Assembly (NCBI RefSeq): GCF_022045235.1
Contig: NW_027266343.1
Location: 52,824,001 to 52,888,000 of the forward strand
Length of the DNA stretch: 64,000 bases
Direction: 5' to 3'
From: Haliotis cracherodii
Lineage: Eukaryota
Shown here: piece after piece, positions 1-64,000 of the stretch
How positions within the stretch are numbered: position 1 is the stretch's first letter
Layout: each line of letters opens with the position of its first letter
The notes under the pieces: model-generated
Database searches by the model: none
Told to the model about the DNA's origin: nothing
Seen by the model: the letters and a program-made list of their open reading frames with translations, nothing else
Program-made: the position numbers and the translations under genes

Positions 1-10
1 TATGCACTGT

Positions 11-1155
11 TTGTATTGTCAGCAAACGTCGTTCTAGTTGTATAATATTCACAAGAGAAACAAGCAAAGTGATCTAGTGAGGTTGATTGATCAAACCAAT
101 TATGAAATTAATGACATGACAAGTTGGTTTCAAAGAGGTTTGGGAGAGACAGTATCAAGACATTTTACTTAATTTTATAGTGTTCGATGTAGTTTTTTTA
201 GGCAAAGGTTAGTTTTGCATGACCAAACATAGGCTATGTAGTACAATTGTTCAAATTGAGTTGACTAATATACAAGTATTTGCAACACACAAACACACAA
301 ACTTTGAAACAAACATTCTATATGTTTAATTTTGTGGATTATATCTTGCACCGAACTATAAAAAAATGGTAATACTATATATAGGAATGTTAGTAGTTTT
401 AGAAAACGGTTTACTTGTAAAGACGTGTACATGCACGAAATGCATCACGGCATAGTGTGTTATGAACATGACGTGTGTGTGACAGGTGTTTCATTATATC
501 AACCTGTCGTGCCCATGCCAACACGCACGCTCCATAAATATTTCATTATATATATGCACGTTAACAGTAGACACCCAATCTATGCTGACATGTGACGTCT
601 TGCTGAGCTGGGACAAAATAATGTAAATGAGGTTATTTTCATATTGTTGTATAACGACATGGGTTGTATAAAACGGTATGTGAATGTATACAAAATGGAA
701 TACTGGGATGAACTAACGGGTCAACTCTACAATATTGTTTTGAATTCAGTTGTATTCTTATCATAGGCCATAGTTTAAATCAAATATACCTGATATGGAC
801 GACAAAAAACAATACATATTGCTTGAAAAATATAAATTTGAAAACCCAACGACGCGGAAGATGTTATGATGAAGCAAACAGTAATATGTTTCGAGCTAGG
901 TTACAACAACAGTATTTGTTTGTTTGTTTGTTGTTTACCTCCGCACTCGGCAACACTCCGGTTATACCCAACAACCTTACATTATGTTTATGATATATAT
1001 TCTTTTCATTACAGATCCGTATGGTGAAGCGTTGGCCGTCAGCGATGCAGGGTTTCACATACAATACACGTAGACCTTAACATTATCACGGAAGTTGGTA
1101 AAGATATAAGACACGGAACGCTGGAGATATTATCGTGACACACGTGACAAGGAAA
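11..1155. repeat. Segmental duplication copy 1 (paralogous to 56159-56941)
   Basis: Collinear match to 56159-56941, from TTGTATTGTCAGCAAACG to CACGTGACAAGGAAA; copy 2 lacks roughly 200-478 and other blocks. Confidence 0.9.
1015..1080 (+). other. Possible terminal exon of an unidentified gene
   Basis: Acceptor-like TTCTTTTCATTACAG at 1000-1014, then a more GC-rich block conserved in the duplicate. The frame is ambiguous: (D)PYGEALAVSDAGFHIQYT* or IRMVKRWPSAMQGFTYNTRRP*. Confidence 0.3.
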
Positions 1156-1399
1156 CGTTACATTTTGAGTAATCACAAGACCTGTCTTGTTGACTTCCTA
1201 ATGACAAACAACCATCACGTTACTCACGAGGAGGTGACTACCGTTTTTTATATACCACATGATATTATATATTTGTAAATCCCGACATGTGTGCAATATT
1301 GGACTTTCGACTCTGAACTTGTCACATGCTTTCACACTTCACAATAACCCGCTTGCACTTTGCGTCTTAAGTGCCTACTCTTTGTTCTCCATATATATA

Positions 1400-4300
1400 G
1401 TCAACTGTGTCCCCAGTGACACGTTTTCCCCACGTCTGTTAGTCAACTGTGTCTTTAAATCTGTGTGATAAATTTTAGCAATTTCTATAAGTCAACTGTG
1501 TCTTGATTGAAACAAAACTGTCCATGTAAGTCAACTGCATGTGCCTTTATTGATACATTTTCTCAAATTTTATTAGTCAACTGTGTCTTCATTGATAGGT
1601 TTTCTCAAATTCTATTGGTAACTGTGTCTTCATTGATACGTTTTCTCAAATTCTATTGGTAACTGAGTCTTCATTGATCCATTTTCTCAAATTCTATTGG
1701 TAACTGTGTCTTCATTGATCCATTTTCTCAAATTCTATTAGTCAACTGTGTCTTCATTGATACGTTTTCTCAAATTCTATTAGTCAAATGTGTCTTCATT
1801 GATCCATTTTCTCAAATTCTATTTGTAACTGTGTCTTCATTGATAGGTTTTCTCAAATTCTATTGGTAACTGTGTCTTCATTGATCCATTTTCTCAAATT
1901 CTATTAGTCAACTGTGTCTTCATTGATACGTTTTCTCAAATTCTATTAGTCAAATGTGTCTTCATTGATCCATTTTCTCAAATTCTATTAGTAACTGTGT
2001 CTTCATTGATAGGTTTTCTCAAATTCTATTGGTAACTGTGTCTTCATTGATACGTTTTCTCAAATTCTATTGGAAACTGTGTCTTCATTGATCCATTTTC
2101 TCAAATTCTATTGGTAACTGTGTCTTCATTGATCCATTTTCTCAAATTCTATTGGTAACTGTGTCTTCATTGATCCATTTTCTCAAATTCTATTGGTAAC
2201 TGTGTCTTCATTGATCCATTTTCTCAAATTCTATTAGTAACTGTGTCTTCATTGATACGTTTTCTCAAATTCTATTAGTCAAATGTGTCTTCATTGATCC
2301 ATTTTCTCAAATTCTATTAGTAACTGTGTCTTCATTGATAGGTTTTCTCAAATTCTATTGGTAACTGTGTCTTCATTGATCCATTTTCTCAAATTCTATT
2401 GGTAACTGTGTCTTCATTGATACGTTTTCTCAAATTCTATTGGTAACTGTGTCTTCATTGATACGTTTTCTCAAATTCTATTGGTAACTGTGTCTTCATT
2501 GATACGTTTTCTCAAATTCTATTGGTAACTGTGTCTTCATTGATCCATTTTCTCAAATTCTATTGGTAACTGTGTCTTCATTGATCCATTTTCTCAAAAT
2601 CTATTGGTAACTGTGTCTTCATTGATCCATTTTCTCAAATTCTATTGGTAACTGTGTCTTCATTGATCCATTTTCTCAAATTCTATTAGTAACTGTGTCT
2701 TCATTGATACGTTTTCTCAAATTCTATTGGTAACTGTGTCTTCATTGATCCATTTTCTCAAATTCTATTGGTAACTGTGTCTTCATTGATCCATTTTCTC
2801 AAATTCTATTGGTAACTGTGTCTTCATTGATACGTTTTCTCGAATGCTATTGGTAACTGTGTCTTCATTGATACGTTTTCTCAAATTCTATTAGTAACTG
2901 TGTCTTCATTGATCCATTTTCTCAAATTCTATTGGAAACTGTGTCTTCATTGATCCATTTTCTCAAATTCTATTAGTAACTGTGTCTTCATTGATCCATT
3001 TTCTCAAATTCTATTGGTAACTGTGTCTTCATTGATCCATTTTCTCAAATTCTATTGGTAACTGTGTCTTCATTGATCCATTTTCTCAAATTCTATTGGT
3101 AACTGTGTCTTCATTGATCCATTTTCTCAAATTCTATTGGTAACTGTGTCTTCATTGATCCATTTTCTCAAATTCTATTGGTAACTGTGTCTTCATTGAT
3201 CCATTTTCTCAAATTCTATTGGTAACTGTGTCTTCATTGATACGTTTTCTCAGATTCTATTGGTAACTGTGTCTTCATTGATACATTTTCTCAAATTCTA
3301 TTAGTCAACTGTGTCTTCATTGATACGTTTCCTCAGATTCTATTGGTAACTGTGTCTTCATTGATACGTTTTCTCAAATTCTATTGGTAACTGTGTCTTC
3401 ATTGATACATTTTCTCAAATTCTATTAGTCAACTGTGTCTTCATTGATACGTTTTCTCAAATTCTATTAGTAACTGTGTCTTCATTGATACGTTTTCTCA
3501 AATTCTATAAGTAACTGTGTCTTCATTGATACGTTTTCTCAAATTTTATTGGTAACTGTGTCTTTATTGATACATTTTCTCAATTTCTATTAGTCAACTG
3601 TGTCTTCATTGAACGTTTTCTCAGATTCTGTTGGTAACTGTGTCTTCATTGATACGTTTTCTCAAATTCTATAAGTAACTGTGTCTTCATTGATACGTTT
3701 TCTCAGATTCTATTGGTAACTGTGTCTTCATTGATACGTTTTCTCAAATTCTATTGGTAACTGTGTCTTCATTGATACGTTTTCTCAAATTCTATAAGTA
3801 ACTGTGTCTTCATTGATACGTTTTCTCAAATTCTATTGGTAACTGTGTCTTCATTGATGCATTTTCTCAAATTCTATTAGTCAACTGTGTCTTCATTGAT
3901 ACGTTTTCTCAAATTCTATTGGTAACTGTGTCTTCATTGATGCATTTTCTCAAATTCTATTAGTCAACTGTGTCTTCATTGATACGTTTTCTCAAATTCT
4001 ATTGGTAACTGTGTCTTCATTGATCCATTTTCTCAAATTCTATTGGTAACTGTGTCTTCATTGATACGTTTTCTCAAATTCTATTAGTCAACTGTGTCTT
4101 CATTGATACGTTTTCTCAAATTCTATTGGTAACTGTGTCTTCATTGATACGTTTTCTCAAATTCTATTGGTAACTGTGTCTTCATTGATACGTTTTCTCA
4201 AATTTCTATTAGTCAACTGTGTCTTCATTGATACGTTTTCTCAAATTCTATTAGTAACTGTGTCTTCATTGACACATTTTCTCAAATTCTATTAGTAACT

Positions 4301-4412
4301 GTGTCTTCATTGACACATTTTCTCAAATTCTATCAGTCAAATGTGTCTTCATTGATCCATTTTCTCGATATCTATGAGTCAACTGTGTCTTCATTTATAC
4401 ATTTTCTCAAAT
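1400..4412. repeat. 41/42-bp minisatellite, about 70 copies
   Basis: Unit GTAACTGTGTCTTCATTGATCCATTTTCTCAAATTCTATTG, degenerate at both edges. Confidence 0.97.
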
Positions 4413-6664
4413 TGTTCATTTCTACGTTAGTTTCTAAAATGACACTTCCATATATTTTTATGTTAATGGGCTTTTTACACCCACGAGTTTCATATCGCCT
4501 AATAAAGATAGATAAAATTGATATTAGTCAGGAGTCAGTTAATATTTCACGACAGGAAACTGGTGCTGGCGTAATGAGATAACTCGCAGTATCAGCACTG
4601 CACTGTTATCCCAGTTTCAATATGTTGCATAATTGATATTGATATTGGGATTGATATTCAAACAATGGGAGTCGGGGAATCTCAAATAGTGGGCATTACA
4701 AATTTGCTTTAACAACAGATCGTGTATATATTTCACTGCATTATTTTTACCAGGTTTACATTGAGGAGTAGAACACGATCCGTTCAATATTTATACTATC
4801 TAACCAATAGCTTTGTATGCTATTGTATCTGATATGAAGGCAACTGTACCCGGTGATGCATAGCTGTACATGTTTACAGTCACGTCTCAACTACAACGAA
4901 AATTTACAGTTCTTTAGATATACCGACCACGCTAAAAGATTGAAATAAATGTAAAAACTGAAAATTCTCATTTGTGACGCTATACATCAGTAATCATGTA
5001 ATTATGCTCGCGGAGGGCTACCGTCGTGAAAACGTGTGCCCAATCCTTTTCCTTGGGAATAAAATATGTTTAAATCAAATACAGTCCCGTAAAAACGTGT
5101 ATACTGTCTGATAATTCCACAAATTAGGACTATTAAAGGTTTTTAACGAATTCTAGAATCTTTATTTTACTAGAATATGAGGTTTATATATCGACCTCCT
5201 ACACGGTTGTGTAATCTACAGGAAAACCACAACGTTGAGCATTTGAAAGTATGAGCACAGGGAAACTCTACTATATCCAGTTTAACAAGTTTGTTTGAAA
5301 TACAACCGAGCTGACGCCCTATTACATGGCTGCTTCACAAGTATTCCCAAGTGTGACTATCTATTTGATGGGTGTTTCCAGGTTAATGTATATACAGCTT
5401 GAATTACCCCTCTATACACGTTTCATCTGAAGGCGTACACACTCCCCAATGCGTGACGTATTGTGTGGGCTTTGACCAGACTAGTAATGCAATTGTACAT
5501 GTATTTAAGATGTATTTTCCATGGATGTCGCAATTCCCTATGCACTGACTCCCTTCAAGGCTTGTCAATCCGGAGCCTTCATCAATCAGACTACGAGAAT
5601 ACAGGATAACTGGAGTTGGCCCAGTTTCGTTGATATCATCCCAACGCCGGAAGGAAATTCATATGATGTATATAGTGCATGATAGCATTTCCCTGAGGAA
5701 AACGGTGCTTGAGGGAACTGGGTCGTGGACAAATAGCTAGGAACTTTAACACACATGGATACTCACATACGTTGTTTTAAGACTATCGTCAAAGTGAAAT
5801 ACAACATTATCAAATCAATTATATAGTAACCCGGAAACCGGTTTATTCGCAGGACGAACCCTACGAAGTCGTGCGATTTTTTCTCGAAATCAGTTGTGCA
5901 AGTGTCTTGCTTAATCCGGATTAAGAGGGGGTCGTCTCCAAAGCAAAGATCAAAATTTAATATTCACGGTTCACTAAGATCGATGTGTTCTTACAAAGTC
6001 GACCTGAGCGTATACATTGATGTACATCGAGGTTCATAAAAAAGCATTTGCTTGACTGGACCTCAGAGGTTGTGATATGCAGACACCAAAGGCTGGACCT
6101 TCTGGAATGTTGCTCAACATAAAGATTGACGTCAAGTGGAAGTCAACCTCTTGTTATACAGCCATGTGGAGTTTTTCATGCATACAATAAACTTGAAGGG
6201 CAATTCACATTGGACGAATCATTTCAAATGTAGTTAAAAAGAACAGTCAGATAAACTCATTCCAATCATTAAAATGATTTCTGAAGCTCAAAAGGAATTC
6301 CGAGCGGATTTGCTTGTCATTCAATTCGTGTCCCACGGCCAGCGATGACACCAGTATTGTATGTGTTGACAAAGGCGAACATATCGAAGTATTTGCGAAT
6401 TTTTCAATGTTTGAGATGGAGCATGTTTACAGCATGCTAATAACATTCAAAAGAATCATAACCGCGAATAAATGTGAAAGTTTGACTTCAAGTTTCGCAC
6501 GCATTTTCCTTGTGTTGTATACAATAGTGTAACATTTGAATGTGACCAGAAACCTTCGGAATATATCAAATACTGGCTGTCATGTTGTGATTCGGTCGCT
6601 TTACGATCCCGATGATCTCAATGACACCAATGAATATGCGTAATATAACCACCAACACTGCTCA

Positions 6665-7291
6665 CCAGAGTGAGTGTTTTGGGCCTAGTAGAGGAGAGTG
6701 ACCTGACCTGAGCCTGGAGTTAGTGTTTTGGGCCTGGTAGAGGAGAGTGACCTGAGCCTGGAGTGTGTGTTTTGGGCCTGGTAGAGGAGAGTGACCTGAG
6801 CCTGGAGTGTGTGTTTTGGGCCTGGTAGAGGAGAGTGACCTGAGCCAGGAGTGTGTGTCGTGGGCCTGGTAGAGGAGAGTGACCTGAGCCTGGAGTGAGT
6901 GTTTTGGGCCTAGTAGAGGAGACTGACCCGAGGCTGGAGTGTGTGTTTTGGGCCTAGTAGAAGACAATGACCTGAGCCTGGAGTGTGTGTTTTGGGCCTA
7001 GTAGTGGAGAGTGATCTGAGCCTGGAGTGTGTGTTTTGGGCCTAGTAGAGGAGAGTGATCTGAGCCTGGAGTGTGTGTTTTGGGCCTAGTAGAGGAGAGT
7101 GACCTGAGCATGGAGTGTGTGTTTTGGGCCTAGTAGAGGAGAGTGACCTGAGCATGGAGTATGTGTTTTGGGCCTGGTAGAGGAGACTGACCTGACCCGA
7201 GGCTGGAGTGTGTGTTTTGGGCCTAGTAGAGGAGAGTGACCCGAGGCTGGAGTGTGTGTTTTGGGCCTAATAGAGGAGAGTGACCTGAGCC
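6665..7291. repeat. 44-bp minisatellite, about 14 copies
   Basis: Unit CTGGAGTGTGTGTTTTGGGCCTAGTAGAGGAGAGTGACCTGAGC. Confidence 0.95.
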
Positions 7292-7552
7292 AAGGATCAA
7301 ATCATTCTATAGTGAAGTTTTAGGGGATTGGTTTGAACCTGCTACACCGGCACCACCCACTCGATGTCAGATTATATAAACACGAACAGTGGACAAACAA
7401 TAATGGAATACAGAGACCTAGAATCCAATCTCGTGGACATTTTCCTGGACGCAATCCAGAATAATTTCCTTTGACACCGCGGTTTCGGGGTAAAACTTGA
7501 AAGCAAACAAAATAGTATTCGGAATATTCTTCATTAAATGTTACACTAGATC

Positions 7553-7714
7553 GCCTCAGAAAGTGAAGGGCTACGGTCAGCATCGACATTCACGGCAAGA
7601 CATCCCAGATTACAACCTGCAGTTTAACACAGAGCCTCGGAAATTAAAGGGCCACGGTCTGCATCGACATGCAGTGCAACACTTCCCACATTACAACCTG
7701 CAGTTTAACACAGA
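7553..7714. repeat. Diverged 81-bp dimer
   Basis: Two copies, each ending ATTACAACCTGCAGTTTAACACAGA. Confidence 0.8.
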
Positions 7715-7769
7715 ACTTAACTTACTACCGTTTGTATGACGTGTGACGTACGTATGAGGTGTAAAGGGT

Positions 7770-7885
7770 TTCGGGTCGAGTTCCGGATTATTTCATTTGT
7801 ACAACGAAGTCAATGTCTGGTGTCCGCCGCCGTGATATTGCTGGAATATTGCTAAAAACGGCGTAAAACCATATTCACTCACTCA
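7770..7885 (+). mobile_element. SINE family 1, degenerate copy
   Basis: CCGCCGTGATATTGCTGGAATATTGCTAAAAACGGCGTAAAACC plus (ACTC)n tail. Confidence 0.85.
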
Positions 7886-9159
7886 TGCAGCACACTCTGA
7901 AATATGTAATAAAGATATACTATTTTCGATCATGAGAAGTAAAGAAATGGAAATTTTCAGTTCGCGGCAGCTAAGTCGACAAAAAGCGAAACTTAAGTCC
8001 TAGTTTCACAATCACCATGTCGTAATTAACCGATAACTGAGGCGTAGTAACCCTTTAACTGTGACGTTACGAGATACGTATGTCTCCATTCCCCGAAACG
8101 ATAACGATATTGTTGATATCCGATATCAGAGTCGCAATTACGTGACACAAGAACTACGTCGCAGAAACGATATATCTTCATTTTAAGTATATTAAAATAT
8201 GTAATTACTATTTCGTAAATACGCGATAGTAAAATCGCACTGACTTCCCTACGTAGGACGCATTTTAAATCTCTCAAACCTGTTCCATCATTTGACAACT
8301 AGTATCTAAGATATTTATATGAGAACTTCGTTGCTTTGATTGGTTATTAAACTGTATGGGTATATTTCAACCAGCATCATGCTACCTTTGCTAAAAAAAT
8401 GTTCAATCAAAGTTACAACATTCAAGGCCTCAGTATACCTTTCATACCACTTTTCCCAATTCGATGCATCGATGCCCAAAATGATGGCCAATTCAATTAC
8501 TTGATTTACTTGTATCATATGTTCCCGCTTTCGTTTTAGGTGAACAATTGAGTTGCCATTGCATGTGTTTGTGATGGGTTTCATCAGTCAAACACTGGTG
8601 CTAAATGCATCCCACAGATTAACTGAACCATTATACTAATAGTTTTCAACACAAAGCAAGCACAAGAAATTCTAAATAATAATTCTCATGACACACGCAC
8701 AAAGCAGAACACTGAACTATTAGGCAAGGAACAAAAGGGCGAACCAAACACAAGCTGTTATAACAATAATGTTTTAAAGACATTGAATCATTCAGCTTGC
8801 TAACAGTGTGAGAATCGACCGAAACGACCCTATATGCAATAAACCAGAAATTATGATCCATAAATTTGCACGTTTTCTTACTTAATCAACTTCTAGAAAG
8901 GCAATCCAACAGTAAATTGAATCATGTTACATTGACGTTCTTTAAGAAATTGCAAACAAAATTAGGAAGGTTTAAAAAAGCCAAGATCCACATGTACAGA
9001 GTAAAATGACAAGGAAAATGTTGAAACTGATACGTGACTGATATGCCATGGACTACACAACAACTAGTAACTTTTAGTAAGGTCAGTTTGAAAAAGAAAT
9101 TCAAAAGCAAATTTGGAAAATACACCCAGTTTACATCTGCCCAGGTAGAAAACTAAATC

Positions 9160-11790
9160 AACACTACTGCAAAATGAGTGCAATCCATCATGTTTGTTCT
9201 TGTGAAAAGTTGTTAATCACTTTGTCAAAGTCAATATCAAGATCTCTGTGGATATGAAGCAGTGCTAGTACATTAAGCCGCTCGGTTACCATTGTTGACC
9301 TGAGATATGATTTGACACGTCTCAATGCAGTAGCAGGAAATTCTGGCAATGTGACAAGTGTTTAGGTAACATGAATATTTGGATAAAGAAAATCTTTTGC
9401 AAATGTTGCGCATAGCCACGATTGTTTCTCCCGTGCAGGGACATCTTGTCAGCGTGCTTTCTAGCGCCTGATTTCAACAGTTTGTTGTTTTTCAAAACGG
9501 CCGTTGGGACAACTCAGCATTTGTGTCATTTGCGGGGACATATGACCAAGCACGATATAGTGACGATTTTCTTCAAGTACATTTCTGAAGTTGATCCAGT
9601 GGCATGGCCGCGCATCATTTGATGTCCTACTCACCTTGGCATAGTAGGATCAATGGCATATTCATTCGATAAATCGTAGACATCTTTGAATAGCTATTCC
9701 CCTACAGTGATGCCTTCACGTTATTGTCTCTAAGAACTGATGACAACTTTGGCCTCACTTGATGCTCGAATGAGATCAGTGGTTGCCGACTACAGCATGA
9801 GCGGTTACTGGACTGTGTATTCGATGACAACTTTGGCCTCACTTGATGCTCGAATGAGATCAGTGGTTGCCGACTACAGCATGAGCGGTTACTGGACTGT
9901 GTATTCGATGACAACTTTGGCCTCACTTGATGCTCGAATGAGATCAGTGGTTGCCGACTACAACATGAGCGGTTACTGGACTGTGTATTCGATGACAACT
10001 TTGGCCTCACTTGATGCTCGAATGAGATCAGTGGTTGCCGACTACAACATGAGCGGTGACTGGACTGTGTATTCGATGACAACTTTGGCCTCACTTGATG
10101 CTCGAATGAGATCAGTGGTTGCCGACTACAGCATGAGCGGTTACTGGACTGTGTATTCGATGACAACTTTGGCCTCACTTGATGCTCGAATGAGATCAGT
10201 GGTTGCTGACTACAACATGAGCCGTTACTGGACTGTGTATTCGATGACAACTTTGGCCTCACTTGATGCCCGAATGAGATCAGTGGTTGCCGACTACAGC
10301 ATGAGCGGTTACTGGACTGTGTATTCGATGACAACTTTGGCCTCACTTGATGCTCGAATGAGATCAGTGGTTGCCGACTACAGCATGAGCGGTTACTGGA
10401 CTGTGTATTCGATGACAACTTTGGCCTCACTTGATGCTCGAATGAGATCAGTGGTTGCCGACTACAGCATGAGCGGTTACTGGACTGTGTATTCGATGAC
10501 AACTTTGGCCTCACTTGATGCTCGAATGAGATCAGTGGTTGCCGACTACAGCATGAGCGGTTACTGGACTGTGTATTCGATGACAACTTTGGCCTCACTT
10601 GATGCTCGAATGAGATCAGTGGTTGCCGACTACAGCATGAGCGGTTACTGGACTGTGTATTCGATGACAACTTTGGCCTCACTTGATGCTCGAATGAGAT
10701 CAGTGGTTGCCGACTACAGCATGAGCGGTTACTGGACTGTGTATTCGATGACAACTTTGGCCTCACTTGATGCTCGAATGAGATCAGTGGTTGCCGACTA
10801 CAGCATGAGCGGTTACTGGACTGTGTATTCGATGACAACTTTGGCCTCACTTGATGCTCGAATGAGATCAGTGGTTGCCGACTACAGCATGAGCGGTTAC
10901 TGGACTGTGTATTCGATGACAACTTTGGCCTCACTTGATGCTCGAATGTGATCAGTGGTTGCCGACTACAGCATGAGCGGTTACTGGACTGTGTATTCGA
11001 TGACAACTTTGGCCTCACTTGATGCTCGAATGTGATCAGTGGTTGCCGACTACAGCATGAGCGGTTACTGGACTGTGTATTCGATGACAACTTTGGCCTC
11101 ACTTGATGCTCGAATGAGATCAGTGGTTGCCGACTACAGCATGAGCGGTTACTGGACTGTGTATTCGATGACAACTTTGGCCTCACTTGATGCTCGAATG
11201 AGATCAGTGGTTGCCGACTACAGCATGGGCGGTTACTGGACTGTGTATTCGATGACAACTTTGGCCTCACTTGATGCCCGAATGAGATCAGTAGTTGCCG
11301 ACTACAGCATGAGCGGTTACTGGACTGTGTATTCGATGACAACTTTGGCCTCACTTGATGCTCGAATGAGATCAGTGGTTGCCGACTACAGCATGGGCGG
11401 TTACTGGACTGTGTATTCGATGACAACTTTGGCCTCACTTGATGCTCGAATGAGATCAGTGGTTGCCGACTACAGCATGAGCCGTTACTGGACTGTGTAT
11501 TCGATGATGTGCTGAGTAACAACAAGGTGTATGGTGAAATCCAATGATTGAATGATCATCTATATACGCCACCATCCTGTTTTACGGTCGTAAGAATATG
11601 AACGAATATGAACAACTTGCCCAGCGTGTTTCACAAATTTTAATTATCTTTCGTCAGGCATGTTCATTCGGTTCCGATTCTTCATTGAAAGCCACGAGGC
11701 GTGTTACGGAATATGAAAAGGCACAAGCAATGTATTCAACAGCTGACATGATCATGAGACGTACAAATCGTCAGGATACTGACGTCCACT
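9160..11790 (-). pseudogene. Degenerate hAT-superfamily transposase, interrupted by a minisatellite
   Basis: Minus-strand translation gives ...KIIKICETRWAS (~11600-11650, hAT CxTRW motif), DFTIHLVVTQHIIEYTVQ*RLML*SATTDLIRASSEAKVVI (~11420-11545) and the dimerisation domain ALRRVKSYLRSTMVTERLNVLALLHIHRDLDIDFDKVINNF (~9205-9330); stops and frameshifts present. Confidence 0.88.
9740..11503. repeat. 84-bp minisatellite, 21 near-identical copies
   Basis: Unit ATGACAACTTTGGCCTCACTTGATGCTCGAATGAGATCAGTGGTTGCCGACTACAGCATGAGCGGTTACTGGACTGTGTATTCG; 21 x 84 = 1764 bp. Confidence 0.98.
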
Positions 11791-13894
11791 AATAACCTGA
11801 ATACCGGTCAAGTGATCACTCTTTTTTGAGACACCATCATAACCCTGACCCTTATGAAGTCTTTGTTAGCACCGTATTTGTCTAATCCGAACACAAAAAC
11901 GGGTGCCCAGAAGCTGCCTCAATGTTCAAATATGCTGTAAACTACTCAGTTACACAAGTCCTACATGGACCCTTCAACCAACCATAAAAAATCCTAGGTT
12001 GAAATTTGGTCGCAATGATATCAAAATGGGGTTATAGATGTCAGAGCCGGGCGCAGTTATGACTTAGCATTGAACTCTGGGTAGGAGAGTGAGATCCATC
12101 CGTGACAGAAGCTTCGCAGAACGTTTACTTCAAATTGTGTTTAAATCATAGGGAAGTGTGTTTTTAACCTTGCTTTGGTTTCAAAGTTCCAATGCGTGTG
12201 CGCAACTAAAGACAAAAACAAGACATTGTGTTTCTGCTGTAGGAAGGACATTGATATTGGTACGTTTGGGAAAAGTGCACTAAAGTCTCAAAGACAAAGC
12301 AGTCGTCACCAGAAAAAAACTGACAGTCATTGTTGGGATTAAATTGAACCCCGTATAAACCATTTGTAAACAAGTGTGTAACACTTCTATATACACAGGG
12401 CGATTGCATAAAATCAGTTAGTCCCCGACGCAATATGCGTTTCGGCTATACACCAAGAAATGGAAACATTTAATTACATTATGTATTATATTTCAGTTTT
12501 AACATTGCTTTTTGATTTCCTTTATTGGTGTGTGGGACATTCAAATTTCAAAGTGAAAACACTTGCTCTACTTGCCACGCTGTACGCCAATGAACATGGC
12601 TAGGTTATTGTCGATAACAGTAGGTACTATCTTGGAAGAGACTTGACCATATAGTCTTGTCTTTTTAAGTTGTTTGTAAGTTGTTTGTCAGTTGTTTGTC
12701 AGGCACATTTCCATCCCATGTACAACTGGGGCAGTGTCAAAATATATGTCGTCACATTATTGGAACTAGATACTGAGAATGTCGTAATGGCTCGGAATAT
12801 AATCGGAATCGTACAATCGACTCTGCCTTTTAGCAGAGATTTGTTATGAATACGGAAAGCTTTTTGTCGATATTAAAATCTATATACACAGATGGTACAT
12901 GTAGTAATGATTGAGGGCGAATGTGGCGACAAGGGGGAACACTTCACGATAAAGGTTTAATCGCTTGTATTCTGAAATCACTAAGGATAATGGTGGCCCA
13001 AAATGGACGTGGAAACGATTTCGACATGTATTGAGTTATTTGAGTATTACCGGTATACGTTTTCATTCGAACTATATTATACATCTTTCAGAAAAGGAAA
13101 TTGAAAATGGCACGAAAACCATGAATATTGCCAAAACATTCTGTCAAATAAACATGAAACACAGAAAAGCCATTTAAGCCCCGAAATCATATGAGAAACA
13201 CGAAAAATAAATTTCAAACATTAAATATAAAGGAAAAACATCAACTGCTATTTTAACAGTGTTGGAGGTTTTCGGTTTAATGTGTATTTTGAGTTTATTC
13301 TATGTTTCTGATTTGAGTATATAGAGAAGCTCAATCGAGTGTCTTTAGATATCTAATATATCAACACGAGTTGATAAAAGTGGAAAAACTCAGAGACTTG
13401 CCGTCACAATGGTCTGCAAAGCATCGTGATGCTTGATATCACCCAAGGGATATCACCTACGGGAGCCAGTTTTGGATGATACACAACGTTTAGTGTGTTC
13501 GTGTTTGGTTGTCAAGAGATTTCAAGATCTAATCAAATGTTTTCTATTTGTTTTTTGTTTGACTTTACGTACTTTTAAGACACATAGTTCTGTTTTAATT
13601 TTCAGTAGTTTTGTAGATGAGTATATGTCTAATCATTTGCTGAAGCGTATTAAATAAAAACTTGTAGAATTCCAAAAGAAAACGAGTAATACACTTTTTT
13701 ATATAAGAAGGACACTGACTGCGAAAATGTTTCAATGTCTTGTTAAACCACCGTATTTGCTTCACAACCGCCTATAATACAAGATGTAGGGTACACAATT
13801 CTTATTAAACAAAGTTTACAGGACATCGCATGACAAAGGTATGGTCACAACTGTCACAGCCATTACAATGATAACAAGTCTGCTATAGAGCCAG

Positions 13895-14140
13895 AGGTAA
13901 GGTAAGGTGAAATGGGGTTTAACGTAGCGTTCAAGATTAGTGCACTTATATTGCGATGTGCGGGCACGTGTGTGTGTTTGTGTGTGTCTGTGCGTGCGTG
14001 CATGCATGCGCGCGCGCATGTGTGTGTGTGTGTGGCTGCTTAAACTAGTCCTGATTAATGCCGATTTTATTATGCTAGCCCAATGAGATAAAATGCCGCA
14101 GTTTAACATGAATACCCCACTCAGAACACTGACTCCCAGT
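13895..14140 (-). mobile_element. SINE family 2 (V-SINE/RUDI-like), 3' part
   Basis: Matches the 26328-26680 copy, with (ACCTT)n tail and internal (CA)n; family name assigned from recall, not a search. Confidence 0.8.
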
Positions 14141-14849
14141 CGACAAGTATGTGATAAGTATGAACATCTGAGAGAAAAGTATATCCGAAGTTTAATAATA
14201 TACATAAAGATCAAGAAGTTAATGATCAGTCTTATACAATACTTCAGCTTGGATGTTATACGTTCATGTGCCATATTGTTAGCATATATCTCTGTCAGAT
14301 AGTTTTATGTATCATGTATATCAGGTGACGAAACAAATAAAAATAAAATGTCAACTTTACAATGGGCCATTGGGCCTTAATTACCGAACTCGTTTACGAG
14401 TTGAAGCAACAGTCTATAAACGAACGGATGATCTTCATGACGAAGATTGAGACAATTCAACTCACAATAGATTATTGAAGCTTACTCGTATATTATATCG
14501 GTGTTGCTCCTTTGTACCCATTCTAATTGTCAAGACGTACAACACGCAGAGGGACGCAGGAGTTACCTCCCTTCTTTCCACGAACGCAGCAGGTGTCTGT
14601 CGGACCCGAGTGTCTTCTCCTATATTATTGTGACCCACATTTACCGCGAGATGGTACACTCCGAGCAGAGCGCTCTGTGTGATAGGGCCGCCCATAGCCT
14701 TGCTCTACAGCTGTACTAAATGATACGTCCATGGATGTATAGTAATACTCTAGGTAATAGGTAAGATCAGATAATCGTCTAAGGACCCATCCCCTCCTTT
14801 AATTAAGTAAGTAATTACTTGTCTCCAATACGTATGCTTTTGAATCACT

Positions 14850-15104
14850 CCCCCTCTCTCTCTCTCTTTCACCTCTTTCTGTCTGTCCCCCCTCTCTGTT
14901 TCTGTCTTTCTATCTCTGACTCTCTCTTTCACCTTCTCTCACTCGATCTGTCTGTACCCGTCTCTCTCTTTCTGTCTCTCTCGTTATGTCTTTAACTCTT
15001 TTTCTCTCTCTCTTTCACCTCTCTGTGTGTCTCTGTCACTCCTCTCTCTATCTCTCTCGTTCTAACTATAATTCTTTCTCTCTTTCACTCCCTCTCTCTT
15101 CCTG
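14850..15104. repeat. CT-rich microsatellite next to an assembly gap
   Basis: Imperfect (CT)n/(CTGT)n. Confidence 0.9.
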
Positions 15105-15305
15105 NNNNNNNNNNNNNNNNNNNNNNNNNNNNNNNNNNNNNNNNNNNNNNNNNNNNNNNNNNNNNNNNNNNNNNNNNNNNNNNNNNNNNNNNNNNNNNNN
15201 NNNNNNNNNNNNNNNNNNNNNNNNNNNNNNNNNNNNNNNNNNNNNNNNNNNNNNNNNNNNNNNNNNNNNNNNNNNNNNNNNNNNNNNNNNNNNNNNNNNN
15301 NNNNN
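15105..15305. other. Assembly gap
   Basis: Run of N. Confidence 1.
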
Positions 15306-15670
15306 AGTGGGAGTGATAAAACAGCACCCTGCTTTGCCCGGATCTCCGTCACACTCATGACGGAAGAGGAAGGAAGCTGCTATACGGTTTTTCTTCTGGG
15401 TGATTACTGATTATGTATCAGTTGAACCACGAAGTGTGTAACGGCTGTCACAATGTGTGAAGCCATTTCTATAAGTGCCCCTCTCTGGTTTATTGTTTAG
15501 TTTAAAAGCCAAATTAGGCAACACACGCACAATCCATTACCAGCATTATGTTTTGTACTAAAGGTATAATACATGTAATATACACCAGTTAGTTGAGATT
15601 ACAACCAACACACAAACTTTGTGTTCTCGGCAGAACGACCAAACAAGGTAAGGTAAGGTCATTGCACGGA

Positions 15671-15841
15671 CAGTACTACGTTTATAACGAACACGCTTAT
15701 AACGAACTGACCGATATAACGAACGTATTTTAGTCCCGGCAATTTGTTGTTTATATGCTGTATATATGCTTGTAACGAACTACGGTTATTACGAACTAAA
15801 ATTAGTGGTCCCCTCTAGTTCGTTATAACCGCAGTTTACTG
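15671..15841. mobile_element. Tc1/mariner (pogo/Tigger-type) MITE
   Basis: TIRs CAGTACTACGTTTATAACGAAC ... GTTCGTTATAACCGCAGTTTACTG; inverted homologue of 37751-37924. Confidence 0.8.
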
Positions 15842-15937
15842 TACATAGCGACGTGCTTCCACGTGTGTGTGTATGGCTGTTTGTGCCAGTTCGAACTTAT
15901 TCCGGGCAGACGTCCTGTCCACTACACCGACGAGGCG

Positions 15938-16444
15938 GTACCTTTAAGATCATACCGTATTTAAGACAACACTTAACAAAATTCATCGATACCTTTAAGA
16001 TCATACCGTATTTAAGACAACACTTAACAAACATCGTCGATACCTTTAAGACCATACCGTATTTAAGACAACAATTAACAAACATCATCGATACCTTTAA
16101 GACCATATCGTATTTAAGACAACACTTAACAAACATCATCGATACCTTTAAGCCATACCTTATTTAAGACAACACTTAACAAACATCGTCGATACCTTTA
16201 AGACCATACCGTATTTAAGACAACACTTAACAAACATCGTCGATACCTTTAAGACCATATCGTATTTAAGACAACACTTAACAAACATCGTCGATACCTT
16301 TAGGACCATATCGTATTTAAGACAACACTTAACAAACATCATCGATACCTTTAAGACAATACCGTATTTAAGACAACACTTAACAAACATCATCGATACC
16401 TTTAGGACCATACTGCATTTAAGACAACACTTAACAAACATCGA
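15938..16444. repeat. 51-bp minisatellite, about 10 copies
   Basis: Unit GATACCTTTAAGACCATACCGTATTTAAGACAACACTTAACAAACATCGTC. Confidence 0.95.
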
Positions 16445-17637
16445 CAGCTTGTGCATAGGGTGAAGTCAGCTACAATGTCAAAAGAGTCTTCGATCGTAAT
16501 TCAGTGTGAAACAACATCTAATTCACTAGAACAAATATCATCTACTGTTAACCACGTTTAATCGGCCTTAGTAAATATCGGAACAGAGCATTAAGGACAG
16601 ATTGGCTTGTAATAACACACAAGAAAACAGCGATAGGTTTTACAGTATTCCACATTCAATATTTTTGTGTGAGAAATTCTGATTTTCACGGAAATGAACT
16701 CCTCAGAAATATCCTTTAACGTCGAAATCATGGTGTTGCTGGTATTTTAAAACTGATAAATAATTAATTGGTAAATTTAAAATAATTTTTAGCTGCTTAT
16801 AATTCATAACATTTCTATTAAAATATCAGTGAATAAAACAGGAAGGATATTTCAACAGGAAGTGTGTTTTACATCACCGTGGTGTCTTCATTGATAAAAT
16901 TACAGTTGCGGTTTATGACGTCTCATAGTACATTGATAAGTGTATATCCCATACCGCTGTCACTAGAAGTATTAGTTGGCAATGGAATCACTGTCGTGTT
17001 GATTCTAAGCTTCCAATTCATACATATTTACACCCGACAGGGAACACATGACCTTATCAACAAGGCTTGATAAGGAACATGGGCTTCTCAACAACATTGC
17101 GGAACTGAGGGAGGATCTCCTTAATATATTTATTTGTCTTTTACGTTAATACAGTAGTTATTTCTCAAAATGTGACATAAGTACGACGTTTAGTGTGAAA
17201 GGATATATTTATCATAAATATGAATATTCTAGTTTTACCGAGACAATAGATATTCCTCGAATTGGTTAAAATGAACTCATATGATACATAGACCCAGCAA
17301 AAATGGGGAATTAGTTAACGGATGAAACAATGTCTAAACGTGAGACAACCAGCATTGCATAGACCACACAAGGAATAGCACATTATTGACTCTTAATTTT
17401 ACGTGATGAAATATGTATTCGCTCCACATGTTAAAAGTAAATGTAACATTGGGACTCGATAAACAACACATCCTCAAATCCATCCCTAATCTTAAGGAGA
17501 GAATTTAATGCAGTGACTGCTCTAGATCATTTACAATAAATACACATACGAATTCCATGTATAATGTATTATCCAAAACAACTCTCGTTGTTAATTCAAC
17601 TGTCTTACCTTACTAGTGAGCAGATGGAAAATCGCAC

Positions 17638-18104
17638 GGGGATATCCCCCAAACTATACATGTGTGCCGCGTTCGATATAGTAAATAAAATAACCTTACA
17701 TCCTGCTGATGGCGGAACTCCCTTCTCAAGATGACGTTGCTGATAAACCTACCTACTCCAAAACAGAACGACTTAGATACACATATTGTAAGGAATAGTG
17801 ACTCCGCTGTAGACACAGTGACTGGCCTTTCAACAGTGTCATTCATGTATGGATATAGTACACGGAAGACTATCACGGGACTCGTATCTTGCCTTATAGG
17901 GTCACGTGATTATGCCGATATTCATTACTACTGATAACTGGAAATGTGTGGTGACATTTTCCGTATTACAGATATTAATTGTAACCTTAAATATATTCAA
18001 GGGAGTGAAACAGGAATTTCGAAGTTCCCCTGGATTTTATGTTGATGACGAAACTAGAGGACTTCCTGTTAGTCTATTAATAACTTCAAAATAGGACATA
18101 TAAG
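17638..18104 (+). promoter_or_regulatory. Putative IAP-1 promoter with kappaB-like sites and a TATA-like box
   Basis: GGGGATATCCCC 17638-17649, GGAACTCCC 17714-17722, GGAATTTC/GAAGTTCCCC 18013-18030 and CATATAAG 18097-18104, ~75 bp before the ATG. Confidence 0.5.
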
Positions 18105-18175
18105 CGAGGTGTTACAGTGAGGCTTAACACTCTTGTGAACTGAATGGGAATCAATTCACTTACTGAATTCGCAAA

Positions 18176-18897
18176 ATGACAGCTGTTATGGCAAGACCGT
18201 GTGGTCTCCGTTCGAGTTATGCTTTAACACCGACCAGCAGTCCCGACAGAAGCGACTGTCTTGATGACGACTGCCACACAATGACAAAGCAAGCCATAAT
18301 GAAATCAGAGGTAAAGAGACTAAACTCATTCAAACTCTGGCCAGCGTGGGCGACCCAAAACCCTGCAATTTTAGCCCAAGCTGGATTCTATTACACAGGA
18401 ACAGGTGATCGAGTAGAGTGTCCCTTTTGTTTTGGTATTTTAAAACAATGGCACACAAATGATGTTCCTTTATTAGAACATATGAAGCATTTTCCTTACT
18501 GTAACTTCATCCAGGGGGGTGATGATGGTAACATACCTATAGCAGAAAGTGTACAGAACTCACCTGTTTCTCGTAGATCTGCCCAAACCCAAGGGGTTGA
18601 AGGCGGCTGTGACTATACACGAGAGGAATTGAGACTAAAATCATTTTCAAGATGGCCGCGAAATGTGTCTCAAACCCCGGAAGCCCTTGCACGAGCAGGG
18701 TTCTACCATATACCATGCGAAGAGAAGCCAGACCGTGTGAAGTGTGGTTATTGTCGAGGGAAAGTATACAACTGGGCCTGTGGAGACGACCCCTGGATTG
18801 AGCATGCAAAGTGTTTCCCGACTTGTCCCTATATAAAGCTGTGTATTGGGGAAGATGTCATCAATGATCTACTGTGCCAACAGAACGGTGTCACAAG
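18176..18897 (+). CDS. Inhibitor of apoptosis protein 1, coding exon 1 (two BIR domains)
   Basis: RLNSFKLWP...AGFYYTG...VECPFC...EHMKHFPYC and RLKSFSRWP...VKCGYC...EHAKCFPTC with Cx2C-H-C zinc ligands; donor AG|GTAGGT, phase 2. Confidence 0.95.
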
Positions 18898-19210
18898 GTA
18901 GGTTGATATATAACAATACTCACAGCTTATTTTCCTGTATTTCTAGATTTGGCACCATCCTAAACGTGCACGTGGGTTTCACCAGGGTAGTACGCGTCTA
19001 AGACTTTCTCCACCCATATCACAATGACACTGATACTGATTAAAACGGCGTTTAATCCAACTCACTCACACTCACTATTTCCAACATTGTTCAACACACA
19101 TATATGTCGAACTCGAAACAGTAATGGAAACTTTTCCTGCTGAGAGTGGAATCATACCTTGATGCTTGTTCGAACCCTGAGTACACCCCTGCCAACGAAC
19201 GATGTAAATA

Positions 19211-19374
19211 GTGAGTGAGTATTGTTTTACGCCGTTTTTAACAATATTCCAGCAATATCACGGCGGGGGACATCGGAAAATGGGCTTCACTCATTGAACC
19301 CATTTGGGGAATCGAACTCGGGTCTTCGGCGTGACGAGCCAACGCTTAAACTACTAGGCTTCCCCACCTCCCTG
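19211..19374 (-). mobile_element. SINE family 1 in the IAP-1 intron
   Basis: tRNA-like head and ACTC tail; target-site duplication (TSD) CGATGTAAATA at 19200-19210 and 19375-19385. Confidence 0.9.
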
Positions 19375-19618
19375 CGATGTAAATAAAACTTGCATGTTTG
19401 CAGTCACGATGTAAATATTATGAAGGGTGATGACGTCAACATATGTATCTGTTTTCCCTCGCGTCCATGGCCCTGAATACGTGTATGACTGCATGTATAA
19501 ATGACACATTATATAGTTTAAATATTTGTAATGGTGTGGTAAACATATGTTGATCCAAAATAAAGACTGGATTAAGACTTTTCACGCAACTATATTTTAA
19601 ATGTGTAAATATTTTCAG

Positions 19619-20192
19619 CCAAGAAAATGCGGAAGGAGTCGTGATATCAAACTCTTCTGACGAGGTTAATTCAACCGTTGACGAAGTAACACAACTCATG
19701 ATGAGTGATGCTGTTCAGGCCGTTCTCAAGATGGGATTTACGTCAGATCTCGTAAGAACTGTTGTACACAAGTGGCACACAGAACGATGTTGTGATTCAG
19801 TTTCCGCACAAGAGCTCGCCATTGCTGTTCTTGAAATAGGAGAAGGAACAGGAATTACAACAAATAACGTAAATGACACCAGAAGTTCAACGCCAAACAG
19901 ACGTGAATTACGCCATGAAGACATCAACAGACATTCATCATCTAACAGGGGCCAGATTTCAAGTCAAACACTATCGGATATGACACAAAATGTTGACCTC
20001 ATGAGAACGGTTCAAGACGAGAATGTTCACATGAGAGAGCGGTATCTGTGTAAAGTCTGTATGGAGAATCAGCTGAGGGTGACGTTCATGCCATGTGGTC
20101 ACCTGGCGTGTTGTGGTCCCTGCTCTATGGCCATGTCCGACTGTCCGATCTGCCGGACGCCCATTACAGGGTGTGTCAGGAGCTACTTTTAG
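19619..20192 (+). CDS. Inhibitor of apoptosis protein 1, coding exon 2 (UBA-like + RING); spliced product 431 aa
   Basis: Acceptor TTTTCAG, phase-compatible with exon 1; AVLKMGF UBA-like motif; RING CKVC...PCGHLACCGPC...CPICR; ends VRSYF*. Confidence 0.95.
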
Positions 20193-20879
20193 TCTTCATT
20201 GTGTTGTGTGATCAATTGTCAAGTCATGTATTGCAACCGAGACAACATGCTGGAGCACAAGGTGACTTTTCATCAAAATTTGAATATGCATGTACGTGTT
20301 GAGCTTGTTAACGATGACTCGTACACTGCAATATGAAAAGAATGAGTGTTGGTGAGGAATATCTATGTATAACAGATGTGCCGAACTACGGTTTCAACAT
20401 GAGCACACATTTACTTGTTTAATCATACAGCATTATCAGATATGATGTATATGGCAATATATTGTTGTGATAAGTTAAGGTTATACTGTCATTTTTGTTA
20501 TACGTTCGTACATTTCATCCAAAGACTTACGTATATGATATAGATATTGTGTATGACAATGATTTTCGTTATCTTGTTCTTTGATGTTTCGTTACGGGTA
20601 TTGATGTATTATTCATTTTATGTTATACTTGTTCACGTGATTTTACAATCATGTTCTTTTTAATTGTTTTTGTTTTTATCGTTTTTTAGTAGATATGTGT
20701 TGCTGCGATGTGTTAGCAGTAGTTGGTTTGGTTTGTATATATAATGTCATAAAATTGGTTGACAATAATGGCAACTGTGTCTTTAACATACAAAAGTACA
20801 CACATTTGCACGTATGGACCATGGTTTTAAAACCTCTACTTCAACATGACATGATACAGTGGAAACGTTTCGAAACCTA

Positions 20880-21965
20880 CTTAAGTGAAATAAGAGCGAC
20901 AAAACCCTTTCCGTATACATAAGAAATCTCTACCAAAAGGAGAGTCGACTGTTCGACTCGGACTATAGCATGTGCATATGAATCACTATCAAACATTGTA
21001 GACACCACGTGCTCGCGAAAAGGTGAGCCCGTAACAAACACACGCAAAGGCAAGTCAATTGCACCTGAAATAATACGAGAACGTATGGTACAAGTCAAAA
21101 TAGGGCAGTGCGTGGGACATCATTTTTGTCACTAAAAAGGAAATGTCCTCCAATGTTCTACCAAACAACCTTTGAAAGCTTCGCTGACGCCTTGAACGTT
21201 GTAACGTTGCTTAACAACTTTTGAGCAAGAGTCGTATGATCATTATTACCTACTTAATGCATCTTTACACTCGGAACGTTATCAGTTTGTTGTGCAATAT
21301 AATTAGTAATGGAACTTAAGCTCTTCGCCACCATCCACGATCATGACAGGAATTTCTGTAACGTAGCCCTGTGACGTATGTACGTGACCCAACCTGCAAA
21401 ATGCATTCGTTTCTGCATATTATAGTTGTCGTTTGCTCGAATAGTCCTGGTATTGAGAAGGGGCACGGGTGGCCCAGTCGTCTAAGGCGCCGCGATTCGC
21501 TGTGCAGAGTAGCGTGCCTTGGACACGCCAGAAACCTATGATTGTGGGATCGAATCCCGGTTCGCCCCGATTATGTTTCTAGGTTTGTAAGCACCATACC
21601 CGTGCTCGTGGGTTTCACCGAAGTGGTAAACGTCTGAGACCTGCATCACTTCGGGCGTTCCTCCCACATTAAGCTGACACGCCTTGATATAAGTGGAATA
21701 TTGTTAAAAGCGGCGTTAAACCCAACTCACTCATATCTGGGTACAAAGAGCATGCTCGATTGCACCTGAAAAGTTGTGAAATGGAGACACCAAGGATGCT
21801 GCTGCTGGTATATTGCTCGACATAAAGAGAAAATGGACCATTGCAAAGTTGAAAACTTCCCGCTTGTCATACAGTTCTGAGGATTCCCCATTGTCACTGT
21901 GAATCTGGATGCATGCATCTAAATAAGAAACAGATGAGGCAGTTTCACTGGTCTCTTCTTTCATA
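20880..21965 (-). mobile_element. Penelope-like retroelement 3' fragment, split by insertions
   Basis: SYLD...LYDKREVFNFAMVHFLFMSSNIP at 21733-21965; the continuation at 20880-21242 is homologous to 42670-42990. Confidence 0.75.
21460..21732 (+). mobile_element. SINE family 3 (tRNA head, Meta/MESC-like core), full length
   Basis: A box TGGCCCAGTCGTCTAAGG, B box GGATCGAATCCC, tail GCGGCGTTAAACCCAACTCACTCA. Confidence 0.88.
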
Positions 21966-21974
21966 TATATATTC

Positions 21975-22012
<38 letters not shown>

Positions 22013-22028
22013 CTAGTTCAGATGGATA

Positions 22029-22194
22029 GGGGCGGTCGGGTAGCCTATTGGTTAAAGCGTTCGCTACTCAAGCCGAAGACCCGGGTTCGATTCCCGACAT
22101 GGGTACATTGTGTGAAGCCCATTTCTGGTGTCCCCTGCCGTGATATTGCTGGAATATTGCTAAAAGCGGCGTAAAACCATACTCACTCAATCAC
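22029..22194 (+). mobile_element. SINE family 1 (tRNA-Asp/Glu-like head), full length
   Basis: TAGCCTATTGGTTAAAGCG...GGTTCGATTCCC; TSD TCAGATGGATA at 22018-22028 and 22195-22205. Confidence 0.92.
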
Positions 22195-23856
22195 TCAGAT
22201 GGATAATTCACTGGAAGGGAGTTGGTAAGTAAGACATAGAGGAGAATCAGTAATAGTATTATGACAATGGGTTGGCTGAATTTAAAGAAACTGGTTTCAC
22301 ATTCTTTCACACGAACCTAATATACCTCGCGATAACGGGTAATGCTTACTTTACACTACGGGACATGAAACAATGGTACATCATCTAGATTCATTCGCTC
22401 CGGGGGTAATAGCACGTTACTAGAAGCTATTTAATTATTTCCTGATTAATTAAATTAGTCTTTCTCTAATTATACCAATAGTCTCTCTAAACGTTATTGG
22501 GTGCAGTTACTTCCCTTTATACGGTGAGCAGACAACATAAGACGGAAACACATCAACGTCAGCTCATTTCATCGTTCATTGATTAAAAAGCATACCATTG
22601 TATAGAGATTTGCAGGTCAGACACAGCTTCGATTTTAATTTGCAAAACCGAGGAACAGATTTCGTTAAGCGCGACTTCGGGTACATATGATCTGTTAGAT
22701 CAAGGAAGTAAACGGGTATTGTGTATTCCCACCTCAGCGTAATAGGGCCTCTTCTATCCTCGATTATACGTTTTCGTCATGAAACTAAAAAAATGAATTC
22801 GGTCACATATATATTCAGTATGCATTCCAACCGCCATGACTGTCTATACGTAATACTAGACTACGTCATATATGGAAGTATAAGCCTTACCATATGTTCA
22901 AATTTTGTTTTTTGTCACTGAGATCATTAGAATTCTTGTAAATATTCAAAGTTTGAAGACGTACGTGTATGTATGATGTTATTGATCAAAACAACGTGCA
23001 TTAAAAATGGCAATATTTATACTGTGTTGACATATTTCAAATAAATTTAAATGTTTGAAATTTAATTTGGTTTTCTTTGACGGATAAATGGGTCCATTGC
23101 TTAGCTTTGGAAAAGGATATCTATTATATGGAGACTATTCCAAATGTGCTTTACACTCCAAGAGCATTGGAACACTGTTAATTTGAGCAGTTGCCGGCAT
23201 GTAACAAATGATGTAACAGTTAGGGTGAGACGTGGAATGCGAAGATATTATATGTGGACGGACTGCACCGGTGTGTTTCACAATCATTACGTCACATACC
23301 CATGGTGTACATTCATTGACACGACACGTTGACACGTTGGACTATCACTAGGTCACATTGACGATGTATAGGTAGATCTACAACCAGCACGTGTCTCATG
23401 AAGGTTTCCAAGTATCAACTATCAACTGACATCGGTACGAGACTATCAATATAACAGTCCACTACTTCACCAGAATTAAGCATACATACATGGACATGAA
23501 GGTTCATTCATATATGCTATAAATAGCGACATGAAGCCGAGCGATCTGTCTGCAACAGACAATCGCTATTTGTATGTTATCGCTGAAACGGATTATCAAA
23601 GTGATATTGTGGGTGTTTTTACGGTGCTATTTCTTTGACAAAAACACACGATCTTGAAGTAATTACGAATAGTGTATCAAGAGCTGGTATTTTGTAATAA
23701 ATAACGGAAACTCCAGTGTGACGTCGATCGTCTATTTATAGCATTGGGTAAACACGCTTTAACCTCGCCTATATAGGCAGTCGATTGAGTGAAATGCTCA
23801 ATCAGCTACAGGGTGTGCGGTTACAAGTATCACTATATAGCATTTACTAAGCAAAG

Positions 23857-24572
23857 ATGACTGCTATGATTTCAAGGCCTTGTGAAATCCATCAAGGGTA
23901 TATATATGATCCTGCTTGTACCTTACACCATATAAGCTATCTTAATGAAGCCTCCCGAGCAATGGCGGAGGCATCTCGCATGGAATCAGAAATAAATAGA
24001 CTAAACTCGTTCAAATACTGGCCAACATGGGCAACCCAGAGTCCAGCTAGTTTGGCTAAAGCTGGATTGTATTACACAGGAAGAGAGGACAGGGTTGAGT
24101 GCCCCTTTTGTTTTGGTGTTTTAAAAAAATGGCAGGCTGGTGATAGTCCTCTACAAGAACATAGGACGCATTTTCCTTATTGTAACTTCATCCAGGGGAA
24201 TGATGTTGGTAACATACCCATAGAAGAAAAAGTCCAGACCTGGCCATCTGTTCCACACGCAACTCCAGAAGCTGCCCAGACTACAGGCTCCTGTGACTAT
24301 ACACGAGAGGCCAACAGGTTAAAATCATTTTCAAGATGGCCGCGAAATATGTCTCAAACCCCGGAAGCCCTTGCACGAGCAGGGTTCTACCATATACCAT
24401 GCGAGGAGAAGCCAGACCGTGTGAAGTGTGCCTATTGTCGAGGGAAAGTATACAACTGGGCCTGTGGAGACGACCCCTGGATTGAGCATGCAAAGTGTTT
24501 CCCGACTTGCCCCTATATAAAGCTGTGCAAAGGGAACGATACCGATGACCTTCAGCGCCACCCACACAAGAG
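23857..24572 (+). CDS. Inhibitor of apoptosis protein 2, coding exon 1 (two BIR domains)
   Basis: Two intact BIR domains; donor AG|GTATGT, phase 2, same position as in IAP-1; TATATAGG ~85 bp upstream. Confidence 0.95.
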
Positions 24573-24751
24573 GTATGTTGATATATATCAAATTATATGC
24601 ATGATTTATTACAAACATCGATATCTTAATCATGTATTTGCTATTGTTTTTGTAAATATACATAATTCTGTAAAAATATTAAATATTAATATTAATTGGA
24701 AATGTTAGATCTGATATTTTGTAATATAATATATATTTTGTATATTTTCAG

Positions 24752-25319
24752 TACTGGGAACAAGACGGAAACTATGTTTAAATTACATTCTTCTGAATCG
24801 GAAGTTGACGAAGTTACACAACTCATGATGAGTGATGCTGTTCAGGCCGTTCTCCAGATGGGATTTACGTCAGACCTCGTGAGAACTGTTGTACACAAGT
24901 GGCACACAGAACGATGTTGTGATTCAGTTTCCGCACAAGAGCTCGCCATTGCTGTTCTAGCAATAGGAGAAGAAACAGGAATTACAACAAATAACGTAAA
25001 TGACACCAGAAGTTCAACGCCAAACAGACGTGAATTACGCCATGAAGACATCAACAGACATTCATCATCTGACAGGGGCCAGATTTCAAGTCAAACACTA
25101 TCGGATATGACACAAAATGTTGGCCTCGTGAAAACGGTTCAAGACGAGAATGTTCACATGAGAGAGCGGTATCTGTGTAAAGTCTGTATGGAGAATCAGC
25201 TGAGGGTGACGTTCCTGCCATGTGGTCACCTGGCGTGTTGTGGTCCCTGCTCTATGGCCATGTCCGACTGTCCGATCTGCCGGACGCCCATTACAGGGTG
25301 TGTCAGGAGCTACTTCTAG
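24752..25319 (+). CDS. Inhibitor of apoptosis protein 2, coding exon 2 (UBA-like + RING); spliced product 427 aa
   Basis: Acceptor TTTTCAG in compatible phase; 179-bp intron; intact RING. Confidence 0.95.
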
Positions 25320-26327
25320 ATACAATTGTTTCGTCTTGTCTTGTTTTCTTGGGCCCGGGACACTTATACATGGACTGAACTGAACACATACGTGCAGAAG
25401 TAACGCTGGAATTTTATCGAAAAACAGAATTTGTCCACGAAACTTCTTAAAAAAATAATCATGCTTCATATTGTTGGGGAAAAGGTAATTGTCTGCATTG
25501 TTGCAATGTGTTTTTAGAACAAATATATTTGGCTCATAGTTCTAATTAATGAATATTACATGGTCGGTCCTAATGAGTCAATGACATGAAGTGTGGTGAT
25601 CAAAGTGCTCTAATCGTTGAGGACCAGCACAGGGGACTATTTACACCCCTAGTGTTTTTTCAAGGACACATTATTTTTAATGGACACTTTGAATCACCCG
25701 AAGTTCTCACAAATTCAAGTCAAAGATGAAATTATCCAATTTATGTTGTGATTGATCTTACACTTCAAAAATTGTGTTTGTTGCTGGACTTGTAGAACAT
25801 GAAAATGTTTACATTTATATCACATTTGTGCCAAAATAGCATTTTACGCTATGTGTATTGATCGATAGTTATAGTTCTGTGGTATCTGAGTCTTGTAAAT
25901 CCACATGTACTCGTTTATTTATTTTGGTTGTTATTGTTTTTACTACTGTGATATCATACGTACGTAGCATTGCTCATTGATATATGTTTATGTGTCCTCA
26001 GGTGGAAGAATATATGTTGATATTGATATTGATCTTGGAATAGTTATTTGTTTGTATGCAAGTCTTTCATGATAATGACTGTTAACATGGCAATAACATT
26101 TTTCTTTCTGTTGTTTTCTGTTGTTTCTGACATTTGTGTGACGTGATATATATATTTAACAAAGCTTCATGTCTCTTGCATCATTGATCATACATTTATA
26201 TTTATTTTTATACATACAATACAACGATGGAACTTTGAATGTCACCTTTACATGCCTTTATTTGCATCATAAATAATAAAGCAATTGTTAATGTTACCAT
26301 GAAATAAATTTTGTTAACTATATTTGA

Positions 26328-26680
26328 GGTGAGGTGAGGTGAAATTGGGTTTAACGTCGCGTGCAAGATTATTGCACTTATATAGCGACGTGCTTGCACG
26401 TGTGTGTGTGGCTGCTTGTACTAGTCCGGACTGATGCCGATTTATAGTGCTAGCTCACTGAGATACCATGCCGCAGTTTAACACGAATACCCCACTCAGA
26501 CACAGTATACTGACTCCGAGCAGACCAGTCCTTGTTTTAGCCCCTTAATGCCGAGCGCCAGACAGGGTAACAACAAGTACAATCTTTTAACGTCTTTTTG
26601 TATGACGCGGCCTGGGATCGAACCCTGGACCTTCCGCTCTTCGGGCGGACGCTCTACCACAAGACCACGGAGGCGGTCGC
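26328..26680 (-). mobile_element. SINE family 2, full length
   Basis: tRNA-like head, (ACCTC)n tail; TSD TAACTATATTTGA at 26315-26327 and 26681-26693. Confidence 0.93.
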
Positions 26681-26744
26681 TAACTATATTTGAATTGTAC
26701 TTGGTTTATTGGAATTCGCCCTGTGGGAATTCCGTGCTCTTATA

Positions 26745-26905
26745 AGACCCTAGGACGCGTGCGAGGCGACTAGGTGGATTGGGTGGTGAGGCTCGGTCAG
26801 GAAGGTGATTGCGTCTCTTCCTACAAGAATGGCTTGGGTCGTTGCCCACAGTATCGAACACTGGGTTGCCTGGTCCAGATTATTGACATTATTTATAGGT
26901 GTTAA
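26745..26905 (+). mobile_element. SINE family 4 (Nin/Deu-domain-like), degenerate
   Basis: GGATTGGGTGGTGAGGCTCGG... is homologous to the reverse complement of 58772-59041. Confidence 0.6.
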
Positions 26906-27941
26906 GCAGTAAATTCCGACACACACCACACACACACCACACACACACACACACTTGTAGGTATCCAAATGATTGATTTATATACAGTGACGTGTGTGTT
27001 GTTGTTATTGAAATTCTCTTGTATGAATGCTCAAAGACTTCCTTCTGACATGTAACAGATGGAAGACGAGTCATAGTAGTTTCGCGGGATTAAAATGTAC
27101 GTTTGTGAGAACAAATGGCGAGGCGCAGTAACTGTGTCTGGGTATCCCTATAAAGTACTGTCTCGAGTCTTCTGTCCGTCTCAGAGAACAGCCAAGTACT
27201 CGAAACCCAACTTAACCCAGGCACCTATGTATATCTCAAGGTATATGCAGTTTGAACAATACTGCTGTGTAAAATGTATTTCCATGACTACATTATTGGA
27301 ACGTGACCCACATTACAAAGCTATTGGTCGAGAGCATGTGGTAGTCCGTCTCACAGTCCCTGAACCATATTATTTCCCCTTCCTCCCAACCTTCACTGTA
27401 ATGCTATAACCCCAAATTAAGCAAGTCTAGATTTTCCACACGTTCTGAATCTCCAAACGCCCTGGGGCTCCTTTTCAATTTAACCGTAGCTGCTTATTTC
27501 CATCCAAATACTATATTTTCAGAGACTAAGCGTTCGTCTAAGTATTCAGCCGCGTTCTAACTTTATATGTTTGCAGTAGGCTAGTCCAGTCAATCTACAG
27601 TTTAAACTCCAGCTTATTGCAACAGAAACAATTTCTTATGAAATTCAATCAGAATATATGTACGTTACACATGCTAAACGTTTCGAAAAAAATATAGTGA
27701 ATTTTGCGATGAAAATGTGCAATATAATGTTGAAAACGTATGACCCGAATGGGTCGCCGTACAGGTTAAGGAAGATAAAACCTGACGATTGTTAAGCCAA
27801 CGAAGTTTGTTTACATCGTGATTCGGGACTAATTACTCCTATATTAATAATGCTCCTATATGGTGACAATATGGTGACAGATTTAATATATGATGCTAAT
27901 TTCAAAACAATTAAAACATAAACATAACATGCAACAAATAC

Positions 27942-28262
27942 GTGAGGTGAAATGGGGTTTAACGTCGCGTCCAAGATTATTGCACTTATATAGCGACGTG
28001 CTTGCACGTGTGTGTGTGTGTGTGGCTGCTTGTACTAGTCCGGACTGGTGCCGATTTATAGTGCTAGCCAACTGAGATACCATGCCGCAGTTTAACATGA
28101 ATACCCCACTCAGACACAGTATACTGACTCCGAGCCGACCAGTCCTTGCTTTAACCCCTTAATGCCGAGCGCCAGACAGGGGTAACAACAAGTACCATCT
28201 TTTAACGTCTTTTGGTATGTCGCGGCCTGGGATCCAACCCCGGAGCTTCCGCTCTCCGGGCG
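27942..28262 (-). mobile_element. SINE family 2
   Basis: Near-identical to 26328-26680. Confidence 0.92.
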
Positions 28263-28939
28263 GAACAAACACGTGAATGTGAATGTTCTGGTATGTATGA
28301 TCGCCATACCATGTGTTCGTCTGCTAGAGATTCGAGCTTAAATTCGAACTGCATTCAAGTCTTTACATGTTACATTTTAGTAAATGTATTTAAGTGGACA
28401 TATAGTGAAAATGCATTGTGTTATTGCTTTTTAAACGCAATATTTCAACGGAATATCCCTTTAAAACGTACACTAGTTAGAATCACTTGGGTTTTGAGAG
28501 AAAAATATCTTTACTCCATTAAATATCGTATATTGTGTTTTGTATGGTCGATTTTGGCTGTCGCATTGGCTCAGAATCGCTAACCTCAAAGCCTTTGCCA
28601 ACAGACCTCTTTCTACTTTATGTTTGTGATTTATTAGAACATAAATGTTGAATTATTCTTTTTATAATGTTCTTTTTTTTATAGAGAATTTCGAGGAAAA
28701 GGTTCACGAGCATATAATGTATTTTTCCGGAGGATACTCAACCCCAAAAAGTACTGGAATCTTTACTTGACTAATAAAGTGTCATCCCAAGTATGACATT
28801 GTTACATTTGACCACTTTCTAAATGGCATTGTGCGCACATCCTTGTTTGAGTTAAATGAATAATAATAATAATAATAGCATTCTATTTATGTGTCACGTG
28901 TGGTACACGTGATATATCGGAATGTAAGCTGTGGTGTCA

Positions 28940-29260
28940 CATTTACCGCTCCCAGTTTTTAACACCCTTTATATTGTCTTATCTAAACTTGGCTAAATAT
29001 GCATGTCTTCAGCTGTTTAAAAAATAAAGTGCATTGTCACAGCATGCCGTGATGGTCAGTACGCCACAATATATTTTATATACAAAAAATCAGTCGATCC
29101 TTATAAGTCACACTTTTGATATTCATTTCACATATGCCTCGGATGAATATGAGTACGGGAGGGAATTCTGGTCAGTTAAGAAGAGAGTCAGTTATCCGAA
29201 AAATCGTTTATCCAAACAATGTTTAAAAAAACGCAAGTGTCGGGATAAGCGGGGTTCGAT
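28940..29260. repeat. DNA-transposon-like terminal fragment, inverted relative to 33720-34010
   Basis: Shared blocks TATCTAAACTTGGC, TTGTCACAGCATGCCGTG and GGGAGGGAATTCTGGTCAGTT. Confidence 0.7.
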
Positions 29261-29689
29261 TATATTTTTATATTTGTTTTTACGTTGACCTCTAAAAGAG
29301 CGATGTTTGCAAAATTCAATTATTTGTAATTGTATTATTTTAAAAGGTCCTAAAAATAGTATCTACAAGCCAAGACAAACCAATCGGAACCTATTGTTGA
29401 TTAAAAAAATAAAAAATGCAAATCGTGCATTTCCGCTCGTGAACAAAATGCGTTAGGTACTTGCATTGGAATACCTATTCTGCTGTAAGTGTTAACTAAT
29501 AAACCACTCGCCTTGATTTCGGTTGCTGCTTGTGTACATAATGTGCATGTTGTGTATTCAAATGCAATCCATGTCATGTTCATATTTAATAAAACAGGGT
29601 GTGATACAGCGACTTTGTTACTCATGGAATCTGCCTGGAGTATTTATAATTATGATATATTAGGGAGTCCATACCAAACAATTTTGTTA

Positions 29690-29963
29690 TGTATACGTTG
29701 TGGCAACGTTGTGATATTACATCTATAGAACGTTATTCTGTGGACTGGCAACGTTGTGCACCAGCGTTGTGTTACGTCACAACGTTACGGGAACGTTGTA
29801 TTTAGGTTGTGGTAACGTTGTACTTCATGCTGTGATAACTTTGTATGTTTACGTTGTATTTTTACGTTGTATTTTACATTGTAGCGTTATCTTATTACGT
29901 CCATGCAGCGTTATTCTGTGGACTTCCATAAACGTTGTCACAACGTCGTCAGCTACGTTGTGT
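29690..29963. repeat. CAACGTTG-rich internally repetitive element
   Basis: Repeated AACGTT/ACGTTG palindromic cores, with CGTTATTCTGTGGACT occurring twice. Confidence 0.6.
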
Positions 29964-30087
29964 TAGAAGACTGAAATACTAAAATAAGTCCTGTCCATAC
30001 GACATTATTGTGTGGACTCCCACTGACGCTAGGACAACCTAGTAAAACAACGCATCATACTTACGTCCCTACTTACGTGTATACGTT

Positions 30088-30252
30088 GCGGTTGGGTAGC
30101 CTTGTGGTTAAAGTGTTCGCTCGTCACGCAAAACACCCGGGATCGATTCCCCACATGGGTACAATGTGTGAAGCCCATTTCTGGTATCTCCCGCCGTGAT
30201 ACTGCTGGAATATTGCTAAAAGCTGCGTAAAACCATACTCACTCACGCACTC
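30088..30252 (+). mobile_element. SINE family 1
   Basis: Matches 22029-22194. Confidence 0.9.
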
Positions 30253-30539
30253 AGAATGGGGATGTTATTCTGGTGGAATATACCTGGACATACCTGTGAG
30301 TGGAATATCGACTTGGAAGCGTAAGAAACCTGCGACATTCCGTATTTCTGTCCACATGTTCCGAAAAAGTTTGCCTTACATCACTGTGGATACAGTGTTG
30401 CTCATTGTCACTGTACTCGTAACAGTAGTAAATATGCTCTGCAGAACTGTTGTTCCATACATCATCGATCAATGTGATAAAGGTACTTATCATTTCTAAC
30501 GTAAGCCTCCCAATTACAACAACCCTGTCTGTCAAAGAG

Positions 30540-32430
30540 TAGCTTCATATGATACCCCTGGGTACCTTTTCAAATGGCATACGTATTAATTATTACCATT
30601 ACCTAATTACTCTAATCTTTGCCAAAATATGTAAGGGATATCGATATCGTCCACTTTCTCCATACACCATTAAACTTGGGGTTCAAGGTTTGACACCAAG
30701 GAATCGCTTACATGCACCGAGGTGTGATTTCTCCTCTGAATCATATAGTTCCATACCCCAAATCTCGGCTCCATTTGGTAAAATTTAACTTAATTTTGTA
30801 TCGAATATTTAAAATTTGGTAAACAAAACTACCCTAAGTGGATTCCAATATTAAAATCTTTTTTCCTTTCATTGCAGCAGTAATTGCATGCAAAGTCCAC
30901 GACAGCCTGTTTGTAAACTACACACCTAGAAATTATGTGATGATACACATTCTATTTCATTTCCTTGGTAATATCATTTTTCTCTCTTAGATACAGTGCC
31001 ACATTTCTTGAAAACTATAGTTTTGGTTTTAATTGAGGTTTACCGGCAAACCCCATTTTTGACAATAATTTTCCAATTCATTAATTTGTTTTTGTAGACC
31101 AGGTATTGTGCTTGAAAGCATTACTATATCATCGGCAAATAGAAGGAGAAATATCTTTACTATTTCGGGGTGAAGCTGGATGCCATTATTTCAATTTATT
31201 TGGATTTGTTGTGCTAATTCATTAATAAAGAATGAAAATAGAAAAGGACTCAACATGCATCCTTGTTTCACACCAACGTTACTTTCAAACGTATCAGATA
31301 TAGTACCATTATATCGCACACAAACCTTTACACTATGACCCATATTGCACAACAACTTACCAATTTTACTACTAAGACCATGTGATTTGAAAAGATACCA
31401 TAATTTGTTTCTGTAAAGAGTCAAACGCCTTGGAGAAGTCGACAAAACGTACATAGAATTTTCCACCTTTCTTTGTCAGATAACTTTGTATCATTGACTC
31501 TGACATTAAATAAACTATCAATTGTAGAGCACCCTCTTCTAAAACCTGACTGAGCGTCATCAATTTTCTGAAAAGTCTTAGCCCAAAATACTATTCTTTT
31601 ATTTATGATATCAGTAAATATTTTACTAAAAATGCTTGATAAAACAATACCTCTATAATTGTTTATGTCATTCAAAGAACCTTGTTTGTGAAGTGGGATA
31701 ATGATTTTCTTCGGGAAATGATGTTTCAAGCATAATGTTAAATATAAGGGCCATGCATGAAATATGAATATCAGTAGACTTTTTAAAGAATTCTCCCATA
31801 GCGTTATCATATCCAGATGACTTTCTATTCTTAAGATGGTTAATACCCTCCTGTCGAGTACCTTTCGTGATGTTACATAATCATCATTATCTAATTCTGC
31901 TTGTTGCAAATTCAAAATATTTTTCTTTTTCTCCTTCTGGTGCAGAAAAAAGTTCTTTTAAATGCTCACACCAATCCTTAATATTTATATTATTTTATTT
32001 GTGCCGTTTTTTCCGAGGACCTTTAATTGTTGCCCAAAATGCTTTCGAATCGTGAATATTTTGTCCCAACAGGTCGGCTTATTTTCATAATACTCTGATT
32101 TCTTACGTCTACACATTTCATTATATTGATTACGAACACGATGATAGTTTTCTAGTGAGGCCAAATCTTTCTTTCTCCTAAATGTATTTAAACATCTTCA
32201 TATTTCTCTAGTTAAAGATTCACAGTCGATATCATACCGTGGCTCTATGTAGTTAATATTGCACGACCTTTTCTTCATATTCTCAGCAGCTCTGCATAAA
32301 GCTTTAGTAATGTATTGCACACCATCATTAATACTAGAAAATGCTGCATTTACTTCTTTTTTAGATAAGTCTACTATATCATCTGATGATAATTTCCCTG
32401 TGAAGTCTTGACATCGCTCGTTTCCATACA
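30540..32430 (-). mobile_element. Decayed LINE ORF2, reverse-transcriptase region (CR1/L2/RTE-X group)
   Basis: IPLHKQG...NNYRGI...QSGFRRGCSTID, FVDFSKAFDS, GVKQGCMLSPFLF and LLFADD (~31125-31148); many frameshifts. Confidence 0.9.
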
Positions 32431-33174
32431 ATATTGGTTGAAGCATTCGTATATGTGCATTCGTATATGTGTTACGCTTCGCATGTGTTACACCTGGCGT
32501 GCTGAGGCACATCGTGACAGGAAGAGGAGACATACAAATATACATGCACGTGCAGAAGCACACATGCTCGCACACGCGTCATAGTAGAGCACCATGGCAA
32601 CCTTTACACATTCGATGAAAGCAAGCTCATATTAAATATCATAAATACATATCGATCCGTTCACATGCTGACATTATACATAAATTATTTGACCATGCTT
32701 AGGGAAGTGAATAGGATTTAGGTGCGTTCCATTTCACCAAAAAAGAGAACAATCTGCAAAATAACAGGAAGCCCATCTTCTGGGTTCCTAGGGAACAATC
32801 GCCGTGCATTGCGAGACGATTGCAGACGTGACGTTAATTCATCACTCAATCATTCCAAAGAAATGGATATGTTTAATTTTGTAAAGTCATGAACCCTACA
32901 AATATTAAACATGTCGTAACTACTATACTATACATAACTATAATATACTACACACAGAGGAATACGTGACATGTAATCTGGTAGGATGTATTTTGTTATC
33001 GTTGTGGACTCTGCCATCAGCGTAATTCGTATATTTGTTTTTGATTTTTTGGTAAAGTAAATATATCTACTGTGATGTAACATGCGATTTACACAACGGT
33101 ATGCGTTAAAAAAAATGTTTTCTTGATCATAAGTAATCTCAGCTAATAGCATTATCCATTGTACAATTATATTG

Positions 33175-33176
<2 letters not shown>

Positions 33177-33261
<85 letters not shown>
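33177..33261. repeat. (CT)n microsatellite
   Basis: Perfect dinucleotide run. Confidence 0.98.
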
Positions 33262-33263
<2 letters not shown>

Positions 33264-33403
33264 GTCATTTTGGAAAAATTCTAAACTGCAAAATTTCTAT
33301 TCATATTAGTATTCGTATTTATGAAAAGAAACAAATTTGAAGAGAAACAAAAGAATACAAAAATAAACTCCTATAAGTCCTACGTAGGAGATACTTAGAC
33401 AAA

Positions 33404-33604
33404 GTTCGAATCCCGGTTCGCCCCGATTATGTTTCTAGGTTTGTCAGCACCATACCCGTGCTCGTGGGTTTCACCGAAGTGGTTAACGTCTAGGACCTGC
33501 ATCACTTCGGGCTTTCCTCCCACATTAAGCTGACACGCCGTGATATAACTGGAATACTGTTAAAAGCGGCGTTAACCCCAACTCACTCACTCACTCACTC
33601 ACTC
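33404..33604 (+). mobile_element. SINE family 3, 5'-truncated
   Basis: TSD ACTTAGACAAA at 33393-33403 and 33605-33615. Confidence 0.9.
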
Positions 33605-35008
33605 ACTTAGACAAAAACAATTTTCACCGTGGCCATACTACGCTTCCGTACGTTTGTATCCCATCAGCAAGGGTGAATCAGGCCCTAACACATCTGTTTT
33701 GTCATGTAGCGCGTTATGCAGGCGAACCTCGCTTGTCCGGACAGTTGCGTTTTCTCAAATATTGTCCGGATAAACGAGTTTCCGGATATCTGAATCCCTT
33801 GTAAACTGACCAGAATTCCCTCCCCGGCCCAAATTCTACCAAGGCATATGTGGACTGACTGGCAAAGGTATGATATGTGTAGGATCGAGTGATTTATAAA
33901 TAAATACATTGTACTGTACTGAATCACACGGCATGCTGTGACAACTCACTTTATCATTGAATTCTATTTGGCCTAGTTTAGATAATACACTTGTTTTGTA
34001 TACAGCTGTGGCGGAGAGGTTAGACAGCCTGACACAGATGAGTAATAGCCAGGTTTACCTCCACTAGATTGAAGCTGAGGTTGAACTCACTCGTGTGTAG
34101 CGAATAGCGAATATCGAATAGCTTTATTAAGTACATCACGATGAGGCAGCAGATACATACATATATATTTGTTAAGCACAAAACCATAAAGAGTAGTCCT
34201 GACATTTCCTCGAAACCATGGGCGGTCATGTAGCTTCAATATCTTAGTTCGTGATTTCACAGAACATTGGTTAAAGTGTTTATTTCATAAACAAAGACCT
34301 GGGCAGACAGAGTGGCTGTATTTCCTTCATCGAACACACGCTGCACATGATCACAGCTGGTTACTTTCTTTGTTGGAATAATGCAGTTGTTAGGCCGGGC
34401 CTAGTAACGAACAAGCACTTGTTTGGCAGAAAGGTTTCGCTAAAATATGTCATCTTGTTGTCTCGTGCCTATCCTCGTCTTGCTTAATCACAAGTCAACT
34501 CCTCATTGGCCTATTAGGATTTAACATTGTCAGTAATTTTAGACCCTCTTTTTCTGAATTTACTTTGGCTCATTTTTCGTCATGTTTACATATCTCACAA
34601 GAATAAGTCATCAATGTTGTCAAAGCTGTCTGACATATTTTGTATTAACAGTTTATGAAGCCACACACTGGCCAAATGTTTTATGGACAAAAACCACACG
34701 CTGTCCTCTTGAGCGATTTTTGGGGTATGAAGTTTGTATGTGATTTTTCTCAACCCTGTTCAGAAACATCTTTGTAAATATAACTGGTGATATTTCTTTA
34801 AATCAGGATAAATTAATACACTTCTTGAGTCTACAGGAAAATGACATGCTTTCGCTAAACTTTCCTCCCACTGATTCACGCAAGGACAGGTTCACAAGCT
34901 ACAGTTGTAACCTGATGGAAGTTTACAAAAACGAGTACAGATCAGTATGAACCTAACTGGCCCAATTTTAGAAAACAACGGACACTGAAGAATGACAAGC
35001 ATGAATAA

Positions 35009-35076
35009 GAGGTGAGGTAAAATGGGGTTTAACGCCGCGTCCAAGATTATTGCACTTATATAGCGACGTACATGCA

Positions 35077-35119
<43 letters not shown>

Positions 35120-35378
35120 TAATACTGGTCCGGGCTGATGCCGATTTATAGTGCTAGCCCACTGACATACCATGCCGCAGTTAAACATGGATACCCCAGT
35201 CAGACATAGTATACCGGCTCCGAGCCGACCACTCGGGCTTGTTTTAGCCCCTTAATGCACCAGGCACGGTTGCAACAACTACCATCTTTAAACGTCTTTT
35301 GGTATGACGCGGAAAGGGATCGAACCTCGGACTTTCCGCTCACTGGGCGGACGCTCTACTGGTAGACCACGGAGGCGC
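35009..35378 (-). mobile_element. SINE family 2
   Basis: Matches 26328-26680, with an expanded internal (CA)n. Confidence 0.9.
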
Positions 35379-35538
35379 TCAATATATCTACGAAATATAT
35401 CAAGAATGCTGTGACCATGTAGACATGTTATTTTGTATACCTACATAGCGAAATGGATGCCATATTGATTATGTGCAATATATCGTGTTTTCACTATAAG
35501 TGTAATCAGATATGAGATAGAAATATCACATGCTACTA

Positions 35539-37074
35539 TACTGAACCGCAAAAGAAACGTCACCATGAATAGATATGTGAGAAACCTTATTTGTTCAAAC
35601 ACTGTAAACATACTTTGAGACATATTAAAAATATGAAACTTGGCAAAACTGATCATCAAGCTTGACATTAAAGTGTCAAATGTTCTTAAAGTGAAACACG
35701 ACACTAGTGGCTGAGTAAATGGCATCAGAAGTCAGTATCTCGTGTGTCCGTCATGTGCATTGATGACTGCCGTGCAACGTCGATACATGGAATGGATGAG
35801 GCGGTTGATGAAGGCCATAGGCACTTGAGCCCACATTCTGGGGAACGCCTGACGCAGTTCAGCTGCAGCTGTCGGCCTTGGTCGGACATCATTCAGCCGT
35901 CTTTCAATCTCGCCCCACAGGTGCTCAGTGGGATTTAAATCGGGACTGAGGGCAGCCCACTGCATGGTTCTGATGCCATTCTGCTGGAGGAAGTCTCTTG
36001 TTGCTCTCGCAGTGTGGGCACGGGCGCTATCATGCTGGAACTCGTGGTTGCGGCGACGTGCCAAATGAGGTATGGCGTGTGGTCTCAAGACTTGATCAAT
36101 GTTGTTGTGACACCATTGCCTCTCCCTGGAACGATGTTCTGGAAGACCACAGGGCCGACCCTCTGTGCAACACCAATTCCACCCCACACCATGATGCTCG
36201 GACCACCCCACGAGTCTCTCAACAACACAAGCATCCGAATAACGTTTCCCACGGCGTCGCCAGACTCTCTCTCTGCCATCTGCTGTTTAGATACCATTAC
36301 GGCTCTCGTCTGAGAAGAGGACTCTTCTCCACTGCAGGTGGCGCCAATGCTGGTGCTGTGTTGCCCACTGAAGACGGTCCCGGCGATGGCGTGGTGTCAG
36401 AATGGATCCTCGGTGTGGCCTGTGACTGTGGAGGTGTCTGTTCGTCAATCGTCGACGCACGGTGTCAGCACTAATGTGTCGCAGGTGTGTCCTCATGGTC
36501 TGTCCAGCAGTTTCCGCAGCAGTAACAAAGCGTTGTTGAAGATGCTGTCGCACAATCTGACGATCCTGACGTCTGGTGGTGACCCTTGGTCTTCCACTAC
36601 GTGATCGGTCATCTGTAGTGTTGGTGGTCTGGTACCATTGCTGAAGCCTGAATATGGTCCTTACGTGGACTTGAAATGCATTGGCTACTTGCCGGGCGGT
36701 TTGTCCAGCTTGCAATCGTCCAAGGGCTTGGTGTCGCTGATTTCTTGTCAGTCTTGGCATGTGGTAGCAATTCAATAACGAATGAATGTTATCCGACCGA
36801 TCTGGGTGTATTTTTATAGGGCAAGAAATGGGGGAACGCATGCGCATTTCAATTTGCACGGAACTCACGTGCATCGAGTTACCACGGTCATTGCCGTGAT
36901 GCGTTTGGGCGATCGGTTTCATTGTCATATGCTTTGTTTTTTCATTATCAAATTTCCCTTTTCCGGACAAGGTAATGTAAAATTTTAGAAACTTTGACAA
37001 AAACTACCCAGATATTTAAATGACAACCTTTTATGCAATGTACAAGGGGTTGACGTTTCTTTTGCTGTTCAGTA
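35539..37074 (-). mobile_element. Full-length Tc1-family DNA transposon (~1.54 kb)
   Basis: TIRs TACTGAAC(C/A)GCAAAAGAAACGTCA at both ends (1 mismatch in 24), flanked by TA. Confidence 0.93.
35732..36760 (-). pseudogene. Tc1 DD34E transposase pseudogene
   Basis: MPRLT..., GRPRVTT, VLFSDESR, WGGI, FQHDSARAH and SPDLNPTEHLW (34 residues between the second D and E), split over several frames. Confidence 0.92.
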
Positions 37075-37750
37075 TATATACGTATAATGTATATGAAGTA
37101 TGTTCAATACTGTATGAGAGTATTGTACACTCTTCATTCGCAACATCAATGTAGCTCCAGTTCGGTTTGACAGGGCTGTAGAGTATTAACCAGTAACTAC
37201 AACAAATGAATTTTAATTATATGTCTATAGAGGAAAGGGAAAAGTGTTTAATCGAGAAATGTATTTTCTAATGACACAAAAGAATAGTGTAACGTTTCAG
37301 CCACAATTTTTCTACAAATAATAAACTTATAACGAACTGTGAAGCAGAACTGCTTGTACTCGCCAGAACTAATGCCGGTTTTTTAATGCTTGCACACCAA
37401 GGTACCAAGCCGACAACAAGCACCATCTTGTAACGTCTTTTGTTAAGACGTGACCCTGGGCTCGAACCACCGACTTTCTCCTCTCCAGGCAAAAACTCTT
37501 TCCACAAGACCACGGTCCGGTCATTTATTATACAAAATTTCAAGTGCAGATTTAGTATTGCTAAAAGTTTTTTACACCATTATCAGATATGATGTTATGA
37601 AATATTATTATGACAATAGTCAAAGATTTAGTCTGTCTTGTCCTCGTTCTAAATGGACATGATTTTATTATATGTATTATTACCCTTCCAAGTGTTTGTA
37701 TATATTAAGTTGATAATATGAGTGAACGGTACATGTATCCTGTATCAATA

Positions 37751-37924
37751 CAGTAAACTACGGTTATAACGAACTTAAAGGGACCACTAAATTTAGTTCG
37801 TTATAACCGTAGTCCGTTATAAGCATATTTACAACATATACACAGCAAATGGACGAGACCCAAAAAAAGTTCGTTATATCCGACAGTTCGTTATAAGCGT
37901 GTTCGTTATAAACGTAGTTTTCTG
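37751..37924. mobile_element. pogo/Tigger-type MITE
   Basis: TA-CAGTAAACTACGGTTATAACGAAC ... GTTCGTTATAAACGTAGTTTTCTG-TA. Confidence 0.85.
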
Positions 37925-38310
37925 TACTCTCTGTTATTGCGTTATACATGTGCATGTACACGAATGTACAGAATCACATAAACCACGTGAACATAATACC
38001 CTTTAGATTCAAATTTACTTGATAATGATTCTTATAATCTCCAAATCTAGTATTTTATAATTTGGTTAAACAACATTGTATTTTGCTCTGCTCTCGGCTG
38101 CAATACTGACTTGTTAAGGGTCGTGACCTTGAGACATAACCAAATGAATTCACTGTAAAAAAGGGTTAAGGTATAAAAGAGGTGTTTAGGATTCATGTTT
38201 GTGTCTAAAATGTAACAGAGACTGTGTATGTACTAAACTCAAGATCATTTTAGATTTCTAATTACTAGATGAGATGATGATAAGGCGCGCCAGGTCATGA
38301 AACAGTATGA

Positions 38311-38472
38311 GTGAGTGAGTTTGATTTTACGCCGCTTTTAGCAATATTCCAGCAATATCACAGCGGGGACACCAGCAATGGGCTTCACACATTGTATCCA
38401 TGTCGAGAATCGAACCCGGGTCTTCGGCTTGACGAGCAAACGCTTTAACCACTAGGCTACCCGACCGCCCCC
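38311..38472 (-). mobile_element. SINE family 1
   Basis: TSD TGAAACAGTATGA on both sides. Confidence 0.92.
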
Positions 38473-41098
38473 TGAAACAGTATGAACTCAGTCTTGGAGT
38501 ACTACACAATAACCTGCCTGGAACCCAAGTTTCAATGTATATAAAATCAGTGTATGTACATATATATATATGAGAAATGGTCACCAAAGTTGGATAACCT
38601 TTGGCCAATGACCATATATGTCAAAAAAGATTTTTTGAATGCAAATTTAGCGGCTAAATGATACGTACATTTTAAACGTCATATGGACATCGGATGACAC
38701 ATTCATTTCCTCACATGCATACATTTGGGAACCACTGTCCTATCGTGGGCAGATACCTGTTGAGATATGGTTAATATATATTCATTGAAGAGAGGTCACC
38801 GACCCATAGTTCACAACAGTTTATGTTATTCCAGGTGTAAGAAGTAATATTCATGTAAAGGAATATGAAACTAATTTTAATAGTATAAACATATATATGT
38901 AAGGATAATATGTAAGGATGTTGTGAAGTGAAAAATATGAATGCCTCGCGTAAGGGCCTGTCACCCCTAGCCGAGTTGGGTCGCCGGATTAAAGGTTAAA
39001 GATTACAGGCGCCGACGGCACTTTATCCTGCGCTGAAATACACCTTTTCGGTTACATCATTATTGGCTCACGTCATGAATCTGTTCAAATTACCTACCCG
39101 TGATCTAACATATCCTTAGTAACATCGTTCTATGATTCCCTTCTATCAAATATTGATCGGTGAAATAGTTTCGTTAAACTTGTCGGATAACTGAATATAA
39201 TTTCCTGAAATATGTCAACATGGTGTCAACCATCTCTCATGCCGCGGGGTTTTCCCCAAACGTATTCAAACGACTATGTACGTACCACAGCACCCATACA
39301 GTTTTCCGAGATGGGCGTTGGTGCCATGGGAATTATATATGTTATATCTGAGCAATCCGTGAATGGTTTCATAACCGCATGTAATACTGTTGCTCAGCGA
39401 AGGGCATTTTGAAAAATACTGCAGTCAAATAATACAACCGCTGTTTCGGCATCATCTAGTGCAACCAACTCAGTCATCAGTGCTAAGCATACTGTTTCAT
39501 GGCTCGCAGTTACCGCAATGAGCTAACGTTAGTAGTGGAAACAGAGTTGCCACTTTCAGGACAGAAAACACGTGAACTCACAAAAAACAGCAACACAAAA
39601 CTACGGCTATGTTTACGTGTGTTAGATCGGCCCCACAATGCACTAGTGGAATGTTTTGTGTCACGTGATTAAGGAGAAGAAAATTGATAAAAAAATGTTC
39701 AATATTTCTTATTGCTGCATGGGATTATGGATAATCACTCTGACGAAGTATACAGTCTCCGAGCCGACTAGTCCTTGTTGTATCACCTTAATGCCGAGCG
39801 CAAGGCAGGGTAACAAAAGTACTATCTTTTAACGTGTTTTGTATGGCGCGACGGGGGTTGGGGGGTTGCGGGTTGCCACCGATCTTGGCACTCCCTGAGA
39901 AGAAACTCCTACTTATAGTGATTAATATGTTGATTGAAATGAATGTGCATGCCTCTAGTTGATTAAAGGTGGAAATGGTGCAAGTTGGCCTTTTTGGTAG
40001 AGCATACAAAATTACAGCACTATTGTATTGTTCAGAAGCTGATAGGAATGGCACTTGTGCATGCTGTTGTGGGAGCTGTTCAGGTGATGTGGAAATAATC
40101 CATTCGCATTTGGTTCAAACAAAATTTTACGTCTTTTCAACCTACACGTATCAATTAAGGTAAGAAGATATGATATTTATGGACAGATACAGATATAATA
40201 GATGCTAGTATTAGATATTAATGGTCAATACTTCCATATATATTTGGAAAGGAGAATCGATCGATCTTAGCCCATCAACCATATTATGTGAGTACATAGG
40301 AATACTTGACATGTCATTCACATCGGTTGTATGTCATTACATAAGGGGTTGACAAAGTAATAGTAGAGGAAGCACTCCTTCAAGCAGTCAACGCTGGATA
40401 TAACCGCTGATCTGCTGGATGTAGAAGTATACACATCCTTATTTACAACAATAAAGCATGCTCATGGTTTGATTGTTTAATGTTCGTAGGAGAGTCAATA
40501 GAAGGAATAAGCACACTGCATTGACATTATATCATGGTTGTGATATATTAACCACCGTGAACAGAACAAATACACCGCCATGGAAACATCAGACTTCGAA
40601 TCTTCAACCAATGACCACATTTGCACAAGAATAAGTGGTCTCGTCGATACCTGAATTTCAACAAAAAATAATAATAAGTATAATAATACCCCACTAATAG
40701 AGCCCTAGCCGCATAACACCCTTGTGTTTTCAACACTAACGCTTGACCAAATGTCTCAACTGCAGCTGTTAAGTGTAATAATGACCCACTCATAGAGTGC
40801 TAATCGCGCAACAGAAGAATGCTTGTAGTAGATCCATTTATACAAGACAAGCATTGGGCAAAATGCCTCTTCCTCAAACATCTTGAATTGGACTTCGGGA
40901 ATATTGATGGCCATCACAAACCTTAAACACGTATTTATAGAGCCCAAAACAATCCTGTTGACTGCTGTGTTTACAAGTTAACACATATCTTTGTTCTAAT
41001 ACTTGGTGTTAACATCAATATTTCATGACCCCCTACTTTTTTTAAAAGAGTATATATAGTGAATGCTTACCAGAATCCTTTCGTGGATTCTGGAAACT

Positions 41099-41136
41099 CT
41101 AATAATGAGCTTTAATGTGGAATTGTACTGGCGATC
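41099..41136 (-). CDS. Temptin-like gene A, putative coding exon 3
   Basis: GTGACAG acceptor also seen in unit B (~46279); phase-1 reading gives (G)SPVQFHIKAHY*; weak polypyrimidine tract. Confidence 0.4.
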
Positions 41137-41640
41137 CTGTCACGTAGAAGCCGTTTCAACATCGTAGATTGTGATTAATGATCATCACAAGTCCATACAT
41201 ATCGAAAAGCATCACCGATGCTGTGAGATATCAAACAGTATTCACTCACTCTCGAAAACTCTAACTGGTAATGAAAGCGTTTCACGTTGCATGTGGTGAG
41301 GGGGAAAAAAAACCCCAAAACCACAACTAATATCATATGAATAGTTCGGAATACTGATAACAGCTTCATTCTTTGATTAAAATTATGTTTCGAAAACAAC
41401 TATTGCTTTAGAGAAATGCCAAAATATGGTCATAAACAATAAATAAGTTGGAAATATATTTCTAGACATAAATGAATTTGGACAATGCAGTTATTATTTA
41501 TATGTTACAGGCCATGGGACATACAGTTTTGCGCACTGGCCAAAGGTTACTATTTTTCGTTTTGACTTTTGACCGATCTCGAACATAGAAACAAAAGTAA
41601 GCTGAAAATACGTATGCTAGAATTCGACATAAGTACTGAC

Positions 41641-41791
41641 CAGGATGACCTGTGGGCGGCCAGACTGGCACAGTTCCAGCGCTCCATGTACACTGAGGGT
41701 CACCAAGCTCCTGGCCATTGGTAAATCCGTCGTTGTCAGAGTCCTTTTGACACAGAGCTACAGTCCACGTATGCGATGCAGCCTGGAAATC
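41641..41791 (-). CDS. Temptin-like gene A, exon 2
   Basis: TTTTCCCCAG|DFQAASHTWTVALCQKDSDNDGFTNGQELGDPQCTWSAGTVPVWPPTGHPG|GTCAGT; temptin-type DSDxDGxTNGxELGDPxCxW...HPG motif. Confidence 0.9.
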
Positions 41792-41934
41792 CTGGGGAAA
41801 ATACCAACGTTTACAAGTTACTGGTGACATATGATTTTAACATAGTTTCAGTATTATTCTAGCAACATAGCGACGAGTGACGCCAGGAACGGACATGGCA
41901 TTTTGGATAATACCTACAATTCAACTCTGGAAAG

Positions 41935-42216
41935 GACCGCCTCCGTTGTCTAGTGGTAGAGCGTCCGCCTGGAGAGCCGAGGGTCTGGGGTTCAATGCCC
42001 GGCCGCGTCATACCAAAAGACGTTATTAAATGGTGGCACTTGTTGTAACCCTGTCTGGCGCTCGGCATTAAGGGGCAAAAACAAGGACTGGTCGGCTCGG
42101 AGTCAGTATACTGTGTCTGAGTGGGGTATTCTTGTTAAACTGCGGCATGGTATCTCAGCGTGCTAGCACTACAAATCGGCATCAGTCGGGCTAGTCTAGT
42201 ACAAACAGCCACACAC
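41935..42216 (+). mobile_element. SINE family 2 in temptin A intron 1
   Basis: GACCGCCTCCGTTGTCTAGTGGTAGAGCG head and family-2 body. Confidence 0.9.
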
Positions 42217-42289
42217 CTGGAATGTCTGCTCGGATTGGCAAAATCAAAACAAAGGGACTTTGGTGAAGAAGTTTAACTTAGGCTTAATT

Positions 42290-42995
42290 CAATGATGGCC
42301 AAATAGCTAATTTCTTTCCACTGATTTACCCACCTAAACTGAAAGTAAAAGGGTCCAGTGAACCAGCCTCATCTGTTTCATATTTAGAAATAAGCATACA
42401 GCTATAGAGCGACAAAAATATCAACAAGAAAGTATGAACACACAATGCCATTTAGAAAGTTGTCAAATGTAACAAATGTTATATTTGGGATAACACTTTC
42501 TTGGTAAAGTGGAGAATCGCCTACTTTTTTGGGTTGAGTCCCGTCCGGGATTCGAACCCCACGACAAGAGGGATGATTTCAACTTTCCAACAGTCAACAT
42601 TTCCTTTATGTCGAGCAATATGCCAGCGACTCCAGCCTTTGCTGTCTACATTTCACAACTTCGGTACGATAGAGAGCATCACACGACTCTTGCTGAGAAA
42701 GGTGTTTGATCAGGCTTACAATATTCAAGGCATTTTTAAAGCTTTCAGAAAGTAAAATGACAGACATGTGGAGGACATTTCCAAATTTGACGCATCAGTG
42801 ACAGAAATGATGTCCAATGCAATGCCCAATTGACTTGACTTTGTATGTGTCTCTGACTGGTACCACCGGTGGGTCAGGATAGCTCACCTTTTCGCGAACA
42901 CATTAATGATTTGATATGGTCGGAATCGTACAACGAACTCTATTTAAGCAGACATTTCTTATGATTATGGAAATAGTCTTGTCGCTTTTATTTAC
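42290..42995 (+). mobile_element. Penelope-like retroelement 3' fragment
   Basis: DKRDDFNFPTVNISFMSSNMPATPAFAVYISQL; its 3' UTR is shared with ~12790-12875, 20880-21060 and 60230-60385. Confidence 0.78.
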
Positions 42996-43725
42996 CAGAA
43001 GCCTTCCGGATGCCAAACCTAAGGCTTTGATTACCCTTACTTCTCTCAGCGAGATATCGTGGAACGTACATCGCACAACACAACGTCCGCTGATTGTGTG
43101 TTCAAATCCCCAATTTTGCCCAAGTAAAGTTGGTCTGCGTTGTAGTCTTCACTATCCCACCTCTGTAAAGGCGGTCTGTGGGAAATTGAGTTTTGAAAAC
43201 CAGTGGTTTGATCCCCGCCGTTTGGTTACGATTACGACAAATCAGACAAGACGTCATTCACAATATGATCTTCCCCAAACGACTTATTGCCAATTGTATT
43301 TGTGGCACTGTGATCGTTGTGTGTATTCCTTGATACATATTGTAAATAGCCGGTCCTCAACTTCCACGACAAACATTCGCTGCTTATAAGGGGGGGGGGG
43401 GGTTATACAGGACGACACAATAACCAAATTGTGTTTAGTGTCAATCTTAACTGGATTAGGAGACAAAGCGATGACCCGACTCCTTACGACATGGTTAGCT
43501 TGCGCGAGTGAAATGCAGATTATATTTAGCTCACTTTCTTGGTAACCTAATGTATTAGTAGCTGTGGTTAGTCTTCCGGGCACGACAACTTTGTCGCCAG
43601 ACGTTTATGTAGTTGCTGAATCGCCATGTATGCATTATTAGTGAAATATTCCAAGATTAACAAAGTCTCACTTTCACTAATTAACTGAGATCAAGCATGA
43701 ATACAAGACTGATGTAGAATCTTAC

Positions 43726-43911
43726 CATTCCGAATGGGTTCAGGTTCTGTGCCCCTCCCGTGTTTGCGTCGTTGTGTCCAACTGCATTCCATATGAGATC
43801 TGAGTTACAAGGATGTGGCACCAGTTTGCCGTTGGGAATTTGATTTTGGTAAGGAGGCTTAGCAACCACAACAGCGATGACACACAACACGAGGGATAGA
43901 AAATGCAACAT
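43726..43911 (-). CDS. Temptin-like gene A, exon 1 (signal peptide + N-terminal half)
   Basis: MLHFLSLVLCVIAVVVA-KPPYQNQIPNGKLVPHPC...WNAVGH...LNPFGM|GTAAG; 186 nt, phase 0. Confidence 0.9.
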
Positions 43912-44754
43912 CACGATTGAGACTCCGTGGCTGTTCTGTTTTCAAGGCGTGCCCTTCAGTCGTTTTGTATAGGGTTGGCACGTGGTAATTAAGTGATAGT
44001 GTTTGGTCCAGATAGTCTTATCATAACACTGGGCCAATGGTCGTTCTTCAGTATTCACAATCTCAGCTGCATGTAGTCCACGCCTGTATAACACAAAATT
44101 ATCCTGACCGGTGTTCCACGCCGAACTGCCGTCATGTATATCAAATAATCTGAAATCAGGAATGATGACAACGATGGGCGTCCAAACTTCCTTTTGGTAA
44201 AATCAGAATATCCAGTGATCGTTACAAGAAACAAGAACATTTCATTATTTGTCGGTACCCATTGTAAGTTCTCCACGCTGCTATAGGACGAGGCATCGCG
44301 CGTGTGTGCCTGTCCTGGCATACTTTGCAGCAGTTGTAACAAGGATACTCCAGACACATTACACGGACTTCATGTCGACCAGTCCTTGTTTTATCCCTTT
44401 AATGCCGAAACCAACAAATATCATCTTTTAACGTCTTTGACGCAACCAGGAGGTTTAGCTACCGACCTTTATCATTTAAGAAATGATATGATAGTGTTAC
44501 TAATTTTCCTTTTAATATTTGTGAAATTGATGTTTATTTGTTTATTTAGTAAAGACAGGCAGGAGTGTGAAGGCCGCTACCAGGTAATGGAGATGGAAAC
44601 TGTGCACGTTAGTGAAGTTTTATTGGTAATGCATTATGCTACAGTTTTGTTTTATTCAGACATGTAAAGAAATAAGTCTTGTGGGGCGCTGTTCAGTTAA
44701 TGTGGAAACGATCTACAGGTTGCTGTTACAAGCTTGTCCTTCTAATATGATAGA

Positions 44755-44915
44755 ACGGTGGGGTAGTCTAGTGGTTAAAGCGTTCGCTCGTCAGGCCGAA
44801 GACCCGGGTTCGATTCCCCACATATGTACATTGTAAAGCCCCTTTCTGGTGTCCCCCGCCGTGATATTGATGGAATATTGCTAAAAGCGACGTACAACCA
44901 TCCTCACTCACGCAC
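44755..44915 (+). mobile_element. SINE family 1
   Basis: Matches 22029-22194; degenerate TSD TCTAAT(A/G)TGAT. A truncated minus-strand copy follows at ~45056-45122. Confidence 0.9.
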
Positions 44916-46764
44916 TCTAATGTGATTATGTAAGTAAACGACCTTTAATAATGTGGAGCAGATTTGTAGTGTAGTCCCCTGTCCACACCTTGCTCATGTC
45001 AACTATAGTTGCTTTGTTGCACTGTACAATATAATCCACTTCTTACCACATTAAGAGTGAGTGAGTGAGTATAGTTTTACGCCGCTTTTAGCAATATTCC
45101 AGCAATATCACGGCGGGGGACACGATACCACCTTAAGAGCTTAATCTGAGAAAGATAAACGGTACATGTTCGAGTCGTTTACATTAGGAACATAACCTAC
45201 AATGTATTGTTCTTGCAAAGTAGAGATATTTGATTTGATTGTGTAAAAATTGATATTTGAAAACCCACTCTACTTATTCGGTTTATTGTATATTTCAACC
45301 CACATGTATCAAATAGCTATAATTCTAAGGTAAGAATATATGGCATTCATGGACAAATGAGATATAATAGATGCTAGTCGGAGATCATTCCTGCAAACAT
45401 ATCTGGAAAGGACAATCGGTCAATCTTGTGAGTATGTGGGACTATTTGACATGCCATTGACAAAATCACGTGTTTCAAATGCTGTGAGTGTATGTCATAA
45501 CGGTTCATCTGCTGCCTGGGGAGGTATACATTTCCTTAATGACAACAGTACTCGCATACTCATAGTTTGATTGTTTAATATTCCTTAGAGAGTCAACATA
45601 ATGAAAGGAAACAATGTATTGACTTTATCTCATGATCTCATGAAAACGTTGTTTTTGTTATTGACAACACGTAACAAACACCGTCATGAAAGCATCGCAT
45701 ATTCGCGAATCTTCAACCAATGGCCCCATGTGCACAAGGATAACTGGATTCGTCGATGCCTGAATTATAACAATAATGATAATAAATAAGCATAACAATC
45801 CCCAAATTTGAGAGTGCTATCAGCATAACATTCGCGTCGCCCTGGCATGTATACAACACAAACAATGGACGAAATGTATCAATTATTAGGTGTAAAAATG
45901 CCCCACTTTTGAGCACTGGTCGGTAAATTTCAATGTGTGAGAATAACAATTCTTGATTATCCGCCGAAACAGATTCCATCTAGCATTGGGCAAAATAGCT
46001 TTGAAAATTATATAAATTTCAAAGCAATTTCATGTTAACAACGCAAGCATTCGACAAAATGGCCCAATCGTCAAGATATCGTGAAATGGACTTCATGATT
46101 AAAACACACCTGTTAACATGTTCTGATAGAGCTCCCAGAGATGTTGTTGAGTGCTATTTTAACAGTTCTCTAAATTGAGTTCATAGCAGAATCCTTCAGT
46201 GGATTCATTGGATTTGGTTTTGTACTGCTGTAATGGAGACCCTCCAGGTTTCCTTGTAAAACACGATTCAATTTCTCCCTGTCACCAGAAAAGCACCAAC
46301 AGTGATTAACACTACACATTACATGTGGCGAGAGAGGTTAAGTTCACTTGCTAAAAGCAAAAGGAATCTGACAAAAACAGTTAGGAATACTGGGAGACAG
46401 TATTAAAAAGACCATTCTCCTGATGTTGCATTGGGCACATAAATTTGCTTCTTCTTATATATCTTGTGAAAACATGAATTTAAACTAAGAGAAATGCCAA
46501 AATATGTCCATAAACAATCATTATATGATATACGTTGGACACATTTTTGTCAAATGAGTTTAATTTGGATAATTCAGTAATTGCAAATATTTGACTGACC
46601 ATGGGGCATCCAGTCTCGACCGCTGGCCAATGAACGTGAAGGCAATGGGACAACCACCAGCAATCAATTTGGCCAAAGTTTTCTATTTTTCGTGTATACC
46701 GACATAGTAAGCCGTCGAAAATAAAAACAGAAGTAAGCAGGAAATACGTATGGTAAAGACTGAC

Positions 46765-46915
46765 CAGGATGACCTGTGGCCGGCCAGACTGGCACAGTTC
46801 CAGTTCTCCATGTACACTGAGGGTCACCAAGCTCCTGGCCATTGGTAAATCCGTCGTTGTCAGAGTCCTTTTGACACAGAGCTTGAGTCCATGCGTGTCC
46901 TTCAGCCCTGAAATC
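46765..46915 (-). CDS. Temptin-like gene B, exon 2
   Basis: DFRAEGHAWTQALCQKDSDNDGFTNGQELGDPQCTWRTGTVPVWPATGHPG; 151 nt, AG/GT flanked. Confidence 0.9.
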
Positions 46916-47254
46916 CTGGGGAAAAAAACCCGTTTACAATGATACTGGTGACATATGGTTTTAACATACTTTCAGAACTATTCCAGCACAATGAACCCAC
47001 ACAAGAAACCGGAACTCCGGACTTCGGTATTTTACCTTCTTAGCTACACTGTTAGGTGTTGCACACATTTTTCTGCTGCCATTGGCATTAATCATAGATC
47101 GACGCAGATATTTTTGGATCAGTTATCTCAAGAAATCCTCATTGAGAGGAGCTTCCTATTCCAGAGAGCTCGTCTCCCGAGTGCCAAAAATAAAGTTCGA
47201 GTTCCTAACTTCCTTATCTGGCAAGTTCATGGCATCAGATCAAGTTCGTTTCGT

Positions 47255-47496
47255 TTCGTTTATTTGTTGTCTAACGTCGCAATCAGCAATATTCCATCAC
47301 AATGACGGCGGTCTGTAAATAATCGGATCTGGATCAGACAATCCAGTGACATCATGAACATCGATCCAAAAAGTTGGGATACGATGACATGCATCAACCA
47401 AGTCAGCGAGCCTGACCACCCGATCCCGTAAGTCCCCTCTTTCGACAAGCATGGTTTGCCGAAGACCAATTATAACCCGGTTCTTCATGAGTCCCA
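47255..47496 (-). mobile_element. SINE family 4 (Nin/Deu-domain-like)
   Basis: GGGATCGGGTGGTCAGGCTCGCTGACTTGGTTGATGCATGTCATCG on the minus strand, shared with 58772-59041. Confidence 0.8.
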
Positions 47497-47889
47497 TCAG
47501 GTCATGCATAACGTCCGTTGATTGTATGTACGAATCCAAGTTTCGTTCAATGTGTCAACATGGAGAAGTCAACACAAGAGATGATATCCATCCACCAATC
47601 CTTGAACCCATACGCACTCGCACACTCGTCCGCAAACAACCCAGTGGATGACGTGATAACTCGCCCTGGTTAGTAGTTGATCTACTCAGTCAGTATACCA
47701 TTCCCAATATCACCAAGTGTAAGTGGGTGGTTCCGTAAGATATGAAACTATTCTGGAGTTGTACTGGTAGGGAGGAAGAAGTGAGTTTTGTTTCGGCATC
47801 GGTACAGCGAAGGACACCAAAATGGTTCCACACGTTGAAACGCGCGTACTTTTTGTGTGTGTTTATTCAATTCCTGAATTGGTTTTCTT

Positions 47890-48050
47890 CCACTCACTCA
47901 CTCACTCACTCACTCACCACCCAAACACCGATTCACTGACACATACACTCACCCATTCACTCACCAACCGAAACCCACTCACTCGCTCACTCACCTTTCT
48001 CTCACTCACTCACTCACTCACTCACTCACTCACTCACTCACTCACTCATT
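47890..48050. repeat. (ACTC)n microsatellite
   Basis: Imperfect tetranucleotide run. Confidence 0.9.
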
Positions 48051-48454
48051 TATTCGCTTACTCACAAACTCTCATACACGAAAAATCAGCAATTAAACAA
48101 TTAAACAATTGGTGATGTTAACGAACGACGATGAGAGAACAATGTTGTTCAGGCACCTTGGCTTGTAACATAAATTTAGAGACGACTCTCACAATGCCAG
48201 GAACATCTATCTGTATTAAAAGATGGAAAAAATATGCCACTTCTTTCGAAGTCAAGTTTAAAGATGTAAATATAGATAGTATGTAGCTAACCTTGTTAGT
48301 ACAATCATATTGTATCAGTATTGTAAAATATTTTCAAGTGAAGGCTTAATCGATTTTTATTCAGAATACTACAATCTTTCAACATAAACAAATTATAACT
48401 TTCAACAAATGTACTAAGATCAATCATAAAGACAAGACCTAAGAAGAATTATAC

Positions 48455-48640
48455 CCGTCCGAATTGATTCAGGTTCTGTGCTCCGCCCAAATCAGCATTG
48501 GTGTGTCCAACAGCATTCCATATAAGACCTTTGTTACAAGGATGGGGCACCAGCTTGCCGTTGGGGATTTCATCTTGATAGGGTGGCTTAGCAACGACAA
48601 CAGCAACGACACACAACACGAGGGACAGGCGGAGCAGCAT
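48455..48640 (-). CDS. Temptin-like gene B, exon 1
   Basis: MLLRLSLVLCVVAVVVA-KPPYQDEIPNGKLVPHPC...LNQFGR|GTATAA; 186 nt. Confidence 0.9.
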
Positions 48641-50501
48641 CTTGATTCTCCGGCAAGGACAAGAGTGCAACGGCATAACAAGGCCTGTTTTTCGGCCTTT
48701 ATCATCGCGTAGGTTGCTGTTCACGTGGTACTAAACTGATAGTATCTTGTCCCGATGGTCTTATCGCAACAGAACCACGTGCACATAACACTGGGCCTTT
48801 TCCGTTTTTCGGTATGCATTATTCCAGGCAGATTGTAGTCGACTTCTATATGCCATACAATCGTTGCACGGTATACGAAAAATAGAATAAAATGACAAAA
48901 AACAATAGAATAAACGGAATATTCATCATTTGAACGGAGAGCCGATCACGTCCAGAAGTCCTACCCGTTGTTGTAACATATGTGCTGTCTGCATCCAGAT
49001 GGCTTCACATTATTCTGATGGAAAAACAGAGTGAGTTTAACGCCGTTCTGAAAAGGATCATGGGTTTATCGAGGCGTGTCAGCTTAAAGCCATATTTATT
49101 GTCACATAAACATGCTGTTTGGCAATGTAATTACCGTTGAGGTTAAGGTGCATTGCTTAAAGTTAAAGATAAGGGCTCACGGTGAAAATGTTGATGGCCT
49201 TGTTATCAGGGGTGTAAACTTATCATGACAACCTTGGCTTCATGACTTGACATGCCATTTCTAGGACAGACAATTAGGACGACCAGCGGAGCGACATTGT
49301 GACTCTGTGATAATGTAAATCCTCACTGTCTGCAACTTGACAGGTTGTTTTTTTGGTATTTATGTGAACATTTGCACCTGGTCCCGAATGTTACGGGATA
49401 ACAGGACCCCAGTGTTAATAATTGTAGTCAACCGTATCGTGTTGGTGAGCTAAATGTCCTTTATATGAATCCAACCATGTCTACACTTTTGTCATAATGA
49501 ACGTTATGGAATAAATTTGGAATACCTACGAATCAAATGTACAAACTATATAAACCAGGTATCGTTCTTTGGAATCGCTTTAGGTTGTATAGTAAAATCT
49601 TTCAAAACAGTTCTCATTACGCGTTTGTGTGTCTAGTTGTATCTGTGCGTGGGCAGATCGAGCGAAGGCAGATGCAGGAATTTGAAAGGGTGGTAACTGC
49701 GGGTTACCCTATTTATGAAGTTTAACAAACACACATGATAGAAAGACTGACACCTTTACGTTTGCCTCGTGGGGGCTGTTCACATAATGTGGGTAACACA
49801 CCTATTGCAGTTACAAGTACGTCGATCCAAATGTGATTACTTGTCTTTGTAAATGTTTCAAAGAATGGTAATTGGTAATGATGTGAGAACTATTCTTGCA
49901 CCACCAGTAAAGCTTAACCACTCAAGATGTTTAGCAACAATGATCAAACATAATTTTTCCATCGGGACATGTTGATGTACTGTGCAATGCATTCAACTTC
50001 TTTTATCGATCAAGTGTCCACCATCTAAGCTAGCTTCACGACTACAACTTTCGTGATTGTAGTAAATTAGCGAGGGGAACATTCGTCTGTGTTTTCAGTG
50101 TAGAACGGTGTTATATTTAGTAACTGAAACCAGACACTACATCTAAATATATATTTCAGCTGTTCAATTTAAAAGTAAAACGTAACTATATAGTTCTCTA
50201 CCTACCTGAAAATATAAGTCATTGTGGGACAAATAACTATACACGATATGCCAGACTAAAATATTGAATAAAAATAAATATTTGGAAAGTACAATCGATC
50301 GATGTTAACCCATACCGTTTGACATGACTATTTGAGATGTCAGTTCTCGTGTTGCATAATCTATCAGTGTCTGTTGTTACATAAAGATTAATAGCGGAGG
50401 GGGACGCTGGAAATAACCACTGATCTGCTGACTGCAGAGGTACAAGATCCTCCTCGCATAGCCATAGTTTGATTGTATTATGTTATCAAGATCATGAATA
50501 G

Positions 50502-50733
50502 TGAATGAATGAGTGAGTGAGTGAGTTGGGTTTGACGCCGCTTTTAACAGTATTCCAGTTAAGGAAAGCCAGAAGTGATGCAGGTCTCAGACGTTTACCA
50601 CTTCGGTGAAACCAACGAGCACGGGTATGGTGCTGACAAACCTAGAAACATAATTGGGGCGAACCGGGATTCGAACCCACAATCATAGGTTTCTGGTGTG
50701 GCCTCTTGCGACTGGGCTACCCCTGACCCCAAC
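50502..50733 (-). mobile_element. SINE family 3, internally deleted
   Basis: TSD ATCATGAATAG at 50491-50501 and 50734-50744. Confidence 0.88.
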
Positions 50734-51300
50734 ATCATGAATAGAAACATTGTTCTGACATTATGGCATACACTGATATGTACAAGATGTGTTCTTTTTT
50801 ACATACTGCAGAGTGAAAGAATGAGTTTTCTGAAGTTTTGAAAAGGCGTTAACAAGGCAAAATGATTAGAGATGGTCATTTATGGAGTTATTGTCACTAT
50901 TTGCGTTTGTTATTCTCTCAAAGATGTTTCGTTTTAAACGTTATAGTTGTTTTTTATACGCCATTTTTGTTACTTGACCAGCGTGTATTATTTCCATTCA
51001 AACAGCGGTCTCCTAGTTTTCAAGAATATTTTTTGTTAAAGTTTATTTTGAATGTAATCATATCTAAATGTATGAACATTTTTTTTCGTGTTTCGAGATC
51101 CTAAATATTTTGGGATGCTTTTGTATATATTTTATAAGATTTTTCAAACACGAAAATACTTTGTAAGTCACAAATACTAAGGGTTGTGAACCGCAACTGT
51201 GGCTCAGGTAGGGAGAATTTACGTTTCAAGGTTTTGCATTTGTAATGAAACAATTTAATTTTCCGGTATACAAAAAATGCAACTATACAAAGAGTATATA

Positions 51301-51456
51301 ATAAATAGGATATTCCATGTGTCGGGTGAAATATCACGTTTCTCTGAATTCGTGACGGGGAAAAAGAGATATTTTCTTTCGTGACTACGCCACACCCCGT
51401 CCTGCGATGAGAGAAACATAATATTCCACTCGACACATGAAATATCCTCTATTTAT
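51301..51456. mobile_element. Hairpin MITE
   Basis: ~35-bp inverted ends ATAAATAGGATATTCCATGTGTCGGGTGAAATAT / ATATTCCACTCGACACATGAAATATCCTCTATTTAT. Confidence 0.75.
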
Positions 51457-51816
51457 TAACCACCATCATCAGAACAAATACAGCGCCATGAAAACATTCG
51501 ACAACCGCGAATCTTCAGCCAAAGGCCACGTGTGAACAAGGATAATTGGACTCGTCGATCCCTGAAATTAAAAACACAATAATACTAATACTTACACTAA
51601 GAAGATGAAGAATATGAAGAAGATGAAGAAGAAGAAGGGCCTGATGATGAACGCCTCGCCTAGAAAGGGAGGATTAATTCCCCCGAACTAAATGTACATC
51701 GACCAGTTAGGGCTTACCTCCACAAATCTGGTAATATTTACTGTTGGGTTACAGATCAATTTGAAGACAATCATCGTTCAAGTCCGCAGCCCAGTCAGCC
51801 TCCCTCTGGTATACAA

Positions 51817-51988
51817 GGGCGGTCGGGTAGCCTAGGGGTTAAAGCGTTCGCTCGTCATGCCGAAGACCCGGGTTCGATTCCCGACATGGGTACAATGTGT
51901 GAAGCCCATTTCTGGTGTCCCCCGCCGTGATATTACTGGAATATTGCTAAAAGCGGCGTAAAACCATATTCACTCACTCACTCACTCA
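51817..51988 (+). mobile_element. SINE family 1
   Basis: TSD CTCTGGTATACAA on both sides. Confidence 0.92.
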
Positions 51989-52544
51989 CTCTGGTATACA
52001 AACCAACCAAAGTGGCGAAGGCACTTACCCCAGGGGGAGGCACATAAGTTTGCGAAAGTAACAGGACGGGCAAAAAGACTACGAATAAATGGCAAATTAT
52101 TGACGATCGGAAGCATTCGGACAAAGCCAAGCCAATACATGAAAACTGACAGAGCAGACTATTCGCGACCATCCCCGGCGACTGAAGTTGTATATGCGTT
52201 GTGAATCTCATGAGCTAACTGCCAACATTCGTCAGGCGCCTTTGCATGAAAACAGCAGCAGACCCGAACTTGCAAATGAACGTTCGCATTGTTCTCCCTA
52301 AATTACCTGATGTAGTTGCCAGTTGGCCTTGAAGATTTGGAAAAATATAAAACATAACACTAGACATCAAAAGAGAGAATTCTAAATCAAATTCTTGATT
52401 CTCTGAAGGCAAAGTTAAAGGTTGTGTACAGAAAGAGAAAAGAAAGTAGGATAAAAAAATAATTTCATAAACAAAATATACTGTTCAGATCGAGTGAAAT
52501 GTGTTTTGAATGGCAATTAAATGTAATATTTTAGTACAGTCTTC

Positions 52545-53150
52545 TACATGCTTGTAGTTTTGACACAAAGGTCTAGCCATCGTACGACCCAGTATATGTA
52601 GAAGGAGTCATGGAAAAGGATGAATACAAAATTGTTTGGAATAGGCCCGTGTACAGCCTCAGGCGTATCCGGGCCAACAAACCTGATACATCTTTGACAA
52701 ACTTTGATAAATCCAAAGAAATCATTTAAATCATTGAATTTTCTGTCCCTTTTGACACTAATGTGATTGACAAGATTGAGGAAAAACATGGCAAATATCC
52801 GGATCTCGCTTTTGAAATGTCACACTTGCATCCCAAGTACCAAGTTGTCCGACCAATTGTTCTCGGTGCCTTAAGTTTGGTACCGCCCAATCTGTTGACT
52901 GACATTGGGAGAGTACCCGGGTTTGCTGCCAGGAATACAGCCCTTCTGACAATCTGGGTAATGCAGAAGGCTGCAGTGTTGGGGAGTCGTCACATTCTCC
53001 GAAAAGTTCTGGGTGGGTTTGACCAGGCAGCGGTTTTTGGGAGAAATCCCATTCGCTGTCTAGGCTGCGTGTAGAGGGGGCAAGGGCTCTGAGCTGATGA
53101 TGAGCCTAACCAGCCTGATTGTGCCAGGAACCCTCTTTGCTGCATTTTTC
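52545..53150 (+). mobile_element. 3' fragment of an RLE-type (R4/NeSL/R2-like) non-LTR retrotransposon
   Basis: IRANKPD...IEFSVPFDTNVIDKIEEKHGKYPDL...PIVLGALS...MQKAAVLGSRHILRKVL, a PD-(D/E)xK restriction-like endonuclease C-terminus. Confidence 0.8.
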
Positions 53151-53555
53151 ATTTTAATCTTACATGATAATGATAACCTTACATTGATGTCAAACTGAGA
53201 CCATGTGTGATAATGAGTTTGTTTTGGTGTTGCTGTACCGAAGAAACTTACATCAAACTTAGTTCGGAATATCCTAACAAATGACCAAAACTTCGGATGT
53301 TGCGTCAGATAGTAATATGAAAATAGATTGTCTATTGTGTAAAATATAATTGAAATTATGCCAAAATATGGTCTTAAGCAATAAATAAATGAAAAAGTGG
53401 GGAATAAAATTGTAGTCGGAGATAAATTGAATTGAATGAATTTTAGTATTTTTCTGAAATTAGATAAATTTTGACATATCAGTTATTACAAAGATGTTAA
53501 AGGCAATGGAACGTCCAGTTTCGAATGCTTGGTAGAATTCGACATAAGTACTGAC

Positions 53556-53706
53556 CAGGATGACCTGTGGCCGGCCAGACTGGCACAGTTCCAGCGCTCC
53601 ATGTACACTGAGGGTCACCAAGCTCCTGGCCATTGGTAAATCCGTCGTTGTCAGAGTCCTTTTGACACAGAGCTTGAGTCCATGCGTGTCCTTCAGCCCT
53701 GAAATC
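53556..53706 (-). CDS. Temptin-like gene C, exon 2
   Basis: DFRAEGHAWTQALCQKDSDNDGFTNGQELGDPQCTWSAGTVPVWPATGHPG; 151 nt, AG/GT flanked. Confidence 0.9.
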
Positions 53707-53774
53707 CTGGGAAAATACAAACGTTTACAATGATACTGGTGACATATGGTTTTAACATACTTTCAGAACTATTC

Positions 53775-53831
53775 CTACTAGTCCTTTTCACACAGAGCTA
53801 CAGTCCACGTATGCGATGCAGCCTGGAAATC
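53775..53831 (-). pseudogene. Truncated extra copy of temptin exon 2 (A-type) in gene C intron 1
   Basis: TTTTCACAG|DFQAASHTWTVALCEKD**. Confidence 0.85.
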
Positions 53832-54144
53832 CTGTGAAAATACAAACGATTTCATGACATATAGTACACCTATCATATTCACATCACCGAGAAGCAATAC
53901 TCACTCACTCATGGTCAAGTTGCAAGATGTAAATATAGGTTATATAGCGCTTGCTGTGTTGGTATCGTAATGCATGAGTAGCTGCACGAAGTCTAAGCAT
54001 CAACAGAATTGTCGTAAGGTCTTTGACATGGACACTAAATCGCCATTAATGCATTATCAGTGAAATCTTTTAAGATGAATGTACAATTTCTAACTTTAAT
54101 TTACTAAGATGAATCATAAAGACAAGACTAAAGTGGAATTATAC

Positions 54145-54330
54145 CATTCCGAATGGGTTCAGGTTTTGTGCCCCTCCCAAATCTGCATTGGTGTGTCCAA
54201 CTGCATTCCACACAAGACCGGAGTTACAAGGATGCGGCACCAGTTTACCGTTTGGGATTTGATCTTGGTAGGGAGGTCTAGCTAGTACAACAGCGACGCC
54301 ACACAAAACGAGAGACAGGTGATGCAGCAT
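54145..54330 (-). CDS. Temptin-like gene C, exon 1
   Basis: MLHHLSLVLCGVAVVLA-RPPYQDQIPNGKLVPHPC...LNPFGM|GTATAA; 186 nt. Confidence 0.9.
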
Positions 54331-56005
54331 TGTGATTCAGAACTACAATGTCACGCTTTCTCGCAAGGCGTTCCTACAAGTCGTTATGATTACACAGGTT
54401 ACTGTTCACGTGGTACTAAACTGATACTTTGGTCTAGATTGTTTTATCGCAACATGTGTGAAAGGTCAACTTTTTAAACAGACAACTGTCTTTATCTCAA
54501 GATCTTAAAGTCCATCCCAAAATTAATCTGGAAATTGAACACGTTGGATTCTCTCGCTGGACCACCCGTGCAGAAACTATCAAATTAGATTTTCATCTTC
54601 AAAGAAGGACACCAGTGCTCGCTGACTTGGTTGATGCATGTCATCGATCCCAATTGCGTGGATCGATGCTCATGATATTAATCACTGGATTGAGACAATA
54701 TGGGCAAAGGTTCCTTTACACTGGTCTTGTCGTTAAAGAGACAATCTAAATGAGATGTTTCCGACGGACGAGTAGACGGACTTTCACCATTTACAATACG
54801 TTGTACTAGTTATACAACAGAACAATACTATTAAAAATGAATTAAAGATAAATATAAGCGACGTTACCATTTATAATTATAAATATGATTCCGACAGTTG
54901 TCTACATCAAAAGCATGTGTTTCTGAATCACAATCTAACACGATGGTGAAAAGGCAGCAAAGCTATTCCAAACAAATCTATTTTATTTTGACGGCACATC
55001 ATCAGAAAAAATAATCTTTTGATGTTCTACCTCTGACGTGCAGCGCGTGCCCATATCCCGCGGAACGGTCTATTCGTAAAGGTACACGACCTTGAATTGG
55101 GTCTTGGTGAGGAGTAAGACTTGAAGGGGGATAGGTAAAAAAGTACGACCGAGGTCCGAAACGCCCGACACGCCCGGTGGCTCAGTGGGGGAACATGGAA
55201 GGTTCATGTGAAAACATCTTGACTTTTAACCGTCAACGTCAGTGCGAATTAATCAATATAGTTCCAAGGAAAACCCCTAAGCAGGTCTGATTCAAAGTAA
55301 AGTCTCAAGTGTTTCTTGCAGGGAAGTTCTGGGAAGCTAAGACTACCCTGCATATATACAAAGTATATCCCGGCTTTCAACTTGATTGAGTCGAAGTTCT
55401 TGCTCAAAGGCGTAAACAAAGTGATGACGTCACCGTAGATTTGTAAACCCAAATACAATGAAGCCCCAATCCCCGCCTAAAACCCACAGGCTTAAAAGCA
55501 CGCCGTCCATTGGTTGGAGTATGGATGACGCGACAGCTCAGGGAGGCATCGAATGGCATTGACTATACATCACGGTGCGCGGCAGCTTCGTCACTGACGG
55601 TATACCATCTTCAGTGATGAGGATGAGTATCGCTTCAATCTCGAAGGACATGGGTTCTTCGATCACAATAATACCGAGTATTTAAATTAATTTTGTGAAT
55701 ACGCTTTTGGGTATAAAATGTGGAAAAATGTAGATTATGGGTTCCACACCGCAGTGTATCCGGAGAACAGAATTGTGTTGTTACTTGTTGGGGCATGTTG
55801 GTTGATAGATTCAAATGTACACGTTCGTTTGTTTGCATTCAGGAAACGGCTCCCTTGACTGCGACATGGCTCATTTAGTACACTAGGCTTTCCAAAGCTA
55901 CTTTCAGTTTAATATCCTTTTCGATGGTATACGAAAACATTAAAAATTAAATCAAAGTAATCAATTAATCATCTATTTCAAAACAAGTGTTGCAATCATC
56001 TGTTG

Positions 56006-56158
56006 NNNNNNNNNNNNNNNNNNNNNNNNNNNNNNNNNNNNNNNNNNNNNNNNNNNNNNNNNNNNNNNNNNNNNNNNNNNNNNNNNNNNNNNNNNNNNNN
56101 NNNNNNNNNNNNNNNNNNNNNNNNNNNNNNNNNNNNNNNNNNNNNNNNNNNNNNNNNN
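56006..56158. other. Assembly gap
   Basis: Run of N. Confidence 1.
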
Positions 56159-56941
56159 TTGTATAGTCAGCAAACATCGTTCTAGTTGTATTATATTCAC
56201 AAGAGAAACAAGCAAAGTGATCTAGTGAGGTTGATTGATCAAACCAATTATGAAATTAATGACATGACAAGTTGCTTTCAAAGGGGTTTGGAAGAGACAG
56301 TATCAAGACATTTTGCTTAATTTTACAGTGTTCGCTGTAGAGTTTTAGAGTGTGACAGGTGTTTCATTATATCAACCTGTCGTGCCCATGCCAACACGCA
56401 CGCTCCATAAATATTTCATTATATATATGCATGTTAACAGTAGACACCCAGCCTGTGGTGACATGTGACGTCTTGCTGAGCTTGCACAGGGCAAAATAAT
56501 GTAAATGAGGTTATTTTCATATTGTTGTATAACGGCATGGGTTGTATAAAACGGTATGTGAATGTATACAAAATGTAATACTGGGATGAACTAACGGGTC
56601 ATCTCTACAATATTGTATTGAATTCAATTGTATTCAAATACACCTGATATGTCCGACAAAAAATAATACACATTGCTTGAACATTTATTATTCAACATTA
56701 TTTGTTTGTTTGTTTTTTGTTTACCTCCGCACTCTGCAACACTCCGGTTATACCCAACAACCTTACATTATATTTATGATATATATTCTTTTCATTACAG
56801 ATCCGTATGGTGAAGCGTTGGCTGTCAGCGATGCAGGGTTTCACATACAATACACGCAGACCTTAACGTTATCACGGAAGGTGGTAAAGATATAAGACAC
56901 GGAACGTTGGAGATATTTTTCTGACACACGTGACAAGGAAA
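56159..56941. repeat. Segmental duplication copy 2 (paralogous to 11-1155)
   Basis: Direct collinear match with substitutions and deletions. Confidence 0.9.
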
Positions 56942-57901
56942 AGTTGTATGTGTGTATTTGCAATATTTACAAATTTGCTTTTGACAGACCAAGATAGCCC
57001 ATACTTCAATAAAGACAACAAAACCATAAGGAAATTTCTTTTGATTAATAAGATATGTGTTCTACTAGAATTAGTAAAGTGAACATGCAACGGTAGAAAT
57101 GACTGAATTTGCTCAGGTCATTCATATTTTTCATGGTACGCATGGCCCATGTCAAAAGTACACAACTAAGGTCTATGTCAGCTCAGATGAGTTTGTTTTT
57201 TGTACCAAATGATAGTTTTTATTAACAATCTATAATTATGCCTTTGTCGTATATTGGTCTGGGGTGTAAATTTAATGTATACCAGCTAGCACTGACACAT
57301 TCGTGTAGATGGATCATCACAGTCTGAGTAATGGTATTATCTTTAAAAAGTTTTTAATTGGTATAAATATATTTTGGGTTATTATCTGGTTTCTAAGATA
57401 CCCCAACACACACATGTGTGTTATGTCAGATCCGCGTGAAGTACCTTTACTTCGTTATCAAGGGATAACTGACCAAAAAAATACAGGTTGCTAGAAAAAA
57501 CATGGATTCCTCAATAAACATTCACAACCATATTATGGTATATATACCACAAATTATTAACGCAGAGATATATAAAATTCGAACGAATTATTTGGAAATT
57601 TGTCACCGAAAAGAAAGCTATCGTAAAAAGGTCAACATTAAATACTGACATAATTATTGTTTATGAAAACTTAAAGTTATAAATATTATGGGTTTTAAAT
57701 AACCTAAATGGGTGACTTACATATATTCTGGTTTATCTAACCTGAAAGAGACTAGTATGTTGCTCCCACACAGTTTAATCAGTTGAAACTATTTTTAACA
57801 CATCGTTGGTACTCAACTACATGTGTTTTCATTCAGTTGATAAGATTGTGATTCTTCCCGTTTCTTAATGCCTTAAATTTGAACGAGTTTTGAATATTAA
57901 A

Positions 57902-58075
57902 GCTTGTTTGTTGTTTAACGCCGCATTTACCAATATTGCACCGATATGACGGCTGCTCATGATTGAGACATCACCAGACAAACCAGTAGTAGATATTGTA
58001 AGCAATGATCCACGTGGTGTAGAGGTACGATGGCACCAGTCAAGCAGGTTACAGAGGCTGACCACCCCATCCATT
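57902..58075 (-). mobile_element. SINE family 4, truncated
   Basis: Homologous to 58772-58950. Confidence 0.7.
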
Positions 58076-58239
58076 TTACTATAAGATGCAGGTGGAATAA
58101 GAGTTACCGTTCTTGTTTGAAGTAGTTCTCGTGTTCATACGCAAATATGGACACCTTCGAGAGGAGCACGAGTTTATATTCGGCTTGTCCCGGAATGGGA
58201 CAAGTTGGCTACGAATGAGTTGGGCGAAACTTCGAGTTT

Positions 58240-58663
58240 CATCACGACAGTGCTCGCCCGCATACGGCCCGTGTGACAATGAACTTCATTCAACTTTACA
58301 ACGTCACAGTACTCCTCTGGCCCGCCACGAGTCCAGGCATTAGTTCCATGGAACATCTCTGGGATGCCGTTGGCTGTCGAGTCAGGGATCGGGACATCCA
58401 ACCACAGACATTACAATTGGATGTCATGATCTTTGCTCTTCAGGATGAATGGCTTGCTGTTCCATGAGCTGTCATCCAGACGTTTACGCGGAGTTTGCCA
58501 CGCAGATGTCAGGATTTCATCCGTAGACATGTGGGACACAACTAATACTGACATTTGATTCTGTCACGTCTTGACATTGTATGCGCACTATTTCAATTGT
58601 ACTGAATGTAAAGATTATTTCCCTTTATGTTTCATTGTTCGCTGGTTGGTTTCCAGCAGTATA
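58240..58663 (+). mobile_element. 3' remnant of a second Tc1 element
   Basis: LLWPATSPGISSMEHLWD...LQDEW...SLPRRC; ends CAGCAGTA-TA. Confidence 0.8.
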
Positions 58664-58771
58664 TATGTAATAGAAATGAAGAATATTACATGTATCTTAT
58701 TTGTGAACTAAATGGACATAGAAAAGTAATTTGTAGCACACTGCCATACTAGCATTCAATTTATCTTTAAG

Positions 58772-59041
58772 TTTGGTTAGTTGGTTTGTTGTTTAACGCC
58801 GCAGTCAGCAACATGCCAGCTATGTGACGGGGGCCTGTAAATAATCGAATCTGGACCAGACAATCAAGTGATTTATATCATGAGCATTGATCCACGTAAT
58901 TGAGATCGATGACATGCATCAACCAAGTCAGCGAGCCTGACCACCCGATCCCGTTGGTCGCCTCTTAGGACAAGCATAGTCTCCTTTTACAGCAAGCATG
59001 GGCTACTGAAGACCTATTCCATCCCGGATCTTTACGGGTCT
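58772..59041 (-). mobile_element. SINE family 4
   Basis: Nin/Deu-like core, tail GGCGTTAAACAACAAACC. Confidence 0.82.
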
Positions 59042-59399
59042 CTTAAAGAAGTAAGCAATGAGCAAACGCATCAATTTTACAGAGGACATTGAGTTTCCCG
59101 GATCCGTATGAGTAATGTCAATTAATTGCAAAATCATCACCAGTAAACAAGTACAACGGAAAAACTCTGAATCCGCTGAAGAAAAGATAATACAACCAGT
59201 TTGGCATTATATCAAGGGAATTGTAATGGTGGGAAATCCGTCCTGGCAACCATTTTGGCGTTATATCCAGGGGCATCGTAACCAGGGTAGACTGTTAAGA
59301 GTTCAAAGCGGCCTTAACTCACATAACCAATCAGACAGCCAACATATGTGTACTATACATGCAGGTAGTATTTATGAAGTCAACTTGTTAAGGAGTGTA

Positions 59400-59667
59400 T
59401 GAGTGAGTTGGGTGTGACGACGCTTTTAACAGTATTCCAGTTATATCAAGGCGTGTTAGCTTAATGTGGGAGGAAATCCCAAAGTGATGCAGGTCTCAGA
59501 CGTTTACCACTTCGGTGAAACCCACGAGCACGGGTATGTTGCTGAGAAACATAATCGGGGCGACCCGGGATTCGAACCCACAATCATAGGTTTCTGGTGT
59601 GCCCAAGGGACGCAACTCTGCACAGCGAATTGCGGCGCCTTAGACGACTGGGCCAACCGTGCCCCCC
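59400..59667 (-). mobile_element. SINE family 3, full length, followed by (CA)n to 59722
   Basis: Reverse complement of 21460-21732. Confidence 0.9.
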
Positions 59668-59668
59668 A

Positions 59669-59725
<57 letters not shown>

Positions 59726-61374
59726 TTAAGGAAGTGGATATGAAGGTATATATACACTGACAAGAAAAACAGCATGTTCTGTCAAATTTTTTTATTGGAA
59801 CATCAGCCAAAATAGCTTAAATATATTATCCTTTTCGCGTGGACGAGTGCTATAGATTTCATTTAAACAACAAGCACTATGAGTAATGTTAAATGAGTAC
59901 TCACAAACTGTATCCAATACACGCACAACACAGATGAGGCAGTAGTTGTCCTTAGCCATGAATTTTCCTTAGCTTCACAGCCTTGCAATTATATATTAAT
60001 TTGTTGTCATGATTATTCAACAAGTCATCTGAGCATTAACTTTGTAAACACTCACACCCGAATGACGATTATATGGACGAGGCCATTGGATCTTGTGAGG
60101 GGCCTGTGATATTTCTGACCAACAAAACCCATCCGGAAGAAACAGATATAAACTGAATTACAACATTCACAGACACACAGAAAACCACTCCCCACCCTCC
60201 CACCCACGTTTGTGACGGGTGCCATCGATGGGGCGGGATAGACTCACCTTTTCGCGAACACCTGGTACTATTTGATAGTGATTCATAAACACATGCTCAT
60301 GATATAGTCGGAATCGTGCAATCGACTCTTCCTAATGCAGAGATTTCTATTGGATATGGAAAGGGTTTTGTCGTTTTATTTCCCAGGATATAACATAACA
60401 ATGGAACAAAAGAAAGGTGCATGAATCTTTGAACCTTTAAAATAGGCACTTGTCATGTCAGTGAGTAATTGTCACTTCATAGTCTTTGTTTGATATCAAT
60501 TCTAATTGATAAATGAATTGGTTAATAGGGTTGAATAAGTATTTCGACATCAGCTACATTGTAACAATCCTCAACTATGTACGTGAAGTTAATAATTCAG
60601 TTCTTCTCTATGCTAGTTTGCGAGATATGTAACGCTTCCTCTTGTTCATCAAGCCCACGGTGTATAACTAGCTTCTTAGCCTCCACAAATAACAACCATG
60701 AAGCTCAATAGTCCAACATGTTCCATAATTTATATAAAAAACAGATCAGACTTCCTATCGCCTTCCTTCTCCAACATTGATGGCTCAATACACATCCCTG
60801 ACAAGTCTAAAGTGTACATTTGAAATAGGACGACAGACATCTTCGGTTTTCTCAGAAGAACAGAGTGTTGAATACAGTTTAACATACACTTGAGAAACTT
60901 TGATTCACAGATGTAGAAATATTTTAAATAACACTGGATGTTTGATTTCATCAAAAGGTTTGAAGAGTCTACATGTATCAATAGGCAGCGAAATGTTTGA
61001 TTCTTCTTAGATAAATGTGTATAAATCATTGCTTGAAGGGTATATCGATCAAAAGTAATCAGAAAGCCAATTCCCTTTCATATTTGATCACATGAGGTAC
61101 AAGGTAAGGAGACCAGTGAAACTGTCTCATCTTTTTCAAATTTAGGTGTATTCATAAACATTTAGGGCGACGAAAACTATCCACGTGACTGTATTTTGAA
61201 GATTGCAAAGAGTTCCATATGACTGTTGTTGAAACGTTGTTTGATCAGGATGGCACCATTCAAGGACTTAGTAAAACATTCAAAAATTCGGAGGACACTT
61301 TCAATTAACTCACTCAAGTATTTATACATTTTAGTGCATACTAAAATTATTTGACTCAAACGACTGAATGCTTC

Positions 61375-61720
61375 TCTATCTGGTTATACAAGGCGATGCA
61401 TAGCTTGGCTCCTGCATACTGACTGGACCTGAAAGTATCATACAAGCCTGCATGTTCTCTCAGATCAAAAGATCAACATCTGCTAGTGGTGCCAAAGTCA
61501 CGTACCAAAACATGGCGACAGGTCATTTGAACACGCGGGGCCAATGCTATGAAATAATCGGCCATAAGATATCCGAGAAACAAACTTTAAAAAGACATTC
61601 AAAACTTGTCTCTTGAAGAGAGCCTTTGACTAGATAAGATGTTGTAAGAGCATTTGAGCATATGTTAATTGGAACAAGCACTATAAAAAATCTTACTTTG
61701 ATTTAATGATTAATTAATTA
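61375..61720 (+). mobile_element. L2/CR1 LINE 3' end
   Basis: YKAMHSLAPAY...SLRSKDQHLLVVPKSRTKT/GDRSFEHAGPML*NN and an L2-type tail TGTAAGAGCATTTGAGCA...GCACTATAAA. Confidence 0.8.
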
Positions 61721-62049
61721 ATGCTTATCGCTATGTTTAGACGCTGAGGGTTCCTTGTTGGTGCGATGTGTTACTTGATACTGTGTTGTCTGTTGGCCTC
61801 TATTATTAATAGAACACAATGGGGAATACGTATCTTTACTGTGGTAATCTGTCATTTTTTATGTCCGGGATGATATCTTAAATCTTTTCGTTATGACAAG
61901 GGAAACAACTCACGATCAAGCCAAGAAAAGTAGGCTTGAAATTGAAAGGGAAGAAAATATGATATAGGCTAGTGGACACTCATGCCACCGGAAGATGGGT
62001 TAATGTGATGTCTAATAACATTTGGGCTAAACACATCTAATGTGCTGCT

Positions 62050-62610
62050 CCTCGGGTTTTAAAATTGTATTTGTCATCCACAGGTGTCAGTGCATACTGA
62101 GCTAGAGAGTTACGAAGCTTGCTGAAATGTTCTGACTATGAAGGGTGTTTAGGTCACACTTAACACTCTGGGCAGCAGCGTTCCCGAGGGGATGAGACAG
62201 CCTCGAAGATTATCCAAGCTCAGGAAGACCTTCTCTTGATTCCATTAATGACCATCTTCATGAAACATACGATATCACAAGTGAACCACATGTCCAATAG
62301 TCAATACAGTAGGTCTCGATCCTGAGAGAGTTGATAACAGACCGAAGAATGAACTGCGAATCAGATCGCTTCGTGTGAATTAACGTCGTTTAAAGACTGA
62401 CCCAGCTGTTGTGTAACCATAGATGGGTCTTAGGTTTACCAATATCAGCACAAGACTAACCAACAGTAAAAGTAATGGACGTAACATCCGACGTATCCAA
62501 AGAAGGAAAGATCTGTCAGCTGTCAATGGAATGGCTTTTTTTTTTGGATTCCAAAGGAATCCTACTTGTCGACTAACTCCCGAAAGGTCAGACCATTAAA
62601 GGCCAGGTGT
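62050..62610 (+). pseudogene. Mariner transposase remnant
   Basis: VTIDGS*VYQYQHKTNQQ*K*W (cf. VTGDETWVxxYxPETKxQSxxW) and FWDSKGILLVD*LPKGQTI. Confidence 0.7.
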
Positions 62611-64000
62611 TATCCCCAAAATAAAACATGTTACAATGACCAATGTTATGCTAAGCTGCTCAGGCAACACTCTGCGGATCGGCTATCGAGGACCCATAAC
62701 ACCACCAGGAAGCCTTCTTAATCCAGGCACTCCAGCATCGTTGGCAAAGGTGTGCTGACCTCAAAGGGGATTATACACAAAATAATCGGCAACAAACTCC
62801 ATCAAAGCAAAACCGTCATTGTGCAGCTGAGAACCCAGCCAAACCCCGTGTCAGAAATTTCGGTATGTAAACTTTTTCCGTTTCGCAAAAATCATCTCGA
62901 GATAACACTGCCTGGACGGATATATTTTCGCATTTTCATACGAGATTTAATTAGGATGATCAAACTTTTTGTGTATGATTTTTAATCTTTCATATTGACA
63001 CTAAAGTTCGAACTGGACTGGCATATCCCTGGAATATTCTGTAATGTTCTACTGCCGCTAGACTAGTGAGGACACTGTGAAGACATTTCCAGTTTCTAGA
63101 TGGACTGTATATATATGGGGACAAGAGCATACCTTTCGCCTCACTCAAACATTTCGTCTCTCTTACACATTTCACCACACAGTCACATCTGAGAATACAC
63201 AAAGACCAGCTTCCGTGTGAAGTTCACCCTGATTCCCTGCAAAGGACCATCTCGGAAGCTTGACCACTGTCGCCGCTGGGTGAATATGCTATTATCACTG
63301 ACTTTTGCTATTACCACTGTATTTTTGTATTTGTCACTGACCACTGCCATCTTATCATATACTGTCATTGAATATTGTACAACCAGTCGATTGTGTACTG
63401 CCACTGTAATTGCTGTGCAGTAATTTGCGTTGATTTGTAAACCTAGTTAATTTGGTAATACAATTGTTAATCGCATACTATGTTTTGGTTGTTTGTTGAT
63501 TTCACACGGAGTTTACGTACAGATTCTGGGAACAACTTGGGAATCGACACATGACAGTATGCATAGTTTCACAACTGCATGTAGCTATGTTTATTTACTA
63601 GATTAACTAAATACAAAATTTACTCCAATATTCGTATATTAATGGAACAAGAGAAGAATTTTCATTGACTCCTTCAATCAGGGACAAAACAATCTTATGT
63701 AGAGAAGTGCTCTCTCAAAGCCAACCCCAACCACCAAAAACCCGAATATGAAATTCATCTTACAAAAATCAAAACACAAAGATGGACATGAAAGCTTTCC
63801 AATTTAAAAAACAACAACTAATCACTGTGACTGAAGATGATCATCGGAATGTTGGCGTTTTCGACGGTGCACCCAACATGCTTATCATACGCCGGCATGA
63901 ACGGCAGTTTTGAGCAACACGGTAGATACTGATAGAGAGCAGTTGTCCAGCTCCAGTCATAGGTTGTAGAGTTAGAGTTGTCATCCATGTCGCTTGTAAC

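Follow-up and report, generated by a model that had tools for sequence, protein, structure and literature searches.

A minisatellite in a dead hAT transposase, probably seeded by one duplication between 5-bp direct repeats

The 84-bp tandem array at positions 9739-11507 of the window (the whole stretch of DNA analysed, 64,000 nucleotides, C80:52824001-52888000) is most probably a single-locus minisatellite that arose in an already-dead hAT transposase fossil by one duplication between 5-bp direct repeats, grew later and is likely to be functionless (we put this reading at roughly 0.86). The single-unit orthologous state was seen directly in related species, which is new here, and the transposase lesions present in it place the decay of the element before the duplication.

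Structure of the array and its transposase source

The array and the parts of the element around it are, from left to right:

9035..9175, minus strand: 3' non-coding remnant, also present in paralogue L018 (9035-9152 matched at 70% identity, E 5e-6)
9176..9487, minus strand: hAT C-terminal region with the dimerisation domain, stops inside (profile 660-772, E 1.5e-18)
9556..9738, minus strand: transposase continuing in frame right after the unit (as far as profile position 604)
9739..9743, plus strand: GATGA 5-bp direct repeat, left copy, start of unit 1 (sequence comparison)
9739..11502, no strand: minisatellite of 21 complete 84-bp units, of nine types and with eight variant sites
11503..11507, plus strand: GATGA 5-bp direct repeat, right copy, the array overhang (sequence comparison)
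11508..11562, minus strand: transposase leading in frame straight into the unit (profile position 495 onwards)
11600..11752, minus strand: transposase piece with the CETRW motif, other frame (profile 410-462, E 1.3e-4)
11725..11886, minus strand: GQGYDG-motif part of the transposase (profile 345-398, E 5.9e-6), matched at the DNA level by paralogues L017, L019 and L023
12050..12345, no strand: separate dispersed repeat, roughly 300 bp long, with about 20 other occurrences (73-97%) and probably an insertion into the fossil
12365..12468, minus strand: 5' element remnant shared with paralogues L016 and L017 (72%, E 1e-6 to 9e-9)

TRF gave 21.1 copies with 98% matches and zero indels, and the span of 1769 bp is exactly 21 head-to-tail units plus a 5-base overhang, GATGA. 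With 21 units of 84 bp the array falls among minisatellites (units of about 10-100 bp in arrays of 0.5 to several kb), and it is confined to one locus, since every one of the at least 22 matches to a junction query genome-wide lay at 9739-11507 between unique flanks. The units differ on average by 0.8% from their consensus and by 1.5% pairwise, with zero to three changes per unit and a total of 14 differences from the consensus at eight sites over the 21 units compared. This bears out the original prediction of a young, near-homogeneous 21-copy array, as does the presence of GATGA at 9739-9743 and 11503-11507, exactly at the unit junction. Beyond these five bases, the flanks on both sides have no match to the unit. 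Variants common to non-adjacent units (7/19, 18/20, 6/21 and 3/4/6) point to exchange between units.

The translation given for the unit on the minus strand, EYTVQ*PLML*SATTDLIRASSEAKVVI, was reproduced, and its frame is continuous with the unique upstream text DFTIHLVVTQHII on the same strand. By profile match the array lies, as had been proposed, between the hAT TRW motif (11752-11600) and the dimerisation region (9487-9176). The claim that the two stops of the unit are common to all units holds for the second (21/21); the first is present in 20 of the 21 units, unit 4 having Ser.

The transposase profile was made from the 33 proteins of at least 630 aa among 150 listed matches, obtained with the ORF of paralogue L017 as query (which retrieved 3454 relatives with E values up to 0.001). 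Five of six long relatives scanned from this set carry both DUF4371 and Dimer_Tnp_hAT (Pfam). When the array was collapsed to one unit, the window matched the hAT profile in four ordered pieces (E 1e-4 to 1e-18), of which that covering profile positions 495-604 runs across the unit with no gap inside it and one 1-residue gap after it (E 1.2e-14); in tblastn, a single piece extends across the unit for six of the 33 profile proteins. The check proposed for a hAT origin, alignment of the collapsed array with transposases, thus gave a match that is continuous through the unit. Two outcomes had been named beforehand as fatal to that origin, a broken alignment and a dispersed satellite; both were looked for and neither was found, for the satellite within the reach of the junction query. 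On sequence grounds, the source of the array is a hAT transposase fossil.

Like transposases with DUF4371 and Dimer_Tnp_hAT, the copy here has the GQGYDG, TRW and C-terminal YLRSTM...RL..LALLHIH motifs in order; unlike them, it has stops, frameshifts and deletions, its N-terminal half is gone and no ends were found. The source family is presumably the P52rIPK/THAP12-like or Tip-like group. In the profile search, positions 1-344 had no match in the fossil. An intact DDE triad and an open frame are absent, and the many stops, frame changes and deletions mark it as a fossil and not an active hAT member. The ERSFS stretch, which we take to be a conserved motif of the hAT C-terminal region, is deleted, and the Pfam Dimer_Tnp_hAT model alone scored under cut-off on 9176-9487 (E 0.075). 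The dispersed repeat at 12050-12345 had no hAT profile match. Inverted matches between 8300-9200 and 11900-13500 reached 11-12 bp at best and had no matching 8-bp flanks; the ends of the element are likely to be eroded or to lie outside the range searched.

Old paralogues of the fossil were found by DNA search of the genome (1.18 Gb) with both flanks. As the original prediction anticipated, they hold the unit once: this is so at 67-80% in L016, L017 and L019, and in part in L018. The ORF of L017 scores above the DUF4371 cut-off (Pfam). Paralogues have sense codons at both positions of the unit stops, and none of the three informative ones matches the 5-bp repeat exactly on both sides of the unit (upstream they have TCATT, TCAGT or GCATT). 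Judged from these alignments, the 5-bp repeat is a property of this fossil copy and not of the hAT family. Searches with two paralogue pieces, which give lower bounds, returned no intact copy of the family among their best matches, all of these being broken or partial, and a weak search among longer proteins with a paralogue piece scored none of 176 candidates. In L019 (C23), some 500 bp from the 3' part of its transposase recur at 5845-6385, and in L020 (C45) a 30-bp × 21 array (3731-4372) lies about 230 bp upstream of a hAT dimerisation-region fragment, with no hAT profile match under the array.

Single-unit alleles and the order of events

Sequencing runs were compared for eight of 21 runs, those with a small share (X8, X10-X12 and X14-X16) being left out. 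Raw reads of X18, sampled at about 1 in 100, included none from the left query region. The single-unit orthologous allele was found in all three related-species runs examined (X7, X9 and X13, from organisms B, D and C, respectively). With positions 8900-9860 as query, each yielded a single contig (2.1-2.2 kb) in which the left flank and the unit, to 9827, are followed by right-flank letters. With positions 11375-11800, a 2116-bp X9 contig covers 11419-11800 gap-free and runs leftwards into left-flank letters. X9 differs from the window by 4.6% (37/810) over the left query and 3.4% (13/382) over the right, and the related-species alleles as a whole are about 4-5% diverged from the window. All three align through the GATGA-equivalent bases to 9827. 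In X9, GATGA is intact at both unit ends: its 13 right-side differences comprise nine that are listed and four near the piece end, none of them in the repeat, and on the left the allele aligns from 9739 with, by count, no difference remaining to be assigned to GATGA. Because organisms B, C and D have most of their differences from the window in common, they are likely to amount to one outgroup comparison.

At least six stops in the profile-matched frames (11754, 11656, 11562, 9792, 9732 and 9190) are common to the window and X9, as are the two frame changes to the right of the array. Three further stops (9463, 9451 and 9364) were excluded from this count as lying near piece ends or indels. Stops, frameshifts and the GATGA pair are therefore older than the species split, and since both the lesions and the direct repeat pre-date it, the element died first and the repeat is older than the array. 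That the transposase decayed before the duplication had been predicted, and the lesions already present in the single-unit X9 allele give it direct support. Because the paralogues lack the exact repeat at both sites, its fifth base would have arisen in this copy during decay.

Decay continued in the window's lineage. Stops 9807 (the unit stop that unit 4 lacks), 9723 and 9696 are younger than the split from the species of X9; stop 9633 is absent in X9 and X13, and no difference is listed there for X7. Near 9487, about 100 bp were lost in the window's lineage only; a loss common to the relatives was ruled out by the roughly 100 extra bases that all three keep there. Changes at unit positions 11, 12 and 69 are derived in the window's lineage, with the paralogues as reference. 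As all 21 units carry them, the present array would be younger than these changes, although homogenisation could hide a greater age.

Unit-unit junction contigs were recovered from two other individuals, X4 and X5, one of them from another study. In X5 the unit contig has a depth of 1432 and the flank 16-25; in X4 the depths are 52-70 and 4-10. Contig depth is no copy number, and these values only hint at very roughly 35-65 (X5) and 6-10 (X4) units per haplotype, compared with 21 here, and at some five-fold variation between individuals; copy number may still vary. At 11600-11775 both individuals hold a second haplotype, 3-8% off the window, which is either a deep allele or a local duplicate; that of X5 has 39 other letters between 11595 and 11601.

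Reading frames and genomic setting

Two long frames run through the array:

9740..10951, plus strand: 403-aa ATG ORF, antisense to the transposase, judged a chance product
9702..11555, minus strand: 617-aa stop-to-stop frame with no ATG, judged a chance product

The original prediction gave ORFs of 403 and 607 aa. The former stands, and is ended by a TGA variant in unit 15 that recurs in unit 16; the latter is a frame of 617 aa from stop to stop with no Met, and a length of 607 aa needs a TTG start. At least two open frames were found in 43% of shuffled units, 44% of 84-mers from the window and 32% of 84-mers from the fossil, so that the array ORFs are at chance level. In the plus frame the unit variants comprise three silent, four changing and one stop, and in the minus frame one silent and seven changing; of the 252 possible changes, 57 are silent. 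No sign of purifying selection was seen in the eight unit variants, whose pattern is as random, at low power. On the basis of these eight variants the array appears neutral. The suggestion that the ORFs could be raw material for a de novo gene therefore finds no favour: two open frames are at chance level, the longer one lacks an ATG and the variant pattern is neutral.

In X17, guessed to be RNA, one 114-bp contig (depth 4.1) crosses a unit-unit junction, the sole hint of transcription, and the right flank has no cover in that run. Exact-match comparison with the collection searched found none of the three array ORFs. Pfam matches of the ORFs to Galaxin_repeat (54 bits) and BRE4 (40 bits) were rejected, being summed weak matches over 14-21 off-frame transposase repeats; for BRE4, no single stretch scored above cut-off. 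Both chance ORFs nevertheless pass these Pfam cut-offs and could be mis-annotated.

Minisatellite arrays are common in this genome: sixteen 10-kb stretches (160 kb) taken at round-number positions held 14 arrays with a period of at least 25 and at least three copies, occupying 8.4 of the 160 kb, or about one array per 11 kb of the sample. A further minisatellite, in L022 (C34; 4480-5150, 60 bp × 11.2, 94% alike), has an 11-12 bp imperfect end repeat and adjoins what by eye appears to be a WD40 exon. An origin in the hAT family of the present array was considered for it and rejected, as it comes from a different repeat: it grew from the dispersed repeat also present at 12050-12345, with a single-copy homologue at about 12040-12107 of the window. 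Other arrays in the window are at 1540-4413 (41 bp × 70), 6668-7291 (44 bp × 14), 7553-7714 (81 bp × 2) and 15939-16442 (51 bp × 10); the 51-bp unit of the last also keeps a frame open.

The window also contains IAP genes clustered in tandem (two BIR domains, UBA-like, RING) on the plus strand at 18167-20192 and 23851-25319. A further IAP-like gene, read from an ORF translation, lies just before the window (L038), and the hAT fossil is thus situated between two IAP genes. On the minus strand are an exon matching Temptin_C (41501-41836, E 1.4e-20) and, by eye, two adjoining ORFs of a Tc1/mariner-like transposase split by a stop (35732-37003), similar pieces of which occur in L018 and L021, and a LINE reverse transcriptase-like fragment (31421-31957).

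Seeding of the array, rival explanations and significance

In the sequence of events proposed here, a hAT transposase copy would have died and accumulated stops and frameshifts, and continuing decay would have completed the second GATGA, leaving a 5-bp direct repeat at both ends of the future unit. One duplication between these two pre-existing repeats would then, in all likelihood, have started the array, which probably expanded as its units underwent slippage, unequal exchange or gene conversion with one another. The GATGA repeat would have guided the first duplication, for which slippage, microhomology-mediated repair and unequal exchange would all give the same product. The original prediction of a microhomology-mediated origin is upheld in that the 5-bp repeat pre-exists at both ends; the repair route it specified is one of several with the same outcome.

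The 5-bp overhang exceeds chance, as junction homology of at least 5 bp occurs in just 0.64% of random 30-150 bp duplications in the fossil (P = 0.0064, for one post hoc case). It is improbable, then, that the first duplication had breakpoints without homology, or that the array ends were trimmed later, with the overhang a coincidence. Coincidence draws on the post hoc nature of this single case, on the 117 direct-repeat pairs of at least 5 bp spaced 30-150 bp apart within the 1061 bp of the collapsed fossil, and on the mixed overhangs of the other sampled arrays (0-49 bases, with rough boundaries). Against it, the single-unit allele has GATGA exactly at both unit ends, and the array of L022 likewise has a repeat, if imperfect, at its ends. 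Given 117 comparable pairs, the GATGA repeat permits a duplication without predicting why the site at 9739-11507 was the one that expanded. We regard as somewhat less probable again an array that predates the species split, with homogenisation here and, in the ancestor of B, C and D, a collapse that left a single unit. These three look like one clade, recombination between end units would leave a single unit with GATGA on both sides, and turnover hides the true age of an array; such a history, however, requires two extra events, all paralogues are single-unit, three lineage-specific changes are in 21/21 units, and the units lie far closer to their consensus (0.8%) than the species do to each other (about 4-5%).

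A functional array, or one becoming so, is very unlikely. Here a species-specific hypervariable array of perhaps 8-60 units would be transcribed and yield a length-variable protein of 28-residue repeats from the antisense ATG frame on the plus strand, or would tune the neighbouring IAP genes. The 403-aa ATG ORF, the X17 junction contig (its RNA status being a guess) and the position between IAP genes are compatible with this; the chance-level frames, the minus frame without an ATG and the ratio of silent to changing variants in both frames speak against it, and a multi-copy unit would be the first to assemble from trace DNA. If it were true, the locus would show a gene or regulatory element being newly born while sister species still have the non-genic ancestor intact. 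Least probable of all, and in substance already refuted, is the view that the array was misassembled, or that a dispersed satellite inserted itself into the fossil. Short-read contigs are unable to size the array; junction contigs nevertheless occur in both X4 and X5, the units carry structured variants, the junction query matched this locus only (22 matches, a lower bound) and the unit is native transposase sequence. Seeding of a minisatellite by one duplication in an already-dead element thus remains much the most probable account.

A non-contiguous-repeat model of minisatellite origin was reportedly proposed by Taylor and Breden (Genetics, 2000). In the model of Haber and Louis (Genomics, 1998), as presented in the sections consulted of later papers, the first copies arise by slippage or unequal crossing-over at flanking repeats of 5-10 bp (PMC6947457, PMC2820488) and later growth is by slippage, conversion or unequal exchange (PMC6947457). 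Both features of this model were found here, a direct repeat of 5-10 bp at both unit ends and its presence in the single-unit allele. As far as those sections go, the mechanism at this locus is identical to that of the two models; what differs is that the pre-duplication state was seen directly in related species and that an 84-bp unit is at the long end. Minisatellites derived from transposable elements are known, among them Alu-derived ones (Jurka and Gentles 2006, as cited) and 7276 in human (PMC3389668, PMC9659126, in the sections consulted). In those sections, too, a piece of a dead element between short direct repeats becomes an array and outgroups have fewer units; compared with the Alu- or LTR-derived cases described there, the source here is the coding region of a hAT DNA transposase, in an invertebrate. 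No hAT-transposase-derived minisatellite was described in the titles and abstracts of the literature searched, which was covered in part. The seeding mechanism is well supported at this locus and has long been known; the locus fits the model of Haber and Louis point for point and is not a new system.

The locus is a clean before-and-after example, revealing no new mechanism or function, and an unusually complete record of the birth of a minisatellite, in which paralogues, a single-unit orthologue and the expanded allele can all be seen, along with the order of mutations, and in which the seeding repeat would have been completed by the ordinary decay of a fossil. The array may serve as a species-specific, highly variable marker. 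The same comparison, made genome-wide with close sister genomes, would give the frequency with which minisatellites are seeded by short direct repeats.

Follow-up and report, generated by a model that had tools for sequence, protein, structure and literature searches.

Two tandem IAP genes of abalones with a pattern consistent with mosaic concerted evolution of the BIR2 core and the UBA-linker-RING exon

Introduction

Mosaic gene conversion between tandem immune paralogues, occurring independently in each lineage, is described for mammalian TLR1 and TLR6 in the sections of the report drawn on here (PMC2077338). Long-lasting mosaic concerted evolution is likewise described, in the corresponding parts of a second paper, for the mammalian gene pairs BMP8A/B, DDX19A/B and TUBG1/2 (PMC2720389). 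The pattern, known from such gene pairs, makes old duplicates look young. The expansions of IAP genes in molluscs are ascribed, in the main texts of two studies, to tandem duplication, retroposition and domain shuffling (PMC8917759, PMC7831173); the word "conversion" does not occur in either main text. According to the part of PMC7831173 used here, the IAP paralogues of a given species group with each other, which would point to an expansion later than speciation. Mollusc IAP expansions are dated partly from within-species clustering. No report of gene conversion or concerted evolution in mollusc or abalone IAPs was found in the literature searched, which covered few subscription journals.

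Here, two neighbouring IAP genes of Haliotis cracherodii, termed A and B, are analysed in a window of 64,000 nucleotides (the whole stretch of DNA under study) and compared with their relatives in three other abalone species.

Results

Gene A (18176-20192) and gene B (23857-25319), both on the forward strand, are intact two-exon genes encoding BIR-BIR-(UBA-like)-RING IAPs. The spliced translation of A is an open protein of 431 amino acids identical to the database protein P0002, and that of B an open protein of 427 amino acids identical to P0032. Exon 1 of A (18176-18897) starts with ATG, encodes the N-terminus, BIR1, a linker, BIR2 (two Pfam BIR matches) and a post-BIR2 segment, and is followed by a phase-2 donor. 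The intron (18898-19618, 721 nt, GT..AG) contains a dispersed repeat at about 19210-19373. Exon 2 (19619-20192) encodes a linker, a UBA-like bundle, a disordered linker, the RING and the stop codon. In B, the spliced translation places exon 1 at 23857-24572, the intron at 24573-24751 (179 nt, GT..AG) and exon 2 at 24752-25319. In run X12, one contig lacks precisely these 179 nt; none of the runs listed for the contig comparison is recorded as RNA.

Two stretches matched Pfam BIR with 141 and 145 bits (cut-off 22.9), as expected of IAP (BIRC) members, and the Cys/His zinc ligands are present in the BIRs of both proteins. Type II BIRs are defined, in the part of the source used, by E/Q76, H77, W/H80 and C84 (PMC8917759). 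BIR1 of both proteins (residues 48-113; 18317-18514 in A, 23998-24195 in B) agrees with this definition (E101, H102, H105, C109; signature E-H-x-x-H-x-x-x-C), and BIR2 has Cys at position 80 and is hence type II-like only. The C-terminal RING was recognised by zf-C3HC4_3 above cut-off, its best PDB match being the cIAP2 RING (E 1e-14). The RINGs of cIAP2, cIAP1 and XIAP are the nearest to those of A and B, which differ from each other in one of 56 residues. The two BIRs and the RING of the first-pass annotation are confirmed, and its UBA label is weak: Pfam UBA_BIRC2-3 was matched with E 0.047-0.056 (about 0.05, below cut-off), and the region gave no PDB match when searched alone, a weak alignment within cIAP1 chain 3t6p and a predicted helical bundle at about 260-318. 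Judged from domains only, A and B are putative E3 ligases with IBM-binding.

Along the two genes, near-identity is confined to two tracts. Between 18607-18843 and 24291-24527, 12 mismatches were counted in 237 nt. Seven of them fall into a 9-nt island (18627-18635 in A) that bounds the BIR2 tract on its 5' side, and five into the last 208 nt, the BIR2 core (18636-18843 in A; 24320-24527 in B by nucleotide comparison with A). The second tract (UBA-like region, linker and RING; 19677-20192 versus 24804-25319) has 13 mismatches in 516 nt and no gaps. The mismatch counts given earlier for BIR2 (5 over the last ~207 nt) and for exon 2 (13 in 516) were reproduced. The 20 identical nucleotides at 18607-18626 are not claimed as a short B-to-A patch, since six conserved codons could yield them by chance.

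The rate of silent change was uneven, as predicted from the first reading of the sequence, with dS values between A and B of 1.1 (N-terminus), 0.54 (BIR1), 0.09 (BIR2 core) and 0.04 (exon 2). Among codons for the same amino acid, silent differences were found in 15/56 in BIR1 versus 4/65 in the BIR2 core and 5/153 in the exon-2 tract (Fisher p 0.002 and 3e-6, respectively); four-fold sites differed in 7/21, 0/28 and 3/75 cases. The longest run of silent-identical codons comprised 106 of the 305 scored and was reached in none of 20,000 shuffles (p 5e-5; our own permutation in the manner of Sawyer, not GENECONV). GC3 in the RING tract was not raised (36-37/56, compared with 34/56 and 31/56 for two relatives present as single copies; small counts).

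The regions outside the tracts were previously described as strongly diverged or unalignable. The intron and the flanks are indeed unalignable, as the A/B alignment scores for the intron and for the upstream and downstream kilobase (28, 30 and 34) stayed below the maxima of 100 shuffles each (31, 32 and 36), but BIR1, which is homogenised in neither gene, is readily alignable (59 of 82 amino acids identical; dN/dS 0.16/0.54, i.e. 0.29). The halt of identity at the stop codon was found in this genome as described; contigs of two other organisms, judged by eye, share about 28 nt of further 3' UTR between A and B.

Orthologues of both A and B are present in H. rufescens, H. rubra and H. asinina; for these species the comparison used the protein sequences of automatic gene models. 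In the four species, BIR1 groups by orthologue and the C-terminal half by species. Over residues 262-431, A and B of the same species differ at 8/170, 11/155, 2/171 and 7/171 positions, versus 44/170 (A) and 46/170 (B) between the orthologues of cracherodii and rubra and 35/171 and 33/171 between those of rubra and asinina; altogether, distant orthologues show 33-58 differences over about 170 amino acids of the C-terminal half and A/B pairs within species 2-11. The linker 316-375 is identical between the rubra paralogues (0/60) and differs at 25/60 positions between cracherodii A and rubra A. Being identical between paralogues yet fast between species, its likeness cannot be explained by purifying selection.

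Four-sequence informative sites in the C-terminal half were species-type versus orthologue-type in ratios of 39 to 0 (cracherodii/rubra), 48 to 0 (cracherodii/asinina) and 29 to 0 (rubra/asinina). In BIR1 the corresponding counts were 1 versus 5, 1 versus 5 (plus one crossed site) and 0 versus 11. In tree tests, BIR1 and the pooled non-converted regions rejected both lineage trees (p-AU below 1e-39), and the C-terminal half rejected the orthologue tree (delta logL 288, KH/SH 0, p-AU 0.049). For BIR2, p-AU was 0.032, with p values for the orthologue tree of 0.052 (KH) and 0.072 (SH); 6-7 lineage-type sites versus none were counted between the cracherodii/rufescens and rubra/asinina lineages, and no clear signal of BIR2 homogenisation since the rubra/asinina split was found (1 versus 2 sites). 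For cracherodii versus rufescens, the signal in the proteins comprised one species-type, one orthologue-type and one crossed site. The expectation that BIR1 clusters by orthologue and the C-terminal half by lineage or species was thus borne out, and the same expectation for BIR2 is clearly upheld only across cracherodii/rufescens versus rubra/asinina.

The N-terminus, BIR1, the first linker and the post-BIR2 segment show orthologous descent, and the protein comparison places the A/B duplication before the split of the four abalone species. Grouping of the C-terminal half by species implies independent re-homogenisation in at least three lineages, which on the compared proteins are those of cracherodii/rufescens, rubra and asinina, the fast linker included. 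In a whole-protein tree of the eight A and B proteins, the copies of cracherodii and rufescens (bootstrap 90) stand apart from those of rubra and asinina (95), a topology that wrongly suggests two duplication events instead of the single one seen in BIR1. Some gene models merge A and B (P0031 is fused; P0001, P0003 and P0033 are filed as isoforms), so that a tract could be mis-assigned; in two of the four species, annotation seems to have been misled by the homogenised tracts.

Contigs or reads from 8 of 21 sequencing runs were compared with the window. In X1 and X5, A- and B-specific contigs stop 29-41 nt inside the tracts, which are filled by a contig of double depth; X7 shows the same arrangement. 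The contig covering 19677-20188 in X5 has a depth of 46.5 versus 24-36 for the A-specific flanking contigs, and that covering 25129-25319 in X7 a depth of 30 versus 11-14 for unique contigs. Contig breaks at identical tract ends in other individuals, together with roughly doubled depth, argue against an assembly artefact, as do the models of the three other species, which carry the pattern with their own sequence. The raw reads of X18 and X19 (about 1 in 100 sampled) had less than 1.2-fold depth in unique bins and left most of these empty, and they speak neither for nor against an artefact. Logan contigs drop variants, so that they are no proof of identical copies. The two copies in the window agree with each other at positions 25008/19881 and 25014/19887 in bases that are absent from the contigs of X7, X12, X13 and X15. 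These shared bases were counted as pointing to recent conversion in the sequence; X12 lacks them, yet its species code matches that of the window, and they may hence be polymorphic.

The tract limits shift between species: in asinina A, B-type sequence begins with the first codon of exon 2, and in two other organisms the tract extends by the ~28 nt of 3' UTR. Residues 151-152, encoded by the 9-nt island, differ between A and B in all four species. The post-BIR2 segment is gene-specific in all four as well (18844-18897 in A, predicted helix 226-242; 24528-24572 in B, polar, predicted helix 229-234 only and with lower confidence). A second abalone IAP pair (P0006/P0009 and P0005/P0007) homogenises BIR1, with 2/80 differences within species and 7-9/80 between species. 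Its post-BIR2 segment is orthologue-type (12/21 and 15/21 differences within species, 3/21 and 7/21 between), and is thus gene-specific in both pairs.

Discussion

A and B are tandem duplicates of old date. Their near-identity within species over the BIR2 core and the UBA-linker-RING exon is probably due to recurrent ectopic gene conversion, with tract limits likely set mainly where usable homology ends (probability roughly 0.6). The repeated conversion proposed in the first-pass annotation is supported by the non-uniform dS and the per-domain trees. Conversion across the 5-6 kb spacing would repeatedly overwrite one gene with the other. Purifying selection on BIR2 and RING may hold these stretches similar enough for recombination, and the linker between UBA and RING, with an anchor on either side, would for that reason be carried along in conversion. 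The unalignable intron, the indel-bearing linkers and BIR1, now about 20% diverged, may stop the tracts. The predicted outcome is two E3 ligases with a common ligase end and distinct target-binding front ends and promoters; BIR1 and the post-BIR2 helix are the segments that may tell the proteins apart on a constant background. A double unequal crossover would leave the same sequences. RNA-templated conversion was set aside, both introns being kept and the exon-exon junction region being the most diverged.

Possible, albeit on the doubtful side, is that the same conversion occurs and selection sets its limits: BIR1 and the post-BIR2 helix would be gene-specific in client or caspase binding and conversions there purged, and the shared RING would keep E2 or A-B compatibility. 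BIR1 is left out in four of four species, even though about 90 nt within one exon separate it from the BIR2 tract, and H93 in A versus Q93 in B is fixed in all four. By offset from the conserved Trp this residue corresponds to position 311, listed as groove-lining (PMC6360406). Fixed A/B differences in BIR1 are, however, not in excess (4 observed versus 4.07 expected in 1000 simulations, a test of low power; 12 disjoint sites versus 13.7 in simulation), the dN/dS of BIR1 is 0.29, and BIR1 is converted in the second pair. In both pairs the post-BIR2 segment follows the orthologue pattern. That of A can be aligned with the terminal helix residues of an ML-IAP/XIAP BIR3 chimera, and its predicted helix comprises 17 residues versus 6 in B; in XIAP BIR3, the helix at this place forms the surface that blocks caspase-9. 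The segment adjoins a non-homologous intron, which would be shield enough alone. A gene-specific post-BIR2 segment in two independent pairs and the persisting 208-nt island fit purely neutral limits less well. The purpose once suggested for the conversion, a shared E3 module with BIR1 specialising, had its sole test in the fixed BIR1 differences, with a negative result. Rather unlikely is the wider proposal that selection kept BIR1 and the post-BIR2 helix from conversion for tens of Myr in two independent pairs, and that such conversion makes up a sizeable part of the species clustering read as recent mollusc IAP expansion.

Homogenisation through repeated unequal crossing-over within the tracts, in rounds of expansion, chimera and contraction, instead of non-reciprocal conversion is improbable. 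The direct tandem orientation permits it, and the rubra model P0033 corresponds to A up to BIR2 and then to B, as from a single crossover; this model is, however, listed among splice isoforms and could be an artefact of read mapping. Each of the four species keeps one A and one B protein, and no A-to-B junction was seen among the 15 joints listed of 1379, which is weak evidence. An assembly or polishing artefact, a recent duplication or purifying selection alone is very improbable, given the short-read contigs of other individuals and the gene models of three species, flanks at dS about 1, which exclude a recent whole-gene duplication, and silent sites and a fast-evolving linker that are also shared between A and B.

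In A and B, the paralogues are closer to each other than to their orthologues in one region in several lineages, orthologue topology is found elsewhere and silent identity is clustered; on sequence grounds, the pair shows mosaic concerted evolution of the kind known from TLR1/TLR6. In the sections of the TLR1/TLR6 report drawn on here (PMC2077338), the C-terminal signalling part groups by species and the N-terminal recognition part by orthologue, as in A and B, and the tract limits are left unexplained by its authors. Unlike the single tract of 300 amino acids with near-fixed limits in that pair, A and B have two tracts with shifting limits, separated by a gene-specific segment and the intron. 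BMP8A/B, DDX19A/B and TUBG1/2 resemble A and B in the opposite trees of their exon classes, whole-gene trees that mimic repeated duplication and diverged upstream regions (PMC2720389, in the parts used); their tracts span introns and match no domains, whereas the introns of A and B are unalignable and the tracts coincide with BIR2 and the UBA-RING exon. In abalone VERL, from the same genus, repeats 3-22 are homogenised and repeats 1-2 escape (PMC2704960, as far as drawn on here), but within one gene and with the escaped repeats under positive selection, whereas A and B are two genes and none is shown for them. With their type II or II-like BIRs, C-terminal RING and tandem arrangement, A and B resemble the BIR-BIR-UBA-RING IAPs (XIAP/cIAP/DIAP-like) described in the main texts of the mollusc surveys (PMC8917759, PMC7831173).

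Structure and surroundings of the gene pair

The neighbouring IAP genes A (18176-18897 and 19619-20192, plus strand) and B (23857-24572 and 24752-25319, plus strand) are both intact and encode proteins of 431 and 427 amino acids, matching the database entries P0002 and P0032, each labelled Haliotis cracherodii. Both proteins contain two BIR domains and a C-terminal RING, and a UBA-like helical bundle is weakly indicated between the BIRs and the RING. Each gene is interrupted by a single phase-2 GT-AG intron, 721 nt long with a repeat insertion in A and 179 nt in B. The B intron is skipped exactly by one contig of sequencing run X12, and in a contig of run X13 both near-identical tracts described below are separated by 112 letters, the spliced length in A; thus, judged from contigs, both genes appear spliced in these runs, whose RNA status is a guess.

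A third IAP with two BIRs and a RING (locus L003, 6805-9435) lies about 0.6-3.2 kb upstream of the window in the same orientation and two-exon layout. It is distant (about 40% identity to A and B), carries a low-complexity insert between the BIRs, and showed no conversion with A or B upon comparison. Tandem arrays of 41-nt (1540-4413), 44-nt (6668-7291), 84-nt (9739-11507; 21 copies, 98% matches, open in frames on both strands) and 51-nt units (15939-16442) were found, as was a Tc1/mariner-type transposase remnant in two frames (35732-37003, minus strand; HTH_Tnp_Tc3_2, DDE_3). Very high-copy dispersed repeats with copies across the window are located in the A intron (19210-19373) and between A and B (21460-21735 and 22030-22197). 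Three collinear blocks (11-1159 and 56159-56945, 87-95% identity, 55 kb apart) are probably a repeat element.

The pair is merged by annotation in other abalones. In H. rufescens, a single 863-aa model (P0031) covers both genes; in its B half, the zinc-ligand histidine of BIR2 is replaced by arginine, either a damaged allele or a sequence error, along with three further private changes in the domain. In H. rubra, the models P0001, P0003 and P0033, entered as isoforms X1-X3, comprise A, B and an A/B chimera whose switch point lies inside BIR2.

Divergence between A and B

Tract 1, the BIR2 core (18636-18843 in A, 24320-24527 in B), and tract 2, the exon-2 part with the UBA-like region, linker and RING (19677-20192 and 24804-25319), differ by 5 of 208 and 13 of 516 nt without gaps, in agreement with the first-pass annotation, which had proposed that gene conversion homogenises these parts while BIR1 diverges. 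Synonymous divergence (dS) is far from uniform along the genes, with values of 1.14 for the N-terminus, 0.54 for BIR1, 0.76 for the linker, 0.09 for the BIR2 core and 0.04 for the exon-2 tract, and saturation in the post-BIR2 segment at the end of exon 1. Silent codon differences drop from 15/56 in BIR1, where 48 of 246 nt differ, to 4/65 in the BIR2 core and 5/153 in the exon-2 tract. A run of 106 silently identical codons was reached in none of 20,000 shuffles. Introns and 1-kb flanks did not align above shuffled background, and a genome search recovered no further copy of the exon-2 tract beyond these two.

Comparison across Haliotis species

Protein searches and cluster look-ups yielded A-like and B-like proteins in H. 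rufescens (the two halves of the merged model P0031), H. rubra (P0003, P0001) and H. asinina (P0004, P0036). Within a species, A and B are 8/170, 11/155, 2/171 and 7/171 positions apart over residues 262-431, compared to 44-46/170 (cracherodii-rubra), 57/170 (cracherodii-asinina) and 33-35/171 (rubra-asinina) between orthologues. The 60-residue pre-RING linker is identical in both rubra copies, with 25 differing positions when cracherodii A is set against rubra A. In the C-terminal half, informative sites are exclusively species-type (39, 48 and 29 versus 0 orthologue-type), with the reverse in BIR1.

Trees per domain (8 A/B proteins and 3 outgroups) separated A (90) from B (71) as distinct clades for BIR1, with lineage trees rejected, while the C-terminal half united A and B of rubra (94) and of asinina (100), the orthologue tree, 288 log units worse, being rejected (KH and SH 0; p-AU 0.049). 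The predicted clustering, orthologous in BIR1 and within species in BIR2 and RING, was therefore recovered for BIR1 and the C-terminal half; BIR2 was lineage-type at the deep split (6-7 sites versus 0), whereas the rubra and asinina comparison gave 1 such site versus 2. Cracherodii and rufescens proteins show one site of each pattern. Given the opposite topologies of BIR1 and the C-terminal half, A and B stem from a single old duplication and were later homogenised separately in three lineages. For scale, H. iris and H. rufescens are dated at 39.9 Ma, H. iris and H. rubra are calibrated at over 84.9 Ma (PMC13544226), and Turbo and Haliotis are placed about 111 Ma apart (PMC13575190); tens of millions of years are a safe reading of the time scale.

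Exchange might also be recent. At 25008/19881 and 25014/19887, both window copies have a base in common that is absent from contigs of four other runs, which fits conversion after the split from a sister species. The tract contig of X5 has the window bases at both positions, its 4 differences lying elsewhere, yet X12, bearing the window's species code, lacks them. Going by contig ends, X1 and X15 seem to have the A/B difference at 19688/24815 and X5 seems to lack it, which would be a segregating conversion. The rufescens A model lacks 15 pre-RING linker residues, and 45 nt in this position (25014-25058, paralogous to 19887-19931) are missing from one contig of the DNA run X7.

Origin of the tracts and their boundaries

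Conversion or an equivalent exchange is almost certainly behind the A/B pattern (probability about 0.97). As read from the sequence, direct repeats 5.1-5.7 kb apart would swap sequence at stretches of high homology. The constrained domains, remaining alike, may serve as anchors with which the linker between UBA and RING would be co-transferred, and tracts would be halted by intron mismatch, indel-bearing linkers and BIR1 divergence. Tract ends vary: asinina A turns B-type as early as the first exon-2 codon, the rubra tract begins a few residues earlier than in cracherodii, and in X13 and X15 identity extends, by eye, about 28 nt beyond the stop codon, where it ends in the window. In a second IAP pair of asinina (P0005/P0007) and rubra (P0006/P0009), BIR1 is homogenised too (2/80 differences within species, 7-9/80 between). 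Homogenisation of this pair is mosaic, including the pre-RING linker in rubra, with an orthologue-type post-BIR2 segment; only a single gene of its type was found in the H. cracherodii genome (P0145, at L011-L012). Fixed A/B residues in BIR1 show no excess over a uniform model. The shifting ends, the BIR1 conversion in the second pair and the lack of a BIR1 excess favour homology limits, rather than fixed functional borders, as setting the tract ends.

That selection sets the boundaries by protecting gene-specific parts is less likely. The post-BIR2 segment is gene-specific in both pairs, and an alignment places that of A on residues of the terminal helix in an ML-IAP/XIAP BIR3 chimera. A helix is predicted at 226-242 in A (block pLDDT 94/82) and only at 229-234 in B (80/60), in models from 37-row alignments with a full-length pTM of 0.34-0.36. 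In XIAP, this helix serves caspase-9 inhibition. BIR3 blocks caspase-9 dimerisation, according to PMC7863939. H93/Q93, one of the fixed differences in BIR1, falls on a position that PMC6360406 lists as lining the groove. However, the post-BIR2 segment adjoins the intron and is shielded regardless.

The collapse considered in the first-pass annotation is very unlikely as the source of the identity, as a single X5 contig spans 19677-20188 at depth 46.5 (most unique contigs about 25), gene-specific X5 contigs end 30 nt inside the tract, X1 contigs break likewise, and in X7, another organism, contig 25129-25319 has depth 30 versus 11-14; short-read contigs drop variants, so near-identity rather than identity is demonstrated.

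Implications and known systems

The full-length tree sorts A and B by lineage (90, 95), as if two duplications had taken place, although under the AU test it is not distinguishable from the orthologue tree. Such trees can mislead, since conversion may mimic expansion after speciation, which is how within-species IAP clustering is read in PMC7831173. Of 150 scored BIR matches in the genome, dozens have identical scores and lie scattered over many contigs. Among four copies retrieved (L017-L020; G000:C56, C12, C13 and C5), three have about 7 kb in common (91-98% identical), with a 1,431-aa frame for a protein-primed DNA polymerase B adjoining a single-BIR frame, and the fourth has an integrase-chromodomain frame nearby. 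These copies resemble Polinton/Maverick elements that carry a BIR gene, and their inclusion would make IAP counts too high.

No report of conversion in mollusc IAPs was found in the literature searched, and the word "conversion" is absent from the main text of the expansion papers PMC8917759 and PMC7831173. The A/B case is real and represents a well-supported new example of a known pattern. It resembles the mosaic conversion of mammalian TLR1/TLR6, long-lived mammalian paralogue pairs and abalone VERL, where homogenisation takes place within one gene.

Follow-up and report, generated by a model that had tools for sequence, protein, structure and literature searches.

Three small genes, arranged in tandem on the minus strand of a 64-kb stretch of Haliotis cracherodii DNA (the window), encode stand-alone 127-residue proteins that consist of a predicted 17-residue signal peptide and one Temptin_C domain, with no further domain. 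The array is in itself unremarkable, being made up of additional members of an already known, automatically annotated family. The temptin domain itself is, on the evidence of sequence profiles, homologous to bacterial surface domains that carry a CxxCH motif, and non-covalent haem binding is put forward here, tentatively, as the best explanation for the array proteins. To our knowledge, no structure of temptin has been solved and there is no agreement on its biochemical function, although it is found in molluscs, annelids, oomycetes and bacteria.

Organization of the array

The DSDNDGFTNGQELGDP motif occurs exactly three times in a six-frame search of the whole window, always on the minus strand, and the ATG-to-ATG distances in the array are 5690 and 4729 nt. 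An earlier note on this DNA had described three minus-strand genes with a 186-nt exon 1 and a 151-nt exon 2, and these lengths are exact in genes A, B and C, which also share their GT donors and AG acceptors (Table 1). The two-exon structure given there was incomplete: each gene has a third exon, which had been overlooked and whose 47-nt coding part brings the stop codon and the fourth cysteine of the mature protein. All three genes have intact frames and match their RefSeq temptin-like entries letter for letter (XP_071090843.1 for A, XP_071091030.1 for B and XP_071090291.1 for C), the RefSeq model of gene B beginning 12 codons further upstream than the exon 1 called here. The truncated extra exon 2 in gene A runs into a TAG after 17 codons and shares 46 of 47 nt with exon 2 of gene C. 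The homologous downstream flanks of the earlier note, marked by TGGAAAG..AATCG near 40245, 45403 and 50283, do exist, the flank of gene C being homologous to 45326-45427 (73% in a self-BLAST) and to about 50280-50300, but part of what was called flank is exon 3 and the 3' untranslated region.

Table 1. Features of the temptin array, in positions of the window
Feature	Position	Strand	Remarks
Gene A exon 1, coding, 186 nt	54145..54330	-	signal peptide, PNG motif, first mature Cys, conserved His46
Truncated extra exon 2 in gene A intron 1	53778..53831	-	own AG acceptor
Gene A exon 2, 151 nt	53556..53706	-	DxDxDG calcium loop (predicted), two Cys, HPG
Gene A exon 3, coding, 47 nt	51515..51561	-	last Cys and stop; AATAAA at 51457
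Gene B exon 1, coding, 186 nt	48455..48640	-	
Gene B exon 2, 151 nt	46765..46915	-	
Gene B exon 3	45560..45759	-	coding 45759-45713; ATTAAA at 45579; contigs stop at 45560
Gene C exon 1, coding, 186 nt	43726..43911	-	
Gene C exon 2, 151 nt	41641..41791	-	
Gene C exon 3	40462..40650	-	coding 40650-40604; ATTAAA at 40481; poly(A) site 40462
Duplicated downstream flank with TGGAAAG..AATCG	40156..40268	-	beyond the gene C poly(A) site

Expression is borne out by spliced transcript-like contigs in four sequencing runs taken as RNA, out of 16 guessed to be RNA; the runs carry no tissue labels. Among the contigs of all four runs, splicing is seen at at least three of the six predicted introns, and the 3' ends of genes B and C match. 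Intron 1 of gene B (1539 nt) is spliced in run X3, intron 1 of gene C (1934 nt) in X1 as well as in X2, X3 and X7, where one letter is changed, and intron 2 of gene C (990 nt) in X1 and X7. The 3' end of gene C is marked by 23 letters of non-genomic poly(A) at 40462 in X1, and the X7 contig stops at the same base; for gene B, the contigs of X3 and X7 terminate at 45560. Gene A is represented by an X1 contig that spans 54144-54395 with no differences and halts at the exon 1 donor, while the end of its transcript is placed by the stop codon, the AATAAA and the RefSeq model only. Among the matches listed (15 rows, with 647 further matches) neither intron 2 of gene B nor the introns of gene A itself are represented by a joint, an absence that is not evidence. 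Three joints between copies (45758-41640, 45758-53555 and 53705-48454) were considered as trans-splicing, which was rejected since they are consistent with orthologues of gene B in which exon 2 is like that of a different copy. A retrocopy as the origin of the spliced contigs was dismissed because the genome has only three close matches per exon.

Family membership and protein features

The assignment of the three genes to the temptin family, already proposed in the earlier note, is almost certain. The whole proteins match the PF24784 (Temptin_C) profile far beyond chance, with E-values of about 1e-35 and 121-123 bits against a cut-off of 27 over model positions 2-98 of 98, and each exon does so separately (3e-19 to 5e-19 per exon 2 and 2e-9 to 4e-9 per exon 1); RefSeq naming agrees. 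The signal peptide of about 17 residues is likewise upheld by the residue pattern, with hydrophobic residues 1-17 and Ala at -1, and a predicted model has a helix at residues 2-16 in this region. The three proteins are predicted to be secreted. The four mature cysteines, C18, C59, C79 and C104, would form two disulfides, C18-C104 and C59-C79, pairs which we take over from Aplysia numbering. Exon 2 encodes a 12-residue loop that has the canonical DxDxDG form, has Glu as its last residue and is predicted to bind calcium, and acidic residues (10-12) exceed basic ones (3-7). All three proteins contain DSDND; DSDxD is the calcium-binding motif by which temptins are recognised in PMC10075465. His46 is kept in 173 of 175 domain sequences and His111 in 161.

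The temptins of Aplysia and Biomphalaria, like the array proteins, have a signal peptide, one complete PF24784 domain, DSDxD and a four-cysteine layout with a short tail, and no extra domain, whereas the array proteins have a two-residue insertion before N.FG and, once mature, begin with Lys or Arg. The majority of eukaryote-type members start with Tyr, Phe or His. In the DBH-like temptin-copper monooxygenase hybrids of lophotrochozoans (PF24784 with PF01082 and PF03712), the N-terminal domain is 44-55% identical to that of the array proteins, and a phase-1 intron follows HPG in both; the array differs in having no catalytic exons. A Cys stands two residues after HPG in 101 of the 175 domain sequences, while the array proteins have Asp there. 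Intron 1 directly follows the FG-x codon in the array and in two further C80 genes, but lies several codons earlier in three fused loci.

Relatives in the genome and evolution of the copies

The temptin family has about 30 loci in this genome and comprises 3515 clusters at 50% identity, with a range that includes oomycetes and bacteria. Most of the paralogues in the genome are fused to copper monooxygenases: a monooxygenase exon follows 20 of the 33 exon-2 matches, all of them among the 27 outside contig C80 and none among the six on it. One relative (P0129) unites temptin, copper monooxygenase and cytochrome b561 domains. No PF01082 or PF03712 exon was found by tblastn in the window or in six neighbouring 10-kb stretches; the same search recovered monooxygenase exons at three of four control loci, the fourth stretch ending near the first such exon. 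Since catalytic exons are missing and the transcripts of genes B and C end shortly after exon 3, the genes stand alone and encode proteins of 110 mature residues, as the earlier note had supposed. Its further point, that no DOMON or monooxygenase exons were recognised, holds for the catalytic exons nearby; the missing DOMON is uninformative, because in lophotrochozoan temptin-monooxygenases the temptin domain occupies the place of DOMON (PMC2762978).

In a domain tree of 163 rows (20 of the 175 domain sequences were dropped for lacking an anchor motif and eight bacterial ones added), the Haliotis temptins form their own clade with a support of 0.999. The tree does not resolve beyond this clade, so no orthology or direction of transfer is claimed. 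Orthologues occur in three other Haliotis species. Among the copies, exon 1 and the introns diverge by 18-30%, exon 2 is nearly identical, and dN is 0.09-0.13 against a dS of 0.50-0.73 in the mature part of exon 1. The copies are the product of tandem duplication within Haliotis and are now under purifying selection, and exon 2 is homogenised among them by gene conversion; exon 2 of gene A is a mosaic, gene-B-like up to nt 110 and gene-C-like beyond.

Bacterial relatives

The bacterial set consists of the best 80 of 359 loci (L011-L090), ranked by likeness to a CxxCH-bearing query. CxxCH is present in 79 of these best 80, a count that is biased upward by the ranking. Against a profile from which the CxxCH-bearing query had been left out, every one of the 80 scores 40-89 bits, and all 72 aligned bacterial domains match PF24784. 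Profile-profile comparison gives a probability of 99.6% and places the bacterial His on His46 and the first bacterial Cys on Cys35, so that the array proteins have C-x10-H where the bacteria carry CxxCH. In one case the bacterial domain heads a protein that has 10 CxxCH motifs. Downstream of CxxCH, the 72 bacterial domains have neither a Met nor a second His that is conserved. The bacterial proteins, uncharacterised surface proteins that carry PF24784 at the N-terminus, share with the array PNG, N.FG, W, DSDxDG.TNG.EL.DP, the histidine, the first cysteine and the cleavage register; they differ in having CxxCH and long surface-display tails, where the array proteins are free, and most of them lack the C76-C96 pair. 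Counted back from the PNG proline, exactly the ninth position holds a small residue in all 78 anchored sequences from bacteria and in 157 of the 162 of eukaryote type; as this residue is fixed and the next one variable, the predicted mature N-terminus is fixed in register. Literature searches found no published report of a link between temptin and bacterial CxxCH domains.

Searches of PDB sequences returned nothing with the protein (best E 0.052) and only calmodulin loops with the bacterial profile (best E 4e-4), and a search of the ESM Atlas gave temptin clusters only, with nothing remaining once these were skipped. Neither predicted model has a Foldseek or VIA match, solved cytochromes included. 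Since small loop-rich models match poorly, this empty fold search indicates neither a new nor a different fold.

A possible haem site

Covalent haem is excluded in the array proteins, since they have no CxxCH. The histidine is kept and the mature N-terminus fixed in both the bacterial and the eukaryote-type groups, which suggests haem ligation by His and the alpha-amino group. In the proposed mechanism, the stand-alone proteins would be secreted, with the two disulfides closed and Ca2+ held in the DxDxDG loop, and a non-covalent haem would be held between His46 and the free N-terminal amine. They would then be small extracellular haem or redox proteins and not dedicated pheromones. The wider reading, in which animal temptins are haem proteins derived from a bacterial surface cytochrome that lost covalent attachment, kept the His and took the N-terminal amine as sixth ligand, is somewhat more doubtful. 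Ligation by His and an N-terminal amine has precedents in cytochrome f, CooA and PefR (PMC8044140), for none of which was a sequence or fold match to temptin found; the likeness of cytochrome f Tyr1 and His25 to mature residue 1 and His29 of the array is an analogy confined to the proposed ligand pair. Replacement of DOMON by temptin in the hybrids was rejected as strong evidence for haem and lends weak support, because the DOMON of dopamine beta-hydroxylase binds no haem (PMC10691727). No published report of haem in any temptin was found in a search that did not include the two functional papers, Cummins 2007 and Pila 2017. The fixed N-terminus could come from folding alone, and the Lys or Arg with which the mature array proteins begin, unusual among eukaryote-type members, also speaks against the proposal.

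Other possible roles

The array proteins might also be attractants carried by water or mucus, which would leave the animal together with mucus or gametes and be perceived by other abalone, as for temptin in Aplysia and Biomphalaria, the loop and the disulfides providing stability in seawater. This role would be compatible with haem binding, and we regard it as unlikely. The short four-cysteine layout is common to Biomphalaria temptins (C18, C57, C77 and C105), spliced transcripts are present in runs from several studies, and recombinant B. glabrata temptin draws snails, according to passages of PMC8995041 and PMC10075465; elsewhere in the latter, an attraction role for all temptins is doubted. 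The tree does not unite the Haliotis clade with Biomphalaria temptin and gives no support for orthology to the tested snail pheromones, and the low dN/dS shows no sign of the rapid divergence frequent in species signals. The sole attractin-like match in the genome, from an exon-wise search for proteins that diverge fast, is borderline (28.2 bits against a cut-off of 25, genome E 0.0024) and lies in an 80-residue open frame with neither Met nor signal peptide.

Quite unlikely, too, is a role as acidic calcium-binding parts of the shell-forming fluid or organic matrix that act on carbonate crystal growth, with which the canonical DxDxDG loop and the excess of acidic over basic residues are consistent. 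Temptin was reported, in work by Peng in 2021, to take part in the formation of the prismatic layer in a mussel. The domain is, however, also conserved in oomycetes and bacteria, which have no shell, and its basic function can therefore not be mineralisation. Temptins are among bivalve mantle candidates (PMC11464482), and a tyramine beta-hydroxylase/temptin-like protein is present in Haliotis laevigata nacre (PMC6003135; no match in the 12 of 27 supplementary files searched); this nacre protein is probably another paralogue, because the array proteins do not have its Arg/Gly-rich disordered C-terminus.

Less probable still is a reading in which the array proteins bind no haem, their kept histidines are copper or zinc ligands or structural residues, and the proteins act as general secreted adaptors of mucus or defence. 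His46 and His111 are both conserved in eukaryote-type members, the bacteria having mostly Asn at the second site, His is the first residue in 17 of 162 members, and fusions to copper enzymes make up most paralogues. Infection also alters temptin expression in snails. The N-terminal register shared with the CxxCH bacteria would, however, be left unexplained. The least probable reading by far, which would make the three units remnants of truncated temptin-monooxygenase genes or misassembled copies of them, draws on the monooxygenase exons that follow most exon-2 matches, the near-identical exon 2 and the broken extra exon of gene A, but is largely refuted by the intact frames, the dedicated terminal exon with its stop and poly(A) site, purifying selection, the divergence of exon 1 and introns, and the orthologues in other Haliotis species.

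Implications

In the literature, temptins of molluscs have been connected with shell formation and with further roles besides attraction. If haem binding by His46 and the N-terminal amine is true, a single mechanism would cover a pheromone, a protein of the shell and a large family of monooxygenases: the sea-slug pheromone would be a secreted haem protein, and the temptin domain would be a built-in electron relay of many lophotrochozoan copper monooxygenases. The array is valuable as a test object, since its 110-residue stand-alone proteins are free of glycosylation and easy to express. Should the attractant role be true, the array would be relevant to the control of spawning in farmed and declining abalone.

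Structure and family membership of the array genes

The temptin motif occurs three times in the window by motif search, always on the minus strand, and marks three tandem genes, A, B and C. As claimed in the earlier note, all three share a first coding exon of 186 nt and a second of 151 nt; a further coding exon of 47 nt, the third, is present in each gene and had been missed. All six introns have GT-AG borders. Each product is 127 residues long, with Cys at positions 10, 35, 76, 96 and 121 (precursor numbering throughout unless stated), and pairwise identity is 79-87%. Exon 1 supplies positions 2-44 of the Temptin_C profile (PF24784) and exon 2 position 46 onward; the whole proteins match it at 121-123 bits, which bears out the proposed relationship to temptin. 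The genes are already in RefSeq by automatic annotation, as temptin-like proteins of H. cracherodii: XP_071090843.1 and XP_071090291.1 equal the A and C proteins letter for letter, while XP_071091030.1 is the B protein with 12 extra N-terminal residues. Close relatives are found in H. rufescens, H. rubra and H. asinina. A, B and C add new members to a family that is already known.

Positions of the array genes and of other features of the window
Feature	Position	Strand	Remarks
Gene A, ATG	54330	minus	
Gene B, ATG	48640	minus	
Gene C, ATG	43911	minus	
Truncated extra exon 2, gene A intron 1	53778-53831	minus	own acceptor
Gene A mosaic exon 2	53556-53706	minus	
Inhibitor-of-apoptosis gene	18167-20189	plus	two BIR domains then RING; tandem with next
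Inhibitor-of-apoptosis gene	23851-25316	plus	two BIR domains then RING
Tandem repeat, 84 bp	9739-11507		21 copies, 98%; minus strand open for 617 codons, one Cys-Cys pair per unit; 54 bits to Galaxin_repeat (PF24748), possibly from repetition alone
Tc1/mariner transposase copy	35735-37003	minus	two open stretches
Reverse transcriptase fragment	31424-31957	minus	weak RVT_1 match
Minisatellite, 41 bp	1385-4413		aligns with own reverse complement (self-BLAST)
Minisatellite, 44 bp	6668-7291		
Minisatellite, 51 bp	15939-16443		
Homologous block	11-1159		window start; 87-95% identical to next
Homologous block	56159-56945		just upstream of gene A, beside N run

Transcripts

Contigs of four sequencing runs from four studies (X1, X2, X3 and X7), presumed to be RNA, without tissue labels and possibly from related species, were aligned to 39800-55000. 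Their joints skip gene B intron 1 (1539 nt; X3), gene C intron 1 (1934 nt; X1, and X2, X3 and X7 with one letter changed) and gene C intron 2 (990 nt; X1 and X7), in agreement with expression as spliced genes. Retrocopies as the source of these joints are rejected, since the genome has only three close matches for each of exons 1 and 2. Gene A exon 1 is covered with no differences by a contig that stops at the donor. At gene C, one contig reaches 40462, 14 nt past ATTAAA, where it ends in a non-genomic tail of 23 A, and a second run's contig stops at the same base; behind gene B, contigs of two runs end at 45560.

Exchange between the array genes

The two main exons have diverged to different extents. 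Between pairs of genes, mature exon 1 has dN of 0.09-0.13 and dS of 0.50-0.73, whereas dS in exon 2 is 0-0.11 (Fisher test, p 3e-6 in the A/B pair and 0.008 in the other two). Identical runs of 115, 103 and 78 nt lie in and around exon 2; runs simulated at the exon-1 rate average 19 nt and reach at most 65 in 20,000 trials. Judged from these patterns, the exchange in exon 2 is ordinary gene conversion. Within intron 1 of gene A lie 47 nt of C-type exon 2 (46/47 identical to gene C, 35/47 to either A or B); next come an intron end and an exon start of B type. Most simply read, this would be an imprecise conversion from B, in which a B-derived tract was copied into the original exon 2 of A; the leftover decoy acceptor would yield a predicted truncated product of 79 residues. 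In the domain tree, all seven Haliotis sequences group together as a clade (support 0.999); the branching deeper than that is without resolution.

The inhibitor-of-apoptosis pair has RING exons 97.5% identical and BIR exons 81% identical, which suggests exon-wise conversion there also.

Stand-alone and fused temptin domains

The genome has 33 matches to exon 2, 29 to exon 1 and 59 exon-wise matches to PF24784. A copper monooxygenase exon (PF01082) follows 20 of the 33 exon-2 matches on the same strand, at most 20 kb downstream, and none of the six on contig C80, which carries the array. The absence of monooxygenase exons at the array, as first proposed, holds: tblastn with four fused proteins as queries gives no match to a catalytic exon in either the window or six neighbouring stretches of 10 kb (L001-L006), and the same search detects such exons in control loci L007, L009 and L010. 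In fused temptin-monooxygenases, temptin is described as standing where DOMON would be (PMC2762978). Two further temptin genes, divergent and 0.8 Mb from the array (L001 and L002, G000:C80:52069288-52080500), share the intron-1 position of the array genes and have no monooxygenase exon; one has a short terminal exon like theirs, and one is of the same type as RefSeq XP_071090746.1.

Temptin-copper monooxygenase genes are greatly expanded on contigs C5 (7-39 Mb), C4 and C1. Among database proteins, the domain is also fused to monooxygenase and cytochrome b561 (P0129), to C-type lectin and dermatopontin (P0168) and to pectinacetylesterase (P0105), and stands behind Ig domains (P0097).

Reported roles of temptins

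Temptin of Aplysia is reported to be released together with the pheromones of the egg cordon, and snails are reported to be attracted by recombinant temptin of Biomphalaria; these papers also mention further roles, shell formation among them, and count 13 temptin-like genes for B. pfeifferi (PMC11940790, PMC8995041, PMC10075465). A temptin-like protein is reported from H. laevigata nacre (PMC6003135; no match in the 12 of its 27 supplementary files searched), a table on infection in H. discus lists a temptin (PMC4835058), and temptins are reported among mantle candidates of bivalves (PMC11464482), from expression lists for Littoraria (PMC8070887) and from the Phytophthora secretome (PMC3091767); in PMC8158898, temptin occurs only among the references. 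The single attractin-like match in the genome (G000:C15:1190142-1190279) is borderline at 28 bits, an open frame, next to a repeat, that lacks both Met and signal peptide.

Domain features and possible haem binding

The temptin-domain profile retrieves 3515 clusters at E <= 0.001. Among 175 domain sequences, near-duplicates included, His46, Cys76 and Cys96 are each conserved in 173 and Cys35 in 123. Mature Cys 18, 59, 79 and 104 of the abalone proteins have the same layout as Cys 18, 57, 77 and 105 of Biomphalaria proteins named temptin. DSDNDGFTNGQE has the sequence of a canonical DxDxDG calcium loop and lies between two short helices in the predicted model, which is a confident one (pLDDT 87.9). 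In fold searches, neither of the two predicted models matches a solved structure.

Database protein P0028 has CxxCH at the site of temptin VGH. Scanning the genomes of bacteria and archaea gives at least 359 confirmed relatives among at least 601 candidates. CxxCH is found in 79 of the best 80 bacterial loci; it counts against the haem reading that this ranking was by similarity to a query that itself bears CxxCH. Against a profile from which P0028 was left out, scores are 40-89 bits for all 80. In a profile-profile alignment with temptin (probability 99.6%), the bacterial His falls at His46 and the first Cys at Cys35. At L059:3013-6285 the domain heads a bacterial protein that carries ten CxxCH motifs. 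In the bacterial homologues, neither a Met nor a second His is conserved after CxxCH; many of them presumably carry surface-sorting tails, judged by C-terminal patterns.

At the ninth residue ahead of the PNG proline, all 78 anchored bacterial sequences (two of the 80 lack the anchor) have Ala, Gly or Ser, and 157 of 162 eukaryote-type sequences have one of Ala, Gly, Ser and Cys; at the neighbouring positions a small residue is found in 1/78 and 10/78, and in 5/162 and 26/162, respectively. The predicted mature N-terminus is held in fixed register and its side chain is variable, a pattern that a role of the backbone amine would predict. The A, B and C proteins might bind haem non-covalently, a tentative proposal that we rate as somewhat improbable; the haem would be held between His46 and the N-terminal backbone amine of the mature protein. 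Ligation by His and an N-terminal amine is described for cytochrome f, CooA and PefR (PMC8044140). Against haem, CxxCH is absent from the three proteins, and DOMON is reported to bind haem in CYBDOM proteins and not in dopamine beta-hydroxylase (PMC10691727). The conserved His may instead bind other metals. Among the papers listed by literature searches, in which subscription journals are poorly covered, none links temptin to haem. The array is ordinary in itself; its use is that genes A, B and C offer the smallest clean way to test, in animals, whether temptins bind haem.
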